Of a stretch of 64,000 nt of DNA, positions 1-64,000 are shown piece by piece (position 1 is the first letter of the stretch; each line of letters starts with the position of its first letter). This DNA is from a virus. The notes below the pieces were generated by a model, which made no database searches, had not been told where the DNA came from, and worked only from the letters and a program-made list of their open reading frames with translations. The stretch lies in IMG/VR virus record IMGVR_UViG_3300020462_000004, positions 3,393 to 67,392 of that record; one strand, given 5' to 3'. Made by a program: the position numbers and the translations under genes.

Positions 1-1
1 T

Positions 2-961
2 TTTTTTGAAAGCTGCATGTCTTTTTCTAGCTGCATCTCTCATAGATTTTTTATTTTCAGATTTCGTTTGACTTATGGATTTTCCTGATAGTTTTCTATT
101 TACAGCTGATGCTTGAGCCCTAGCCCTAGCACTATTATTTGTTGCTACAGCTTTACCATCAGAATTGATGGAAACATTTGGATTTCTTTTAGCTATTGAT
201 TGAGCTTCTTTAAAATTACTAGCGGCTCTAAAGGCTGCTGCTTCTGTGGCTTTATAATTTGATGGTAAATTCGACATTCCACTTGCCGTATCTCTAAATT
301 TTTCAGCTGCACGGAAGGCTGCTGCTTCTGTAGCTTTATAATCTGAGGGTAAATTTCCTATTCCTCTTACTGCACTTCCAAAATCTATCTTGCCATCTAA
401 AACATCTGCTGCTGCTGGTTGTGTACCTGTTGCTGCATCAAATATAGAACCTGCAATTCTTTGGAGAATATTACCTTTTTCTTCTTTAGGTTTTGCTCGA
501 TTAAGTAAACTGCCTTCTTTATATTTAATAGAGTCATCATTAAAACTATCATTTAAAATTCTTCTTCCTGTTCCTCCCATGTTTTTCCATGTTCTTGAAT
601 CTGTATCAAACCCATAAAATTTATTTAAGTAACCATCAAATTTTTCTTTACGTTCAAGATCCGCACTAGCTACTTTTACTTCACCAACTGAAAGGCTTGC
701 TCTAGGTAAACCCATTGATTCTCTTAAATATCTAGTCTCACTTGGACGCATTTTATATGTTTCGGGATTCTTTAACATTTTGTCTGCTTGTTCAGGACTT
801 ACATAACCTCTACGTGAACCTGCATCAATATAGCCTCCATAACCACCAGAGGATAAGGAGGATGCTATTTGATCATCAGAATTATCTTTTTCACCAGCAA
901 ATCTACCTGATATTTGCTCATCAAAATTATCTCCAAAATTAAAAAATCCTTGACTAGACAC
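2..961 (-). CDS. Hypothetical protein, 3'-truncated by the window edge, with an internal 28-aa duplication
   Basis: Read manually: GTG at 959-961 (MSSQGFFNFGDNFDEQ...), open to the window start; NLPS(D/N)YKATEAAAFRAA occurs twice, 84 nt apart (~231 and ~315). Absent from the ORF track because it has no stop in the window. Confidence 0.75.
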   Translation of the reverse strand, partial: MSSQGFFNFGDNFDEQISGRFAGEKDNSDDQIASSLSSGGYGGYIDAGSRRGYVSPEQADKMLKNPETYKMRPSETRYLRESMGLPRASLSVGEVKVASADLERKEKFDGYLNKFYGFDTDSRTWKNMGGTGRRILNDSFNDDSIKYKEGSLLNRAKPKEEKGNILQRIAGSIFDAATGTQPAAADVLDGKIDFGSAVRGIGNLPSDYKATEAAAFRAAEKFRDTASGMSNLPSNYKATEAAAFRAASNFKEAQSIAKRNPNVSINSDGKAVATNNSARARAQASAVNRKLSGKSISQTKSENKKSMRDAARKRHAAFKK

Positions 962-1003
962 AACCTGTAATTAAATTTACTATTAGATCTATTCTATCTT
1001 TAC

Positions 1004-1198
1004 CTAACAATCAAACACTCTGAGGTCTTTTCTATATTCATTCAATCCTCTCTCATAACATAATAATTTAAATTCAGATATAGTTGTCTCATAAGGTATC
1101 AACCTCTCTTCTTTTAAAGTCACTAAAATATCTTTCAACTGCAGGAATTCTCCAGGGTCAGTTATCTGTGGGAAAGATGGAGTGATCACAACTTTCAT
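1004..1198 (-). CDS. Hypothetical protein
   Basis: ORF track; co-oriented with neighbours. Confidence 0.6.
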   Translation of the reverse strand: MKVVITPSFPQITDPGEFLQLKDILVTLKEERLIPYETTISEFKLLCYERGLNEYRKDLRVFDC

Positions 1199-1230
1199 AC
1201 GAAAGTTTATAAAGTTAATTTTATTTTAAC

Positions 1231-1482
1231 TTAATCCTCATTCTCAAACCAAGCAAACTTTTTGACATCTTTTTCATTCGCACTTGCACATGCTTGAATT
1301 AATTTAAGTTTTTTTTCTGCTGCTAATGCTCTTGAACTCCAGTGTTGTAGATGCTTGTTTTTACCATCTAATTGAGTCTCTAAAGCTATTTGAAATATTT
1401 GTGATGGACTTATTTTTAAATCTGACTGTTTCCATTTAGCATTTAAGTCATCAGGAACGGAAACACTTACAACTACTGCCAT
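1231..1482 (-). CDS. Putative ribbon-helix-helix DNA-binding protein
   Basis: N-terminal alternating beta strand VVVSVSVPDDL followed by two helices (ISPSQIFQIAL), the RHH pattern. Confidence 0.5.
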   Translation of the reverse strand: MAVVVSVSVPDDLNAKWKQSDLKISPSQIFQIALETQLDGKNKHLQHWSSRALAAEKKLKLIQACASANEKDVKKFAWFENED

Positions 1483-1524
1483 CTGATTTAATATATTCTA
1501 TAAGTCAAGATAGCATAAAAATTA

Positions 1525-1722
1525 TTAATCACCAGTAGTAAGTCCGATTTTTACTTCCTCTGACATAATTACTGGTATTGGTTCACTAACAGTCAAAGAT
1601 GTTGTAGCTCTAATACTGTTAGCAAAGTTTTCAGCATCGTCTATAGATTCGAACTGTGGAGCATGAGCACCAATTGTTTGGTTATGAACAAAAACGACAT
1701 AAGAAGTTATTGGAAATTGCAT
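1525..1722 (-). CDS. Hypothetical protein
   Basis: ORF track. Confidence 0.6.
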   Translation of the reverse strand: MQFPITSYVVFVHNQTIGAHAPQFESIDDAENFANSIRATTSLTVSEPIPVIMSEEVKIGLTTGD

Positions 1723-2093
1723 TAAGTTGTATATCTTTCTTATGAAAAGATAGCGAATCCTATAGGAATTTCAACTTATATAGAAAGGTCCTGACTTATA
1801 AAATAAATCTGGTTGTAAAGCCACAGTTTTATCTGCTTCTTGGTAGTCTGTAACTTTTATTACTTGACTTAATTGTGATCCTTTAGCTTTTGATAATATC
1901 GCCCAAGCTAGTTTGTTGTTTGCTGTTTGTTTTGTGTCTTCCATTGTTTATTTTTTTACCTGCGTATTTTATTATGAAGTGAATATACTTGTATCGCACA
2001 AGTATTTGCACATGAAAAAACCATTGCTATGACAAAGGTCTGGAACTTAATCGTAGCAATGGTAAGGGTTCTTGAAAAGGTCTGTTATAAAAT

Positions 2094-2249
2094 TTAATAT
2101 TCTTCTAATAATCCAGCTATCGGAGGGATACTTGGCATTTCTGGTGGAGCAATAAGATCGTCATCATAGAGAGGAGATCCAAAATTATATTCATATTCAA
2201 AGTCCTGACCAGAGTTGCAATCTCTGTATTCAATTTTGATTCTTGGCAT
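2094..2249 (-). CDS. Small acidic hypothetical protein (51 aa)
   Basis: Manual translation MPRIKIEYRDCNSGQDFEYEYNFGSPLYDDDLIAPPEMPSIPPIAGLLEEY. Confidence 0.5.
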   Translation of the reverse strand: MPRIKIEYRDCNSGQDFEYEYNFGSPLYDDDLIAPPEMPSIPPIAGLLEEY

Positions 2250-2272
2250 TTTTAAAAAGGTAAAGTGCCTTC

Positions 2273-2548
2273 CTATGATACATCAAAAGAGTTAGTTTCG
2301 AAACCAGGTGCTAATTCTGGGGGTGCATTTGGAGGTAAGAAATGTGATCTTATTCCATTAAATAGTTCAATTGTCTGATCAAGACTTAATTCCTGTTCCC
2401 CATGAATATTTTCAATGAATAATGGATCTTCTCTTAATCCATCTATTGTGGAGAGAACACCATCTAATTTTTTTAAAATACTTGCGTGATGTTTTTTTAA
2501 ATCAGTCTTTTCTTTTAGTTTCATAATAAAGAATGTATGTATATTCAT
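2273..2548 (-). CDS. Hypothetical protein
   Basis: ORF track. Confidence 0.6.
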   Translation of the reverse strand: MNIHTFFIMKLKEKTDLKKHHASILKKLDGVLSTIDGLREDPLFIENIHGEQELSLDQTIELFNGIRSHFLPPNAPPELAPGFETNSFDVS

Positions 2549-2606
2549 ACTAAAGGTATTTATTATATTAAAACACTTTTTTAAATTTTGTCTTTATTCT
2601 CTTGTC

Positions 2607-4004
2607 TTAATCATAAAAACCAACAGTTTTTACAGAACCACGTTTACCTTGTACATCTCCAATATTAACTTCTCCTGCAGCATTATCTCTTTTGTTTTGT
2701 TCTCGCTTATTTATTTGACTTATAGACTTTCTTTCTTCTCTTTTCATGCGATTGCTTTCTGCTTTTCTCGCTGCTTTATCAAGTAGCGTTTCTTGTGCCC
2801 TGAGTAAAGCTTGATTATAGCCATCATTTCTGTATGGATTTTCACCTGGTTCGAAAGTTTTGTATGGATCATTGTTAGTATTTTTACTTCCACCAGTTGT
2901 TTCACCAGTAGTCCCTCCATTTCCGCCATTTACTGGGGTTGTCCCTTCATTTACTGGAGTTGACCCATCATTTCCTGGCTTTGTAGTATTATCATCTGGA
3001 AGTTTCCCACCATTTCCATCATTTATTGGAGTTGTATCGTCATCTTTTTTACCTCCAGGAGGATTGTTAGGATTCTCTATAGGTAATTCAATACTACCAT
3101 TTTCATTTGTTTTCTTGATTGCAACGTCTTGCCTACCTTCACTAGCTCCATAATTTATAAAATGTTGACGAGCTGCTTCTTCATCATCACCAAAAGCATC
3201 CTGAAGATCTACGTAATTTTCTAAATATGTTTTAGCATCAAAGGATTGTACGGATTCATCAGGAGCTTTTACACCTCCTTGTGGTGATCTACCTTCTTTT
3301 ATTCCATGTTGTATGTAATGTTGTAAACCTGCCTGCCTATCATCTCCAAAAGCATCTTGTAGGTCTTTATATTGAGATAAATACTCTTCTACATTAATTT
3401 TATTTTTTGTATCTGTCCGTCCTTCTTTAACACCAAATTCTTTGTAGTGTTGTTTTGCTGCCTCTACATCATCACCAAAAGCCTCTTGAAGATCTTTGTA
3501 GTTTGATAAATATTGTTGAGCATCAAATGTAGCTCCTTCTTTACCAGCTAAAAAATCTGACCTTCTTTGTGCTGCTTCTGCCATTTGTTTTGCTTTTGCA
3601 GCCCTGTCCCCTGGAGTTGCTTCAACTATTTGTTGAACTAATGATTGTCGTTGATCTTCAGTTGCATCAGGTCCTAAATCTCGTAATTGATCTTGAAGTC
3701 CTCTCCTTGTTTCTGCTTGAGTTGCTACTCTCTCCTTAAATTCATCAGTAATGGCATCAGTTCTACCCTCTTCTTTACCATATTGACCATAGTGTTGTAA
3801 TGCTGCACCTTTGTCATCACCAAAAGCTTTTTGAAGGTCTGTATAATTTGCTAGGTATTGTTTAGCATTTATATCACTTCTACCCTCTTCTATTCCAAAT
3901 TCTTTATAGTGCTGTTTAGCTTTATCCTCATCAGTACCAAAAGCTTTTTGAAGATCTGCATAATTTGCTAGATATTGTTTAGCGTTAAAGTTTTCCAACT
4001 CCAT
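2607..4004 (-). CDS. Repeat protein with five YLxxYxDLxxAFGxD...HYxxxGxxEGR modules
   Basis: Five ~39-aa repeats visible in the translation, then a low-complexity Gly/Asn/Thr/Pro linker. Confidence 0.85.
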   Translation of the reverse strand: MELENFNAKQYLANYADLQKAFGTDEDKAKQHYKEFGIEEGRSDINAKQYLANYTDLQKAFGDDKGAALQHYGQYGKEEGRTDAITDEFKERVATQAETRRGLQDQLRDLGPDATEDQRQSLVQQIVEATPGDRAAKAKQMAEAAQRRSDFLAGKEGATFDAQQYLSNYKDLQEAFGDDVEAAKQHYKEFGVKEGRTDTKNKINVEEYLSQYKDLQDAFGDDRQAGLQHYIQHGIKEGRSPQGGVKAPDESVQSFDAKTYLENYVDLQDAFGDDEEAARQHFINYGASEGRQDVAIKKTNENGSIELPIENPNNPPGGKKDDDTTPINDGNGGKLPDDNTTKPGNDGSTPVNEGTTPVNGGNGGTTGETTGGSKNTNNDPYKTFEPGENPYRNDGYNQALLRAQETLLDKAARKAESNRMKREERKSISQINKREQNKRDNAAGEVNIGDVQGKRGSVKTVGFYD

Positions 4005-4031
4005 TTTAAAAATTCAAACTTTTTTATTATT

Positions 4032-4226
4032 CTAATCCTTATTCTCCTCGACTTTAAATACCAGTAACTCTTCTCCAGGTTTTACATCTTTTAGTTCTGG
4101 ATGGATGTTTCTGACTTTATCGTAGTCTCTTAGAGTTATGGTCATCATCCTCCACATAAAAGCAAAGGTAGCCCCGAAGACTACTCCAAAGCAGAGGAAA
4201 TATATAAGGACTGTTATCTCGTTCAT
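4032..4226 (-). CDS. Small membrane protein, DUF2973-like (picocyanobacteria/cyanophage)
   Basis: One TM helix followed by the HPELxD...GEELLV motif. Confidence 0.65.
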   Translation of the reverse strand: MNEITVLIYFLCFGVVFGATFAFMWRMMTITLRDYDKVRNIHPELKDVKPGEELLVFKVEENKD

Positions 4227-4335
4227 TTGGTTTTTCGCACGTAATTATATTTTAACTTGGCTTATGGCTTTAAATTCTAAATATAACTTTATTAGTCGGA
4301 TAAAGTTAATTATGTACACCACAAAGGAACACACA

Positions 4336-4521
4336 ATGTCCACCAATACATACTCTGTAGAAGCAGAGATCACAAGAAACGTAGTAGTTGAGGTCGAAGC
4401 TACTAGTCAAGAAGAAGCAGAAGAGCTAGTTGGAAATGATCCAGACGCTCATAAGCTCATAAAAGATGATTGGGATGTAACCATAGGTTCCACTACTTGG
4501 ACAGAAGTAGAAGCATTATGA
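4336..4521 (+). CDS. Small acidic hypothetical protein
   Basis: Likely start at 4336 after the leader AAAGGAACACACA; VEVEATSQEEAEELV pattern common in phage small proteins. Confidence 0.6.
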   Translation: MSTNTYSVEAEITRNVVVEVEATSQEEAEELVGNDPDAHKLIKDDWDVTIGSTTWTEVEAL

Positions 4522-4709
4522 CTAGATTTAAATCATCAGCAAGGCAAGCCGTAGGGCTTGTCTTTTCTCATAATGAATATGGATTAGTTCATGAATCAGT
4601 TAAAGCTACAATCAAAAGTTTTAAAGATAATCCAGAAGTTGCATATGAATTTCAATTAATATTGGAATCTATGGAGAAACAGGCAGAATGTATTGTAGAT
4701 ATTTATTGA
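4518..4709 (+). CDS. Hypothetical protein
   Basis: ATGA overlap with the previous gene. Confidence 0.55.
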   Translation: MTRFKSSARQAVGLVFSHNEYGLVHESVKATIKSFKDNPEVAYEFQLILESMEKQAECIVDIY

Positions 4710-4853
4710 AAAACGAAAGTAAAACAGCCTAAACGAAAGTAAATTAGTGGGGATTATAAATTTTCATAAGGATGAGAATCCCTACTACACCTAGAGTTAT
4801 AAGCAATCCAATAAGTAATACCATTTTTTTAATAAGTTTTTTAATTATAGGAG

Positions 4854-5132
4854 TTATACCCCCTCCCAAATTTTAAATTTTTCTTCTTTTTCTTTATTTA
4901 AATAAGTTCTACCTTCTAAATCTTCAATAAGTTCTAATAATACTTTTCTGTAGTATTCTTTTTTCTTCTCTTTAGAATGTTTTCCAAGATCTTGTTTATC
5001 TTCTTCAATTCTTTCATAGGTGGTGAATTTAAAACCACACTCGCAGGTTCGAATCCTCCTTTGAGCATGGATATATTCTATAAATCTTGTAGCACTTGCC
5101 TTAGCTTTCTTATTACATTTAGGACATTTCAC
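4854..5132 (-). CDS. NrdR-like zinc-ribbon protein lacking the ATP-cone
   Basis: MKCPKC...RRIRTCECGFKFTTYE matches the NrdR N-terminal Zn ribbon (MxCPxC...RRRxCxxCxxRFTTYE). Confidence 0.7.
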   Translation of the reverse strand: MKCPKCNKKAKASATRFIEYIHAQRRIRTCECGFKFTTYERIEEDKQDLGKHSKEKKKEYYRKVLLELIEDLEGRTYLNKEKEEKFKIWEGV

Positions 5133-5377
5133 TATATAACCTCATGTTCAATTCTATGTCCTTGTATTTCAGTCAAACGTGATTGATTATCCCACAGTAC
5201 TTGATAATGAGTCACGCTTGCTCCAACACTATTCTTTTTGACATAAATTCCTTTAACCACACCTTTTCTAGTTTCGATTAATCTTTGTTGTCCGTTTCTA
5301 TTTATATATCCACCATGAATACGATAAGAGTTTCTTTCTTTTACTCTGTCATTAACTTTGTACTTAAATGTTGTCAT
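5132..5377 (-). CDS. Hypothetical protein (SH3-like small beta barrel)
   Basis: YKVNDRV...GVV...YQVLWD pattern. Confidence 0.55.
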   Translation of the reverse strand: MTTFKYKVNDRVKERNSYRIHGGYINRNGQQRLIETRKGVVKGIYVKKNSVGASVTHYQVLWDNQSRLTEIQGHRIEHEVI

Positions 5378-5600
5378 AATTAAAAGGTGTATAGGTTTAT
5401 AGTGGTTTGGGGTCTTACGAGATCACACTTAATGGCAGCCATGATAGGGACTCTTAGACCTTTGGTGCTACTACCATTCCTCGATGAGAACCTGTTATCG
5501 TGAATAGATAAAAGTTACCTTAACCGCATAGACCGAGCAGTTACAATTATCTAATCAAGGCAGTATGAGAAAAGTACCATGAACTTCTCTGCCCCAGGAT

Positions 5601-6065
5601 TTAGAAAGGAATCTCTCCCTCTGGCAATTCATTATCAAGTGCGTCAAGGTCACTATGTTTAACTTTCTTTTTAGCTTCAGAGAAATTCTTAAATAGATGA
5701 TTGTCGTAAGCATCGTCCCAGCTTCCTACTTGATCAATGGTAGTTAACATCCCAACCATCTTAACCATGCCTCCTGTAGCCTTACCCTGCTCCTTGAGAT
5801 TCTCCTCACCTCTTGCATCTAATCTATCTTGCTCTAAGCAACTCATTACTTTGGAGAAGATAAAGGCACGATCGTTAGGTGCAATAGAATCTGTAAGAAC
5901 TTTTCTACCTTCTCTCACATAATCTCTAGCCTGTTGAGGACTTACACTATATTTCTTTGCAAGTTTCTTTACTATAACCATAGATCTTTCGCCTTTGGCT
6001 AATTGGTCAGCAGCATAATTAATACGCTGTTCTTTTTCTTCATTAGTTGATCTAAAGTTTGTCAT
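5601..6065 (-). CDS. Putative HTH DNA-binding protein with an acidic ...EIPF tail
   Basis: LAKKYSVSPQQARDYV helix-turn-helix; C-terminus DNELPEGEIPF. Confidence 0.55.
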   Translation of the reverse strand: MTNFRSTNEEKEQRINYAADQLAKGERSMVIVKKLAKKYSVSPQQARDYVREGRKVLTDSIAPNDRAFIFSKVMSCLEQDRLDARGEENLKEQGKATGGMVKMVGMLTTIDQVGSWDDAYDNHLFKNFSEAKKKVKHSDLDALDNELPEGEIPF

Positions 6066-6069
6066 TGGA

Positions 6070-9000
6070 TTAAATAAGTTTTAGTTGTACAAATTTACCA
6101 TAATTTTCTATAAATAATTTGGATTTTTTATTAAGAGAATCTTCAAGATTTTTTATTTCTTGTAAGTCTGAATCACAAATTTCCTGTAATCTTTTAGTTT
6201 CTTCTTTTGATTTTTGAAGGTGTTTCTCTGTAGCTTTCAAAAGATTTTTATTTACACATAAATTAGCGTGTAGCCTTTTAATTTCTCTCCAGTCTTCAAG
6301 AGCTTGTTTGTCAGTTTTTGTTGCTGTAATTGTGGTCATGATGCTTGTTGTGTTGGTAAAGGACAGTAACCATCATCGCATTTTTCGAATAGGTCTTTTG
6401 GTTTTGAATCTTCAAATTTATTTTTAGCTTCCTCTGTTGAAATAATTTCACATCGGATTATCTTTACTTCATCTCCATGTTTAGGAAACAAAGTAGTTAA
6501 GGCTGATCTTGCACCATAGCAAGCACCTTCAACATCTTTATAGACTCCATGTATTTCTTCAACTCTTTCTCCAGAGCTAAAAATAACTACATATGAAAAT
6601 TCTTTTTTTGTCATGGTGTTTCGGGAGTAAAAGTCCAATGAGTGTGTTTCATTGCTAGAAACTGTGTAGCTTCTGTAAATTGAATGATAGACCAACCTAC
6701 ATCTTTTCTGTATACCATAATCTTTCCATGAGGATCGACATCAGATTGTGTTGGTAACGAGTCTTCAGTTAACTTAAAAACATTTTCTGGTAGTACAGGT
6801 CTTAGTTTCATTTTATTTTTTTGGTACATAAGGTTGTGCAAAATTGATTTGATTATCTAAAAATTTATTAATTATTAGAAAATTTTTCTGGACTTCAAGT
6901 CTCTCAATAATTGCTTCTTGAAAGTCTTCTTGGGAATCATAATCCCCTGGGGTCAGGGCAGTTGCAGAGATTAGCTTCTTTGCATCTACTAATAGTTTTC
7001 TAGCTTGCCAAAGGTTAGCAGTTAAATCTGTAACATCTTTTGGAGCTGTTGCATTGTAATTAGGTGCTGTCATTGTAATAACTTCTGTGGTGGAGGCGGA
7101 GAGGATCGGATACTGATGTATTAATTGAGAACATTCTTCATTAGTAAAATTAAAAACTTGAGTAAGATGTACAACTAAATCGTCATAAGTCCATTTAATT
7201 AGATCAGAAAATACATGACGAATAATTTTAATTTGTTCTTGTTCTGATAAATCATCTGTTAGTAAACTCCTTAAAAGTTTCTCGTCTAGCCTGTCTGATT
7301 CTGTCTGCTTGTAACTCGTCAAGTTCTTGATTGGTAAACTCATATTCATTAAAGAGCCAATCATCAAATTTGCAAGTCCATTGCTGTGGAGTGTTACAAG
7401 ATTGATACTGTCTTTGAGTATTAACATAATCAGCAAAAATTGGTTTCAGTTCACTAAGTAAACCTTGCTTTTTTTTAACCTTTGCGATAAGTCCTGGACC
7501 ACCTTTTAATTTGGCTAACTCTCTAGCTGTTAACCACTTCTTATGGTGGATATTATTTTTTGAGTAGATGTCGTATAGCTCTATAGCTATGTCTAAGTAT
7601 TCTGATTGAAGCATTAGTTGTCCTCCACTTTTTCTCGGTTGTCATAGTTGTCAATAGCTCTAAGAATTTCTTCATCAGTTCTATCTGGAAACATACGTTT
7701 CATTCTTTCGAATACAGTTTCGTGTTGGTATTCTTTCATAATACGTTTTCTTTCTAAACGTGTAATGATTTCATTAATGTTGTCCATATTAATATAAATA
7801 CAAGTAATCATAATTTTCTGGAGAATCAAGACAATATCCAGCCCATAACCATAGAACCCTACATCTGTTCTCGTAATGGTCTTTTAATTGCTCATCATCC
7901 CAATTTCCAAATCCGTCAAGATACTCTTTAAATTGATCTACAGGTCCATCAAAATTAAGTTTCTCAACCCAAAATTTAACGGTGTCGTATTGATCACCTG
8001 ATGCACTACACTCTGCTATACATTCTTGTGGTAGTGTTCTTGTTGATTCTCTACGGCTTTCATCAAACCAAATAATTTGTTTTGTCATTAGAATAACTCC
8101 TTAATTTGTGTAGTAATAGTTTGATTTAAAATTTTAATTTCTTTAGACATCTGACGATAACCAGTACCAACATAGATTTGTCCTATAACTACAGCGATAG
8201 TTGCTGTAGCCCAGAAAATATAATATGGAGTGGACTTGACTTGATGTTTAAGGTTAGAAAATTTAGTCATTTTATTCACTTTTTTTAGATAGGATTAATG
8301 ATTGCAAAATTCTCCCTCCTTACAATTACTTTCTTCTGATTCTTTTATTAATGATTTAATTTTTTCAATTGCATCATAATAACTGTGTCCTTCTAAAATA
8401 TATTCATCTCCATAGAGAAGAATAAATACTTCATGGATAAAAGCTTCTTTCATTAGTTTTCCTCCTCATCATTTACTATGTGAAACACAGGTCTGTAAAT
8501 TTCTAAGAATTCTTTATCTTCCATGAGAGCCATAATGATATATCGAGATACCATTTTGCTATTTTTATTTTCACTATGTTGCATATTTACAAATGTGTCT
8601 AGAAGTTTTTTATCTCCTTCTTTAATACGTTTTATCTCTTCGTGGAATCTTATTCTTGTTGATTGTATAGTCAAAGACTTACAGTCTTCATGATCCCCAC
8701 GATCGTGACAAGTAGCAGCTTCATCAAGTAAAGCATTAACCAGTTTAGATCTTTGTTCTTCGTTCATGAGTTTACCTCCTCTTTTACTTCTTCATTAAAA
8801 AGTTTAGAAAAATTATATTTTCTATCTAAATACAGATGATAATTTCTGATGGTTCTTGTCATACCTCCATTAGATTTTATTTTTTTTAAAAGACCAGAAC
8901 CTTTTTTATATTCCTCTATTTGTTTTTGTGTAGGGAATGAAAAAAGATTTAATTTGTTCTCTCTTAAAAAATTTAAAATATCCTCGTAAAGTTGATCTCC

Positions 9001-12000
9001 ATATTTTATGTTCCGAAGTTTCTCTAAAGCTTCATCGTAGCTTTTATTTTTGTAGATAATGTCTCCATATAAAATTCTGAAGACCTCTTCAATAAATTGT
9101 TTTTCCATTGTTTTGGTTAAAGTAAAGTGAATAATAGAAAGGGATTTGAAAAATTCCAAACCCCCTGGAATGACTAGCCTTTGAAGACTACGCTGTAATC
9201 AGTCTTGATTAGTTCAGCTTTGTTTTCTCTAACAGCCTTTTCTTCTGATGCTTTTAGATCAGCTTGTAGGTTTTTAATCCTTGTACGCTTCTCTGCTAAC
9301 CTGTCAGAATATTTATAAGTGTTTCTTAGTTGTAGAAAAACTCTCATAGTCTTATCAGTATTGTGAGTGATCATAGGTCTGTCTTCAGAATCATCTAAGG
9401 CAGCTTTTAAATCATCCATGAAACTATCTTTAATAGTTTCTATCTTTGTCTTAGTGTCTTTCATCATTGCAACTAAATTAGATAGTTCTTCTAATCTGTC
9501 ATTGATTGAGACTTCTGGATCGGAGATAACTGATCTCTTAGTAGTACCAGCTACGAATCTTCTTTGTGGTTTGTTGAAGATTTTTTGGGTTACTGTTTCG
9601 TTGTCAGTTATTTTGCGATTGCTTGTGGTCATTGTGATAATGAATAGGTGTGCAATTGATGAGTTTAAGGACATCTCAGGTCGCATGGTTAAAAGTGTAC
9701 CCCATACTGTAGTACTTGTCTATATTTTTATTCCTCTTAGTTTTAAATATTGAAGAAGACTTTCTGCTTCTGAAGCTAATTTTTTATCCTTACAATTTTT
9801 CTGTTTAATTAATTCATAGATAACTGTTTTATCCGTTTTAGCTTTCTCTAATAAATGTGGATAGCATTCATCTATTAATTGGTAGATAAGAGATATCGAC
9901 TCTTCAACGTGACCTTGTTCGTTAAAGGTAAATGCAAGACTAGCTATGGTTTTTAATTTTTCAGAATTAATTTTTTTCATGGCAAATTAAAGGATTTTGT
10001 AAGGATGGATTGTATTCAAGAGTTTTTTCATCGGCCTTGTAGAGCCTTATAGACCCCTGTTTTTTTAGGATTTTTCAAAATTTTCTGAAATTCCAGGCGG
10101 AGACTGGTTTTGTTCCCAATCTTCCTTGTTAATGATGAGAAAGACTTGAATTAGATAACCAAACTCTCCATCATCCATTTTGACTTGTGATACTGGTTTA
10201 TCAATAAACACACCTTCGATAGGGCATTTGCTAATCCAATCATCGAATAGAACTTTTTGTGAATAATTCATAGTTAATCGTAAACTTTGATCTCAAGTTC
10301 AGCATCATCAGATGTGTTGATACCTTCTTTCTCTAATGCTTCCCATATTTGAGTGATGATAGGAAATAAAACTTTGTCAGGTAATACCTCACAGATATTA
10401 ATTTCATTTTCAGTAATTAATTCTCCGTTTTTTAAATAGATTGTGTTTGACATGATTAACCCTCCATACCATTAGCAAAGTAACCTTCAAATTCACACCA
10501 ATAGGTCTTTCTCTTTTCTCCTGTGTAATAGAACTCACAGCCACCCCCTGTATAAAAGATGACCGCAGCTTCTATTACATCACGATTTTTTTCAATGAAA
10601 GTTTTAGTGAGTTTTACTCTGTTTCCATATTTCCAATGTTCTTTGTTAACAACGACATTAAAAGCTATTGTAAGTTCCTTGTTGGTGTAACCCCTATAGA
10701 TTTTTTTAACGTCATCAAGATCAGCAAGCTCATCTTTCTGTCTTGCTTTCTCTTCAACTTGTGTGTTTAGTGAAATCATTTTAATAGTGAAATAAGTTTA
10801 ATAATTAGAAATTTGTAAAAGTAGATCAACACAATCAGAGGGTGTACCTCCTTGATTAATTGACTCTTCGATAGTGTCATTAAATCTATTGTTGTTGATA
10901 CTATTTATAGTCCTCCTTATATGAGGTTGAACTGTATCTGGAGAAAGTTTAAGTAACTCTCTCATGTCTTTTATGACATCCTTTTTAAAATCAATAAATT
11001 CGTTGTTCATTTGGAATCACCTCCGTTGAGATAAGTTTTAAATAAATTTATTATCTCTTCTAAATGATCATCATCATATGCTTTCTCCCAATAATTTTTC
11101 TCAAGTTCTCTGATGATTATCAGTATTTGATCTTTATCTAGTTCCATTTGAGTACTCCATTTGTAAATAAGTTTCTAATAATTTTTCATTTATCAAAGAA
11201 TTTTTATTCAAATCTTGTTCAAGGATATTTTTAATGTTTTCATCCCAAACAACTTCTCCAACATGAACTCCCATAGAGTCACATATCTTTTTGTATGTTT
11301 CAAATTTCATGATTAACACCTCATTACTGGTATGGTTGATAGCTCTTCATTATTTATGACATAAATAGATCCAGATTCATTACCTTCGTCATCAGATTGT
11401 GGACATAAGACTGTTCCATCATCCAGTATTAAAAGAATTGGTTGATAGTACCAATAGGATTCTTTGGATTCTTCTGGAGTCATGTATCGTACTTCTACGA
11501 TCTTTCTTCCTACAAGTTGCTTTGCAATTTTGTCTTCCCATGTTTGGGTTGTTGATTTTGTTTTAGGCATTGATTAGCTCCTGAGATAATTTTTTTTGAA
11601 TTGAATTAAAGTGATTTCTATCTGTACTATCCATATTTCTTACGTCACAGTAGTACCATGCATCACGCATAAGTAACCTAAGAAATACTTGTTCTTCTTT
11701 AGTTAGATTCATTCTTCTTCTTCCTTATCCATCTGTAATAGATCAGCGATCTCATTCATAACAGATTCAGTTGATGAATCCCACCTATCTCTACCCCACC
11801 AAAGGTCTTGAAATAAAGCAATTAATCTTTTACCTTCTGTATCAACTTTAAAAATACCTTCTTCTTTTGTTGAAACTATTTTCATTTATATATCCTCCCC
11901 TCCATTGGTTTGTTCCCATAGCTTGATGTAGTTACCTAACCAGTTTTGTTGATACTGAGTTAGTGAATCAATTTCTGCATACATATGACCATACAATAGG

Positions 12001-12152
12001 TCATCTGCTGATAGATAGTCACTACCATCTTCATTCCAAGGTAGGTCGTGTTTAGTGCAGAAATCATTGTAGATTTCCTTGAGAAATTCGTGCATGATTT
12101 TGAATAATAAAGTGTGCAATTTAAAATTCCACCAAAAACCAGGCTGGCACAA
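6070..12152 (-). other. Dense array of small co-oriented hypothetical ORFs (early/host-takeover type)
   Basis: More than 20 short, tightly packed minus-strand ORFs (e.g. 6070-6339, 6611-6841, 7252-7614, 7789-8088, 8453-8767, 9174-9686, 9720-9980, 10456-10779, 11313-11570), many with stop/start overlaps. Confidence 0.8.
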
Positions 12153-12227
12153 GGGTATGCCACAAACCTAAAGGTTGAAAGGAATTATTTGTTTGATCAG
12201 TTTAAAGACTTGATCAGGTCATATTGT

Positions 12228-12809
12228 CTACCCCCATTGATCTGCCATAGCATCTGCAATGCCTTGATAAGTTTTGCTTCTTAACTTCCATCTATCTTTT
12301 GATGGTGGTAAGTAATGAAGTCTCTGTACATCCTTCTTGGGTAACCCTGAGACATCAATTATATTTGTTGGAGTTAAGTTAGGTAATCCTTTTAACCATA
12401 AGCCAGTCTTCTTCTGTTCTGGATGATTGAACATAAAGGGTTGTACATATTGACTGGGCTTACCCATTCTTGATCTAGTTGATAATGCTCCTACGGGATT
12501 CTCGATACATATAAGAGGGCAATCAGCATCCCATATAGAAAGTACGAAATCAATAGCAGCTTGTTGCTTACCATTAGCTTGAAGTTTTTTCCAGTTCTTA
12601 CTATTGCTTACAGTAAGGAAAGTACAGGGAGGATGCCCTATTATCAAATCCCATTTTTGACTAGCAATAGCTTCAAGGCAATCTCCTTGAATGTGTTTAT
12701 CACTTGGTATATCTGTAGGTAATAGATCACATGACCATGCGTCATGACCTTTCTTTGCGAAAGCTTCTCTTACTGTTCCGCTGTATTCACAGGCAACTAA
12801 TACTCTCAT
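12228..12809 (-). CDS. Phage-type DNA (cytosine-5) methyltransferase
   Basis: MRVLVACEYSG start, catalytic HPPC, IENP motif; likely start 12809 rather than 12851. Confidence 0.8.
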   Translation of the reverse strand: MRVLVACEYSGTVREAFAKKGHDAWSCDLLPTDIPSDKHIQGDCLEAIASQKWDLIIGHPPCTFLTVSNSKNWKKLQANGKQQAAIDFVLSIWDADCPLICIENPVGALSTRSRMGKPSQYVQPFMFNHPEQKKTGLWLKGLPNLTPTNIIDVSGLPKKDVQRLHYLPPSKDRWKLRSKTYQGIADAMADQWG

Positions 12810-12933
12810 TATGCACCCTCCGTAAATCTGTGTGTTGCTATATCTTCCCATTCTTTTGTGGAAAGATTAGGAAAGTCTTCTTGAACTTCTTCATAAATAG
12901 TTTCAAGAATTTCTTCGTTAATTAGATCTTCCA

Positions 12934-13137
12934 TTAGTTTCCCTCCTCCTCAATGATGTAGTCCATAGCTTTATGTGACTTGTAAAGCATTCCTAACTCC
13001 CATACTGTTTCTTGATATTCAGTAAAGTGTCTTTCAAAATTTTCATCAATTTTATCTAAGTATGCTTGCTTAGATAGAACTTCTCTTTGCTTTTCTGCTA
13101 AGAGAGTGTTGATGTACTGGGCTAGTTCTTTGTTCAT
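12934..13137 (-). CDS. Hypothetical protein
   Basis: ORF track. Confidence 0.6.
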   Translation of the reverse strand: MNKELAQYINTLLAEKQREVLSKQAYLDKIDENFERHFTEYQETVWELGMLYKSHKAMDYIIEEEGN

Positions 13138-13276
13138 TAGTTTTTCTCCTGTAATTTTTTGTCAAAGATTTCAATAAATTGACCTAAAGTAATTTGGTCG
13201 TTATCCCATTTACTCACAACTTTGTAGCCAACAATTTTAACTATTTGAGTGTAAGTATATTTTTTATATCTAGTCA

Positions 13277-13624
13277 TTATTTTTTCTCCATTTTATAAAC
13301 TGTTCCCATTTCATCATCTTCTTCATCTACTGACCAACAGAGACAGTATGAGCCGAAGCTATATAGTGAACCATGCATTGACACACTTAAAGATGTTTTA
13401 GCTGTCTCAAGGTCACGAAACTCTTCTAGATATTCAATATCTTCTTCAGTATTAAATTCTTCATTAAAATAGTATTCAATAATCTTATCGAAAATCTCCC
13501 TAGTAAATAAAGGGGTATGCCATCCATTCCATCTTTGGGAGGGGTCATAGTAACCTTCAAAACTTGGGGCATATTCGTCCCCATTTCTAGAAGGGCATGG
13601 CAGAGAAAATGTTGCCTTTTCCAT
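13277..13624 (-). CDS. Conserved phage hypothetical protein (RWNGWxxPxF motif)
   Basis: FEGYY...RWNGWHTPLF; GAGG RBS upstream; first gene after a promoter. Confidence 0.65.
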   Translation of the reverse strand: MEKATFSLPCPSRNGDEYAPSFEGYYDPSQRWNGWHTPLFTREIFDKIIEYYFNEEFNTEEDIEYLEEFRDLETAKTSLSVSMHGSLYSFGSYCLCWSVDEEDDEMGTVYKMEKK

Positions 13625-13682
13625 TGTGTGTGTTCCTCAAATAAATAGGTTTGAAATAAAGGTTGGTGTCCTTTTGATAATT

Positions 13683-13711
13683 AATGTACCACACTTTGTG
13701 GTAACTGTCCA
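13683..13711 (-). promoter_or_regulatory. Sigma70-type early promoter with a palindromic spacer
   Basis: Minus strand TGGACA-N17-TACATT with extended -10 TG; palindrome TACCAC-N5-GTGGTA at 13687-13703. Confidence 0.65.
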
Positions 13712-14007
13712 TGACTAGGGTTTTTAAAAAAATTTCGCCCCAGCCAGGTTTTTGCAGGCAGGGGTATCCCTCAGAATAATTTGTAAATTTCTGATTTGAA
13801 AATTTTATTTTGGGAGGTAAGGTTTAGCTTTTCCTATTCCTATGAACCATGCCCAGATTTAAATCATGAATCGGAGTTTGACCCCTTTGTTTAATTCGAC
13901 AATGCACTATGTCAAACTTTTTAAAATCTGCATAGGCTTCAAGAGTTTTATAAACATCTTGGAGATCAGATAGACCTCCTGATATTTTGAACCTTATGGA
14001 GTCGTTG

Positions 14008-14451
14008 TTATTCATAGTCGTAATCCTCGTCATAATCGGTTGATAAAGCCATGCACCCATAGCCATTGTGGAAAGCTTCAATAATGTCTAATTGTTCTTG
14101 ATTTAAGGACGTATCTACCTCTAAAACTTCATCTCTAATCTTTTCTAACTCCTCTAATGTTTCATGATTTTCATAGAGGGCAGCTTCCCAATTAATTAGA
14201 TAGGCATCCCCATCTATTTTGTATTCCAACTCAACAAACAATGTTGGGAGGTCAGCAGAATAAACCTTAGTCTCACCAATTTGATAAGACCAATGTTTTG
14301 CTGTTTTAGATTTTAAATTTTTAACGTGTTCTTTTGGAGTACCATCCTTTTTAAATAGATGATCACTCTCCCAAGAATCTTGTTTAACGGTTTTTAAATA
14401 GGCATGAGAGCTTATTAAAAAGCACTCCCCATAATCGGTTGCAGTAGTCAT
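14008..14451 (-). CDS. Hypothetical protein
   Basis: ORF track. Confidence 0.65.
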   Translation of the reverse strand: MTTATDYGECFLISSHAYLKTVKQDSWESDHLFKKDGTPKEHVKNLKSKTAKHWSYQIGETKVYSADLPTLFVELEYKIDGDAYLINWEAALYENHETLEELEKIRDEVLEVDTSLNQEQLDIIEAFHNGYGCMALSTDYDEDYDYE

Positions 14452-14490
14452 AATAAGAGACTAAATAAAGTGTACAAAGAAAGGGTTAAA

Positions 14491-14530
14491 CCTTTCATAT
14501 AACCAACACTAAGGATGGCTATAAGCAAGG
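14491..14530 (-). promoter_or_regulatory. 40-nt intergenic stem-loop, copy 1
   Basis: CCTTGC-T-TATAGCCA-10 nt loop-TGGTTATA-T-GAAAGG on the minus strand. Confidence 0.6.
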
Positions 14531-14535
14531 ATTAA

Positions 14536-14742
14536 TTAATTTTCTGGTGTATAGTATCCTTCAAAATTATTAAAGCCATAATCAGCAATTACTGAATCAA
14601 TAGCCTCTAATTGTTTTGAGGTTAAATTTTCGGATAGGTCAGCAAGAAAAATATAAATCCTATCAAGGTCGGCAGTCTGTACCATAGCAATTAATTTTTC
14701 ATTGACTCTAGACTCTAGTTTTTTGCGGTCGGATTTTTTCAT
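14536..14742 (-). CDS. Hypothetical protein
   Basis: ORF track. Confidence 0.6.
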   Translation of the reverse strand: MKKSDRKKLESRVNEKLIAMVQTADLDRIYIFLADLSENLTSKQLEAIDSVIADYGFNNFEGYYTPEN

Positions 14743-14772
14743 AATAAATAAAATAATTTTGAATTTTTAAAA

Positions 14773-15075
14773 TTAATCGTTTAAATATTCTTGATATTCT
14801 TTATCAAGTTTTTTGAGTGTATTAAATACCTCATCTTGATTATGAGGAATAAAAGGACTCTCAGAGAGCTTACAATCGTCCCAAGGTTCACAACTTAAAA
14901 CACCACTATTATATTGAGCATTTTTTGCCCAGTAGCAAGAAATATCATCATAGTAATCTGATTTATAAAATAACCAGTTACCTCTAACCCTTATCTGATT
15001 AGGTCGAACATCTTCGCCTATTCTCTCACCAAATGAGACAGCTAATTTTTTAATAGTGTGGGTAATTTTTTTCAT
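14773..15075 (-). CDS. Hypothetical protein
   Basis: ORF track. Confidence 0.65.
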   Translation of the reverse strand: MKKITHTIKKLAVSFGERIGEDVRPNQIRVRGNWLFYKSDYYDDISCYWAKNAQYNSGVLSCEPWDDCKLSESPFIPHNQDEVFNTLKKLDKEYQEYLND

Positions 15076-15115
15076 AATAAGAGAAAAATAAATTTGAATT
15101 TAAAAGGTTTATAAG

Positions 15116-15155
15116 CCTTTCAAGGATACAAATATATAAATGTATCCTAGTAAGG
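15116..15155 (-). promoter_or_regulatory. 40-nt intergenic stem-loop, copy 2
   Basis: CCTTAC-T-AGGATACA-10 nt loop-TGTATCCT-T-GAAAGG on the minus strand. Confidence 0.6.
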
Positions 15156-15168
15156 TTTAATAAGGTTT

Positions 15169-16032
15169 CTAAGCTATACAGAATTCTAATCTTTGCTCTT
15201 TAGTTTGATTTGGTGTTCTTTTGATTCTTAAACCAGCAATATAAGTTTTATCATTGTTATCTAGTGGGCGAAAATCTGTTTTATCAGCATCAAATATATA
15301 ATATTTTTTGCTATCTATTATTATAAATTCTGGAAAATCTTGAGATTTTTTAATATCAAAAGCCGCTGCATAATTTAGTTTTAATTCTGTAGCTTTAGCA
15401 AGTGTATTAAATTTACTACCATGAGATAAAGTTAAATGGTAATTTAATTTTCTACATTTTTCCCAGTCTCTATCGATTCTCTTTGTATAATCGTACGCAA
15501 TTAATTTAGTACTAATTGATTGATTTAATTTAGTATCTAATCCTTTTAAAATAGCTTCTAAGATACTTGTATATCTAATTGGTTCGATATATACACCGAA
15601 TTGTTTTAACAGATAATCAGAATCATTTGAAGTAATAGTTACAGGCACATTTTCCCATGAATAGTCACTAGTACCATTAAGTCTTAAACCTAAATTTTTA
15701 TAGTCTCTATTTTTGGAATAAAAACGAATTGTTTCTAATACTAAATTTCTAAGAAATAAATTAAAATCTTGCATAAATGCATTATTCCTTCTTTGCCTAC
15801 ATTTAATTTTATTATTCAAATAAGCTGGGTTACCAGCCATATTTAAACAAATTTTTCTACAAGTCCCAGCGGCTGGGCATGCTTTAACAGTAGGCAATAA
15901 ATACAAAACCAAAGTAGGTGCATTTGATACAGTTAAATTTTTCATTACTTTAGGACTAGTTAAAGTAAATGTATTTGTACTGTTTAGATTCCATTTTGTA
16001 CGGAATTCTTTTAAATCGTTTGATAATTTCAT
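15169..16032 (-). CDS. Gene product 88 (GP88)-like protein
   Basis: CPAAGTCRKICL cysteine cluster, RLNGTSD and YDYTK motifs typical of the GP88 family. Confidence 0.75.
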   Translation of the reverse strand: MKLSNDLKEFRTKWNLNSTNTFTLTSPKVMKNLTVSNAPTLVLYLLPTVKACPAAGTCRKICLNMAGNPAYLNNKIKCRQRRNNAFMQDFNLFLRNLVLETIRFYSKNRDYKNLGLRLNGTSDYSWENVPVTITSNDSDYLLKQFGVYIEPIRYTSILEAILKGLDTKLNQSISTKLIAYDYTKRIDRDWEKCRKLNYHLTLSHGSKFNTLAKATELKLNYAAAFDIKKSQDFPEFIIIDSKKYYIFDADKTDFRPLDNNDKTYIAGLRIKRTPNQTKEQRLEFCIA

Positions 16033-16306
16033 TTGAGTTACCTTTAATAAATAGGATTGAATAATAAAAAGATCAAACCCTAAAAAGGATTTGACCAGTT
16101 ATTCACTTGATTATCTGTAAGTATTCCATCTTTATTTAACATATCAACGTAAATTGACCAATCGTACCTTAAATCACATTTAGAGAAAGCTTTCTTATAT
16201 GCTCTCATATTTTTATAACTTTGTAGAATTTCTTCTTTATAGTTTAAATAAGTTTGTTTCTTAGTCTGTTTGATCATTTGAGTTACCTTTAATAAATAGG
16301 ATTGAA
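16029..16306 (-). repeat. Identical 33-nt translation leader, duplicated (16029-16061 and 16274-16306)
   Basis: TTCAATCCTATTTATTAAAGGTAACTCAAATGA on the minus strand, containing the start codon of each of two consecutive genes. Confidence 0.85.
16080..16277 (-). CDS. Conserved phage hypothetical protein, first gene of the leftward early unit
   Basis: WSIYVDMLNKDGILTDNQVNNWSNPF; directly downstream of a promoter. Confidence 0.65.
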   Translation of the reverse strand: MIKQTKKQTYLNYKEEILQSYKNMRAYKKAFSKCDLRYDWSIYVDMLNKDGILTDNQVNNWSNPF

Positions 16307-16333
16307 ATAAGAGTGATTAAACTCTATAGAAAT

Positions 16334-16362
16334 AGTATAAATGTTTGTATACATAATAGCAA
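16334..16362 (-). promoter_or_regulatory. Sigma70-type early promoter
   Basis: TTGCTA-N17-TATACT on the minus strand, at the head of the leftward small-ORF array. Confidence 0.7.
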
Positions 16363-16379
16363 GCAAAATTAATAAGTTT

Positions 16380-16880
16380 AGAAATTTTAAGTATTCCACA
16401 GTGTTTTCCACATGCGGATATTCAGGTCGTAAGGCCGAGATTGTTTACAATTTTTCGCAAAAAAGGGATAAAAAGAGGGTAAATTGTCAATATTTCGGGC
16501 AAAATCGTTACAAAACCAGGAAAAACTTTACATTTAGTTGTAAATCTGCTTATTTGTGGAGAAAAATATAACAATTAATGTTACAAACGAGATTTTAAAG
16601 TTACATTTACATAAATGTGTCTAAAATGTATCAGATTTCGCCTTATTTAGCAGTACTGTCTCTATGACAGTTCTACAATCTGTGATATTTCGCCAAAAAT
16701 CCTGTCAAATGCCTGTTACACACTGTAACAATGCCCCTATATATTCTTTTTTTTGTTACAATGCAACATTTTGTTAAGGCTTCGCCTGATACCCCCAATT
16801 TTTTTTACCCCAAATTGACCTTTTTTAAGGCGTTCTAGGGGGCGAATGTATAGAACTTAAAATTAGTTCTATAAATGCCA
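16380..16880. promoter_or_regulatory. Non-coding divergence region between early and late blocks, rich in repeated motifs
   Basis: Multiple (G/T)TTACA(A/T)(A/T), TTTTCCACA, TTCGCC and a TGTTACA-N3-TGTAACA palindrome. Confidence 0.6.
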
Positions 16881-16886
16881 TGATTT

Positions 16887-18422
16887 TTGATAATGCCTGT
16901 TTCGCCACGAGATTTTGAACTATATTCCCGGATGACTGGTGCTCCAATGCCTTCTGATGCTATGTCTCGCATGCAAATGGCTCCTGAAGTATTTGAATTT
17001 ACCAAAAATTTTGCAAGAAAACCAAATTTATTAGAAAAAACAGGGAATTTAGTAAAAAATATTGGAAAAACTGCTGTTATGGCTATAGGAGCACCGATGG
17101 TTGCTGAAAGTATGGCAGAACAAGCAAGAATGCAAGAACAATTACGGAATGAGCAAGCTAAAACAAATACTGAAATAGCAACAGTTACTGAATCTCCTGA
17201 GCAACAGGCAGATACACCTGCAATGGCAAAAATAAGACTAGGAATGGAAGCAGAAGCTCAAAAACAAGCAAATAGACTAGAAATAGAGAATATAAGGGAT
17301 GAAAGAGCAGCAAGAGCTGCAGGTGGAGTTGTAAAAACCGATTTAAATACACAACAACCAACAACTGCTGATGCTTATAAGCAAGATTATGTACCAAATC
17401 AGACTGCATCAAACATTATTGATCAAAAAATGGTACAGGGATCACAGATAGGAGATAAAACTCCTAATGTCGCAGAAGTTTTAAGTGAGTCTCAGGATAG
17501 TATGCCTATGTCTATGTTTAGACCTATACAAATACCTACTACAGGAGCTCTTCATGCAGCAACACCAGTAGTTGGAAGTGGGGTTTCTGATTCAGGTAAT
17601 GAAGTCAATATCATTAAAGGTGCAGAAGAAAAGGTACTTGGTTCTGGTGTCACATCAGATAAAGTTCAAAACTTTTTAAATAAAATGGGAGGTACGGATG
17701 AAGGATCAAAACTAGACGTAGCTTTACTTGCAGCAATGCAAGATAGAGATAAAAAAGAAAGATTTTATTTAGGAGAAAATTCAGGAGACCCAGCTTTAGA
17801 TAATTCACCATTATTAGATCATCCTGATATTGTTGGTGGCGAAGATGATATAAATCTTCCTAGTAGTACTAATACTGGATCAACTACAAATTTAGAAGAT
17901 CATTATAGAGAAATGAGAAGGTTAGATGCTCAAGCGAGAATTAAAGACCTGGCTCCTAGTGAAAAACAAGTAAGAATGAATAATCCTGCTTTTGATGATC
18001 CTAGTCATCATTCAAATGCTGGAAATAGAATAGACCCAAGTTTATTTAATAAAGTACCTGCAGGATATGAGGTTAATTATGGACATCCTGTTTTTAAAGA
18101 TGATGATATTATTGTCCCAACAACTACTCAAAAAGTAGAAGCATTTACCAATAAAATTATGCCTAATAAACCTAGCTCATTTGTAGAGTCAATGTCTTTA
18201 GATTCATCAGCAGATAAGGCTCCTACAGCTACTTTTAATATTAGTAAAAAAGAAGGAGGAACAAGCCCTTATAATGTTCAGCTAAGTAGTCCAATGGCTG
18301 TATCTTTAGGCATGATGGCTGAGGATGACTCTTTGAAAGAAGAATCTTTTGGAAAGTTATTTAATCTTGCTAAAAAATCTATAAAAGATGGATCAGGAAT
18401 GGCTTTTGGTATAGATCAATAA
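16887..18422 (+). CDS. Hypothetical protein, probable internal virion protein
   Basis: 511-aa low-complexity ORF at the head of the late block. Confidence 0.65.
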   Translation: MIMPVSPRDFELYSRMTGAPMPSDAMSRMQMAPEVFEFTKNFARKPNLLEKTGNLVKNIGKTAVMAIGAPMVAESMAEQARMQEQLRNEQAKTNTEIATVTESPEQQADTPAMAKIRLGMEAEAQKQANRLEIENIRDERAARAAGGVVKTDLNTQQPTTADAYKQDYVPNQTASNIIDQKMVQGSQIGDKTPNVAEVLSESQDSMPMSMFRPIQIPTTGALHAATPVVGSGVSDSGNEVNIIKGAEEKVLGSGVTSDKVQNFLNKMGGTDEGSKLDVALLAAMQDRDKKERFYLGENSGDPALDNSPLLDHPDIVGGEDDINLPSSTNTGSTTNLEDHYREMRRLDAQARIKDLAPSEKQVRMNNPAFDDPSHHSNAGNRIDPSLFNKVPAGYEVNYGHPVFKDDDIIVPTTTQKVEAFTNKIMPNKPSSFVESMSLDSSADKAPTATFNISKKEGGTSPYNVQLSSPMAVSLGMMAEDDSLKEESFGKLFNLAKKSIKDGSGMAFGIDQ

Positions 18423-18457
18423 ACCTTTGCTAAATTATAAGTATTAACAAAAAAATT

Positions 18458-18646
18458 ATGACTAAGTTTTTATTACCAATCGCAATTAACGTAATCAACA
18501 AAGCAGTTGATAAAATTCCTGAAGATCTAGATGATCTAATAAAGAAATTCGTAATTTCCGTTTTAAAAAAAGCATCCGCTAAAACTGGTAACAAAGTAGA
18601 TGATTTACTAGTTGCACAATTAGAGAAAGCATTATTTGAATCTTAA
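18458..18646 (+). CDS. Small conserved cyanophage helical protein
   Basis: KASAKTGNKVDDLLV motif. Confidence 0.6.
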   Translation: MTKFLLPIAINVINKAVDKIPEDLDDLIKKFVISVLKKASAKTGNKVDDLLVAQLEKALFES

Positions 18647-18648
18647 GT

Positions 18649-19128
18649 ATGGTCGTTTTTACTAACCTTAATAGAAGATTAGATTCACCGCAAGACAAGG
18701 CTTATGTGGAGAATAGAGCCATTGATCAAGGTATTGCTGGTCCGTCAAAAGTTACTCAGAATTTTAGAAAACCAAATCCTTTTTTAGGTAAGTTTGATGA
18801 GAATGTCAGAAGTGATCAGTTTTATCAAGAGTTTAAAGATGACTCAGCTGAAACTTCACGAGCAGATTATGATTTTAAGGCAAAATATGGTGGTAATACC
18901 TTTCAAGATTCTAATATTGCTGAAAGAGTTGATAATTGGATGTCTAAATATGACCCTTATTACGGACCTGATACAGCTGGAGGCAGAGGATTAGTTGAGT
19001 CTGATAGACTAATAACACAGGATAGTATGGCTCCAATGGGCTTAGTATCGCAGCCAGCAACAAGTGGAAATGGAGTGTCAGATTCAAATGTAGCTGGTAA
19101 ATTCCCAAGTAACTCAGTGGCAGTGTAA
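18649..19128 (+). CDS. Hypothetical protein
   Basis: ORF track. Confidence 0.65.
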   Translation: MVVFTNLNRRLDSPQDKAYVENRAIDQGIAGPSKVTQNFRKPNPFLGKFDENVRSDQFYQEFKDDSAETSRADYDFKAKYGGNTFQDSNIAERVDNWMSKYDPYYGPDTAGGRGLVESDRLITQDSMAPMGLVSQPATSGNGVSDSNVAGKFPSNSVAV

Positions 19129-19130
19129 TT

Positions 19131-19676
19131 ATGAACCAAGTAGCAAAAAGTTTTTTAAGAACCGCTGGAGGTCAACTTGGCGGATATTTAGATAAAGCTT
19201 TGAATATTGGTGGAAAGGTAGGACAAGATGCTGCAACAGCTGCTTTAAATTATGGAGTCCAAAGGTTTGCTCCAAAATTAGCAGGAAAAGTTGGGAAAGA
19301 AGTTCCAAGATTACTCAGGAATAATCCTAGTTCTGTAGTTCCGCAGGTAGGTAAATTAGCTGGTCAAGCAGCAGTGATAGGAACAGGTTTCGCAGCAGCT
19401 AATATGCTGGATCAACAATCTGAATATAGTCAACCCATGACCACTGGATTAGGAAATTCTGAAGTACAGTCTTTTTTACAGCAGCAGCAATTACAGAACC
19501 AGAAGTTTATGCATGACATGGCTTTGGTACAGGCAAGAGCTGAATCTAGAATCCCTGGTGCTCAATACCCCGGATCATTATATGGGGGCATGGGAGATAG
19601 AGCTTTTGAAAAGAGTATCCTAGATGAAGTTGGTGTCTTTGGTAGAGGCTTATATGGAACTGGACTTCGTGCATAG
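19131..19676 (+). CDS. Probable internal/ejection protein (Gly/Ala/Gln-rich)
   Basis: Composition and position in the late block. Confidence 0.55.
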   Translation: MNQVAKSFLRTAGGQLGGYLDKALNIGGKVGQDAATAALNYGVQRFAPKLAGKVGKEVPRLLRNNPSSVVPQVGKLAGQAAVIGTGFAAANMLDQQSEYSQPMTTGLGNSEVQSFLQQQQLQNQKFMHDMALVQARAESRIPGAQYPGSLYGGMGDRAFEKSILDEVGVFGRGLYGTGLRA

Positions 19677-19708
19677 TGATTTTATAATTTTAAAAAAGGT
19701 TTAGAAAA

Positions 19709-20278
19709 ATGTTAGGTAGTATTGACACTGGTGGATTTTCTGAGGCAGGTAAAGCTGCCATGATGGATTCTGATTATTTTAACCCAAAAAAAGGATCTAA
19801 AGGTTTTGCATCAGGTGCAAGAGATTTTTTAGGTCAGGCTATAAATGATGCGTTCATAGATAAAGAGTCACCATACTATTTTGATCAGGAAAAAAAATCA
19901 TATAGAGAAGAAGAAAAAGCAAGTCTTGAGGACAGAATTGCTCAATATCTTGACAAATTTGAGAGTGGTGGTGGAGATGCTTTTTCTAATGTTGGTCCTG
20001 GATTTTTTGTTAGTAATCCAAACAATTCTGCTAGAGATGCAGCAATACTCCAACAAAATCAAGCTGAACTACAAAAAGAACCTAGTGTTGTTAGAAAAGC
20101 TGGAAGTGCTTTAGTCAATGCTGGTATTGGTGCATTAGCAACTAAAGCATTATCTTTCCTTCCTTTTTTCTGTGATATTAGATTAAAAGAGGATATTGCT
20201 CCACTTTGTGTATCTGATGTAAATGACCAATTATCAGAATGTGCGTTCTTTGTAAAAGCTTTAAATGAGTGCTCTTGA
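19709..20278 (+). CDS. Probable internal virion protein ending in the first part of a Peptidase S74 intramolecular chaperone
   Basis: Hydrophobic GxLxxAGIGAL segment, then CDIRLKEDI (cf. SDxRLKxNI). Confidence 0.65.
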   Translation: MLGSIDTGGFSEAGKAAMMDSDYFNPKKGSKGFASGARDFLGQAINDAFIDKESPYYFDQEKKSYREEEKASLEDRIAQYLDKFESGGGDAFSNVGPGFFVSNPNNSARDAAILQQNQAELQKEPSVVRKAGSALVNAGIGALATKALSFLPFFCDIRLKEDIAPLCVSDVNDQLSECAFFVKALNECS

Positions 20279-20489
20279 GAAGTTAAGACAATTAGAACCT
20301 ATTCAGTTTAGGTATAAAAAAGAACTAGATCCAGAACAAAGACTTAGAGGAGGTTTCTCTGCACAGCAAGTACAAAAAATCATTCCAGAGGCTGTTGTAG
20401 AAGTAGAAGGTATTTTGATGTTAGATATGAATGTTTTAAATAAATATATGATAGAAGCAAAAGAAGAACTAAAGTCTAAGAATAGTTAA
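20265..20489 (+). CDS. Stand-alone remainder of a Peptidase S74 chaperone domain
   Basis: ALEKLRQLEPIQFRYK...GFSAQQVQKIIPEAV...IEAKEEL. Confidence 0.75.
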   Translation: MSALEKLRQLEPIQFRYKKELDPEQRLRGGFSAQQVQKIIPEAVVEVEGILMLDMNVLNKYMIEAKEELKSKNS

Positions 20490-20527
20490 TTTAGAATATT
20501 TCTAACAAGAATTTTATAAAAGAGAAA

Positions 20528-21292
20528 ATGGCAATTCCGTTAGCAGGTATGTTTATGCCAGCATTATCTAAAGTAGGAGCTTTAAATTTACCTTTACTTC
20601 TTAGAGCAGCTGGTATTACTGCAGGTGCAGCCCCTTCATTGATGAGAGGAGATTTAGGAGGAGCAGTAGTTGGTGGTGGATTAGGAGCTTTAGGTACTAC
20701 TGGATTAGGTAAGACTGCAGCTAACCTTGGGACAAAAGCTGGAATGAAAGCTGCACAAATGGCTGGTGGTGAAGGTCTTAAAGCAACCGCTGCAGGTATT
20801 TTAGGTAGAGCAGCTGTACCCTTGGGATTAGGTGCTGTAGCTGGAGGATCAACAGCGAATGTTTTAGGTGGACCAGCTAAGAATGTTGCTAGTGGAGCTG
20901 CTGGATTAGCAGGATATGGAACAATTGGAAATGAAGGTATGGGAGGAGTCCCTTTACCACTTGGAATGAGTCCTTATGGAACTGTGGGTCCAACAGGTCT
21001 TCCTCTTGATGTTATTAATCCACTTGGTTACGATGCTGGTAGAAGACTAAGAACTCAAAAAGATGCTGAATCTCTAAGAGATGCAACAAACATTGTTCTG
21101 CCAACACTACGTAAGTTTTCTGAGCAAGCTAAAAAAGATGACTTTGCAAGAAGTATGGCTTCAAGAGGTATTGCTCAAAATATTGCAACTAATGCACTAT
21201 TGACTCAAGGAATGGCTGAAGCTGCAAGAAACTTGGGAACTACAGCTGCTCAGCAAGCTGGTCAGGCTTTGACAAATCAGTACATCTACTAA
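20528..21292 (+). CDS. Probable DNA ejection/pilot protein with glycine-zipper hydrophobic segments
   Basis: GGAVVGGGLGALG and similar GxxxG runs; Ala/Gln-rich C-terminus. Confidence 0.55.
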   Translation: MAIPLAGMFMPALSKVGALNLPLLLRAAGITAGAAPSLMRGDLGGAVVGGGLGALGTTGLGKTAANLGTKAGMKAAQMAGGEGLKATAAGILGRAAVPLGLGAVAGGSTANVLGGPAKNVASGAAGLAGYGTIGNEGMGGVPLPLGMSPYGTVGPTGLPLDVINPLGYDAGRRLRTQKDAESLRDATNIVLPTLRKFSEQAKKDDFARSMASRGIAQNIATNALLTQGMAEAARNLGTTAAQQAGQALTNQYIY

Positions 21293-21293
21293 A

Positions 21294-22181
21294 ATGAGTA
21301 TTTTTGATCAACTTTTAGAAACCACTGGAATTGACTTTGGGACTGCTCAAAGAGGTGTTCAGCCAATGAAAGAAGCAGTAAAAAAAATGAGTATAGAAGA
21401 TTTATCTGAACTTGCTAAAGTTTATGGTGGATTAGATAAAATTCCAGATAGCCTAAAAGCTTTTAACACTACTCAAGAAGGTGGAATAAAAAAAATTGAC
21501 TCAAGATTTAATATAAAAGGGTTAGGTAAAGATGAAGAGCTTAGATTATTACCGGGTACCGATAGTTTTGGTAAAGAAGGTAAATATTATGTAAGTAAAA
21601 AAGACGCACCAAAACTTGGTGGACTTGGAAGTGTAGCTGGAGGGATAGTTGATACAATAACTCTCCAAAATACAGATTTAGATAGATTAGGCACGGATTT
21701 TGGTGCTAAACCAAAGATAGTTGATATAAATAATCCTTCTAATTATTTAGTTAGTCAAGCTCAAAAATCTGCAATTGCTAATGCTTTAGAACAAGCAGGA
21801 GTAGATACAGGTTTAAGTGAAACTTCCAATCCCTTGGGTAACGCAGAGGCTCAATTAAATTTTTTAGAAAAGAATGCTGATCGAATAGATAAATTATATA
21901 GAGATCGGGCAAAAGGAGCTGCTTTTGATGAATTTTTGAATTATACTTTGACGGAACCAGCTAGACGAAAGAATTTAGAAAAAGCAAGAGCTATTGCGAT
22001 AAACCAAGATATTCAGGCACAATTAGCAAAACAAGCGTTGCCAAATGAGCTACAGTCACGTTTGTTGGCAGCTGATTCAGGGTTTGCTCAAAAAGCTGCT
22101 GCACTTGCAGGTCAAGCCGATGCAGCTTCAAGAATGGCTGCGGTTGGTGTATTCCCAAGAAACGTAGGTTTCAGTGTATAA
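21294..22181 (+). CDS. Probable internal virion protein
   Basis: ORF track; Ala/Gln-rich helical C-terminus. Confidence 0.55.
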   Translation: MSIFDQLLETTGIDFGTAQRGVQPMKEAVKKMSIEDLSELAKVYGGLDKIPDSLKAFNTTQEGGIKKIDSRFNIKGLGKDEELRLLPGTDSFGKEGKYYVSKKDAPKLGGLGSVAGGIVDTITLQNTDLDRLGTDFGAKPKIVDINNPSNYLVSQAQKSAIANALEQAGVDTGLSETSNPLGNAEAQLNFLEKNADRIDKLYRDRAKGAAFDEFLNYTLTEPARRKNLEKARAIAINQDIQAQLAKQALPNELQSRLLAADSGFAQKAAALAGQADAASRMAAVGVFPRNVGFSV

Positions 22182-22222
22182 AATAGTCTAAGTTAAAATT
22201 GAAATATTAGTTTAAGAAAAAA

Positions 22223-23098
22223 ATGGAAGAAGAAGCATTAGGTAACATAGTTGTTCAAGTACCAACTCAGTCTGCAGACATGCAGTTACTTTTGAATGAA
22301 ACTGCTCAAAAACAACAAAGAAATAATCAAGCATTTGGGGCAGAGTTAGATCGAATAAATGCGGAATTCTTTTCTGATTTAGATATACAGAGAACACAGG
22401 CAACTGGAGCAGAAAATAGATTAACAACAATGACTGCTGGACAAGAGGCCAGAGACACAGAAACAAATAGAGCTTTACAAGAGAGAGCTACTTCAGCTCA
22501 AATAGCAGGACAACAAGAAAGACAAATAGGTTTAAGAGGTCAAGAAGAAAGAGCTATTCTACGAACACAAGGGACTGAATCAAGAGATTTAAGAAGAACA
22601 GAAGGTCAACAGACACGTTTGACCGAAGAGAGAAGAGGTTTAGAGCAAAGAGCTGGAATAAGAGAAACAGGACTACAAGATCGTCTTGGACAAGTAGAGG
22701 CTGGAAGACAGCAAAGAGCAGGAATTAGAACTACTGGACAAGAAACTAGAGCTTCAACAAGAGTTACAGGAGAAGAGCAGAGAGCTGGTATGAGAACTAC
22801 TGGACAGGAAACTAGAGCGACTACCAGAGTAACTGGACAAGAGCAGAGAGCAGGTATCAGAACAACTGGAGAACAAGATAGAGCTTTAAGAAGAACCTCT
22901 GGAGAAGAAACTAGAGCTACTACCAGAGTTACTGGAGAAGAACAGAGAGCTGGCATTAGAACTACTGGTCAAGAACAAAGACAAACTGTTAGCAGAACAG
23001 CACAAGAACAAAGAACTTCAGACTTGCAAAGAGAGATGTTTAGACGCTATAAAGAAAATAGAGATTTCGAACAAGCAACAGGTTCCTATAGAGTATGA
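22223..23098 (+). CDS. 11-residue tandem-repeat protein
   Basis: Repeats RxTG(Q/E)E(Q/T)RAxx with a 33-nt DNA period. Confidence 0.8.
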   Translation: MEEEALGNIVVQVPTQSADMQLLLNETAQKQQRNNQAFGAELDRINAEFFSDLDIQRTQATGAENRLTTMTAGQEARDTETNRALQERATSAQIAGQQERQIGLRGQEERAILRTQGTESRDLRRTEGQQTRLTEERRGLEQRAGIRETGLQDRLGQVEAGRQQRAGIRTTGQETRASTRVTGEEQRAGMRTTGQETRATTRVTGQEQRAGIRTTGEQDRALRRTSGEETRATTRVTGEEQRAGIRTTGQEQRQTVSRTAQEQRTSDLQREMFRRYKENRDFEQATGSYRV

Positions 23099-23580
23099 AG
23101 AAATGGATTCAGTCTTTAAATAATAAAGATCGTGAATCCTTTCTTGAATTTTGCAAAAAGTCATCATCTCCAATACAGATATATTTATTTGCTCGATTTT
23201 TAGGATTTCAAGGGACGATAGTGGAATGTAATGAATGGTCGGAAAAAGAATTTAAAAAGAGAAATTTTCATTTAGTTTTAGAGAGTGAAATAGATAATAT
23301 GCAAGATGATATTTCAAAATTGAGGCAAGCTATTGATATGGGTTTAGTTAAACAGGATATGGGTGCTGCAAGGATTGCTATGCTCCAAAAAGAATTACGT
23401 GGAGCAATAAAACAATTAGATGATAAAAAAGTTCTTATGGATAAACAAGGATTAATTCTTGCTGGAGCTGATAGAGCATTAAGAGAAATGTTATCTATCT
23501 TTAGAGATGATCCTATTGAAGGACCATTACAGGAAGCATCTATGGGAGTATGGACAAAAATACTTCAAGAAGAATCTTAA
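23095..23580 (+). CDS. Putative terminase small subunit
   Basis: 161-aa helical protein immediately upstream of TerL; positional inference only. Confidence 0.45.
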   Translation: MKKWIQSLNNKDRESFLEFCKKSSSPIQIYLFARFLGFQGTIVECNEWSEKEFKKRNFHLVLESEIDNMQDDISKLRQAIDMGLVKQDMGAARIAMLQKELRGAIKQLDDKKVLMDKQGLILAGADRALREMLSIFRDDPIEGPLQEASMGVWTKILQEES

Positions 23581-23604
23581 GAGAAAATAGGCTATGCTAC
23601 GAAC

Positions 23605-25128
23605 ATGGCAGGTACAAGTATTTACAGCGTCTATAGACGCACAGCTAGAGCAGCTGCAAAACAACAGGTTGTTAAAAAAACTTCTAATGTAGATGTTGAA
23701 AAGGCTAGAAAAAATTTTGCATATTTTTGTGATGTTGTAGGGGGGAAGCCTCCAGCTGAACACCATCTTGAATGGCATAAATATCTCTGTACAGGTGATG
23801 ATAGTGTTTGTCTAAAAAGTATTGCCGGTCCAAATATAGATATACTTGCTCCAAGAGGATCTGCTAAATCTACAGTTTTAGGTTTATATACAGCCTGGTC
23901 TATTGGCATACATGCTTTAAATAAAATGCCTTTAAAAATTTTATATATTTCTTATACTGTTGATGTAGCTAGACCTAAGAGTGCAGCAATAAAAAGAATT
24001 ATCGAAGAGAGTAAAATTTATAAAGAAATTTTTCCGATGGTAAAGATTGCTAAGGGAATAAATTCTAACGAATATTGGAGTATAGATTGGAAATTTGCAG
24101 GAATAAAATCCACTGGTGAAGAAGAGTTCAGTGTATGTTGTGCTGGATTGAAAGGTGCAGTTACATCAAAAAGATCACACCTCTGCATAATTGATGACGC
24201 AATAAAAAGTTCAGACGATATTAAAAATAAAGACATAAGACAAGCTATGGAAGATAACTGGAATGCTGTTATTGTTCCAACTATGTTTGAAGGTGCAAGA
24301 GCTATTTGTTTAGGAACTAGATTTAGACATGATGATATTCACAGCACAACTTTCTTACCTTCTAGTGGATGGAAACAAATAGTACAATCTGCCATAACTG
24401 TAGATGAAGAAGGAGAAGAAACATCTTACTGGCCGGATATGTGGTCACTTGAATATTTAAGTGAAAGAAGAAGAACTGCTCCAGTTGCATTTAGTTTTCA
24501 ATATCAAAATCAAATTGTTCAGACTAGTGAATTATCTCTTTCTCCTGATCTGATTGTTAAAGGAACTATATCTACAGAGTTTGATACTTTAGGAGTTGGA
24601 GTAGATTTATCGGCTGGTGTTAGAGAACAAAATGATTATACAGTTTTTGTTATGGGTGGAAGAGTAAAAGATAAAATTCACATCATAGATTGTAAAAGAG
24701 TGAGAGTTATGGGGAATTTAGAAAAATTAGAACTTTTAATGGAAATGATGGAGGAGTGGGGAATAATTCATAAAGATGGAAAAAATTATTTTCCTACAGG
24801 TAGTTCAATAGATGTTTGGTCAGAAGCTGTTGCATATCAAGCTTCGTTAGAAGCAGATTTTAAAAGGATTTGTTTACAGGAACAAGGTTTATACAATTTA
24901 ATTTGGCATCCAGTAAAAGGTTTTCGTGGAGATAAAGTTGCAAGATTTCGAGGAATTATGGGACTTTTTGAACAAAGAAAAATCATTTTTAATAAATATC
25001 GAAAAATGACTTATTTAACAGATGAGATTGTAAATTTCGGGGTTAGCTCACATGATGATTGTGTAGATGCCTTAGTGTGGCTATGTAATGGGTTAATGAC
25101 TCGTGGAAAACTTGAGTTAGAGTATTGA
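23605..25128 (+). CDS. terL: Terminase large subunit
   Basis: Walker A APRGSAKST, Walker B IIDD, GTR motif, nuclease motifs GVDLS and HDDCVDAL. Confidence 0.95.
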   Translation: MAGTSIYSVYRRTARAAAKQQVVKKTSNVDVEKARKNFAYFCDVVGGKPPAEHHLEWHKYLCTGDDSVCLKSIAGPNIDILAPRGSAKSTVLGLYTAWSIGIHALNKMPLKILYISYTVDVARPKSAAIKRIIEESKIYKEIFPMVKIAKGINSNEYWSIDWKFAGIKSTGEEEFSVCCAGLKGAVTSKRSHLCIIDDAIKSSDDIKNKDIRQAMEDNWNAVIVPTMFEGARAICLGTRFRHDDIHSTTFLPSSGWKQIVQSAITVDEEGEETSYWPDMWSLEYLSERRRTAPVAFSFQYQNQIVQTSELSLSPDLIVKGTISTEFDTLGVGVDLSAGVREQNDYTVFVMGGRVKDKIHIIDCKRVRVMGNLEKLELLMEMMEEWGIIHKDGKNYFPTGSSIDVWSEAVAYQASLEADFKRICLQEQGLYNLIWHPVKGFRGDKVARFRGIMGLFEQRKIIFNKYRKMTYLTDEIVNFGVSSHDDCVDALVWLCNGLMTRGKLELEY

Positions 25129-25156
25129 CCAATTAAACTATTAGTATTAACAAACA

Positions 25157-25339
25157 ATGGCACCAACGTATTACAAAATTGAATTAGAGCAAGATGCTTA
25201 TGGGTCTGCTGTAATTCCTCTTCCTGATGAACTATGCCACGATCTGGCACTTGAACCTAATGAAAGGTTTGAAGTAGAATGTGAGGGAGATGTGATCACA
25301 TTAAAACGTGTTCACGCTGGATACACCATTGATCAGTAA
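25157..25339 (+). CDS. AbrB/MazE/SpoVT-type DNA-binding protein
   Basis: GSAVIPLPDELCHDLALEPNERFEVECEGDVITLK matches the swapped-hairpin pattern. Confidence 0.7.
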   Translation: MAPTYYKIELEQDAYGSAVIPLPDELCHDLALEPNERFEVECEGDVITLKRVHAGYTIDQ

Positions 25340-25356
25340 ACTAGGTTCTTAATCTA

Positions 25357-27600
25357 ATGAGTGAAAGTAATAGCAAATCTGTTCTGGAGGATATGATTAA
25401 ATCCGTCATTAATAAGGACGGTAAGGGAACTGCAGACACCATGCTAATTAGTTCTCATTTATCCCAGATGAAGATGTTTGGGATTAGACAGGGTGTTGAA
25501 TATTATCCACTGCAGGATAATCTGGGAACTCAGAGATTTGATTTCATACAACAAGTAATTAAATTTAATCAGTTGGATGCAAGATTAGATGCAATATGGG
25601 ATAGATTTTTAGTTTACGGAAAAGGATTATTTTATATAAGACCAACAGAAAAATCCTACAGACTTTATTGGTTTAACAAAGATTCTTATAGGACATATTA
25701 TTCTCCAGAAGGAGAGCTTGAAGAAGTAATTATTATTTATCCTTATAAGGTTAGATCATCTAAAGGATTTTCTGGAGTTGGTTTAAATACAGATAAAAGA
25801 TATATGAGATTGAAAATAACTGCAAAAGAAGTAGAAGAATTTCATAGTGAACAAGAAATAACATTTGAACAAGAAAATATAAATTTTGCGACCTTTGATA
25901 AAAAAGTTGTAGAAAATACTATGGAGTTTATTCCATGTGTAGAAGTATTTAATAATCCAGATGCTTTTGGAACTGACGGATCAGGCGAGTTTGATTTTTT
26001 ATCAAATCAAATTGTTGCTCATGATGAAATGGTTAAAAATATAAGAGCAAATTTATCATTCTTTGGTAATCCAACTTTATTATCTTCTCGACCAAAACAG
26101 GACATTGTAGAGAATGATGATACAGCAGTTCAAAGACCTAGCATATCAAGTCAGTCTGGGTTTGCTTCAGATGTCAATCTTTTCAGTTCTACATATAAAT
26201 CAGATCCCGTAACAAGATCTCCTGCTGGTTACACTGGAAAGCCAGGATCTGGTATGAGAGTTCCAAGAGTTATTGCTAATTTGGAGCCTTCAGATCGTGT
26301 AGGATTTATAACTCCTAATCCTGTTGGTTCAGATCAAGCTAGATATACAGAACAATTAAGAAGTGAAATTAGATTAGCTCTTGGTGGTATTGATGATCTC
26401 AGTATTACTAACGTAACAGCAACTGAAATTAAATCAGCATATGGTCGAGTAAGTGCCACTGCTAAAAAGAAATGTTTACAGATTTATACCTATGGAATTT
26501 GTAGATGCTTCGAATTAATGATTTTTCATGAAGAACAAATTTTTAGAAAATCACTTGCTTTTTCTGTAGGTCTAAAAGTACCTGTTCCACCAGAAGATGT
26601 AGAAGATCAAAAACAAGTAGATAAATTTAGAAAACAAAAAGCAAAATACGAACAAAAATTACAAGAGGCTATTGATCTTGCAATAGATACACAAGAGATT
26701 CCAAATAATGTTGTAGGGCTTGCTCCCGATGGAGATAGGACGGTACTTTGGAGATGGATGGGTCCTGTGTATGAAGATACGGCACAGGATAAATTAAACC
26801 AATCTATCTTTACAAGAAACCTTCAAGAATTGGGGGTTGATAGTATAGAAGCACTGAAGTATTTATTTCCTTCTAAAACTGATGACGAAATTGCTGGGAT
26901 GCTTTCCGGCTTTCCATTCAGAATGGTAGGAGAGGTACAAAGGGCGTATTCATCATTTATTGATCTAATAAATCAAGAGATGAGGACTCCGCACCCACAA
27001 CAGCCAAACCTACCAATGGCCGCAGATCCTCGTCTTGATCTAACTCCATTTTTATACAGAACATTAGAATCATTACAGAAAGAGGTAACTTATGCAGGAC
27101 GCTACCGCAGCTCAGACCCAATCAGCACCCCAAGTATCCCAGACCCCACAGACCAGCTACGTGGCTCCTCAGACAGCAGCCCAAGCACCTTCCGTAGGGA
27201 CTTCCCCCCAATGGGTGGCACCGACAACAGCACAGGTGGCACCAGCACCACAAGTGCAAGCCCAGATGGGGGTTCAGGGTTACCAATCAACCCCTACAGC
27301 GTACAGCCCCCAAGTACCACAGGCGACTCCACAAGCGGAGAACCCTTACAAGGACGCATTTACGAAGGTGGTAGGGCTCCTGAGTTCACCAGTCCAATTC
27401 CCGTTCCAGGGTCAACAGTCTCCAAACACACCAGCAGTAGACCAGGGCAACTACGGATACCCACAAACAACCCAGTACAGCAATCCGGCTCAGCAGACTT
27501 ATACGCCTTCGAGCAACAACAGCCAGGGGTACTCCAGCAACTCTTCCCAAGTTTCTTCGGAGATAACAGACCAGCAGCTAAGGGCAAACGGAGTAAGTGA
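25357..27600 (+). CDS. Portal protein
   Basis: Size and position between TerL and scaffold/capsid; helical core; low-complexity C-terminal extension overlapping the next gene. Confidence 0.75.
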   Translation: MSESNSKSVLEDMIKSVINKDGKGTADTMLISSHLSQMKMFGIRQGVEYYPLQDNLGTQRFDFIQQVIKFNQLDARLDAIWDRFLVYGKGLFYIRPTEKSYRLYWFNKDSYRTYYSPEGELEEVIIIYPYKVRSSKGFSGVGLNTDKRYMRLKITAKEVEEFHSEQEITFEQENINFATFDKKVVENTMEFIPCVEVFNNPDAFGTDGSGEFDFLSNQIVAHDEMVKNIRANLSFFGNPTLLSSRPKQDIVENDDTAVQRPSISSQSGFASDVNLFSSTYKSDPVTRSPAGYTGKPGSGMRVPRVIANLEPSDRVGFITPNPVGSDQARYTEQLRSEIRLALGGIDDLSITNVTATEIKSAYGRVSATAKKKCLQIYTYGICRCFELMIFHEEQIFRKSLAFSVGLKVPVPPEDVEDQKQVDKFRKQKAKYEQKLQEAIDLAIDTQEIPNNVVGLAPDGDRTVLWRWMGPVYEDTAQDKLNQSIFTRNLQELGVDSIEALKYLFPSKTDDEIAGMLSGFPFRMVGEVQRAYSSFIDLINQEMRTPHPQQPNLPMAADPRLDLTPFLYRTLESLQKEVTYAGRYRSSDPISTPSIPDPTDQLRGSSDSSPSTFRRDFPPMGGTDNSTGGTSTTSASPDGGSGLPINPYSVQPPSTTGDSTSGEPLQGRIYEGGRAPEFTSPIPVPGSTVSKHTSSRPGQLRIPTNNPVQQSGSADLYAFEQQQPGVLQQLFPSFFGDNRPAAKGKRSK

Positions 27601-28105
27601 AGCCAGCCTTGAAGTCATTAATCATTTTGGTGCTGATGCTCCAGCAGTTTTAAATAATTATGCCTGTCAGATTGAAGATTCACTAATAACAACTAATCAG
27701 CAATTAAGTGAAGCTGTAAGTCTACTAAAAGAAATGTCACAAGAGCATAAAGCTTATGAACAGATCTTGACAGACCCAGATGTATTAGCTGATTACACAT
27801 GTGAGTTCTTTGGACAAAATGGACCATATCCAGTAGAAGAAGATCAGGCTGCACCTAAGCAGGCTCCCTCATTTGCAGGTCAACAGTTCCAAAATCCACA
27901 GGCTCAGGCTCAAGCACAAACTCAGGCTCCTGTAAGACCAGATATGCCTGTACCTCCAGCTCCACAGACTCCAGCTGATCCTGGTGACTTCTGGAAGGAC
28001 TTCGGAGGAGCTACTGATAGAGATCCTCAGAACGCATGGAGATATTTAAATGCTGCTCAACAAAATCCTGAAGTATTCCGTCAGAAACTTCTTGTGATGG
28101 AGTAA
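27092..28105 (+). CDS. Putative capsid scaffolding protein
   Basis: AGAGGT RBS before ATG; Gln/Pro/Ala-rich with a central coiled coil; lies between portal and capsid. Confidence 0.65.
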   Translation: MQDATAAQTQSAPQVSQTPQTSYVAPQTAAQAPSVGTSPQWVAPTTAQVAPAPQVQAQMGVQGYQSTPTAYSPQVPQATPQAENPYKDAFTKVVGLLSSPVQFPFQGQQSPNTPAVDQGNYGYPQTTQYSNPAQQTYTPSSNNSQGYSSNSSQVSSEITDQQLRANGVSEASLEVINHFGADAPAVLNNYACQIEDSLITTNQQLSEAVSLLKEMSQEHKAYEQILTDPDVLADYTCEFFGQNGPYPVEEDQAAPKQAPSFAGQQFQNPQAQAQAQTQAPVRPDMPVPPAPQTPADPGDFWKDFGGATDRDPQNAWRYLNAAQQNPEVFRQKLLVME

Positions 28106-28113
28106 AGCTAAAA

Positions 28114-28140
28114 GGGGTGGGCTTCCACCCCATTTTATTT
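28114..28140 (+). terminator. Probable intrinsic terminator
   Basis: GGGGTGG-GCTT-CCACCCC followed by ATTTTATTT. Confidence 0.6.
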
Positions 28141-28146
28141 TTTAAT

Positions 28147-28572
28147 ATGAAAAAGAAAAAAAGTACAACTGAAAAAACTGATAAATTTTTGACAGGTTTA
28201 GGAACTGCTGGTGGAGCTATTGGTTCTCCACAGTTAGTTGGTTTTGGTGGTGCTGATGTTCAAAGACAAGTTATGTCTGGAAATATAGATGAATATCAAA
28301 ATATAAGAATGAGACAGGGAGATACAAGAATAGGTGAAGCACTTCCGATGCCTTCTGACTTAGACGCATCATATTTAAAATTAAATTTACCCGGATCTCC
28401 TTTACCTCAAAATGCTTTATTAGCTTCCAGTAATATCAATAGAGCTCAACAGATACAAGAAATGGTTATGTCACAAGGTCAAATGTTCTTAACACAATAT
28501 TTACCTGCTGCAGGATTGAGTCAATTACCTGTAGGTCAGCCTCCATTAGAATCAAAAAAAGGTAAGAAGTAA
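28147..28572 (+). CDS. Hypothetical protein
   Basis: Likely start MKKKKST at 28147, downstream of the hairpin. Confidence 0.6.
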   Translation: MKKKKSTTEKTDKFLTGLGTAGGAIGSPQLVGFGGADVQRQVMSGNIDEYQNIRMRQGDTRIGEALPMPSDLDASYLKLNLPGSPLPQNALLASSNINRAQQIQEMVMSQGQMFLTQYLPAAGLSQLPVGQPPLESKKGKK

Positions 28573-28797
28573 ATGGAACACAAAAAAGCTAAAAAAGCAA
28601 AAAAAATGGCAGAAGATGCTATAAGAATGATGGCTCTTGAAGAACAAATGGCTCAAATGAATCAACCTGATTTACAGCCAGAAGATGGATATATCAACCC
28701 AATGGGAAGAATAGGAACTGTACCTCCTTCTACATATTCTTTAGGAAATATGTTAAATGGAACTACAACTCAATCGGTGATAAATCCAGAAACTTAA
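28573..28797 (+). CDS. Hypothetical protein
   Basis: ORF track. Confidence 0.6.
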   Translation: MEHKKAKKAKKMAEDAIRMMALEEQMAQMNQPDLQPEDGYINPMGRIGTVPPSTYSLGNMLNGTTTQSVINPET

Positions 28798-28905
28798 ATA
28801 AGTAGAATATTAAGTCAATTTATAATTATAACTAATGGAATTTATTTTCCAGTATACAGAGCACATTCAGTGTTCGCAATCAGCAAACCTAGCTGAAATT
28901 CAAAA

Positions 28906-30051
28906 ATGTTTATAGATAACGATTTTCCGAAGCTGCTGGGTGCCGAGTTATATAGACCACATCCTGCGTATATCGTAGAAATGGCTTCCGAGCCAGTTGT
29001 GGTACATGACTTCACCAAGCAGCCAGGTCAGACCGTTCAATTAGATCGCTACCGCTTCTTTGGTAATCCTGGTACTAAGACCTCTAGAGAGAGGACTCAG
29101 GATCAGACTATCGGAACAGCAAACAGCAGATCTATCGTAAAGGACAAGGTACTTGTATCTCTTAGGGAATATACAGGTCCTGCTGACCCTAACAATTCAA
29201 ATCTTCCTAGCACATTTAAAATTGCTAGAGAAACCCTAATGACAGCTCAGCGTTTACTTCTTGATACTGGAAACTTAAATATGTTCCATCAATCAATTGG
29301 TTCGTTGACACTGTTAGACGATTACCGTAGATGGAGAGACAGAGTATTCATTGATGAGCTATTCAAATCTGAATCTCGTGGTGCTGCATCTGATACACAG
29401 GGTGGTTACTACTATCCAAATGGTAAGACAAAATCTAACTCAACAACACTAAACTCATACTCTGCTACAGAATATGCTTCTGAGCGTTTCAAGTTTAATG
29501 TAAAGACTGACCTTCTTGAGGTAGTTAAGAGTCTAAGAAAACGTCACGTACCTGTATTCTCAGACGGATATTATCGTTGTATAGCTGACCCTTCACTAAT
29601 GAAGGATCTCAGAGCAGATCAAGGCTTCCGTGAGGTAGCTAGATATCCAGGAATGGGCCAAGGTTCACCTTTAATGGGTTCAATGGCACCTAACCAAGCT
29701 ATTTATGGCGGTGGTCAGTATGGACAGGCTCAGTTCGTAGCTGGTGAACCAGTTATGCCTTCTGGATTCGTATTTGAAGGAGTAAGATTCTTTGAATCTA
29801 CAAACTTCCCATCTAAAACAATAACGGTCGATATTGGAGATGGAAATGGAGCTGTATCTAAGACAACTCCAGCAGGACTATTTTTTGGTCCTCAAGCTAT
29901 CGGTGTTGGTATCGGTGGTCCTAACGCTCAAGTTTTAATCAATAACAATGATGACTTCTCAAGATTCATCATCCTTATATGGCAGCTATATGCTGGTTTT
30001 GCGAACTTGAATAAGGACTTCATTACCACTGCCTTCACAATTACAGAGTAA
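28906..30051 (+). CDS. Major capsid protein (HK97 fold, N4-gp56-like)
   Basis: 381 aa; PGQTVQLDRY, GFVFEGVRFFES and NDDFSRF...W motifs; C-ending codons suggesting high expression. Confidence 0.85.
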   Translation: MFIDNDFPKLLGAELYRPHPAYIVEMASEPVVVHDFTKQPGQTVQLDRYRFFGNPGTKTSRERTQDQTIGTANSRSIVKDKVLVSLREYTGPADPNNSNLPSTFKIARETLMTAQRLLLDTGNLNMFHQSIGSLTLLDDYRRWRDRVFIDELFKSESRGAASDTQGGYYYPNGKTKSNSTTLNSYSATEYASERFKFNVKTDLLEVVKSLRKRHVPVFSDGYYRCIADPSLMKDLRADQGFREVARYPGMGQGSPLMGSMAPNQAIYGGGQYGQAQFVAGEPVMPSGFVFEGVRFFESTNFPSKTITVDIGDGNGAVSKTTPAGLFFGPQAIGVGIGGPNAQVLINNNDDFSRFIILIWQLYAGFANLNKDFITTAFTITE

Positions 30052-30067
30052 TAGGAGGTATTAACTA

Positions 30068-30883
30068 ATGGCAACTTACAAGAGTGACTCAGGAGCAATC
30101 CTTACACCCGGTAATCAGATCAACAAGCTATCCGCATTTAACCATGAGGGTGTACTTGGTTGGCCTGGAATTGAACTCTTCGAACAGGTTGGTTATGCAA
30201 AAGTAACTAACTTATCAGCTGCTCAAGCTAGTAACAAGAGTTTTAGTATCACTGTACCTTCTCCAGATAGAAGAGTAAGTGACAGGGTAAGAGATGACCG
30301 CACAAGCTTAGTGGTCAAAGCAAGTTCAGATAGACCTGCATATGTTTATGGAGCTTCTATAGCTATTGCACAAGACGTACCTTCTGGTGGTCTTCCTAGC
30401 TTCCCAGCATCTCCTATAACAGCAGATCTTGGTGGTACAACTGGTGAAATCCTACTTTTAGGACCTGATAATGCTGGAGCTCCACTTGGTGTTCCTTCAT
30501 CACAATTAAATGGTTTAGCAGCTGCATCTAGTTCTATAACTGCAGCTAACTCACTATTTTCTCAGGGTTCAGCAGATACAACAACTGGAGATTTTCCAGC
30601 TTGGACATCTGTGACTAGTACAATAGCAGCGTCTGACGCAGCTAATTCCATGATGTACAAAGTAACAGCGGATACTACTTTTAAAGTGTATAACTTAAAC
30701 GCTATTGCTAATACTACAATCACTGGTGATGGAGTATTCATCTCACAAGCCGATTCAGATGCAGGTAAAGCAGGTTATATCGTATGTAGAGTTAACTACT
30801 TACGCCCAGCTGCTGCTGTATCTTGGAGTGACGTTTCTTCTTTCGTGGACTTTGCTTCACAAGTAGGCGGAACAGACTCATAA
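30068..30883 (+). CDS. Abundant structural protein (capsid decoration or tail)
   Basis: GGAGG RBS; co-transcribed with the capsid gene before the terminator; Ser/Thr/Ala-rich. Confidence 0.6.
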   Translation: MATYKSDSGAILTPGNQINKLSAFNHEGVLGWPGIELFEQVGYAKVTNLSAAQASNKSFSITVPSPDRRVSDRVRDDRTSLVVKASSDRPAYVYGASIAIAQDVPSGGLPSFPASPITADLGGTTGEILLLGPDNAGAPLGVPSSQLNGLAAASSSITAANSLFSQGSADTTTGDFPAWTSVTSTIAASDAANSMMYKVTADTTFKVYNLNAIANTTITGDGVFISQADSDAGKAGYIVCRVNYLRPAAAVSWSDVSSFVDFASQVGGTDS

Positions 30884-30910
30884 TCTATATCTTTATAGAT
30901 TTATCAAAAG

Positions 30911-30934
30911 GCGAGTCTCTCGACTCGCTTTTTT
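30911..30934 (+). terminator. Rho-independent terminator
   Basis: GCGAGTC-TCTC-GACTCGC-TTTTTT. Confidence 0.9.
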
Positions 30935-30989
30935 ATTGTCAATAAAAAATTATTAAGGTAAGCTTAATTAGAAGAAAACAATTTTAATT

Positions 30990-31430
30990 ATGCTATATCA
31001 ACACAAAGTAACTGGTGGTTTAGTTGAGAAGATATCTCAGCACGGAGATGGAATCTTCATGGTTGTGAATGCGAATGATGAAGTAGATTATGTTCATGAA
31101 GATGATTTAATTCCGCATTTAGAAGCAACTAATGAAAAAATAAAAACAGAAGAAAGATTAACTGCAGAATTAAAATCCACTGGTGATAAGAGTGCAAAAC
31201 CAACTAACAAAGAAACTTTCCCTCTTGATAGACGGTTAAATATTAACACTGCCAGTGCAAGACAAATTGCGGATAGCCTACCTGGTGTAGGGTTGAAAAC
31301 AGCAAGAGATATAAAAGATTTACAAACAACAATGACAGGAGAGAGATATACAAAATTAGAGCAACTTAAAGGAATCAAAAGAATTGATTGGGATGCAATA
31401 TTTAAAGAGAACTTAGTGAGAGTAGACTAG
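30990..31430 (+). CDS. Helix-hairpin-helix (ComEA-like) DNA-binding protein
   Basis: LNINTAS...LPGVGLKTARDI...LEQLKGIKRI. Confidence 0.75.
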   Translation: MLYQHKVTGGLVEKISQHGDGIFMVVNANDEVDYVHEDDLIPHLEATNEKIKTEERLTAELKSTGDKSAKPTNKETFPLDRRLNINTASARQIADSLPGVGLKTARDIKDLQTTMTGERYTKLEQLKGIKRIDWDAIFKENLVRVD

Positions 31431-31455
31431 TAACAGGTATATTTTACTTGTTTGA

Positions 31456-31935
31456 ATGAAGCTCGATACCTTTTTACAATCAAAAGTACGTTGGCATTTA
31501 GGTTATAACATAACTTCCATACCAGCTGGTGACCAAGCTCGACTAGAAGAAGCACTTAATAATGTTCAAGATTCTTTTTGGGTAAGTAAAATAGTAGAGC
31601 AAATTGGTAGGTGTGATGAAGCTGAAAAAAGAACTGATATGACTGGTAGTATTAACAATAATAATATTCCAAAAAATAGAATAGAAAGTATACTTGGTGA
31701 TGTTGATCGTACTGTTTCAACTTCTGATTTCAGACAAACTTTAAAAACTTGGACGGAAATTTATATTTATGAAACAGATAGACTTGCTATGCACCTCTAC
31801 GTACCTAATTACCGCAATCCAGAGCAGGCTAGATATAGATTTAATAGAGAAGGTGCAGAGTTTATACAAGCCCTACCAGGACCAGCTGACGTTGCTGTAG
31901 GGACACGTTTATTTTTAGAGTCAAATCATAGGTAA
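31456..31935 (+). CDS. Putative head-tail adaptor/neck protein
   Basis: Position after the capsid genes; helical KVRWHLGY N-terminus. Confidence 0.5.
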   Translation: MKLDTFLQSKVRWHLGYNITSIPAGDQARLEEALNNVQDSFWVSKIVEQIGRCDEAEKRTDMTGSINNNNIPKNRIESILGDVDRTVSTSDFRQTLKTWTEIYIYETDRLAMHLYVPNYRNPEQARYRFNREGAEFIQALPGPADVAVGTRLFLESNHR

Positions 31936-31942
31936 AAAAACA

Positions 31943-32290
31943 ATGGCAGTAAATCACTTTCAAGATACAATATTTTTTACTGATGCAACTCTAATTGCTC
32001 CAGGAGATGGAACATCTTTACAAGTAGCTTTAAACAATTTTTTCTCTACAAAAAGCTATACTTTTATGGTCACGGTTACTGAGATTGATACTAATGTTGT
32101 TGTTCGTCTAGATGGAAGTATTGATGGAACAAACTATGCTCCAATTATTTCAACTCAAACTATAACTTCAAATGGAACTTATGTATATAGTGTTTCAGAT
32201 AGACCAGTTAAATTTATAAAAGGTGTATTTGTAAGTGAGTCTGGTGGAGATAATTCTGCAACAGTAACTTTTAATTTAGCTGCTTTATAA
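31943..32290 (+). CDS. Small beta-sandwich virion protein
   Basis: VRLDGSIDGTNY motif. Confidence 0.55.
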   Translation: MAVNHFQDTIFFTDATLIAPGDGTSLQVALNNFFSTKSYTFMVTVTEIDTNVVVRLDGSIDGTNYAPIISTQTITSNGTYVYSVSDRPVKFIKGVFVSESGGDNSATVTFNLAAL

Positions 32291-32551
32291 ATGTCTGTTT
32301 TACCTAGAACAAAACTTGGTTATACATTAGGTATAAAAAGAGATAAAAATATTTATGGACAGGGAGAAAAGATTGCTAGAAACCCTTTTGAGGAAAGTAG
32401 GGGTCGTACTAGAATGGCAGGTGACAGACGAGTAGATATCTTCACCGCAGAAAGGGATTATATGAGAGCCCCAACTGTTAGAGGAGATTATCTCCCTAAT
32501 CGTTTTGTAGCATCCGTACCTGTATCTAGATTGGAGAAAACTGATGGCTAA
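32291..32551 (+). CDS. Hypothetical protein
   Basis: ORF track. Confidence 0.55.
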   Translation: MSVLPRTKLGYTLGIKRDKNIYGQGEKIARNPFEESRGRTRMAGDRRVDIFTAERDYMRAPTVRGDYLPNRFVASVPVSRLEKTDG

Positions 32552-32711
32552 AGGAAAAATGCCTCCCCAGCTTCTTGAATATTTTAAGAACAAAAACAAT
32601 AAAAAAGAAGATGGCAGTGGTGAAAAGATGTCCGATAAAGAAAAGCGTAAAGAAGCTTTAGATAAAGCTAGAGATGCTAAAAATAAAAAAGGGAAAAAAG
32701 AAGAAAAATAG
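32544..32711 (+). CDS. Small Lys-rich protein (55 aa)
   Basis: Manual translation MAKGKMPPQLLEYFKNKNNKK... Confidence 0.6.
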   Translation: MAKGKMPPQLLEYFKNKNNKKEDGSGEKMSDKEKRKEALDKARDAKNKKGKKEEK

Positions 32712-32759
32712 GAAAAAAACCTTCCTATATAATTAAAGTAAGTTTCTTAAAAAGTAAAA

Positions 32760-33551
32760 GTGTCAAGTAGTAGTTCAAACAAACAACCTTTAATGGTGGA
32801 TCGCCCAGCAACCGCTTCCACATTATGCACGGTTTCTTCGGGTCAGTCTTTTCTAACAAGTTTGATACCAACATCAGTTGGTGGAGCTACAAAAGTATTT
32901 GATGTTGATTCAGGATTAACAGATACTGCAATTAGTGGAGCATATATAGATGAAATATTTTTTAGGTATACAAAAAGAAGTATTCAGGCTATAGATTCTT
33001 CAGCAGTTACAGCAGGTACATACTCTGCAGATAGCACTACTTGCACAGTAACAATAGCTAATGGGCATAATTTAGAAATAGGACAAAATGTATTTTTAGA
33101 TTTTTCGACATATAGTTCAGGAACTGTTCCAAAAGATGATACTTTTGAGGTAAAAAACACAACTAACTTTACTTCTACAACATTCGATGTTGACATTCCT
33201 TCGTTAAGTGGACCAATTACAGGTAATGTAAATGCATCTCTACCTACCGATTTTTGTTTTTATCTTGTAAGTACTGGAACAGTAACAAATGTAAATCAAT
33301 TTTTTCCTTTATTTATAGCAAGTATAGATTCTAGTCAGCAATATTACAGTTTAACTCTAAATGAGATACTGCCTCTCATAAATCATCCTACTGTTCAGGC
33401 AGGATCTAATTTTGGATCAGGTAATAATGAAATAGCTCCAAAACAAAGAGGTTTGATGTTGAAGAGAGGACAAGCTTTGTATGTAGCTGCGAGTGGAGCC
33501 ACTGCTTTAACAAATGGATTTTATTGTAATGTACAGGGCGGTTTCTATTAA
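32760..33551 (+). CDS. Virion structural protein with one FCCH-like beta repeat
   Basis: VTIANGHNLEIGQNVFL motif. Confidence 0.6.
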   Translation: MSSSSSNKQPLMVDRPATASTLCTVSSGQSFLTSLIPTSVGGATKVFDVDSGLTDTAISGAYIDEIFFRYTKRSIQAIDSSAVTAGTYSADSTTCTVTIANGHNLEIGQNVFLDFSTYSSGTVPKDDTFEVKNTTNFTSTTFDVDIPSLSGPITGNVNASLPTDFCFYLVSTGTVTNVNQFFPLFIASIDSSQQYYSLTLNEILPLINHPTVQAGSNFGSGNNEIAPKQRGLMLKRGQALYVAASGATALTNGFYCNVQGGFY

Positions 33552-33556
33552 ACATA

Positions 33557-35833
33557 ATGGCATTCGAAATAAGAGATTTTGGTAAATCATCAAATTTCGA
33601 TTTTAATAAAAAATTTAAAAATTTTGATAATAAACCAAAAGAACCAAGTATTTATCCAAGAGGATCTGATGGCTATGAATTAGAGAGTGAAGTAAAATTT
33701 TATAATCAAGATTCTTTGTGGACTAGATGGAGAAGAGGATACGAACTATATGTAATGATGCAGACAATATTAGGATCTACTTCTAAAGAAAGAGATAAAC
33801 GAGGAGATTACAGATTATTTTTTACATTTCAACAGTTTCCCGGAGTTTTTATTCCTGCAAGAATATTTACTTTTCCCTCTAAAAATAAAGAGTTAGGTGA
33901 ACATGTTTGTGGAATGAGAGATACAGATGGATTCAGTTTTTATGATTTTGGATTACCAATACTTGCTGTAAGATATTTAGCACCTTCAGTAGATGCAACT
34001 TATCAACAAAGTGGAACAACTTTAATTGTAACTAAAACAGATCATGGCTTATTTCCCGGTGACGATGTTTTCTTAGATATTTCTACTGGAAATGCAATAG
34101 ATGAGACTTTACAAATTGTAAGTAAAACACAGAATACATTTACTGTTACAGCGACTAATTCTCTAACAACTTCGGGTGATGTTACATATCACAATTCAAC
34201 AGCAATTAATGATACAAGATGGAGATTTGTGAGAGTTCAATTAAGAACTTTACCTACAGAAGTAGCTTTTCTTACTGGTGAAAGAATGGCAGATCGAATA
34301 ATTGAAAAAGATCCCGGAATTTCTTCTACATATACAAGGTCAGGTTCAGAGGTAATTGTAACTTGTAGTTCAGTACATGGATTATCAACAGGTAATAAAG
34401 TGTTTTTAGATGTTAGTACTGGTAATGTTTCTTCTGGAAGATATACAATAGAAGTCACATCAAGTACTGAGTTTAAAGTTACTACAATAACAAGCGGAAC
34501 CACTTCAGGAAATCTTACTTTAAGTAGATTACTAAGAGGATTTAGGTATGACGATTATGTAGGATATACAGTTACAGGATCTGATGCAAATACTAATGAA
34601 ATTATTTTTCAAAAGAAAGATAGTTATGGAGCAAAAACTGTAGATACAATTGCTAAAACAACAGTACCAGCTCATAGAGGTTTTGCAGTAGGTAGATTTT
34701 TAACAACAGAATTAAGATGGAATTGTTCGTGTCAGGATTTTTCTAGAAGAGACAGTTATGATTTATTTAAAAGATCAAATAATTCAAGATTTCCTGTTAC
34801 TCCTATAAGAGATACAAAACCCGGAAATGTTTTACAGCCAGATGGAACTCTGAGTGATGAAAGAGACATACCTGGTACTTTTAGAGATTTAGGTTATGTA
34901 ACTATAAATAATTTTTATGAACTACCAGAATATGAAGATGAAAAAGAAAATTCTTTTCAAAATTTACAATATTATCAGCTTCGTTGGTGTAAACATATTT
35001 ACGCAGCTATGTGGTCGTTAGTTCATGATGAAGGTAATGAGCCATTAAAATTAGCAGCAAAATATTCTCAATCAGGAGTAAATATAACTGTAAACTTCGA
35101 AGAACATAATTTAAATAAAAACGATAAAATCCAATTAAATTTTACAAGTGGAAATGCTATTTCTGGAGAATACACAATAACTGATGTACCTGACCCAAAT
35201 AGTTTCGTTGTTATTTATCCATTTGATGAAACAACAAGTGGTTATGTAACTGTTGAAAATTTAAAAAAACATGAATATGTAGGAGCATGGTTATTAGAAC
35301 CTAGTGATAAACCTGTAGGCAAAGGTCTTGAATCGTGGGAAAGAAATTGGAGAAAAGAACAAGAAAAACTTAAAGAATCTGCAGAGATATTTGCTCTATA
35401 TAATCGTTCAACAAAATGGGAAGGAAATAAAGAAATTATTGGTAACTTTAACAATAAACAAAAAGTAGCTAATTTTGATCCATCTGTTGTAGCTATGACA
35501 TTAACAGATAGTTTGAAAAGAGATTCACAAGGAGAATTAGATAGATCTGGAAAATCTTTAAATACAACAAATAGAATGATTGCAATGGTAAATAAATTAT
35601 TTAATAAATCTCCAACTGTTTTAGATGATGTAAAGTTTGGAATTATAAACAAACCTCTTATTGAATTCACTGATATTTTTGAATCAGGATTAATTAATTC
35701 AGGTGATTATATAAATGGTGAGTTTGTTGATTCTTCTGAGAACACAAGTAATCTTGATGCAAGTACTTATAATCCAGATACTAATCAGGATACAGTAGTA
35801 GATGCAGGATTATATGTAAATGTAGAGAGCTAA
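33557..35833 (+). CDS. Large structural protein with three FCCH-like repeats and a SWIM-like zinc motif
   Basis: HGLFPGDDV, HGLSTGNKV, HNLNKNDKI repeats; CSC...WCKH. Confidence 0.65.
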   Translation: MAFEIRDFGKSSNFDFNKKFKNFDNKPKEPSIYPRGSDGYELESEVKFYNQDSLWTRWRRGYELYVMMQTILGSTSKERDKRGDYRLFFTFQQFPGVFIPARIFTFPSKNKELGEHVCGMRDTDGFSFYDFGLPILAVRYLAPSVDATYQQSGTTLIVTKTDHGLFPGDDVFLDISTGNAIDETLQIVSKTQNTFTVTATNSLTTSGDVTYHNSTAINDTRWRFVRVQLRTLPTEVAFLTGERMADRIIEKDPGISSTYTRSGSEVIVTCSSVHGLSTGNKVFLDVSTGNVSSGRYTIEVTSSTEFKVTTITSGTTSGNLTLSRLLRGFRYDDYVGYTVTGSDANTNEIIFQKKDSYGAKTVDTIAKTTVPAHRGFAVGRFLTTELRWNCSCQDFSRRDSYDLFKRSNNSRFPVTPIRDTKPGNVLQPDGTLSDERDIPGTFRDLGYVTINNFYELPEYEDEKENSFQNLQYYQLRWCKHIYAAMWSLVHDEGNEPLKLAAKYSQSGVNITVNFEEHNLNKNDKIQLNFTSGNAISGEYTITDVPDPNSFVVIYPFDETTSGYVTVENLKKHEYVGAWLLEPSDKPVGKGLESWERNWRKEQEKLKESAEIFALYNRSTKWEGNKEIIGNFNNKQKVANFDPSVVAMTLTDSLKRDSQGELDRSGKSLNTTNRMIAMVNKLFNKSPTVLDDVKFGIINKPLIEFTDIFESGLINSGDYINGEFVDSSENTSNLDASTYNPDTNQDTVVDAGLYVNVES

Positions 35834-35835
35834 TT

Positions 35836-36270
35836 ATGGCAGTACAAATTCAAACAAGAAGATCAAGCACAGCTCATGACAGACCTTTCCCTACAAGATT
35901 AGGAACTGGTGAGTTAGCTTTAAATAATAATGATGTAAGCCCTGGATTATTTTTCGCTGATAATACAGCCTCACCAAGTACAGGATTAATAAAAGTAGGT
36001 CCTGTGCATATTGGTAATACTGCACCAAATAGTTCTGCAACTGGATTCACATCATCAAGCAAGGGTGAGACTTGGCTAGATACAGCAAGCACTCATATTT
36101 TTAAAATTTTTGATGGAACGTCATTTCAATCTGTAAAAGCAGTAGCATCAGTATCTTCTGGACAACCTGCTAATCCAGTTGATGGACAATTACATTGGGA
36201 TACATCTGGTGGTGGTAGTGGGGTATTAAAAATATATCTATCTTCCAGTTCTGCTTGGGTTAATGTCTAA
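35836..36270 (+). CDS. Tail fibre proximal/anchor-type protein
   Basis: IQTRRSST...P...LGTGELALN N-terminal motif common to fibre attachment domains. Confidence 0.65.
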   Translation: MAVQIQTRRSSTAHDRPFPTRLGTGELALNNNDVSPGLFFADNTASPSTGLIKVGPVHIGNTAPNSSATGFTSSSKGETWLDTASTHIFKIFDGTSFQSVKAVASVSSGQPANPVDGQLHWDTSGGGSGVLKIYLSSSSAWVNV

Positions 36271-36515
36271 TTTGTGTGATTTAACAGATGATCTAAAATT
36301 CTATCTAATTTAGTATGTACACCTTGCATTTCTCTTAAAAAATCTTCTTTTAAAACATAATCGTGAATTACACTGTTTTTTAAATCATCTACTTCTCGTT
36401 GAATTTTATCAAATTTTCTATCTAATTTTTTATTGAAATTACCCAAAGCCCTTGATATACCAGCAAAAGCTCCAATACTTCCTGAAATAATAGCAGCTAT
36501 GACTTGAGGTTCCAT
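36267..36515 (-). CDS. Small membrane-anchored coiled-coil protein
   Basis: N-terminal hydrophobic helix, YVLKEDF...KLDRI; antisense to the tail cluster. Confidence 0.65.
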   Translation of the reverse strand: MEPQVIAAIISGSIGAFAGISRALGNFNKKLDRKFDKIQREVDDLKNSVIHDYVLKEDFLREMQGVHTKLDRILDHLLNHTN

Positions 36516-36569
36516 ACTTTTATTATAATGGTAGGCACAGTTTAAAATAGATAATTATATATAATTAAC

Positions 36570-37100
36570 ATGGCAACAGGATACGAACCAAATATACAAG
36601 GAGCTATCTCTGTATTAAGAGACTTGATGGTAGCTAATAGTGTGAATATGACTCGTGAACCATACGATCCTAATTACAGAGGATTAGTGGATGCAGTTAT
36701 TGATTTGAAAGAAGGGTTTACAACATTTGCTCCTGCCAAAGTTACTTTTAATGCTATTGCTTTTGAGGATATAACGGAAGGTGATGCTTTATATATGAGA
36801 ACAAGTGATGGTCAAGTAGGAAAAGCTAGTGCTGCAGACGGAAGTATAGAAAATGCATTTGTAATTGGATTTGCAAACATTTCTGGTTTAGCAAATGAAA
36901 CTATACAAGTTGTTGTAGCTGGTTTGAAAGAGATTTCAGGTTTAAATGCAGGGGATTTATTCTTTTTATCTCCTACAACAGCTGGTGCAATAACTGTAAC
37001 TCCTCCTTCATCCGCAGGTCAAGCAGTCGTAAGAATAGGTGAAGCTGCAAGTACAACTCTATTGTCTATTCAAATTGAACCTCCAGTGAAATTAAGCTAA
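36570..37100 (+). CDS. Virion protein (cement/fibre-base-like), paralog A
   Basis: AFEDITEGDALY...GQVGKA...VRIGEA...IEPPV. Confidence 0.6.
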   Translation: MATGYEPNIQGAISVLRDLMVANSVNMTREPYDPNYRGLVDAVIDLKEGFTTFAPAKVTFNAIAFEDITEGDALYMRTSDGQVGKASAADGSIENAFVIGFANISGLANETIQVVVAGLKEISGLNAGDLFFLSPTTAGAITVTPPSSAGQAVVRIGEAASTTLLSIQIEPPVKLS

Positions 37101-37552
37101 TGTCTTATCAACCTTATCCCCCTAATGCTCAAGGTTTTACTGAGTCATTAATAGATTTAAAAACAAATTATCCAGGACAAATAACTAATAAAGTAAACGG
37201 ATTTGAAGCTGAGGCTTTTGAAAATGTAGTTCAAGGTGATGCTGTTTTTTCAAGAGCTAGTGATGGAAAATTAGGAAAAGCAATAGCAAATGATACCCAA
37301 GATAAAGCAAGAGTAGTTGGTTTTGTGGAAACAACTACGTCTGCAGGTAATCTAGTCCGCTGTATTGTAGAAGGTGTTACTCCAATAACAGGATTAGAGT
37401 CTGGTAAAAAATATTTTTTATCAGCTAATTCTGCAGGATCAATAACAAAAAATCCTCCAGTAAACTCAGGACATTATGTTACAAGAGTAGGACAAGCTGC
37501 TACTACTGCTTCATTAATAGTAAAGACAGAACCACCTGTTGAGTTAAGTTAA
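37100..37552 (+). CDS. Virion protein (cement/fibre-base-like), paralog B
   Basis: AFENVVQGDAVF...GKLGKA...TRVGQA...TEPPV; clearly homologous to the previous gene. Confidence 0.6.
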   Translation: MSYQPYPPNAQGFTESLIDLKTNYPGQITNKVNGFEAEAFENVVQGDAVFSRASDGKLGKAIANDTQDKARVVGFVETTTSAGNLVRCIVEGVTPITGLESGKKYFLSANSAGSITKNPPVNSGHYVTRVGQAATTASLIVKTEPPVELS

Positions 37553-37618
37553 CAATTTAGTGGGATTAAAATAAATATAAATAAGTTCTTTTGAACGAGA
37601 ATCTAATCTAGATATAAG

Positions 37619-39007
37619 ATGGCAACTAGAAAATCATTAGTGCTTGTTTCAGGGCTTTTTGAGGAGTTAGATTCATCTTCTGATAAATTAGATTTTGCTG
37701 GTAATACAACTGCAGATTTAACTGAAAATACTAATCTTTATTACACTGATGCAAGATCAAGGGCTGCCGTATCTGTAACTGATTCTGGGGGTGATGGTAG
37801 TCTTTTATATAACAGTTCAACAGGAGTAATTACATATACAGGACCTTCAGCATCTGAAGTAAGAGCTCATATTAGTGTGGCATCTGGTTCAGGCTTAACT
37901 TTTTCTGGTGGTGAGATCGGGACATCTGCTATACCAAATTCCCAATTAGCAAATTCATCTTTGACAGTTGGAAGTACTTCTATTAATTTAGGAGCTACTG
38001 CAACAACGATTGCAGGTTTATCTGCTCTTACTTCCACCACTTTGACTGCAACAACTTTAATTTCTGGAGTAGCAGACGCAGCAAACGCTATATCTATAGC
38101 TGGGGGAAATATAACTTTTGAAGGGTCAAGTGCTGATACTGACGAAATAATATTAACAGCAGCTGATGCATCAGGTGGAGACAAAACAATTACTCTTCCT
38201 AACACAACTGGAACCGTTGCATTAACTAGTGATATTGTCTATCCAGTCACTTTGACAAATTCTGTTACGTTAACAAATAAAACATTAGCTCTCGGCTCTA
38301 ACACAATATCTGGTACAACCGCAGAATTTAATACTGCATTGACTGACGGTTCGTTTGCTACACTAGCTGGTTCTGAAACTTTAACAAATAAAAGCCTTAC
38401 TGCTCCAACTTTAACTGGGTCTTCTACTTCTGCTGGTAGCATAATTTTTAAAGAAGATACAGATAATGGAACTAATTCAGCAACATTATTAGGACCTGCT
38501 TCCACAGCTGATGTGATAATAACATTACCAGCCGAAACAGGTACTGTGTTAACAACTGCCTCTTCAATTGCTAATAGTAATCTTGCAAATAGCACAATAA
38601 CTATAGGAAGTTCTTCTGTTGCATTAGGATCTAGTCAAACTACATTTACTGGATTAGCTTCTATTACTTCAACTGCTGTAGTAACAAATGATAGTGGATT
38701 TAGAGTTAGAAATAACAGCGACAATACAAAAATAGTTGCACTTGATTGTTCTGGAATTACAGGAAGTACAACAAGGACATTAACAATACCTGATCAGGAT
38801 GGAACAATTGCTTTAGTTGGGGGTGGATCAACTGAGTTTGCAGATGATGTTTTCAGAGTTACTGACAATGGTGATTCAAGCAAAAAATTAGCTTTTGAAT
38901 GTTCTGGGATTACAGGTAGTACAACAAGAACCATGACTGTCCCTGACAGTGATGGGACAATAAGTACGGAGAGTTTTGCTACCGCAATAGCAGTAGCGTT
39001 AGGATAG
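37619..39007 (+). CDS. Tail fibre protein
   Basis: Ser/Thr-rich with TLTNKTL, ITLPxxTGT and duplicated CSGITGSTTRT repeats; ends AIAVALG. Confidence 0.75.
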   Translation: MATRKSLVLVSGLFEELDSSSDKLDFAGNTTADLTENTNLYYTDARSRAAVSVTDSGGDGSLLYNSSTGVITYTGPSASEVRAHISVASGSGLTFSGGEIGTSAIPNSQLANSSLTVGSTSINLGATATTIAGLSALTSTTLTATTLISGVADAANAISIAGGNITFEGSSADTDEIILTAADASGGDKTITLPNTTGTVALTSDIVYPVTLTNSVTLTNKTLALGSNTISGTTAEFNTALTDGSFATLAGSETLTNKSLTAPTLTGSSTSAGSIIFKEDTDNGTNSATLLGPASTADVIITLPAETGTVLTTASSIANSNLANSTITIGSSSVALGSSQTTFTGLASITSTAVVTNDSGFRVRNNSDNTKIVALDCSGITGSTTRTLTIPDQDGTIALVGGGSTEFADDVFRVTDNGDSSKKLAFECSGITGSTTRTMTVPDSDGTISTESFATAIAVALG

Positions 39008-39011
39008 TATT

Positions 39012-39416
39012 ATGGCAACTCAAGTTCAATTTAGAAGAGGAACAACAGCTGAGCACAACAATTTTAGAGGTGCTGATGGAGAAGTAACTGTAGATACTTC
39101 TATAAAAACTGTTGTAGTACATGACGCAGTAACAGTAGGTGGATTCCCTTTATTAAGACAAGATGCTTCTAATTCTCAATTAGAAAGAGGTTCTTCTACT
39201 AATTGTGCTTTAAAATTTGCTGGAGATTTTGACACAGGGATTATAAGTCCGGCTTCTGACGAGTTAGCTTTAGTTACTGGTGGGTCTAGTCGTCTTACAA
39301 TAGATTCTAATGGAGCTGCGACCTTTACAGGTAATGTCCAAATTAATGGACAATTATCAATTACTGGTAATGTAAACTCTGAGGAAAACTTAGCACTAAT
39401 TATTGCTTTAGGATAA
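39012..39416 (+). CDS. Tail protein with Mtd N-terminal-like domain
   Basis: VQFRRGTTAEH...GEVTVDT...VVHD...GGFPL; ends IIALG. Confidence 0.7.
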   Translation: MATQVQFRRGTTAEHNNFRGADGEVTVDTSIKTVVVHDAVTVGGFPLLRQDASNSQLERGSSTNCALKFAGDFDTGIISPASDELALVTGGSSRLTIDSNGAATFTGNVQINGQLSITGNVNSEENLALIIALG

Positions 39417-39417
39417 T

Positions 39418-39759
39418 ATGGCAAACACCTTCAAAGTTGATACGAAATCAAGTTGTGTAACTGATGCACATAGCAGCACTAATGCAAATGTTTTAACAGC
39501 CGGTAGCTCTGCAACATTAGTTCTTTTGAGTATATTAGTTTCCAATAAAACAGCATCTAGTGCTGATGTAGATGTTTTTTTAGTTACTAATACAGGAGAT
39601 GATGTATTTCTTTTAAGAAATGCCCCAGTTCCAGCTGGATCTTCTCTTGAATTAATTAGTGGATCAAAAGTTATTATGGAATCTAATGATGTTTTGAGAA
39701 TAAGAACTGATACTGCAAGCACTCTTGATGTAGCTGTAAGTTACTTAGAACAGACTTAA
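39418..39759 (+). CDS. Conserved small tail-associated protein
   Basis: MANTFK...VPAGSSLEL...SYLEQT pattern common in marine phages. Confidence 0.65.
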   Translation: MANTFKVDTKSSCVTDAHSSTNANVLTAGSSATLVLLSILVSNKTASSADVDVFLVTNTGDDVFLLRNAPVPAGSSLELISGSKVIMESNDVLRIRTDTASTLDVAVSYLEQT

Positions 39760-39760
39760 A

Positions 39761-40078
39761 ATGGGATTATCAGTTAATAATGATCTTGTAACTTTATCAA
39801 ATAATTTTGAAAGTCTTAAAGCAAAAGTTGAGGCTATCGAAATTATAGTTTATGGTGAAAAAGTTTTAGAACTAGATGATTCTTCTTGGGAAAATATTAG
39901 AAAAAAACGAGATTATATTTTAAAATCTACAGACTGGACTGTCACTCCAGGTTGTTCTGTTGATCAGGCTCAGTGGTCTGCTTACCGACAAAACCTTAGA
40001 GATATACCTCAAACATATACTGTAATTAATGACGTAGTTTGGCCTACTCAGCCATCTAAATTAGGACCTAATAGTTAG
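39761..40078 (+). CDS. Tail fibre assembly chaperone
   Basis: IRKKRDYILKSTDW...YRQNLRDIP...WPTQP. Confidence 0.8.
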   Translation: MGLSVNNDLVTLSNNFESLKAKVEAIEIIVYGEKVLELDDSSWENIRKKRDYILKSTDWTVTPGCSVDQAQWSAYRQNLRDIPQTYTVINDVVWPTQPSKLGPNS

Positions 40079-40145
40079 AAAGTCTCCATATTTACTAAGC
40101 TTAAAATGATTAAAGAAATTAAGAAGAATTCTGGATTAATCTGCT

Positions 40146-40886
40146 ATGCCATATATTGGAAATAATATTCGTTCTGCTGATGATTACAGATTAATTGATG
40201 ATGTAAGCAGTAGTTTTAACGGAAGCACTACGAGTTTTCCTTTACAAGTTTCAGGAGTTTCACCTGCACCTTTTCCAAAATCACCACAACAAGTCCTAAT
40301 ATCTGTAAACGGTGTTATTCAGGAACCTGATCCTACTGGAACTGCAGGATTTAATATTGTAGGAAATAATATAGTTTTTAGTTCAGCTCCAGCGAATGGA
40401 CAAGCATTTTTTGGAATAATATATGCAACAGCTGATTACATAAATGCAGGAGGAACATTTCCTGCTGGTTCGAGTAATCTTCCTTCTATAACTTTTTCTG
40501 CAGATACAGATACAGGATTATATAGAAAGGCATCTGGTACTGTTGGATTTGTTTCAGACGGTACTGAGGTAGGAAGTTTTGATAGTAATGGAATAAATAG
40601 TAGTGCACTGAATATAACAGGTACTGTCAGCAGTAATGCAATGAGTGTAACAGGCACCGTTACTGCAAATGCTTTTTCAGGAGATGGATCGTCCTTAACG
40701 AATTTACCATCATCAGGAGGTACAGTTGGTCCAGGAACTGAAAAGTTATTTGTTGAAGCAGAAAACCAAATGGATGCCAGTTTTGCGACACAACAAAATT
40801 TTAATTATGTAGCAGCAAGTCCTATGACTATTGCTTCAGGGGCTGTTCTTACAGTGAGTGCAAACTCTACCATGACGTTTGTCTAA
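40146..40886 (+). CDS. Tail fibre protein
   Basis: MPYIG...FNGSTTSF...VSVNGVIQEP; DTDTGLY repeat; FSGDGSSLT. Confidence 0.75.
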   Translation: MPYIGNNIRSADDYRLIDDVSSSFNGSTTSFPLQVSGVSPAPFPKSPQQVLISVNGVIQEPDPTGTAGFNIVGNNIVFSSAPANGQAFFGIIYATADYINAGGTFPAGSSNLPSITFSADTDTGLYRKASGTVGFVSDGTEVGSFDSNGINSSALNITGTVSSNAMSVTGTVTANAFSGDGSSLTNLPSSGGTVGPGTEKLFVEAENQMDASFATQQNFNYVAASPMTIASGAVLTVSANSTMTFV

Positions 40887-40907
40887 CAACTTTCTTATTT
40901 AAAAATC

Positions 40908-41603
40908 ATGTCAAAAGTTATTGTTGATGAAATCCAAACTGATACCACGAATGGGAATGTAAGAGTCATTCCTAATGGTACTGGAGCATTAGAGGTAAAA
41001 GGTGCTGGTGGTGATGATGCAATGCTTCAATTAAACTGCTCTGCCCAATCACATGGTGTAAAGATAAAATCCCCTGCTCATAGTGCTGGACAATCTTATA
41101 CAATGATTTTGCCTGATAATAACGTAACAGCAGACAAAGTTTTAAAAGTAAAAAGTATTACAGGTAGTGGAGCAACAGCAATCGGGCAGTTAGAGTTTGG
41201 TGATGCTGGGGATCTTTCTGGGTTACTTAAAGAAGGTGTGAAAATAACTGCTGGTAAATTAAGTGATAATTTAAATATTGATTTAGCAGATGGAATGGTT
41301 CATTATTTTACAACTCAAGAAACAACTACATCTACACCTAATATTAGATTCAGCAGTTCCGCTACTCTCGACTCTAATATGAGTGTTGGAGAAGCTATAT
41401 CAGTAACGCTTATCACAACTGCTGCAGCTGCTGCTTATTCTGCACAACTAACAATTGATGGTGCTGCGGTTACAGAGAATTGGGTTGGAGGGTCTGCTCC
41501 TTCGGATGGAGGTTCAAGTGGTGTTGATATTCACGCTTACACAATTATTAAAACAGGATCAGCAACTTTTACTGTAATTGCAAATCAAAGTAAAACATCA
41601 TAA
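40908..41603 (+). CDS. Tail fibre adaptor, cassette 1
   Basis: MSKVIVDEIQ start; C-terminal WVGGSAPS...GVD domain; 171-nt block shared with the 60801 gene. Confidence 0.7.
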   Translation: MSKVIVDEIQTDTTNGNVRVIPNGTGALEVKGAGGDDAMLQLNCSAQSHGVKIKSPAHSAGQSYTMILPDNNVTADKVLKVKSITGSGATAIGQLEFGDAGDLSGLLKEGVKITAGKLSDNLNIDLADGMVHYFTTQETTTSTPNIRFSSSATLDSNMSVGEAISVTLITTAAAAAYSAQLTIDGAAVTENWVGGSAPSDGGSSGVDIHAYTIIKTGSATFTVIANQSKTS

Positions 41604-41609
41604 TTCAAA

Positions 41610-42749
41610 ATGAAATTTGAGCATTCATTATATCAAAAGCCTTTGTCAATGACTGGGTTTGGTGGTGGTGCTACCTCACTTTCTGTTGCTGGTGCTGCTG
41701 GTGGTAATCCATTTGATAACATGAGTAATTTTCCTGGTGCAACTAGAGTTGGTACTACTAATGTAATTTATTACTCTAGTGCTGGAACTACATACTCATT
41801 TACAGATCCCAATGGAGGGGCATCAACATTCAGATTTACAGCGGTTGGTGGAGGTGGGTCATCAAATGGAGATGCTGGTGGTTGGTATGGAGTAATTGGC
41901 GGTGGCGGTGGCGGTGCTGCTAGAGGAGAAATACAGACTTCTCAAACATTAAATATCAATGTTGGTTATGGTGGGGGTAGTCCAGCTCAGGGAGGTCTTA
42001 CCGGAACTGCCGGTAATAATTCTACCTATGTCAGTGATAGTGTAACTGGACAGTTTAATAATTATGATCGTGTACGTGGAAGAGGTGGAGTTTCATATGT
42101 ATCAAATGCAACATCAGGTACTTGGTTAATTTATGGTACAGGCGGAATGCCAGGGCTATATGGATATCCCCCAACTGCTCAGGGAGATTTACAAAGTGCA
42201 CACTCCACTGGATATGGAGTTCGTAATGGTGGAAGAGGATTTTGGGAGAATGGTGGATATGGAACCATTGCTTCTGGCGGAGGTGTTACTGTAAATAATG
42301 GATCTACTGAAGCTGGTGGAACTGGTGGATGTGCTGCTCATAAAGATAGTGGTAGTTTAAGTTATACAAGACATCCTCTTGATTTGTATAATACATACTC
42401 AAGTCATGCCAGTTTTATAGCTACTGCTGGTCAAAATACTACATATGCTGGACCAGGAGGAGGGGGTGGTTCAGATTATGAAGAAAGTTATGAAAATGCA
42501 AGTCAAGTCAACACTAATGTAGCTGGTGCTGCAGGTGGAACTGCCTCTGGATTAAACACATTATTATCTGGGTCTGGGTTATCAAGTGCAGGTGGTAATG
42601 GTGCTAATTCAGGATCAAATGGGACTCAGGCAACTAGAGGTACAGTTGGAGGTGGTAGTGGAGGAAACTCTAGACACAATGCTAATAGTACTTGGGATGA
42701 TAATTTTGTTGAAGGAAATGGAATCATAATTGTAGAATATCTTGGATAA
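41610..42749 (+). CDS. Glycine-rich adhesin, cassette 1
   Basis: AVGGGG...GGGGGG motifs, aromatic-rich loops, ends GNGIIIVEY. Confidence 0.7.
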   Translation: MKFEHSLYQKPLSMTGFGGGATSLSVAGAAGGNPFDNMSNFPGATRVGTTNVIYYSSAGTTYSFTDPNGGASTFRFTAVGGGGSSNGDAGGWYGVIGGGGGGAARGEIQTSQTLNINVGYGGGSPAQGGLTGTAGNNSTYVSDSVTGQFNNYDRVRGRGGVSYVSNATSGTWLIYGTGGMPGLYGYPPTAQGDLQSAHSTGYGVRNGGRGFWENGGYGTIASGGGVTVNNGSTEAGGTGGCAAHKDSGSLSYTRHPLDLYNTYSSHASFIATAGQNTTYAGPGGGGGSDYEESYENASQVNTNVAGAAGGTASGLNTLLSGSGLSSAGGNGANSGSNGTQATRGTVGGGSGGNSRHNANSTWDDNFVEGNGIIIVEYLG

Positions 42750-42773
42750 AATTAGACAATTTAAACTAGATAT
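42746..42773 (+). repeat. 28-bp inter-cassette element, copy 1
   Basis: ATAAAATTAGACAATTTAAACTAGATAT. Confidence 0.8.
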
Positions 42774-42797
42774 TATAAGAAAATTATTTTTTTAGAT

Positions 42798-43301
42798 ATG
42801 TCAACAATAAAGGTAGATGATATACAATCTAGGCAAAGTACAGATGATGCAATATCACTTGCGTCTGATTCTTCTGTTTCTCTAAAACACTCAGCATCCG
42901 CTAAATTAACTACGACAGCTACAGGCGTAAGTATTACTGGAGCGTGTTCTGCAACATCAGTTACAGCTACATCAGTTGAAGATTCAAAAGGAAATTTACG
43001 TTCTATTCCAAATAGAAATGAATCCTCAGCTTATACACTTGTAGCTGCTGATGCTGGTAAATGTATAACAGCTGATGATGGTGTGACTGTACCAGCCAAC
43101 GTGTTTGCTGCTGGCGATTTAGTAACAATTATCAATAATGCAGGTTCAGACAAAACAATAACCCAAGGATCAGGATTAACAATGAGAGATACAGGTAATG
43201 ATGGTGCTACTGGAAACGTATCTGTAAAAACATATTCAATGTCTACACTTCTTTTTATAAGTACAACTCTTTGTTATTTTTCAACCACTAATAAAGCATA
43301 A
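42798..43301 (+). CDS. Tail fibre adaptor, cassette 2
   Basis: MSTIKVDDIQ start; ASDSSVSLKHS...GVSITG shared with the 44500 gene; AYTLVAADAGK domain. Confidence 0.7.
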   Translation: MSTIKVDDIQSRQSTDDAISLASDSSVSLKHSASAKLTTTATGVSITGACSATSVTATSVEDSKGNLRSIPNRNESSAYTLVAADAGKCITADDGVTVPANVFAAGDLVTIINNAGSDKTITQGSGLTMRDTGNDGATGNVSVKTYSMSTLLFISTTLCYFSTTNKA

Positions 43302-43312
43302 AATTTTAAGTT

Positions 43313-44446
43313 ATGCCGAGTTCACAAATTTTATTAGCAACAACTAAATCTTCAGGCGTTGATCCAGTTGTTCCCTTTAACCTTACATTAAATGGACTAT
43401 ATACTTCAAACCCTAGGCTTGGAGACACTACTTCAGAGCAAAGTACTTGGTGGGGCACTCAAACTTATGATGCTGTTTTTGCTTCGAACATTGGACAGCA
43501 ATCATATCAGGGATTTTATGCATTTACAGCAGGAAAAAATGCTACATTGACCGCAACTTTGGGAGGTGCATCAGGGTGGGCTTATACTAGAGGTAGATCA
43601 ATAACTGCAACTTTTTCTATATCTGTAGGTGATCGAATTGTATTTTTTGCTGGCAAGTCTGGTAACACTGGAACAAACGCTAATCAAGGAGGAGCTGGAG
43701 GAGCAAGTTGTTTAATGAAATATGGTAGTTCACTTTCTAGTGATGCCGATTATGTAAATGGTTTTGTTCCTTTAATAATTGCAGCAGGAGGTGGAGGTGG
43801 AGATGTAGCTAATGGTTCACAAGCTAACGAATTAGCTTCCGCTGCACCACCATTATCAACTACGACAAGTAACACTGCTACTCAAATTATGGCTGTAAGA
43901 AACAATTTTTATCCAAGTGCAAATTTAGTTGCTAAACAGGGCGGTGCTGGAAGAGATGATAATGCTGGTGGGGGGTATATGGCACATACTGGAGGTAATG
44001 GCTGGGCAGGTCCATCTAGACATCACTTGACAGGAAATGCCACTGACATAAATCTTTCTGGCATAAGTTACCCAGCTGTAGGTATAGCTTATGGTGCAAA
44101 GGGAAATATTAAATTAGATGCTACTAGTGGCGATGGTGGTTTTGGTGGTGGTGGATCAGATTATGGGAACAATAGTTATGGTTCTGGTGGTGGAGGATAT
44201 TATGGTGGCAATGAAAGTGTAGGAGCTAATAGTATACTAAACAATGCTTACACTGCGTATACTTATTATGATGCTGCTGGTAATCAACACCAAACAGAAG
44301 GCGACATGAGACATGGTTCTTTATCTTTTGTACATAGTAGTGGAAGTAGTGTAACTGACAATGGACTCTATGGTGCTGGTTCTAATTATGGTGTCTCTAC
44401 ACTCTCTGGGCAACAACAAGGTAGAGTTTATTTATCATTTACATAG
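43313..44446 (+). CDS. Glycine-rich adhesin, cassette 2
   Basis: LIIAAGGGGG, GGFGGGG, GGGGYYGG; ends GRVYLSF. Confidence 0.7.
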   Translation: MPSSQILLATTKSSGVDPVVPFNLTLNGLYTSNPRLGDTTSEQSTWWGTQTYDAVFASNIGQQSYQGFYAFTAGKNATLTATLGGASGWAYTRGRSITATFSISVGDRIVFFAGKSGNTGTNANQGGAGGASCLMKYGSSLSSDADYVNGFVPLIIAAGGGGGDVANGSQANELASAAPPLSTTTSNTATQIMAVRNNFYPSANLVAKQGGAGRDDNAGGGYMAHTGGNGWAGPSRHHLTGNATDINLSGISYPAVGIAYGAKGNIKLDATSGDGGFGGGGSDYGNNSYGSGGGGYYGGNESVGANSILNNAYTAYTYYDAAGNQHQTEGDMRHGSLSFVHSSGSSVTDNGLYGAGSNYGVSTLSGQQQGRVYLSFT

Positions 44447-44448
44447 AT

Positions 44449-44476
44449 ATAAAATTAGCTATTTTAAACTAGATAT
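44449..44476 (+). repeat. 28-bp inter-cassette element, copy 2
   Basis: ATAAAATTAGCTATTTTAAACTAGATAT. Confidence 0.8.
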
Positions 44477-44499
44477 AATACAAGTTAATTAGTATTTAT

Positions 44500-45060
44500 A
44501 TGTCAACAGTAAAAGTCGAAGAAATACAACATCCATCTAACTCTAATAATGCAGTATCTATTGCATCAGATTCAAGTGTTAGTCTTAAACATAGTGGATC
44601 TGCAAAGTTGGCAACTACATCAACAGGTGTAAGTATTACTGGAACATGTACTGCAACATCATTTAGTGGAGATGGTTCGGCATTGTCCCCTGCTCCAGCA
44701 GATGCAACAAAAATGCCATTAGCAGGCGGTACGTTTACAGGTTCAGTTACTTTTGAAGATGCTATAAATGAAACCGTATATGCTATCACTGATGCTGCAT
44801 CTGTAGCCCTAGATCCTGATAATGGAATGGTGCAGACATGGACATTAGGAGCAAATAGAACTGCAACTGATAGTTTAACTACAGGTCAATCTATGCTTCT
44901 TATAGTCACTGCAACTGCATCTGCCTATACTTTGACTTGGCCTACTATGAAGTGGAACGGTGGGTCTGCTCCTACACTTGGCGGTGCTAACGCTACAGCA
45001 ATAGAATTATTTAAAGTAGGTAGTCAATTATATGGAGCTTCAGTTGGAGATCTTTCATGA
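44500..45060 (+). CDS. Tail fibre adaptor, cassette 3
   Basis: MSTVKVEEIQ start; C-terminal WNGGSAPTL domain. Confidence 0.7.
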   Translation: MSTVKVEEIQHPSNSNNAVSIASDSSVSLKHSGSAKLATTSTGVSITGTCTATSFSGDGSALSPAPADATKMPLAGGTFTGSVTFEDAINETVYAITDAASVALDPDNGMVQTWTLGANRTATDSLTTGQSMLLIVTATASAYTLTWPTMKWNGGSAPTLGGANATAIELFKVGSQLYGASVGDLS

Positions 45061-45923
45061 CATTATCGCACCAACTTCGTGCTGCTGCTGGTAATAGTGG
45101 AGGAGGAGCTGCAACTCCTGTATTTCACTATGATTTCGGTGATACTTCTTCTTGGGATGGAAGTAGTACCACAATAAACGATTTATCTGGTAATGGAAAT
45201 AATACTTCTTTTAGTAATACAAATGGTCTATCGAGAAGTCCTATTGGTTCTGCTTTTACCCTTTTATCAAGTACTGATTATTGTGTTAATAGAGGTACTT
45301 ATACCACGCCCTCTGGTGTTGGAAACAGTGTAGGAACAGGAGATTACGCAATTCAATTTGTGTGGAATGTTTATCTACGCCCTCATGGAGCTAATTATTA
45401 TTATTCCACTCAACAAATGCGTCTTTTGAACAATAGTAGTGGAAGTCCTGGATTTAGTTGGCTTGAAGGTGGTCTACTGTGGATTACTGGTGTATCTGGT
45501 AATTCCTATACTCCTGCATTCCCTACTGCTCACAATGCAGCTAGTAATGCTTCTCCTGCACATACAGTAAATGCACCTTATCCTTCAACACCAGCGACAT
45601 ATACTTCAGGGTCACCACATAGAAATTCATCTCCTTATTATGGTTATTTTGGTTGGGAACATGTAATTATCACAAGAAGATCAGGAACTTTATATGTTTA
45701 TAAAAATGGCACTCAAACCGCAAGTTATGTTAATAATGATAATTATACTACTTTTGGAGGGGCTACGGTTTTAGGTACTGGTGGGTTTACTGCTGCTAAT
45801 TATTGTGGATATAACAATTGGTTTTTAGGAGGATTAGCAATACACAAATTCTTTGATGTAGGATTAACTGATGCACAAGTAACGGCTATTTTCGATTCAG
45901 AAAAATCTCGTTTCAGTTTATAA
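45057..45923 (+). CDS. LamG/concanavalin-like lectin tip protein, cassette 3
   Basis: DLSGNGNN, WEHVIITR...LYVYKNG, LTDAQV...KSRF motifs. Confidence 0.7.
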   Translation: MTLSHQLRAAAGNSGGGAATPVFHYDFGDTSSWDGSSTTINDLSGNGNNTSFSNTNGLSRSPIGSAFTLLSSTDYCVNRGTYTTPSGVGNSVGTGDYAIQFVWNVYLRPHGANYYYSTQQMRLLNNSSGSPGFSWLEGGLLWITGVSGNSYTPAFPTAHNAASNASPAHTVNAPYPSTPATYTSGSPHRNSSPYYGYFGWEHVIITRRSGTLYVYKNGTQTASYVNNDNYTTFGGATVLGTGGFTAANYCGYNNWFLGGLAIHKFFDVGLTDAQVTAIFDSEKSRFSL

Positions 45924-45939
45924 CAGTTAAAATATTATT

Positions 45940-46392
45940 ATGGAATACGCAATCATTGAAAATACAGCTGGTGGTACACCTACTGTAAAAAGCACTGGAA
46001 GTATTCAAGAGTTATTTCCTAATACAAGTTTCACCGCCTCTGGGCCTAATGCAAATTTTTTAGCAGAAAATAGTGTTGTTGAATTTGTAAAAACTCTAAG
46101 TTATACTTCACCGACACAAAAATTGGTTCCAGTAGAACCTTATATAGATAGTAGTAAAGTTTACAATGTCAAAGTAGAATCTACTACTACAGATGAACAA
46201 GCTGCTCTTACTAACACCCAATGGCAACTTGTAAGAACAGAAAGAAATGTTTTATTAGAACGAACAGATTGGAGAGCTGGTAGTGATTTAACTATTTCGG
46301 ACGAATGGAAGACCTATCGCCAAGCTCTTAGAGATGTTCCTACACAATCTGATCCATTCAACATTACTTGGCCTACAGAACCAGTGGCATAA
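45940..46392 (+). CDS. Tail fibre assembly chaperone
   Basis: VRTERNVLLERTDW...YRQALRDVP...WPTEP. Confidence 0.8.
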   Translation: MEYAIIENTAGGTPTVKSTGSIQELFPNTSFTASGPNANFLAENSVVEFVKTLSYTSPTQKLVPVEPYIDSSKVYNVKVESTTTDEQAALTNTQWQLVRTERNVLLERTDWRAGSDLTISDEWKTYRQALRDVPTQSDPFNITWPTEPVA

Positions 46393-46416
46393 AATTAGCC
46401 ATTTTAAACTAGATAT
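46389..46416 (+). repeat. 28-bp inter-cassette element, copy 3
   Basis: ATAAAATTAGCCATTTTAAACTAGATAT. Confidence 0.8.
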
Positions 46417-46435
46417 AAAGTAATAGAAAATTTAG

Positions 46436-47692
46436 ATGGCATACATAGGGACAGAACCTAATTTCCTAAATCAGAATAGGGAGGTTGATGATATAAGCGG
46501 TAGTTTTAACGGAAGTACTACGACTTTTAACTTACAAGTTTCTGGTCAGAATGTAAATCCAGAAAGTGTAAATAATATTTTAGTTTCTGTTGGTGGTGTA
46601 TTACAAAATCCAGGAACGGATTATACGATTAATGCAGCCACTATAGTTTTTGCAACAGCTCCAGCTAGTGGATTAGATTTTTGGGGATTGATATTAGGTG
46701 AATTAGTCAATATTGGATCTGTATCTGATGGAACAATAACAACGTCAAAAATTCTTGATGATGCTGTGACTGCTGGTAAATTAGCAGACACGTCAGTTAC
46801 TGCTGGTAGTTATACAAATGCAAGTATTACAGTTGATGCACAGGGAAGACTCACAGCAGCCTCTTCTGGCTCTGGAGGAGGAATAACTGTACAAGATGAA
46901 GGTAGTGCGTTATCTACAGCTGCAACTACTCTAGATTTTGTTGGTGCTGGTGTCACTGCATCTGGTACTGGTGCGTCTAAAACAATTACAATTCCAGGTG
47001 GAGGAATTTCAGGTATCGATGTACAGGATGAAGGTAGTGCGTTATCTACAGCTGCGACTACTCTAGATTTTGTTGGTGCTGGTGTCACTGCTTCTGGTAC
47101 TGGAGCTTCTAAAACAATTACTGTACCGGGCGGTGGTGGTGGTATGGAATTGATAAGTGCAACAGAAGTGACAAACAGTGCTACTACAGTAGATTTAACG
47201 GGGTTTTCAACTAATACTATGTATCAAATAGTTGGGATGTTAGATATGAATTATGGTGGGCTAACAAGTACTACTGGAAATGCTTCATATTCCACAACAT
47301 TATATATGCAAGGTTATATAGGTAGTAGTCGGCAAACTGGTTCAGTCCATGCCATGAAATATTCCTACGGTAATAGTACTTGGGCTAATTCAAGCGAATC
47401 TTCTTGGAAATGGTATGCCGATAGTAATTATAGGTACATGATTTTTTATCTTGATTTTTCTACATACTCACCTTCTGGTTTACATGGACGTGGTTATTAC
47501 ATAGGTCAAAACAGATCTCCTAACAATTTGGCTACTGGTACTATGTATACTAGTATTAGTGAAACAGAAGTTTGGTTTCAGTATATGCCATCAGTATTTA
47601 CTTCTAACCTTTCAGGATTAAGGTTTTTCAACAGTCAAGGATCTTCGTTCCAAAATAGTAAATTCTTACTTTACAAATACAAGGAGAGTTAA
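46436..47692 (+). CDS. Tail fibre protein, cassette 4, with an internal 132-nt duplication
   Basis: N-terminus paralogous to the 40146 gene; VQDEGSALSTAATTLDFVGAGVTASGTGASKTIT twice (46888, 47020). Confidence 0.75.
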   Translation: MAYIGTEPNFLNQNREVDDISGSFNGSTTTFNLQVSGQNVNPESVNNILVSVGGVLQNPGTDYTINAATIVFATAPASGLDFWGLILGELVNIGSVSDGTITTSKILDDAVTAGKLADTSVTAGSYTNASITVDAQGRLTAASSGSGGGITVQDEGSALSTAATTLDFVGAGVTASGTGASKTITIPGGGISGIDVQDEGSALSTAATTLDFVGAGVTASGTGASKTITVPGGGGGMELISATEVTNSATTVDLTGFSTNTMYQIVGMLDMNYGGLTSTTGNASYSTTLYMQGYIGSSRQTGSVHAMKYSYGNSTWANSSESSWKWYADSNYRYMIFYLDFSTYSPSGLHGRGYYIGQNRSPNNLATGTMYTSISETEVWFQYMPSVFTSNLSGLRFFNSQGSSFQNSKFLLYKYKES

Positions 47693-47974
47693 ATGAACAA
47701 GTATGTAAACGGTGTATTAGTTGAAATGACTGATGCAGAAATCGCAGAATTTAATGCGAGTCTACCAACAGATGCTGAACGTCTTGCAGAATCATGGCTA
47801 CAGGTAAGAAACTATAGAAATCGTTTATTGTTAGAGACAGATTGGGTAGCAGCAAGAGCATCTGAAACAGGAGTTGCTGTAAGTGACGATTGGAAAACCT
47901 ATCGCCAAGCTCTTAGAGATGTCCCAACACAATCCGATCCAAATAATATTACATGGCCTACAAAGCCTAGTTAA
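47693..47974 (+). CDS. Tail fibre assembly chaperone
   Basis: RNRLLLETDW...YRQALRDVP...WPTKP; 3' DNA nearly identical to the 45940 gene. Confidence 0.8.
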   Translation: MNKYVNGVLVEMTDAEIAEFNASLPTDAERLAESWLQVRNYRNRLLLETDWVAARASETGVAVSDDWKTYRQALRDVPTQSDPNNITWPTKPS

Positions 47975-48043
47975 AACGAGATAGTTATTAGCAACTTGCA
48001 GTAATTAGATCAATTTAGTAAAATTTAAATAAATACTAAAAAA

Positions 48044-48271
48044 ATGCAGAAAATTTTTAATGCAATAGCTGTTGCTTCAGGAGTACTCTCTTTAACAGTT
48101 GTAGGTAGTGGTTTGTTTGTTTACATCAATAAAGATGCAATAATAAACACTATAAAAGAAAAAGCTATGGAATCAATTACAGGTAATCTAGGGGGTGCTT
48201 TAGGAGACTCTCTTCCTATACCTGATGTTACTGGTCCAGTAGTACCTAAACTTCCTTCAACTAATTTTTAA
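48044..48271 (+). CDS. Conserved cyanophage membrane protein
   Basis: MQKIFNAIAVASG N-terminal TM helix. Confidence 0.65.
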   Translation: MQKIFNAIAVASGVLSLTVVGSGLFVYINKDAIINTIKEKAMESITGNLGGALGDSLPIPDVTGPVVPKLPSTNF

Positions 48272-48273
48272 AA

Positions 48274-49032
48274 TTGTCTGATATTCCAGAAATTTTAATA
48301 AATACTGTAGTTATTCCTAAACTTGATAATTATTATTTTTCTACTGTACAATCATTACCGCAGAGTCCTCCAGTAACTTTACAGATTGGTAATCCAATCA
48401 TAGATTTGCCAGGCTGTGTTAAATTTAATGATTTAAACAAAAAATCAAAAAATTTAGTAGATGAGGATGAGAGAGGTAATGTAGTTTTATGTGATGCTGG
48501 ATCTCCTACTTATGAAGCAATAGATTACCAGCCAGAAGAATTAATTTATGTTGAAGATGCTGTAGTTCCTAATGTACGAACTGCACCAAGAAAAGAACAA
48601 GAACAAGAAGAAGAAAAAAATAATGAAAGTGAATTAGGAACCCCTGATCCAAAATTAGATAATGTACCAAAAGATAATCAGAAAGAATGCCCAGCTCCAA
48701 ATCAACCAAGAGTTGGAGATTTAACACGTAGTGGAGATGAGATAGTTGTAGGTCATGAATTACAAGGAAATATTTGTGTAATTTTGTATGAACCAAGTTC
48801 TAGTCTTGAAAAACTACTTCCAAATACATCACAAGTAAGCACTACAGCTGCAATCGCAGTCGTAGCAACGGCTTCGGCAGCTGCAACACCTATCTTATTA
48901 AAATTAATAAAGCCCTTAATAAAGCAACTTATAAAGAGAATTAAAGGTTTATTAGGAAAAAAAGATAGAGAAAAATTTAAAGGATTGCAAAGAAAAAAGA
49001 AACTTATTTCGGAATCGAATGAAGATGATTAG
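48274..49032 (+). CDS. Conserved cyanophage protein with a C-terminal membrane anchor
   Basis: PGCV...CDA...CP...C; TTAAIAVVATASA followed by a basic tail. Confidence 0.65.
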   Translation: MSDIPEILINTVVIPKLDNYYFSTVQSLPQSPPVTLQIGNPIIDLPGCVKFNDLNKKSKNLVDEDERGNVVLCDAGSPTYEAIDYQPEELIYVEDAVVPNVRTAPRKEQEQEEEKNNESELGTPDPKLDNVPKDNQKECPAPNQPRVGDLTRSGDEIVVGHELQGNICVILYEPSSSLEKLLPNTSQVSTTAAIAVVATASAAATPILLKLIKPLIKQLIKRIKGLLGKKDREKFKGLQRKKKLISESNEDD

Positions 49033-49816
49033 GAACAACACCATGAGGATTTGCAACTACAATATCGGCACAGATTTGAGCTGAAGGGCTAGTTTTTGCA
49101 AACGTCACTCCCAACCGTTTTTGCTCGGCACAGTGCTTCAATCTTGCCATCTCAAAGTCTAATCTTTTATTAGCTAATATTTGTTTATTTATTTGATTCT
49201 GACTGCTGGAAGCACGTAGACAATTTTCATTGTGTCTTTTATCAAGAGGTATAGTTATATTCATACTGATACCCCATCCAATATTGTGATTTGTTTTTTG
49301 ACCTGTTCTTACAGGTTTTTGATAAAGAACAGCCCCAGGATTGTCTAATATGCCATCATTATCGACATCTGAATTGTCGTACACATTATCAAGCCATTCA
49401 GATTCGTAAGGTTCTTTCCATGAATCCTGCAATGTAGCAAATGGAGTAATTGAAAGAGTAGATCCTTGACAGGAAACCCCACCTCCGTAAGTATTAGTTA
49501 GGTACGGTCCCGATAGATTTTGTACCGCCAAATTTGAGACTGACCCCGAAGAATTCGCAATCGGGTTTGCAGTAGCTGAAACCCCTCCCACCTCGTTTGC
49601 ATATATAGGAGTACTAAATATATTTAAAGCTAAAAGTAAATATTTTACTGACTGAAGGTTGAAGTTGTATCTGTTACAGATTTTATGTCGGTAGTCCTCT
49701 GGATTATGGTCTGTGACTTCAACCCTGGCTGGCTCAGTGTAGTTGTCATCTGCCAAGGTTTTGTCTCGTCTATGATCGAGAAGTTTGGCATATTTGAGGA
49801 ATCTAAATTTGTCCAC
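49004..49816 (-). CDS. Conserved cyanophage exported protein (start uncertain)
   Basis: KYLLLALNIFSTPIYA signal-like segment, ATANPIANSSGSV, CQG, RLKHC motifs. Confidence 0.65.
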   Translation of the reverse strand: MDKFRFLKYAKLLDHRRDKTLADDNYTEPARVEVTDHNPEDYRHKICNRYNFNLQSVKYLLLALNIFSTPIYANEVGGVSATANPIANSSGSVSNLAVQNLSGPYLTNTYGGGVSCQGSTLSITPFATLQDSWKEPYESEWLDNVYDNSDVDNDGILDNPGAVLYQKPVRTGQKTNHNIGWGISMNITIPLDKRHNENCLRASSSQNQINKQILANKRLDFEMARLKHCAEQKRLGVTFAKTSPSAQICADIVVANPHGVVPNHLHSIPK

Positions 49817-50088
49817 GTTGAATTAACTCCATTTAGCGTTTGAGTAACACTTTTGGCTGGAGGAACCAAACTACTACTATCTGTCTTTATATTATTGCCA
49901 GTTACGGTATATTGCCAGCCTGTTTGATAATCAATTACATTTATTGTCTCAGTCACTTTTGAAGTAGTCTCAGTATGAGACTGGAGTACACCTGTATTAA
50001 AGTTTGGAACTACTGGTACTGCCTTCGCAGTCGTGCTCATCAGACTTAGAAAGATTACAGGTATTATTTTTCTCATCTGTCTCATCAT
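49645..50088 (-). CDS. Conserved cyanophage exported protein
   Basis: MRKIIPVIFLSLMSTTAKA|VPVVPNF signal peptide. Confidence 0.7.
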   Translation of the reverse strand: MMRQMRKIIPVIFLSLMSTTAKAVPVVPNFNTGVLQSHTETTSKVTETINVIDYQTGWQYTVTGNNIKTDSSSLVPPAKSVTQTLNGVNSTWTNLDSSNMPNFSIIDETKPWQMTTTLSQPGLKSQTIIQRTTDIKSVTDTTSTFSQ

Positions 50089-50127
50089 CTTCTTTTTCTT
50101 TTATTGCAAAGGCATGATCCTTTAGTC

Positions 50128-50625
50128 TCATTTTATTGAAATTTCGCTTACAAATTGACCTGTCGCAACTGTACCTGCTCCTCCGGCTGTTAGAGCTATT
50201 GTTGAAGATGAATCAATTGTACCTGCTAATGTTCCTGCAACCCCTGCTGCAGTTGAAGTTTGATCGGAATAAGCAACCACGGCACCTGTACTTGGAGCAC
50301 TTGTGGATATAGCATCTGCTTGTGTAAATGATTGAGTGAAACTCCAAGATTCACCTGCTGTGGCCTGTACTGCTGAAAGTGTAGGTATTGAACCAACTCC
50401 TGAAGCTATTGTCAATGAGCCAATTGAGTTAGTAGCTGAACCACCTTCAGGTGTATACTGAGTAGTTACGTTGTTTCCAGAAACACTATAACTATTTCCG
50501 ATTCGGGATACTTGAGTGGCAGCAGCATTTACTTGTAGCTGTACACTGCTAGATAATTTATGAGTGATATCTGCTCTGGCTGCTGGGGCAAATATCAATA
50601 TCAACAAAGGGAATAATTTCCGCAT
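50128..50625 (-). CDS. Conserved cyanophage exported Ser/Thr/Ala-rich protein
   Basis: MRKLFPLLILIFAPAARA|DITHKLSSSVQL signal peptide. Confidence 0.7.
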   Translation of the reverse strand: MRKLFPLLILIFAPAARADITHKLSSSVQLQVNAAATQVSRIGNSYSVSGNNVTTQYTPEGGSATNSIGSLTIASGVGSIPTLSAVQATAGESWSFTQSFTQADAISTSAPSTGAVVAYSDQTSTAAGVAGTLAGTIDSSSTIALTAGGAGTVATGQFVSEISIK

Positions 50626-50695
50626 TTTTAGTACCTTTTAATTACTATACATAAGTTTACATGAAGGTAGACTTAGTATGTATTGAGATTATAAA

Positions 50696-51145
50696 ATGAC
50701 TGAAAATTCAAAAGAGTCTCCTAAGACACAAGAGAAAAAAAATGTTTTCTCAAAAATCAAAGAAAGCATTGATGACAAAGAAGAGCAACTTGCTATTGTA
50801 GGTGGTTTTGTTCGGTTAGGAGTTTTAGTTTGGAGTGGTTTTATTTTGACTCTTAACTATATAACAATTCCAGGATGGGAACAAAACAAGATCGATCCAA
50901 CTTTTATCGCAAGTGTTTTTACAGGAACCCTAAGTACTTGGGGCGTTGCTACAGCTAAGAAAAGAGGCGATGGAACTATGAAGATGGATAAAAATAATGC
51001 TGCAAATGGTGTTTCAAGTTTAAGTAAAGTTGACCTTGAAAAGTTAATAGAGAAAGCATCTCAAACTGCTCCTACTCAGATCTTGCGTATCGAACAGGCT
51101 CCGATTAAAATAGTGACAGAGACTAGTCCTAAGAAAAATGTATAG
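50696..51145 (+). CDS. Conserved cyanophage two-TM membrane protein (holin-like topology)
   Basis: VRLGVLVWSGFILTLNY...IDPTFIASVFTG. Confidence 0.65.
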   Translation: MTENSKESPKTQEKKNVFSKIKESIDDKEEQLAIVGGFVRLGVLVWSGFILTLNYITIPGWEQNKIDPTFIASVFTGTLSTWGVATAKKRGDGTMKMDKNNAANGVSSLSKVDLEKLIEKASQTAPTQILRIEQAPIKIVTETSPKKNV

Positions 51146-51689
51146 CAGACCAAGTAAAAATTGGGGAATAATAGCTTTAGTATCTATCTTAGGGGTATCT
51201 AATATTTCTCTGATGAGTACTTTAGTTACTAATAAATTTAAAAGTCCATATCCTAATGTTAATTTTCCAGTAGGTCCGTATACTTCTTACAGTATTGTTG
51301 CATCTGAAGAAGGATATAGTATCAGATATAAAGCAAACGATCCAAAAGTTTTAAACCGAGTTAAGTTACTTACTGAGCCAAAAGGATTATTTGGTAATAA
51401 AGAGTCAAAATTAAGTTTGAGAGAAACTTATACAATGCAACGTGAATTAGGTAAAGATGGAGTAGAGGGAACCGTAATGACTGAGAAAGACATTGCTTGC
51501 ATAAAAGTAGAAGGTAGTGGAAACGCTACAGGAAAAGTCGTAGGAGCCTCTGTAGGAGTTAAAGCTGCACCTGCATTTAGTAACATACCAATCGTTGGAT
51601 GGCTTGCTGCAGGCTTTGTAACTATGTTTGCACAGGACAAAGGATCAGAGATAGGTGGACAGATAGCAAGAGACTACAATGATTGTTAA
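51138..51689 (+). CDS. Conserved cyanophage membrane protein with a glycine zipper
   Basis: N-terminal TM; YKANDPK; VGASVG...IPIVGWLAAG...GSEIGG. Confidence 0.65.
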   Translation: MYSRPSKNWGIIALVSILGVSNISLMSTLVTNKFKSPYPNVNFPVGPYTSYSIVASEEGYSIRYKANDPKVLNRVKLLTEPKGLFGNKESKLSLRETYTMQRELGKDGVEGTVMTEKDIACIKVEGSGNATGKVVGASVGVKAAPAFSNIPIVGWLAAGFVTMFAQDKGSEIGGQIARDYNDC

Positions 51690-51732
51690 TAGATAATTCT
51701 AGGGTTATACTCAAAGTAGTTACATACTAAAA

Positions 51733-51960
51733 ATGTCTTGCGGAGTATCATTAGAAAATCTTAAAAATTTTGATAAGCAAATAGATGAGCAGGCTTCGAC
51801 ATTATCAAAACAAATACAGCAATTAGAATCTCAACTTATAACAGCTAAAAATTCTTATTTAAAAGTTTTAGGTGCTAAAGAAATTATAGAAATACAGATT
51901 AAAGAAGCAGAATCTGTTGAGAGCACTCCAGTATTAGTTCCAGAGGCAAGTGGTGATTAA
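51733..51960 (+). CDS. Coiled-coil hypothetical protein
   Basis: ORF track. Confidence 0.6.
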   Translation: MSCGVSLENLKNFDKQIDEQASTLSKQIQQLESQLITAKNSYLKVLGAKEIIEIQIKEAESVESTPVLVPEASGD

Positions 51961-52186
51961 GATGTTAAAGGAGATGAATAGAGACAGATATAAAGCCTTA
52001 CAATTACTAGCAGATCATTTACGCACTCCGTCAAAAGATTTATCTCTTAATGCAATTTTTAATGATGTAAAGGATGAAGATCTTAAATGGGTGACAGAAA
52101 AAATTCATTATTATTTATTAAGACTTCTTGAAGAAGCAGACTATGAAAAAGAAGAGGATGTAGAGCTAGTTTCATTATTGGATTAA
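51950..52186 (+). CDS. Hypothetical protein
   Basis: ORF track. Confidence 0.6.
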   Translation: MVIKMLKEMNRDRYKALQLLADHLRTPSKDLSLNAIFNDVKDEDLKWVTEKIHYYLLRLLEEADYEKEEDVELVSLLD

Positions 52187-52244
52187 CCACTACATTTGTG
52201 TAAGTTTATGCAGCATAAAGTTTCTACAAGGTTGCAAGGTACAT

Positions 52245-52652
52245 GTGATTCACTGCGAGCAAGATTTACTAGCAAATTTAATTGAACTCTCTCCAAAAAA
52301 TGCTCGCCATAAATTTCGACAATGTATATTTCAATCTTGGGATTGGAAATGTGCTTATTGTGATAAAGAATTAAACAAAGATACTGCGACGATTGACCAT
52401 ATACTTCCAAAATTCAAAGGTGGACATAATGTTAAAACTAATATGATTTGTTCCTGTTCTAAATGTAATAGATTAAAAGGATCAAATCTTTTAGAAGATT
52501 GGTACAATCCTGAATTTAAATTTTTTCAAAAGGAGAGACTTGATAAGATAAAACAGTGGATGGATCAAAACAGCTCTATTAAAATCCTACCCTCAGATAA
52601 AGCAACACCTTATATAACAAATGACTTCTACATCGGATGGGTCGCTTCCTGA
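52245..52652 (+). CDS. HNH endonuclease
   Basis: CAYC...TIDHILPKFKGG...N...CSKCNRLKG, intact HNH. Confidence 0.9.
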   Translation: MIHCEQDLLANLIELSPKNARHKFRQCIFQSWDWKCAYCDKELNKDTATIDHILPKFKGGHNVKTNMICSCSKCNRLKGSNLLEDWYNPEFKFFQKERLDKIKQWMDQNSSIKILPSDKATPYITNDFYIGWVAS

Positions 52653-52830
52653 AGACCAAGCAAAAGCATTTGCAAGACAATATGCTGAAGAATTACAAGC
52701 AGAAAAAATTTCTAAGAATAATGAATTAGTGAATAGCAGAATTCAAGAAGCAGGAGATGACGCTTTATATGGCATGCGTGGTATGGATCTAGTATCTAAA
52801 GTGAGAGCAGGAGAAGTCAATTTTATTTAG
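52621..52830 (+). CDS. Hypothetical protein
   Basis: ORF track. Confidence 0.5.
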   Translation: MTSTSDGSLPEDQAKAFARQYAEELQAEKISKNNELVNSRIQEAGDDALYGMRGMDLVSKVRAGEVNFI

Positions 52831-52891
52831 TAATAAAATCAATAGCATCTAAGAGTTAGAATTATTTATATAAGTATTAAGAAAAAGACTG

Positions 52892-53179
52892 ATGTCTAAA
52901 AGGGCAAAAGCTAAAAAACTTTCAAAAGAGCACTTGAAATGTAATAAGCCTAAAAAGACTCCCAGTCATAAAACAAAGTCTCATGTTGTAAAAGCATGTG
53001 AAGATGGCAAGGAAAAATTAATAAGATTTGGTCAACAAGGAGTAAAAGGTGCTGGTAAAAATCCAAAAACCGCTAAAGAAAAAGCTAGAAAAAAATCATA
53101 TTATGCGAGACATGATGCTCAAGACAAAAATCCTGACAAAATGTCAGCTAGATACTGGTCACATAAAGTAAAGTGGTAA
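52892..53179 (+). CDS. Basic conserved phage protein
   Basis: KLIRFGQQG...ARH...SARYWS...W motif family common in marine phages. Confidence 0.7.
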   Translation: MSKRAKAKKLSKEHLKCNKPKKTPSHKTKSHVVKACEDGKEKLIRFGQQGVKGAGKNPKTAKEKARKKSYYARHDAQDKNPDKMSARYWSHKVKW

Positions 53180-53205
53180 AATAAAATTAAATACAAAAAG
53201 TACCT

Positions 53206-53304
53206 ATGGAAGTGATTGCTATCAGTTTTGTTATTTTATTTGGCGGAACATATGGAGTGGGAACACTTTTATTAGGACGAACAAGTTCTGATAAATATAA
53301 TTAA
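53206..53304 (+). CDS. Single-TM microprotein (32 aa)
   Basis: Manual translation MEVIAISFVILFGGTYGVGTLLLGRTSSDKYN. Confidence 0.45.
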   Translation: MEVIAISFVILFGGTYGVGTLLLGRTSSDKYN

Positions 53305-53354
53305 TTGCTCATTAATTCACTGTTGGTAATATATGTATAAAGGTTTTTATTTAT

Positions 53355-53567
53355 ATGGATCTTAACCTTCCAACAAATGTTGAATTTTCTATTCATGCTG
53401 CATCTTTAGCAATACAATCTTTAGATAGAGTAGAATTAGAAGAGGCATTCATTGAGCTTTTACATCAGAAAGCATTAGATCGTCAGATGTTTTACGGCAT
53501 CATGAAGGATCATGGCATTGATGCCAACATTCAATTCCAGCTCTCTACTGAAGGGCAAATTTCTTAA
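53355..53567 (+). CDS. nblA: NblA-like phycobiliprotein degradation adaptor
   Basis: Gap-free match to the NblA pattern L-x5-FSI-x6-(I/V)Q-x-(L/M)...L-x2-Q...(F/Y)-x2-(I/L)(M/L)K. Confidence 0.65.
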   Translation: MDLNLPTNVEFSIHAASLAIQSLDRVELEEAFIELLHQKALDRQMFYGIMKDHGIDANIQFQLSTEGQIS

Positions 53568-53572
53568 GAAAC

Positions 53573-53956
53573 ATGGCTACAAGAACAATTGAGGCAACTC
53601 TAGACAAATTCAGTGTTGATGCTGGATCAGAAATTACATATCTTGGACCTACAGCAGCAGGTAATAAAGGCGATGCAGTAAGGGGATTTAGAGTCAATCC
53701 TGGAGGTACAGGAGACATTAAGGTAACTCTTGATAGATCTGAAGGTGTAAATACAATGCAAATTTTTCAAGAGGATGCATTTGCAACAGGAGATGCACCT
53801 ACTGGTTATTATAAATTCTTTGATATAGCTAAAGCAGGTAAAGGTAAGGGAGCTGTTGGTGTTACAGTTACTAACGCAGCTAAAAACTATGTTGTACTTT
53901 TAGAATTAGATGGTTATTCTGAAGTAAGCTATAACGGATCTGTTGTCGTCCCATAA
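53573..53956 (+). CDS. Small beta-sandwich (PPC-like) protein, probably structural
   Basis: Beta-rich; GDIKVTL...YVVLLE. Confidence 0.5.
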   Translation: MATRTIEATLDKFSVDAGSEITYLGPTAAGNKGDAVRGFRVNPGGTGDIKVTLDRSEGVNTMQIFQEDAFATGDAPTGYYKFFDIAKAGKGKGAVGVTVTNAAKNYVVLLELDGYSEVSYNGSVVVP

Positions 53957-54659
53957 ATATTTATTATTTACAGAAAAAGGCTATAAATTAACAAAAAAAT
54001 ATACTGTTCCTAGAACTTATTTAGGAATGGGTAGATATGCAGCGTATAAAGATTTTGGTGAAAGTATTTGGAGGATAGGCTATGGAAGTGAAACTATTGA
54101 TGATCATTATTTAGATGCTAATGATAAAGCTATTCAAGAAGATATAGATAAACAATTCTATGAGGATTTAAAAAGTTTCTCAAGCGAAGCCGAAAAATAT
54201 GTTTTTGTAAATTTAAACATAAATAAAAGAGCTGCTTTACTTAGTTTTGCTCATAGTATTGGTATAAATTCATTTAAATCTAGTAGATTACTTGATTTAA
54301 TAAATAGTTATGCAACTAAAAATAAGATAATAAAAGAGTGGAGTCCCTATATAAACCATATATGGATGTCAGGAGGGGATCTAATGACCGATAGAAGGCG
54401 TACAGAGCTTGATATGTACTTTGCACCAGATAAAGAGATACCAACCTTCTATCGTCATAAATGCCACACTAAGGTTTGTTTGTTAAATATTGCCGAAACT
54501 TATAACGGATCTGCTACACAGATAAAGGGAATTGAGTATTTAGAAAAGAAACTTAAAGAACTTGATCCGTCTGGAGAGGTTCTTCGGAAGTTTTTTCGAT
54601 ATTGGAACAGTACTCCAAGTGGTCTAGGATCTCCTTTGCGTCGTAAGGTCGATCCTTAA
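53943..54659 (+). CDS. GH24 phage lysozyme-like protein with degenerate active site
   Basis: AYKD...WRIGYG, ALLSFAHSIG...FKSSRLLDLIN, RRRTE. Confidence 0.75.
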   Translation: MSSHKYLLFTEKGYKLTKKYTVPRTYLGMGRYAAYKDFGESIWRIGYGSETIDDHYLDANDKAIQEDIDKQFYEDLKSFSSEAEKYVFVNLNINKRAALLSFAHSIGINSFKSSRLLDLINSYATKNKIIKEWSPYINHIWMSGGDLMTDRRRTELDMYFAPDKEIPTFYRHKCHTKVCLLNIAETYNGSATQIKGIEYLEKKLKELDPSGEVLRKFFRYWNSTPSGLGSPLRRKVDP

Positions 54660-54733
54660 GCCAATCAAGACAATCCATGATTAAAAGCTCTCTTGAGTAA
54701 TTTTTTTCGAATTCGTCCCATTTTATTACTGGA

Positions 54734-55096
54734 TCAGGTATAGAAGGTGATTTGACCTGACTTAAATCCTTTTCCATAGATTGAACTTGCTGATTCGAGT
54801 ATTTCATTGTTTTTATCTTTAGCCATACTTATTTTTAACAGTACTAAATATCCAATCAAGTCATTTATAACATCTTCATCGGTTGCTAATAAACCTGCTC
54901 CCTTCATAATTCTGTTTAATTTATCATCAATACGTACTAATAGTTGCTCTGAAGCTGAAGCTTTACTAAAAACTCGACATGGTTTTAAAGCAGAATCACC
55001 ATATTTTCTATTTTTGTCAATTAAAAGATCTTTTATATCATCACAAATGCCGCTAATTTTTAATTCAGTTTCATTCATAGTCATGTGTAGCTCCAA
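54734..55096 (-). CDS. DUF1599/nucleotide-modification-associated domain protein
   Basis: KNRKYGDS...VRIDDKLNRI...DLIGY. Confidence 0.7.
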   Translation of the reverse strand: MELHMTMNETELKISGICDDIKDLLIDKNRKYGDSALKPCRVFSKASASEQLLVRIDDKLNRIMKGAGLLATDEDVINDLIGYLVLLKISMAKDKNNEILESASSIYGKGFKSGQITFYT

Positions 55097-55108
55097 TACA
55101 ATAGATGT

Positions 55109-55306
55109 ATGAAACCTCAGTCTACTTCAAGTTACGACGTTGACAATCGTTACAGATTTTATAAGTCGTTAAATTCAAGAGAAGATATTTCTCCTGAAAG
55201 GAGAGGGGTCAGACCTGGTGTTGATAATAATAGCTCTCAAAATTTTTTGAGATCTTATATAGCACAATTAAGGGACATGAATTTTCCTCGGCAAATGATT
55301 GATTAG
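55109..55306 (+). CDS. Hypothetical protein
   Basis: ORF track. Confidence 0.55.
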   Translation: MKPQSTSSYDVDNRYRFYKSLNSREDISPERRGVRPGVDNNSSQNFLRSYIAQLRDMNFPRQMID

Positions 55307-55923
55307 CAGATTACTTTGCCAATATGAGAAAATATATTTTTAAATCTTTCTGTTTGATTAAAACCTAAATCTATTTTAGGCAAATAAATAAAATATCCCC
55401 AACTTATAGGTGATTCTAAACATTCGTATTTTTTACCATGTATTAAATTAGCTCGATTAGTAGGAACACAAACTGGGAAATCCCACATTTCTGGACACGT
55501 TCTTATCATTTCAGAATATGTAGTAAAAAACAAAGCTTCTGATATATTTCTTAATTTCCATTCTTTTAATAATCTTCTAAACCATATTACAGATGGAGCT
55601 TTTGCTCCTTGACCTGCAGATAAACTCCATCTCCACGTACCTCTTTTTTTCGCAAAAGAACATCTTCCGAAGGTAGGAGGGAATAAATAAGTTTTACCAG
55701 TCCAAGGCTCCTCAATATTTAAACCATCTATCTCATATGTATATATTTTTTTTGCTCTTAAAAATTGATTATTTGCATCATATGTAGAGCAAGGATCTAA
55801 GTCTATAGTTCTTAATAAGGCATCTATATAAGGTAAATATTCACAAGGTGTTAACCAATCATGAGTTATGTGGTCTACTTGTGCTAATGATCTTCTACTA
55901 GCACCCCATGATCCTTTAGTCAC
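55303..55923 (-). CDS. Phage DNA N6-adenine methyltransferase-like protein with an atypical catalytic motif
   Basis: DWLTP, IDLDPCS, DGL...W retained; NPPY position reads FPPTF. Confidence 0.7.
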   Translation of the reverse strand: MTKGSWGASRRSLAQVDHITHDWLTPCEYLPYIDALLRTIDLDPCSTYDANNQFLRAKKIYTYEIDGLNIEEPWTGKTYLFPPTFGRCSFAKKRGTWRWSLSAGQGAKAPSVIWFRRLLKEWKLRNISEALFFTTYSEMIRTCPEMWDFPVCVPTNRANLIHGKKYECLESPISWGYFIYLPKIDLGFNQTERFKNIFSHIGKVIC

Positions 55924-56327
55924 ATTTGTTTGAAGCTTGCACCTTCACTATCAATTTTGTAGTGAACCAGAGACATCTCTTTATCATCTTGAATAATAAA
56001 TAAAGCTTCTTTATCAGGATCTAATTTTTCTGCTCGAACTATTGCCTGTTTCATTACATCTGCAGCACCTTCTAAATCATTTTTATTAAGGTCATCTATA
56101 GCATTAATAAGGTTATTAACCGTTAAATAAAACATAGATTTCTTCTCATCTTCATGAGTTGGAACATATACCATCGCCCCTGGACCATCATTATGATAAA
56201 ACTTGTAATAGAATTCACACATATCAGCACATACTCGTTCAATAGTAAGTTGATAAAGTTTTTTTTCATCTTCACCTAATGCAGTTCCAATTAATTTTTT
56301 CAATAACCGATTTCTTCTGCTAGTCAT
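55920..56327 (-). CDS. Hypothetical protein
   Basis: ORF track; coupled to neighbours. Confidence 0.65.
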   Translation of the reverse strand: MTSRRNRLLKKLIGTALGEDEKKLYQLTIERVCADMCEFYYKFYHNDGPGAMVYVPTHEDEKKSMFYLTVNNLINAIDDLNKNDLEGAADVMKQAIVRAEKLDPDKEALFIIQDDKEMSLVHYKIDSEGASFKQM

Positions 56328-56929
56328 TTAGTTTCCCCAACTGTTACATTGTTATCATTTTTTTTATCTTTGTCAATTTTTATAAGATCTTTGAGCCCTG
56401 ATTTTTTAAGTGTCTCCAATAATTTTGGTAGTGGTCTATAAAGAACAACAGCCTTTTGCATATTTCCAATTTTTTTTATTAATTTGCCGTTTTTATCTCT
56501 TAATTTTGTAAGTTCTCCCTGTCTAATTAAATATTCTGCAACACATCTATATCTTCTTTTTTCAGCTAAATTTATCTCTGGATACCTATCGCAGATTGTA
56601 CTAGTTTTCATATCACTGAAAGTAAGTCTTATCTGATCAGCCAGTGATAATCCAAGTATTAAGTCTTTTGTGCTTGTTTCATAGCTTGAAACTAATTCTA
56701 AATACCTTCTAAGATCTTGATTATTAAAACTACCAGATGGAGGTATAAATATTTCTACTTGTTCAATAAGTGATTTACACAATTTTTTTCTATAATTTCT
56801 AGTTGTGACTGAATTTATATCTAAATCAACAAATCTGTAACTCTGATAGAGATTGTCAGGATCTTTATGTGGTGCATAATTTGTTGTATCTAAGATATCT
56901 ACCCAGTCCTCTAATTGTTGTGCTTCCAT
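56324..56929 (-). CDS. Hypothetical protein (possible winged helix)
   Basis: Basic C-terminal helix-wing-like segment. Confidence 0.6.
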   Translation of the reverse strand: MEAQQLEDWVDILDTTNYAPHKDPDNLYQSYRFVDLDINSVTTRNYRKKLCKSLIEQVEIFIPPSGSFNNQDLRRYLELVSSYETSTKDLILGLSLADQIRLTFSDMKTSTICDRYPEINLAEKRRYRCVAEYLIRQGELTKLRDKNGKLIKKIGNMQKAVVLYRPLPKLLETLKKSGLKDLIKIDKDKKNDNNVTVGETK

Positions 56930-56958
56930 TCGAGGACACTATCTATTCAAATACTAGC

Positions 56959-57327
56959 CTACTTTTTAAGATGATTCCATTGTTGTCTATGACTAATTAG
57001 TAAAGCCCAAATATAGTAATGTTTTATGCTTATAAAATGGTCTTTAAGTTTTACATGTTCATACCAGTCTTCACCATATAATTCAGTCAATCTTTTTTTA
57101 CATTTTTCTAATGAACCACTATAGTTTGTTGATTCCCAACATGATTTAGCTAATAACATTTCTTGGATTGTACATAGACCTTGTAGTTCAAGAGTAGACA
57201 GACTATGTAAAAGTTGGCTAATATCGGAGAGATATGGATATTGTTCATCATGCGTCGCCCTATTACTTACGCTGAGTTGATTTTGATTTTGTTCCTTCTC
57301 CCTATTGGGTATATCGGAGTTAATCAT
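56959..57327 (-). CDS. Hypothetical protein
   Basis: ORF track. Confidence 0.6.
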   Translation of the reverse strand: MINSDIPNREKEQNQNQLSVSNRATHDEQYPYLSDISQLLHSLSTLELQGLCTIQEMLLAKSCWESTNYSGSLEKCKKRLTELYGEDWYEHVKLKDHFISIKHYYIWALLISHRQQWNHLKK

Positions 57328-57383
57328 TTGTATGAGTTTGTTTCAGATAGAATCACTATAGAAGTTAAATTTAAAGAACCATA

Positions 57384-58094
57384 ATGTCAAGTTTTTTTGG
57401 AGGGGGATCATCACCACAAATTATGATTCCTGATCAGCAAAAATCAAAAGCATTTCAGACTATAATACCGCAACAGACTTTTCAAAATGCAGCGGAATAC
57501 ATGGGAAGATTGGATGATGAATACAATAGAACACTTGATAGACAATATGATCAAGTAGGAACTTCTGCCGAAATGGGAGCTAGAGCAAAAGGAAGACAGC
57601 TGCAAGGCCGTTCATCTTATCTATCATCATTACCATATACTGCTGGACAAGATGTAAGAGATGTAGCAGAAACAAGAGAAGGTGATGCAAAACTTGCTTA
57701 TAAAGATGCTTTAGACAGAGCTAAAACGTCTGAGCGTAAATACGCACCTGTAACTAAATCAGGATTTGATAGCAGGCAATATTTAGAAAATTATCGAGAT
57801 CTAAGAGATGCTTTTGGTAATGATTTAGAAAAAGCTAAACAACATTATATAGACTTTGGAAAGGATGAAGGCAGAACTGATGAAGATATTCATGGATTAA
57901 ATAAAGGAGTACCAGGCTTTGCTAGATCTACTGAATCTTCATTTCTCCCAAGAGAAGCAAATGTAACTAATGCAACTAATGCAACTAATGCAACTCAGTC
58001 CAACATTGATGAAACTCAGTCCAAGCAAATAGAAGATTTATATAAAAAATATCAACCTAAGACCGCCTATAGTTATATGAATAAAGAAAACTAA
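57384..58094 (+). CDS. Probable virion protein with one YLxxYxDLxxAFGxD module
   Basis: FDSRQYLENYRDLRDAFGNDLEKAKQHYIDFGKDEGRTD; 9-nt AATGCAACT microrepeat near 57960-57995. Confidence 0.7.
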   Translation: MSSFFGGGSSPQIMIPDQQKSKAFQTIIPQQTFQNAAEYMGRLDDEYNRTLDRQYDQVGTSAEMGARAKGRQLQGRSSYLSSLPYTAGQDVRDVAETREGDAKLAYKDALDRAKTSERKYAPVTKSGFDSRQYLENYRDLRDAFGNDLEKAKQHYIDFGKDEGRTDEDIHGLNKGVPGFARSTESSFLPREANVTNATNATNATQSNIDETQSKQIEDLYKKYQPKTAYSYMNKEN

Positions 58095-58109
58095 TAGAAG
58101 TTAATTTTT

Positions 58110-58787
58110 TTATAGAATGACTTTACCAAAATTCACGGAATCTTTTATATTGTCAGTAATTTGACCAAAATTAATTTGTTCTTCAACAGTTTCTACTGTA
58201 AATCTCCAATCTGTCACTGATACATTCAATCCAATAGAGTAAGTCGTTTCTAAATATCTAATATCATTTGTGATTACGAATAAATATTTACCTTTTTGTA
58301 ATAATGAAGATGGATAATCATTTAATAAAATCCCAGTGTCATCATCTTCATAATCTATTGCTGAATCACGAAACACATATCCATCATTATTTATAGGTAA
58401 TTCTTGTCTATGCCCATTTTCATCAATTTCATAAAAGGCTAATAAAGTATTTCTATTAGTTTGATTTTCATATGAAGTAGCAGAAAATTCTTGAGTAAAT
58501 TGAATTGATCTGGGCAAAGATAAATTTATTTCATAAAATGTGCTTTGTTTTCTTGATAAACCACCATGAGTATTAGTTATAACTTTTGTTTTAAATGTTT
58601 CTGTGAAATCTCCAAGATCTATTGGGTTATTTAAATTATCTCCTTGTTCTGCAGGTCTAGGATCAGAACCAAAATAAGAAGTAGGTCCGTATGCAGTAGG
58701 TCCTGCTCCACCTGTGGGGTAAGCTTCAACAGTACCTAAATTAAAAAACCCTAAATTAGTTGGGATAGTAGTAAGAAATCTTGCCAC
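58110..58787 (-). CDS. Hypothetical beta-rich protein, probably structural
   Basis: ORF track; PIDLG...LQKGKYLFVI pattern. Confidence 0.6.
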   Translation of the reverse strand: MARFLTTIPTNLGFFNLGTVEAYPTGGAGPTAYGPTSYFGSDPRPAEQGDNLNNPIDLGDFTETFKTKVITNTHGGLSRKQSTFYEINLSLPRSIQFTQEFSATSYENQTNRNTLLAFYEIDENGHRQELPINNDGYVFRDSAIDYEDDDTGILLNDYPSSLLQKGKYLFVITNDIRYLETTYSIGLNVSVTDWRFTVETVEEQINFGQITDNIKDSVNFGKVIL

Positions 58788-58788
58788 T

Positions 58789-59904
58789 TTAAGTTTGTTT
58801 ATTCCTATCTCTATGATACTGCAGAATATTTTCGTGATGAAGTTTAATGTCTTTAATAGATTTACATTCAGGTATTTCTTTTACACCTTTAATCATCAAA
58901 TGCTTAGGATTACAGCAAAATGCTGTGCATTCTGGTTTATTAAAAATACGATATTTACCTGTATATCCACGACTTAGCCAAAAAGCAATACGTGGAGCAG
59001 ATTGTGTTTTACCTGAGTGAAAAGGAGAGGGAAAATATGCAGTAGATTCTGTCCCATTTTTTCTAGTAGCTCCTTGCCATACCCAACAATCATCTTCTTC
59101 TTTAATATCTACTTGTTCCCAAAACCTCTTTACTTGCCAATACCATTTCATTTCGAATTCTCTAACATCTACTGTGCATCTAGCTTTTTTTATTTCTTCC
59201 ATACAATCAAGGCACTCTCCCATTAATCCAAAGTTACCTTTATGTTTGTTAGTTCCTTGTATATGCCAAGGACATTCGTAGTGTTGAGTTTCTGTCACGA
59301 CTCCTCTAAAATTTTTTGCTTCATTTGGATGAGCTCTCATTAAATTTACACAAGTGTCTGAGAGATTTGACCAAATCTTTTCCTCATTATATTGATCTTC
59401 TTTATCTTCGACATTCTCATATGTCTCTCCAGAACAAATTCTTCTTACTGAATGATATGGTAAACGATAATGTTTAGATAATTTTCTACTACTTACACCA
59501 CTTTGATTTTCGTTTCTCAACTTAGTTATTAAGTCAATATTTATAGATTTTTCACTAACTTTTGCATTTTCATAAGCTACATCTTTTCTTGTTCCCCAAT
59601 AGTAATGAGAAGGGTTAAGACAAAATTGAGATTCACATTCACTTCTTTTTACAATTATTGGTTCTTCTTCCGAATAATTTCTTCCTGTCATATTTAATAT
59701 TAGAGGTCTAGCATCATGTCCTTTATACATAAGTTTTGTTTTTTTACTTGTAGTAAAACCTTTAAATCCAGCATTATTCATCTTCGTCAGACACCAACAA
59801 GATTCTTTACCAAAGTGTTCTAAAGCTGTTTGAAAAGCTCGTACAAATAATATTTGATCATATGCAGTCAGATTCTTATATAAGAATGCATCACTATTCT
59901 TCAT
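58789..59904 (-). CDS. Tandem His-Me finger (HNH-like) protein with a central HTH
   Basis: CW...CLNPSHY and CWVWQG...CCNPKHL domains; SSRKLSKHYRLPYHSVRRI HTH; likely start MKNSD at 59904. Confidence 0.7.
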   Translation of the reverse strand: MKNSDAFLYKNLTAYDQILFVRAFQTALEHFGKESCWCLTKMNNAGFKGFTTSKKTKLMYKGHDARPLILNMTGRNYSEEEPIIVKRSECESQFCLNPSHYYWGTRKDVAYENAKVSEKSINIDLITKLRNENQSGVSSRKLSKHYRLPYHSVRRICSGETYENVEDKEDQYNEEKIWSNLSDTCVNLMRAHPNEAKNFRGVVTETQHYECPWHIQGTNKHKGNFGLMGECLDCMEEIKKARCTVDVREFEMKWYWQVKRFWEQVDIKEEDDCWVWQGATRKNGTESTAYFPSPFHSGKTQSAPRIAFWLSRGYTGKYRIFNKPECTAFCCNPKHLMIKGVKEIPECKSIKDIKLHHENILQYHRDRNKQT

Positions 59905-59964
59905 GCAAAGTAGGGGGTAGGTGTACTCGTAAGCATACATCCCTTTAATAGCAATGGCAATCGT

Positions 59965-60283
59965 TGAACACCCAAATACCAAAAAATTTTCTCTATTTAT
60001 ATTACTTTTATAGAGGATGAGGTTAGGTATATGACTGTTTTACTTTATATACACTCACTTACCTAACCACCGCATACATGAAGATAAGTAAAATGCTATT
60101 ATTTTTTAGGAACTTGGGTGTTCATAGTAAACCTCAGTCATACAAATCTATTTGAAACGCAAAGTACAAATATTTGCACTAACCCTACCACTATTTTTTG
60201 ATAAAAAATGCGGAAAAAGTTTTTTAAGGTTTTGGGTTAGGTAGATGACTGTTTAAAAAAGGTATACACTCATGTATCTAGTC
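59965..60283. repeat. Nested inverted repeats plus a second direct copy of the inner element
   Basis: TGAACACCCAA 59965-59975 / TTGGGTGTTCA 60114-60124; GGTTAGGTA 60021-60029 / TACCTAACC 60060-60068; second copy 60235-60283. Confidence 0.8.
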
Positions 60284-60333
60284 TCAAAGTCTTGTCGATG
60301 ATATTATTTAAATAACAACTTTTGTAAATATAA

Positions 60334-60570
60334 ATGCCAGGATACCCAATGCAAGGAGGATTTGATCAATCTGGATTAAATGATGTGGTTGATCCGACTA
60401 GACAATCAAGATTACCAGGTGGTTATGCTACTCAGGGACAGGCAGTCAGTGCTCCTTATGGTCAAGCTATGAAAGAAGCAGCTTCGAAAACTAATCCTAT
60501 GAATGCTAAATCACAAGAAACACCAGTAGGTGATAGAGTTGATGATTTTTTAAATAGAATGGGTGCATAA
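60334..60570 (+). CDS. Hypothetical protein
   Basis: ORF track. Confidence 0.6.
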   Translation: MPGYPMQGGFDQSGLNDVVDPTRQSRLPGGYATQGQAVSAPYGQAMKEAASKTNPMNAKSQETPVGDRVDDFLNRMGA

Positions 60571-60757
60571 AATGGGAGATAATGATTTTCCAGCTGTAAT
60601 GGCAAATGGAGGAGGTAAAAATTTTTTATCAGGTTTTGTTAAAGGAATGAGTAAATATAGTCAATCAGGAACAGATATAGATGACTTTGAAATTGAAAGA
60701 GAATATGAGCAAGATTTAGGGAAACCTATGATAGAAACAGTGAGATTTCGTAAATAA
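60563..60757 (+). CDS. Hypothetical protein
   Basis: ORF track. Confidence 0.55.
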   Translation: MHKMGDNDFPAVMANGGGKNFLSGFVKGMSKYSQSGTDIDDFEIEREYEQDLGKPMIETVRFRK

Positions 60758-60800
60758 AGTTATCGTAAAATTGATTTAACAATCAAGTTTTCAAATATAA

Positions 60801-61697
60801 ATGACACAGACTAAAGCACAGTTAGTAGATCTATCAGTAGAAGGTGTAAATGCTAATAATTTAAATTCTGGTACTATACCAGATGATAGATTCCCTGCAG
60901 TTTTACCAGCTGTGTCAGGTGCAAATTTAACAAATTTACCTGCAGGAGGTCTTAGTAATGTTGTTGAAGACACCACTCCGCAACTTGGTGGAAATTTAGA
61001 CGTATTAACGAGAGAAATAACTACAAGCACAAGTAATGGAGATATAGTATTTACTCCAGATGGAACAGGAATTATAAAGATAAAAGGTGCAGGGTCTACA
61101 GACGGTACCCTCCAATTAAACTGCTCGGCACAATCACATGGTGTGAAGCTAAAGTCACCTGCTCATAGTGCAGGGCAATCTTACACTATGGTTTTACCAG
61201 ACAACCAGATAGCAGCAGACAAGTTTTTGAAGGTGAAAAGTATAACAGGAAGTGGTGCAACTGCAGTAGGGCAGCTGGAATATTCTGGGGTAAGTGTCTT
61301 TGAACCTAATGTTTTGCAAGAGTCATTTCATAATGACACAAATGCTATTACTGGTACATATAATCATGACATTTTAACCTATGGGATGGTATGGAATGGA
61401 TCAACTAATGCTTCTGGTGCTTTTACTTTTAATATAAGAGGAGATTCGAGCACTACATTTGATAGTTTAATAAGCACTGGTAAAGTCACGACAATGACAA
61501 TATTTTCTGCGAATAATAATACTTCATATTATATGTCTGCTTTTCAAATTGATGGATCAACCCAAACTGTAAAATGGGCAGGTGGATCTGCACCATCAGC
61601 TGCTGAGGGTAGCGGTGTGGATGTCTACTCTATGACGATAATGAAAACTGCTACAAATACTTATTCAGTATTTGGTAATTTAACTAACTTTGCTTGA
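60801..61697 (+). CDS. Tail fibre protein, cassette 5
   Basis: DTTPQLGGNLD; LQLNCSAQSHGVK block shared with the 40908 gene; WAGGSAPS...GVD domain. Confidence 0.75.
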   Translation: MTQTKAQLVDLSVEGVNANNLNSGTIPDDRFPAVLPAVSGANLTNLPAGGLSNVVEDTTPQLGGNLDVLTREITTSTSNGDIVFTPDGTGIIKIKGAGSTDGTLQLNCSAQSHGVKLKSPAHSAGQSYTMVLPDNQIAADKFLKVKSITGSGATAVGQLEYSGVSVFEPNVLQESFHNDTNAITGTYNHDILTYGMVWNGSTNASGAFTFNIRGDSSTTFDSLISTGKVTTMTIFSANNNTSYYMSAFQIDGSTQTVKWAGGSAPSAAEGSGVDVYSMTIMKTATNTYSVFGNLTNFA

Positions 61698-62590
61698 TGA
61701 AAGAAAATTTTAAAAAAGAAAGTCCTATTTTATCTTTACCGAGTCTTGGTGGTGGAGCTAATGCACCTTCGGTAGCAGGAGGAGGAGGAGGAGGTCAAGA
61801 CGAATACACATCTCATGGAACTTATACATGGACTTGTCCTGCTGGGGTTACTTCAGTTTCTGTGGTATGTGTTGGTGCTGGGGGAACAATGGCAATGGGA
61901 TCCTATGGTACTGGAGGTGGTTCATTGGCCTATAAAAACAATATAACTGTAACTCCCGGACAGAATTATACGATTATTGTAGGTCAGACAAATACTTCAT
62001 CTAACGTACAATATGCTAATAATAGTAGTGCATTTGGTACGGTAGCCTATGGTGGTTACACTGGGGCACATACTTTTTATAATCAAAGTCAAGGTATAGG
62101 TCAAAACTATGACGGAGGAGGACAAGGAGGTATAGGAACTACTGACTATTATTCAGGAACAACTGGTTATCAATCAGGATCAGGGGGAGGTGCCGGTGGC
62201 TATAGCGGAAACGGAGGGAATGGTGCAAATGGCACTACCGCTGGTGGTAATGGCAGCGGAGGCGGAGGCGGAGGAGGAGGCCACGCACAAAATCCGTCCA
62301 AAGCAGCAGGTGGCGGAGGAGTTGGTCTACAAGGGGAAGGATCAAGTGGTGCCGGAGGTCTTTGGTCTTCAACACCTGCCGATACTGTAGGACATGGTGG
62401 TTCTGGTGGAACTGATTCTGATCAAGTTGACACTACTTCACTTTATGCTTACGGTGGTGAGTATGGTGGTGGCTCTGGCCAAATTAATTCTTTTAGCTCT
62501 GCTAATTTTAGTAAGCAAAGTGGAGCAGTAAGGATCATATATCCTGGCACTGACAGACAATTCCCATCAACACGCACAGCAGACGAGTAA
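61694..62590 (+). CDS. Glycine-rich adhesin, cassette 5
   Basis: TWTCPAGVTSVSVVCVGAGG...GAVRIIYPG. Confidence 0.75.
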   Translation: MMKENFKKESPILSLPSLGGGANAPSVAGGGGGGQDEYTSHGTYTWTCPAGVTSVSVVCVGAGGTMAMGSYGTGGGSLAYKNNITVTPGQNYTIIVGQTNTSSNVQYANNSSAFGTVAYGGYTGAHTFYNQSQGIGQNYDGGGQGGIGTTDYYSGTTGYQSGSGGGAGGYSGNGGNGANGTTAGGNGSGGGGGGGGHAQNPSKAAGGGGVGLQGEGSSGAGGLWSSTPADTVGHGGSGGTDSDQVDTTSLYAYGGEYGGGSGQINSFSSANFSKQSGAVRIIYPGTDRQFPSTRTADE

Positions 62591-62592
62591 TT

Positions 62593-62865
62593 ATGAGTAT
62601 CTACAAATTTGAAACAACCACCATTGATTCATTTGAGGCAGTTGTAAAATCACGAGAATACGATCAAGTTGATTTGTCAGAAGTAACAAAAATGACTGGA
62701 ACTCATGCGTCTTTAAGATTTATTATGGCTGATGATATATTTTTAAATAAATCATCTGTAAACATTGCTATTATTAATAATAATGATGATCCAGAAGGGA
62801 AGATGGAAGAGTATATTACTGAGTTAAAAAGTGCCACAAGTGGTAATGTTGAAAAACTAGCTTAA
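62593..62865 (+). CDS. Hypothetical protein, possibly cassette-associated
   Basis: ORF track. Confidence 0.55.
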   Translation: MSIYKFETTTIDSFEAVVKSREYDQVDLSEVTKMTGTHASLRFIMADDIFLNKSSVNIAIINNNDDPEGKMEEYITELKSATSGNVEKLA

Positions 62866-62890
62866 GATAAAATAAATATCTTTTTTTTAT

Positions 62891-63121
62891 ATGCAGATAG
62901 TAAATTTTTTTCTATCTAAACCATCTGTTTACACTCTTCCCGGAACTTGGGAAAAACAACCTTTAATAAAACATGGTAATTATGCTGGATTGCCACCAGA
63001 AGGTCAGATAGTTGCTATCATTTTGATACTGCTATTTTTAGTCACAGGATATGGACTATATGTAGCATTTGGACCACCTAATAAAAAATTAACTGATCCT
63101 TGGGATGAGCACGACGATTAA
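62891..63121 (+). CDS. psbN: PsbN-like photosystem II assembly factor with an N-terminal extension
   Basis: TM helix followed by TGYGLYVAFGPPNKKLTDPWDEHDD (cf. PsbN TGYxLYTAFGxPSxxLxDPFEEHxD). Confidence 0.8.
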   Translation: MQIVNFFLSKPSVYTLPGTWEKQPLIKHGNYAGLPPEGQIVAIILILLFLVTGYGLYVAFGPPNKKLTDPWDEHDD

Positions 63122-63179
63122 AGCAATATTAAAGTTTATTATTATTTTTTCTGGTGTAGTTACTTTTTTCGAGTTTTTT

Positions 63180-63293
63180 TCAATTTTCTTTTAATTTTTT
63201 AAATAAATGAGTGGAATTTGTTATCTGCTCTTCTTTTTTTCTACAGTGTTCACAGTTACATTTACAGTGAGGACATTCACACTTATTTTGCAT
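63180..63293 (-). CDS. Cys/His-rich microprotein (37 aa)
   Basis: Manual translation MQNKCECPHCKCNCEHCRKKEEQITNSTHLFKKLKEN. Confidence 0.5.
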   Translation of the reverse strand: MQNKCECPHCKCNCEHCRKKEEQITNSTHLFKKLKEN

Positions 63294-63329
63294 TAGAAAA
63301 AATAGATTTATTTTAATTCTATTAGTTAT

Positions 63330-63431
63330 TTATACAGATAAAGATCCAGCAAATCCTGCAATCGTGCCTACAGCAACGAAAAATCCAAATTCTATTAATG
63401 GATAATATGGATTATAAAATATTTTTTTCAT
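63330..63431 (-). CDS. Small membrane protein in the hli operon
   Basis: MKKIFYNPYYPLIEFGFFVAVGTIAGFAGSLSV; ATGA overlap. Confidence 0.6.
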   Translation of the reverse strand: MKKIFYNPYYPLIEFGFFVAVGTIAGFAGSLSV

Positions 63432-63502
63432 ACGAATACTAGTGAGCTCACATTTGTGAGTAAATAGATTGCTATGAGAGTTGTGAAGATAAGATGATTC
63501 AT
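63428..63502 (-). CDS. Hydrophobic microprotein (24 aa) in the hli operon
   Basis: MNHLIFTTLIAIYLLTNVSSLVFV; TAATG coupling. Confidence 0.55.
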   Translation of the reverse strand: MNHLIFTTLIAIYLLTNVSSLVFV

Positions 63503-63672
63503 TAAGTTCCTTGATAAATGGGAGTCATTACGCCACCACCCTGATCATCATCGTCATCATTATTACTAGCACGTAAGACTAGCTCTAATAAGACTGCAAA
63601 ACCTATGGGATATAAACACCATAGGATTGCAAAAAAAGGTGATATTTCATTAGTTGCTGACAACTCAGGCAT
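63502..63672 (-). CDS. Small membrane protein in the hli operon
   Basis: MPELSATNEISPFFAILWCLYPIGFAVFIELVLRASNNDDDDDQGGGVMTPIYQGT. Confidence 0.65.
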   Translation of the reverse strand: MPELSATNEISPFFAILWCLYPIGFAVLLELVLRASNNDDDDDQGGGVMTPIYQGT

Positions 63673-63797
63673 TAAAACATGCCGAAGAACATATGTCCTG
63701 TGAGTAAATCAGATGTTGCTGCTGCAACAAGACCAAGCATTGCTAGTCTTCCGTTCCAGTTTTCAGCAATAACTTTTTGTTTTTCTAATTTTTTCAT
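63672..63797 (-). CDS. hli: High-light-inducible protein
   Basis: AENWNGRLAMLG chlorophyll-binding motif. Confidence 0.9.
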   Translation of the reverse strand: MKKLEKQKVIAENWNGRLAMLGLVAAATSDLLTGHMFFGMF

Positions 63798-63904
63798 TAG
63801 AAAATACCAGGAATGATCTGACCAGTTGTCCAGTATGCACCAACTGCGGCTACGAATCCAAGCATTGCTGCCCAGCCATTAAATCTTTCTGCTTCAGGAG
63901 TCAT
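63797..63904 (-). CDS. hli: High-light-inducible protein
   Basis: MTPEAERFNGWAAMLGFVAAVGAYWTTGQIIPGIF. Confidence 0.95.
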   Translation of the reverse strand: MTPEAERFNGWAAMLGFVAAVGAYWTTGQIIPGIF

Positions 63905-63922
63905 GATAATAAGTAATAAATT

Positions 63923-64000
63923 TTAAAAAATGCCAGGAATAATCTGACCTGTTGTGATGTAAGCACCTAATAGAGCTACAAATCCGAGCATTGCCCATCT
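63923..64000 (-). CDS. hli: High-light-inducible protein (5'-truncated)
   Basis: ...RWAMLGFVALLGAYITTGQIIPGIF. Confidence 0.9.
   Translation of the reverse strand, partial: RWAMLGFVALLGAYITTGQIIPGIF

Follow-up and report, generated by a model that had tools for sequence, protein, structure and literature searches.

A probable accessory two-protein tail fibre in a polymorphic slot beside psbN of an uncultured marine cyanophage

What is a fibre-like gene set doing so far from the tail genes of a marine phage, and does it trade parts with the fibre sets that lie there? Of all the traits of marine phages, host range is the hardest to predict. The question is raised by a locus in a 64,000-nucleotide stretch of viral DNA (the window), which makes up most of a 67-kb record (67,392 bases) related to Synechococcus phage S-EIVl, the only isolate related by terminase (67% amino acid identity). 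The phage is an uncultured marine cyanophage known from metagenomes only, and a DNA search of positions 60000-63200 against isolated phages gave no match. No multi-cassette fibre region is visible in the S-EIVl annotation table, where the tail-region entries are nearly all hypothetical proteins. In the sections consulted of a preprint on a metagenome-known lineage, possibly other than the present one, the structural proteins recognised are terminase, portal, capsid and putative tail proteins only (bioRxiv 10.1101/325100). A limited literature search found no prior description of the conserved block or the slot discussed below. In all, 80 loci were collected, 8 of which were inspected by eye and the remainder by automatic scan only; completeness is 79% for the present record (G000) and 96% for a relative (G001). 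With the gene structure, folds, allele replacement and breakpoints documented here, the locus is probably a complete accessory two-protein tail fibre, held in a polymorphic expression slot that has two small genes on one side and psbN on the other, and exchanged by recombination between relatives.

Gene content of the orphan locus

The features of the locus, with its right flank, are as follows:

60801..61697, plus strand: stem gene, 298 aa (open reading frame), with a constant N-terminal part, a conserved block and a C-terminal putative socket
60801..61001, plus strand: N-terminal extension of the stem, aa 1-67, absent from the tail-cluster paralogue by alignment
61002..61283, plus strand: conserved block region, aa 68-161, containing the 171-nt block 61110-61280
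61284..61697, plus strand: putative socket domain (aa 162-298, containing WAGGSAPS), with which the variable segment begins
61697..62590, plus strand: tip gene, start codon ATG at 61697, product of 297 aa; its start and the stem stop overlap as TGATG
61697..61780, plus strand: putative plug peptide, aa 1-28 of the tip (MKENFKKESPILSLPSLGGG...), kept in 8 records
62593..62865, plus strand: 90-aa gene downstream of the tip
62891..63121, plus strand: psbN, conserved right flank of the slot (Pfam PsbN, 1.4e-15)
63209..63230, plus strand: terminator-like hairpin with a T run, 3' of psbN; weak, as 4 such sites occur in the region against 2.4 +/- 1.6 expected

The stem protein matches phrog_31104 at residues 52-164 and phrog_5906 at residues 163-297, and it has full-length orthologues with 73-95% identity (P0121-P0125). 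Its first 67 residues are the constant part in all slot alleles, are 75-93% identical in P0121-P0125, P0134, P0136 and P0139, and are modelled with low confidence. Against the other window proteins, the N-terminal 70 residues gave a best E of 0.011, to a spurious antisense frame. The psbN product is 93-96% identical at the amino acid level in L008, L010, L012, L013 and L015. The hairpin behind psbN is a possible end of a transcription unit spanning 60334-63121. A promoter scan of the region returned 16 sites against 16.5 expected and is uninformative, a tRNA scan found none, and no Rfam family was found in the window.

That the locus belongs to a tail fibre is suggested first by the block. A profile of it (alignment A2) matches residues 700-748 of the P-SCSP1u fibre gp28 (PDB 8i4m_e) at E 8.5e-19. 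The whole 298-aa stem protein is matched by 59 phage records; the block part yields matches to annotated tail fibres of pelagiphages and cyanopodoviruses (e.g. H6-H14, H26, H29-H40), and the roseophage matches fall on the socket part. Its genes are intact and occupy the same place in at least seven related records, so the proposal of an extra fibre made in the preliminary description of this DNA stands, and by sequence the locus appears to be a real extra tail-fibre gene set. A place in the virion and binding of a receptor are suggested by the homology it shares with the P-SCSP1u and Pam3 virion fibres.

The C-terminal part of the stem is predicted by AlphaFold2 to be all beta (pLDDT ~90 for residues 175-298), and this modelled beta-sandwich domain is read as a socket. 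Its fold likenesses are weak, with Z 7.0 to the C-terminal part of the Pa223 capsid spike, 5.9 to a KP1 baseplate chain and 5.4-5.7 to residues 79-180 of CBA120 TSP4, the last without sequence likeness; values of 5.4-7.0 lie below the tool's "clear" level. Foldseek comparison with T4 gp9 and gp10 reached only E 0.39-0.9. The capsid spike is the best match, the stem lacks the N-terminal anchor domain present in the tail-cluster fibre proteins 40146 and 46436, and the locus lies away from the tail genes, all of which would suit a fibre or spike borne by the head or neck instead of the tail. Such a placement is nevertheless unlikely: Z 7.0 falls inside the tool's background range, the block and socket types are found in the tail clusters both of this phage and of relatives, the block occurs in the P-SCSP1u tail fibre, and L019 has a stem of the same type as that of the window (A-type; 57% amino acid identity across stem residues 12-288) joined to a tail-fibre anchor, the N-terminal 150 residues of the window's 40146 tail-fibre protein.

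The tip protein, of which P0001 is the 297-aa form at 100% identity, matches phrog_4474 at 2.8e-47. Against Pfam PF21722 (Gly_rich_2) it scores 22.5 bits, below the gathering cut-off of 24.3, in an alignment of residues 39-282 to profile positions 1-224 of 226. Because of the phrog_4474 match, and because many close homologues carry precomputed PF21722 annotations (e.g. P0011, P0012, P0018), the tip can be taken as a borderline scorer of Gly_rich_2 and no outsider. The tip model (pLDDT 87, pTM 0.85) resembles the Pam3 fibre 7ypx_A, with a VIA Z of 13.6, an rmsd of 3.4 and 24% identity over 178 aligned residues, and with a Foldseek E of 4.7e-5. Other VIA matches are a Bxb1 tail-tip chain (9.3) and the ALK glycine-rich domain (9.1), and the next unrelated row stands at 4.0. 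By sequence, the tip family profile found nothing at E <= 0.01 among solved structures.

Residues ~1-28 of the tip would form a plug that fits the socket. They are disordered in the monomer model (pLDDT <50, no helix predicted), and the plug precedes at least four unrelated tip bodies across its 8 records. Over the plug itself, up to ~61779, the window and L008 are 98-100% identical. A complex prediction with three copies each of stem 140-298 and tip 1-40 scored 0.01 against a mark of 0.32, a result that weighs neither way on binding. The 90-aa gene behind the tip has no Pfam or PHROG match and no Tfa likeness. Its family comprises 18 clusters, all of 57-90 aa; the gene stands behind a G5-type tip, the type found here, in all three records seen (the window, L008 and L091), and in the other slot alleles a Tfa-like chaperone takes its place. 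It is probably an assembly factor for its tip type.

Relation to the tail cluster

The data are consistent with four fibre-like sets in the tail cluster, at 40908-42749, 42798-44446, 44500-46392 and 46436-47974, and three genes of the window (39761, 45940, 47693) have matches in tail-fibre assembly families (1e-17 to 1e-20). The last fibre-chaperone gene ends at 47974, which leaves a gap of 12.8 kb to the orphan locus and agrees with the ~13 kb given earlier. Searched against the whole 67,392-base record, the 298-aa stem protein has two copies only, the orphan and that of cassette 1. The parts of the cluster needed for comparison are:

40908..41603, plus strand: cassette 1 stem paralogue, 231 aa, with its block at 41025-41195
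41610..42749, plus strand: cassette 1 tip, a glycine-rich protein of 379 aa that has a plug type of its own (MKFEHSLYQKPLSMTGFGGG)
44731..45085, plus strand: cassette-3 stem socket with the first ~10 codons of its tip, homologous to the slot content of L010, L012, L013 and L014

The preliminary description had noted two colinear 171-nt blocks, 61110-61280 and 41025-41195, each followed by a related WxGGSAPS domain and a different glycine-rich gene, and these observations hold. The blocks are in frame and both on the plus strand, with 80.1% nucleotide identity and 50 of 57 residues identical; their 34 differences fall 8, 0 and 26 at codon positions 1, 2 and 3. Both stem proteins match phrog_31104 over the block and phrog_5906 over the C-terminal WxGGSAPS domain, and the 298-aa and 231-aa stems share 49% identity over 226 residues (E 7e-66). 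The downstream genes, 61694/61697-62590 and 41610-42749, have no BLASTP similarity (best E 25); all they have in common is a brief motif at the N-terminus, ...P(I)LSLPSLGGG... in the orphan tip and ...PLSMTGFGGG... in the cassette 1 tip. The cassette 1 tip has no family match in Pfam or PHROG. As a test of its membership of the orphan tip family, hhalign against the G5 family profile gave E 0.14 at a probability of 0.4, which is not significant; the opening motif looks alike.

From the shared block it had been proposed that the orphan locus is a reservoir of spare tips, in which homologous recombination through the two copies would trade tips with cassette 1 of its own genome. The copies are indeed colinear and in the same orientation, and metagenomes contain chimeras of the two stem types: in P0126 and P0127 a B-like head precedes an A-type C-domain, in P0143 and P0146 an A-type block precedes a B-type C-domain, and L009 is a further case. 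Trading within the genome is nonetheless very unlikely. The longest exact match between the window's two copies is 14 nt (three such runs, at 61113, 61131 and 61158), and third-position identity is 49% over ~94 aligned codons. In the block tree, the orphan-slot copies form their own group of 8 rows (support 100/99) that excludes the tail-cluster copy; the rows outside it form no single resolved clade. No sequence common to both cassettes lies to their right for a second crossover, and because all cassettes are in direct orientation, a single crossover would delete ~20 kb. The orphan locus also has its own start codon and constant N-terminal part, and what relatives have gained by exchange is cassette-3-like and other sets, not cassette 1. 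Between the window's two block copies, no trace of exchange was found; judged by their divergence, they appear to be old paralogues, which argues for the slot as a polymorphic fibre locus and not a silent reservoir.

Alleles and breakpoints of the slot

Seven relatives (L008, L010, L012, L013, L015, L021, L091) have flanking genes that are 90-100% identical at the amino acid level and four kinds of slot content. Two features are defined by such comparisons:

61284..62899, plus strand: variable segment with socket, tip and small gene (blastn of seven relatives)
61160..61172, plus strand: probable crossover zone between slot alleles (identity profile and split trees)

By blastn of seven relatives (L008, L010, L012, L013, L014, L015, L021), slot homology ends at 61273-61283 in six and resumes at 62900 in L010, L012, L013 and L015; in L014 and L021 it ends at 61283 and 61273, respectively, and neither has a reported DNA match on the psbN side, and L008 aligns with the window throughout the slot. 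The alleles diverge exactly from the 3' end of the block onward. The relatives' fillings are other socket, tip and chaperone sets, some of them homologous to the window's cassette 3: L010, L012 and L014 match 44731..45085 at 85-88%, and L013 matches 44731-46382 in full at 76% (blastn).

The identity profile places the change within the block. The window is 93-100% identical to L010, L012, L013 and L014 up to ~61170, then 53-77% identical with a mismatch at every third base, and nothing aligns after 61283. Trees of the two parts of the block disagree in the same sense. The 5' part unites 8 rows in a single clade (100/100), and these four relatives are there 94-97% identical to the window; in the 3' part, they are 68-74% identical and fall in a separate clade (96/92), and the window pairs with L008 (97/90). 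A crossover inside the block, near 61160-61172, would account for the pattern. The comparison with L008 differs, with 95-100% identity up to ~61780, 35-72% up to ~62820 and 93-97% thereafter, and points to a second joint directly after the plug, near 61780. The C3-type alleles (L010, L012, L013, L014, L019) may derive from one recombination event, and the independent block crossovers may be as few as two.

Tip swapping by homologous recombination through the block, as first proposed, is thus upheld between relatives, where the breakpoint lies in the block and the trees split, and is not supported for cassette 1 of the same genome. Comparison across relatives, named beforehand as a check, gave recombinant slot alleles in favour of the proposal, and old paralogy of the window's two copies against its reservoir version. 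The locus could also stem from an old duplication, of the ordinary kind, of a tail-fibre gene pair, the copy happening to lie elsewhere and undergoing no special exchange. The deep divergence between the window's two copies fits this, as does the stability of the window allele, which is identical in contigs of three other studies. An old duplicate of this kind would not be expected to show four slot contents between 90-100% identical flanks, sharp breakpoints and disagreeing trees for the two halves of its block, and we regard it as the least probable of the readings weighed here.

Runs of three other studies yield contigs with the window allele unchanged and 0 differences across the joints, so the slot is not an assembly artefact. 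Contigs from several samples span both flanks, which also speaks against flanks joined in error. In Logan contigs X6 and X9, the flanks and psbN have a summed depth above that of the cassette, though such depths cannot rank parts of the stretch; a depth peak at 62219-62319 comes from glycine-codon repeats.

Socket type and the N-terminal peptide of the tip were compared in 41 stems. The A-type goes with the A-peptide in 7 of 8 cases, and the corresponding pairs are found in 9 of 11 for B, 8 of 8 for C2 and 14 of 14 for C3, counts that come from related records and from motif patterns written after seeing the data and so are not independent trials. No cross pairs occur, 3 of the 41 do not fit, and the tip bodies differ. 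Plug and socket would, from this pattern, be inherited together.

Under the accessory-fibre reading, the stem would consist of constant N-terminal part, junction block and socket, and the tip of a plug with a body that is TNF-like and glycine-rich, as is the receptor-binding end of the Pam3 fibre; the 90-aa protein would serve as a helper in tip assembly. Homologous recombination between co-infecting relatives would replace one of two units. The first would comprise socket, tip and helper, with one crossover in the block (~61160-61172) and a second in or beyond psbN. The second would comprise only the tip body and helper, with a crossover after the plug at the first run of glycine codons (~61780) and another near the end of the 90-aa gene (~62820). 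Host specificity would then change in the population, not in a single genome. Tail clusters of relatives, and those of unrelated marine phages, contain the same modules too, which suggests that slot and tail cluster draw on one pool.

A broader and more tentative possibility is that the 57-residue block and the plug-socket pairs are a shared connector standard, through which marine phages of different families and hosts exchange tips, and that the psbN-side slot is a dedicated landing site. If so, S-EIVl-like cyanophages, T7-like cyanophages, pelagiphages and roseophages would be partners in the exchange, and the slot would display captured tips on a constant stem, giving a fifth, freely exchangeable specificity while the tail cluster stays untouched. 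For this lineage, the analysis offers a putative fibre grammar of stem, junction block, socket, plug and tip, with breakpoints mapped to within ~10 bases. The block together with psbN could serve as a marker to count tip alleles per population in long-read viromes, and the candidate socket and plug pairs are testable and might help to graft tips in work on cyanophages.

Comparison with known fibre systems

Two known fibre proteins resemble parts of the locus. P-SCSP1u gp28 (PDB 8i4m) has the same block at 700-748 of 1079, ~330 residues before its C-terminal end. According to the sections consulted of its description, it is one long polypeptide of a T7-like phage, unlike the two proteins found here, and its distal part, including the block, is unresolved in the map, so it provides no structure of the block (PMC10575957). 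Pam3 gp24 (PDB 7ypx, 7yfw) has a tip body with the same architecture, a TNF-like beta-sandwich and then a glycine-rich domain, and a small gene follows in both phages. In the parts consulted of the Pam3 report, these domains are given as the end that recognises the receptor; gp24 attaches to the baseplate through an N-terminal helical domain of its own, where the present tip has a ~28-residue peptide and a separate stem protein upstream, and the chaperone gp25 is Tfa-like, unlike the 90-aa gene (PMC9608196).

The weak alignment of the socket with CBA120 TSP4 (PDB 7rej, 7rfv) is to a branched tail-spike adaptor with T4 gp10-like domains. The N-terminal domains of TSP4 carry other spikes; the socket of the orphan stem may carry the tip.

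The Mu G segment and the P1 C segment are invertible host-range segments. Like them, the slot has a constant N-terminal fibre part and alternative C-terminal parts with their own chaperones. Here, in contrast, all fibre sets are on the plus strand, and switching would take place between genomes rather than inside one. A serine invertase (PF00239) is absent from the record (79% complete) and from G001 (96% complete), and inverted repeats in 59900-63400 reach at best 37 nt at 73%. Diversity-generating retroelements were considered as well: reverse transcriptase (PF00078) is absent from G000 and G001, and there is no long direct repeat near the tip.

In the mosaic fibres of the T-even phages (gp37/gp38), P2, Mu and P1, conserved motifs flank variable receptor-binding parts. 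Swapping of tail-fibre modules is thus already well known, and the gain here is in detail and lineage, not in concept. As in those fibres, conserved coding stretches would act as recombination joints, glycine-rich runs lie at the joint and the chaperone travels with the tip. Unlike those fibres, the present one would be made of two proteins joined by a co-inherited plug and socket, and its slot lies away from the tail genes, beside psbN, in an uncultured cyanophage lineage related to S-EIVl.

The fibre set adjoining psbN

The locus adjoining psbN is a polymorphic slot holding a complete set of fibre genes, the fifth in the window, so the proposal of an extra fibre made in the preliminary description is upheld. 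The features concerned are as follows.

40908-41603, stem gene of cassette 1 (40908-42749) in the tail cluster
41025-41195, tail-cluster copy of the shared block
44500-45060, stem gene of cassette 3 (44500-46392)
60801-61697, stem gene of the slot, 298 aa
61110-61280, slot copy of the shared block
61697-62590, tip gene, 297 aa
62593-62865, gene of 90 aa
62891-63121, psbN (Pfam 1.4e-15)

The source is a 67,392-base linear viral record with a CheckV completeness of 79%, of which the window is bases 3393-67392. Searched against the isolate collection, the large terminase (23605-25128) matches two records, with 67% identity to the enzyme of Synechococcus phage S-EIVl and 21% to the other. A marine uncultured lineage of about 86 kb with S-EIV1 as nearest isolate is described in bioRxiv 10.1101/325100, according to which its structural proteins were not recognisable except for terminase, portal, capsid and putative tail proteins. 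A 287-aa protein on the minus strand (15169-16032) matches Pfam GP88 (PF17338, 3.9e-15).

The stem begins with 67 N-terminal residues that have no counterpart in the tail-cluster paralogue; the block region (residues 68-161) comes next, and a C-terminal domain, here called the socket, completes it. The AlphaFold2 model is confident for the socket only (residues 175-298, all beta, pLDDT about 90), and its fold matches are weak: the Pa223 capsid spike (Z 7.0), a KP1 baseplate chain (5.9) and CBA120 TSP4 residues 79-180 (5.7 and 5.4) all fall in the background range by the comparison tool's own note. Among isolates, 59 records are hit by the stem protein, and it is the block part that yields the hits to annotated tail fibres of pelagiphages and cyanopodoviruses. 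A profile built from 55 of the 120 matches listed plus the two window proteins (alignment A2) matches residues 700-748 of the 1079-residue gp28 fibre protein of cyanophage P-SCSP1u (E 8.5e-19), a phage in whose structure the distal fibre is not resolved (PMC10575957).

The ATG of the tip gene overlaps the stop codon of the stem, and a database protein (P0001) has the same 297-residue form. The tip model (pLDDT 87, pTM 0.85; alignment of 60 of the 120 matches listed) resembles the cyanophage Pam3 fibre (Z 13.6, 178 residues aligned, 24% identity), followed by a Bxb1 tail-tip chain (9.3), the ALK glycine-rich domain (9.1) and a next, unrelated row at 4.0; its score against Pfam Gly_rich_2 (22.5) lies slightly below the cut-off of 24.3. 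The 90-aa product has no match in Pfam or PHROGs, and its family comprises 18 clusters, all of 57-90 residues. The tip's type of glycine-rich domain (G5-type) also occurs in tandem copies in giant proteins of two IMG/VR contigs (L001 and L003; 1390-1398 residues, 30-34% glycine).

Two copies of the block in one genome

That the slot and cassette 1 carry colinear, nearly identical 171-nt blocks, each followed by a related domain and then a different glycine-rich protein, was correctly observed and is far beyond chance, as judged from block identity, protein alignment, PHROG matches and the presence of only two block-bearing stem copies in the full 67,392-base record. The blocks share 80.1% of their DNA and 50 of 57 residues, with differences at codon positions 1, 2 and 3 numbering 8, 0 and 26. 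The two stem proteins are 49% identical across 226 residues (E 7e-66), and both contain phrog_31104 and phrog_5906, the latter being the common downstream domain; the glycine-rich proteins 3' of the stems are unrelated by BLASTP.

It had also been suggested that the slot serves as a reservoir trading tips with cassette 1 through this block. Inside one genome this is not supported: third codon positions of the two copies are only 49% identical (about 94 aligned codons of the block region), the orphan-slot rows of the block tree form a clade without the tail-cluster copy, and neither analysis shows a sign of recent exchange between the window's own copies. The longest exact matches between the two stem genes are three 14-nt runs at 61113, 61131 and 61158. 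Among relatives' alleles, the block does act as a recombination joint.

Slot contents and crossover joints among relatives

An IMG/VR scan with the stem protein gave 227 candidate stretches, reduced to 198 relatives and then to 80 loci. Inspected gene by gene were L008, L009, L010, L012, L013, L014, L015, L019 and L021, together with L091 from a metagenome scan. Neighbouring gene order is conserved in L008, L010, L012, L013, L015, L021 and L091, with most genes at 90-100% aa identity, and what varies is bounded by the stem's constant N-part on one side and psbN on the other.

Contents of the slot in the window and related loci
Window, L008, L091: A-type socket (the slot's own type), glycine-rich tip, 90-aa gene
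L010, L012, L014 (right flank only in L014): cassette-3-like socket, with 88-90% protein identity to the one in the cassette 3 stem of the window; unrelated tip of 259 or 290 residues; Tfa-like chaperone with 62-76% identity to window 45940-46392
L013: cassette-3-like socket; tip with 58% identity to window protein 45057-45923, which is lectin-like; chaperone
L015, L021: another socket, glycine-rich tip of 320 residues, chaperone

By blastn, homology to the window locus ends at 61283, or at 61273 for L015 and L021. It starts again at 62900, nine bases inside psbN, in L010, L012, L013 and L015; no DNA match was found on the psbN side in L014 and L021. Matches to the tail cluster cover 44731-45085 in L010, L012 and L014 (85-88%) and 44731-46382 in L013 (76%).

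Compared with the window in 30-nt steps, L010, L012, L013 and L014 are mostly 90-100% identical up to about 61170 and 53-80% identical from there to 61283, every third base being mismatched from 61172 on. The block was split at 61170, and trees of both parts were built with 17 copies from 13 sources. In the 5' part, eight orphan-slot-type rows form one clade (100/100), the window being 94-97% identical to these four loci; in the 3' part the four group with L019 (96/92) at 68-74% identity to the window, which joins L008 in a separate clade (97/90) at 99%. Taken together, the identity profile and the disagreement between the two trees indicate that the 3' two-thirds of the block moves with the variable set, and that the crossover lies in the 5' third, where the three 14-nt runs also fall. 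The drop in L015 comes later, near 61200, which suggests a separate event. Since the alleles are related to each other, the independent crossovers may be as few as two.

A second joint is seen against L008, the closest relative for the slot locus. The stem and some 28 opening codons of the tip are 95-100% identical in DNA; a stretch at 35-72% follows, between about 61780 and about 62820, and identity is 93-97% thereafter (protein identity: stem 96%, tip 53%, 90-aa gene 70%, psbN 96%). The left edge of the divergent stretch falls at the first run of GGA/GGT glycine codons (61778-61797), of which three more imperfect copies (75-90%) lie inside the tip gene. Reverse transcriptase and serine invertase families are absent from this record and from a 96%-complete relative, no substantial inverted repeats were found flanking the slot locus, and every fibre set lies on the same strand. 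The window allele occurs without differences across both joints in Logan contigs from runs of three other studies (X4, 61009-62208; X9, 60897-62039; X6, 60729-61307 and 61327-62290); rare variants are invisible in contigs, so these are uninformative on recombinants.

Several other features lie upstream of the slot.

57384-58094, minus strand, protein of 236 aa
58789-59982, minus strand, HNH endonuclease, 397 aa (C-terminal part phrog_1872, 1.7e-12)
59990-60335, intergenic region separating the HNH endonuclease gene from gene 60334
60334-60570, gene of 78 aa

Every syntenic relative has the HNH protein at this position, 91-99% conserved, in most cases with a frame 24 codons longer N-terminally. 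Identity of the 236-aa protein among relatives swings between 44 and 98%, and it has a segment of 39-76 residues in common with a 465-aa protein (2607-4004, minus strand). A second small variable spot, directly upstream of the slot, lies inside gene 60334-60570: patch 60346-60525 is 55-78% identical to L008 amid surroundings of 95-97%, and the product is 65-67% identical in most relatives and 99% in L012. A 37-nt direct repeat (60303-60339 and 60770-60806, 70% identical) ends in AAATATAAATG, an 11-mer with only these two exact matches in the window, whose ATG starts genes 60334 and 60801; the repeat may be a common promoter or leader element. In the intergenic region, repeat units 60006-60068 and 60220-60280 pair as a long stem (MFE -71 kcal/mol, z -2.1; 1 of 100 shuffles equally good), with no Rfam match.

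Plug-socket pairing and module shuffling

Stems ending in any of the window's four socket types were scanned together with the start of the next gene in all loci except L004-L007 and L095, giving 41 stems. The A-type socket is followed by its own peptide (MKENFKKESPILSLPSLGGG...) in 7 of 8 cases, the exception being a 34%-identical socket, and the B-type by its own (MKQDYWTYNKPLSMTGFGGG...) in 9 of 11, the other two having a third, similar peptide; for C2-type and C3-type the figures are 8/8 and 14/14. A socket followed by another type's peptide was seen in none of the 41, counts that describe a pattern rather than a statistical test, as the records are related and the motif patterns were written after the list was seen. 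Past the first 10-30 residues the tip bodies diverge widely, and tips with the A peptide range from 245 to 1115 residues (that of L009 runs off the contig) with at least four unrelated bodies. Such co-inheritance is as expected from a non-covalent docking interface, in which the tip's first 28 or so residues (the plug) would bind the socket.

The same modules are found in other arrangements. Relatives with core tail genes at 90-99% identity have very different fibre parts in the tail cluster, and block-bearing genes number two in the window, three in genome G003 and four in G001 (82.5 kb, 96% complete). In G002, with flanks 98-100% identical to the window, the psbN-side slot holds the C3-type socket, which in the window lies in the tail cluster, and the B-type socket comes after another N-terminal part. 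L019 carries a fusion of an A-type stem with the first 150 residues of a protein homologous to window protein 40146, which belongs to a tail-fibre family, and L009, an otherwise unrelated phage, has a stem of B architecture with an A-type socket (80%) and A-peptide tip after a 713-residue fibre protein. Several of the 120 protein matches listed are chimeric, with the block of one stem type next to the socket of the other, or with either of them next to unrelated parts. There are also hints that the anchor docks to the stem as a third step, which would make the fibres chains of three proteins. The stems of cassettes 1-3 (including 42798-44446 and 44500-46392) have a common N-terminal MSxxKVDEIQ-like start, noted with L088, L089 and L090, and the C-terminal part of gene 40146-40886, which precedes cassette 1, recurs ahead of such stems in L009.

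The fibre system is modular, with the block as a recombination joint. Swapping of tail-fibre modules is well known from T-even gp37/gp38, P2, Mu and P1; what is new here is the lineage in which it occurs, the remote position of the slot, the mapping of two joints and the co-inheritance of plug and socket.
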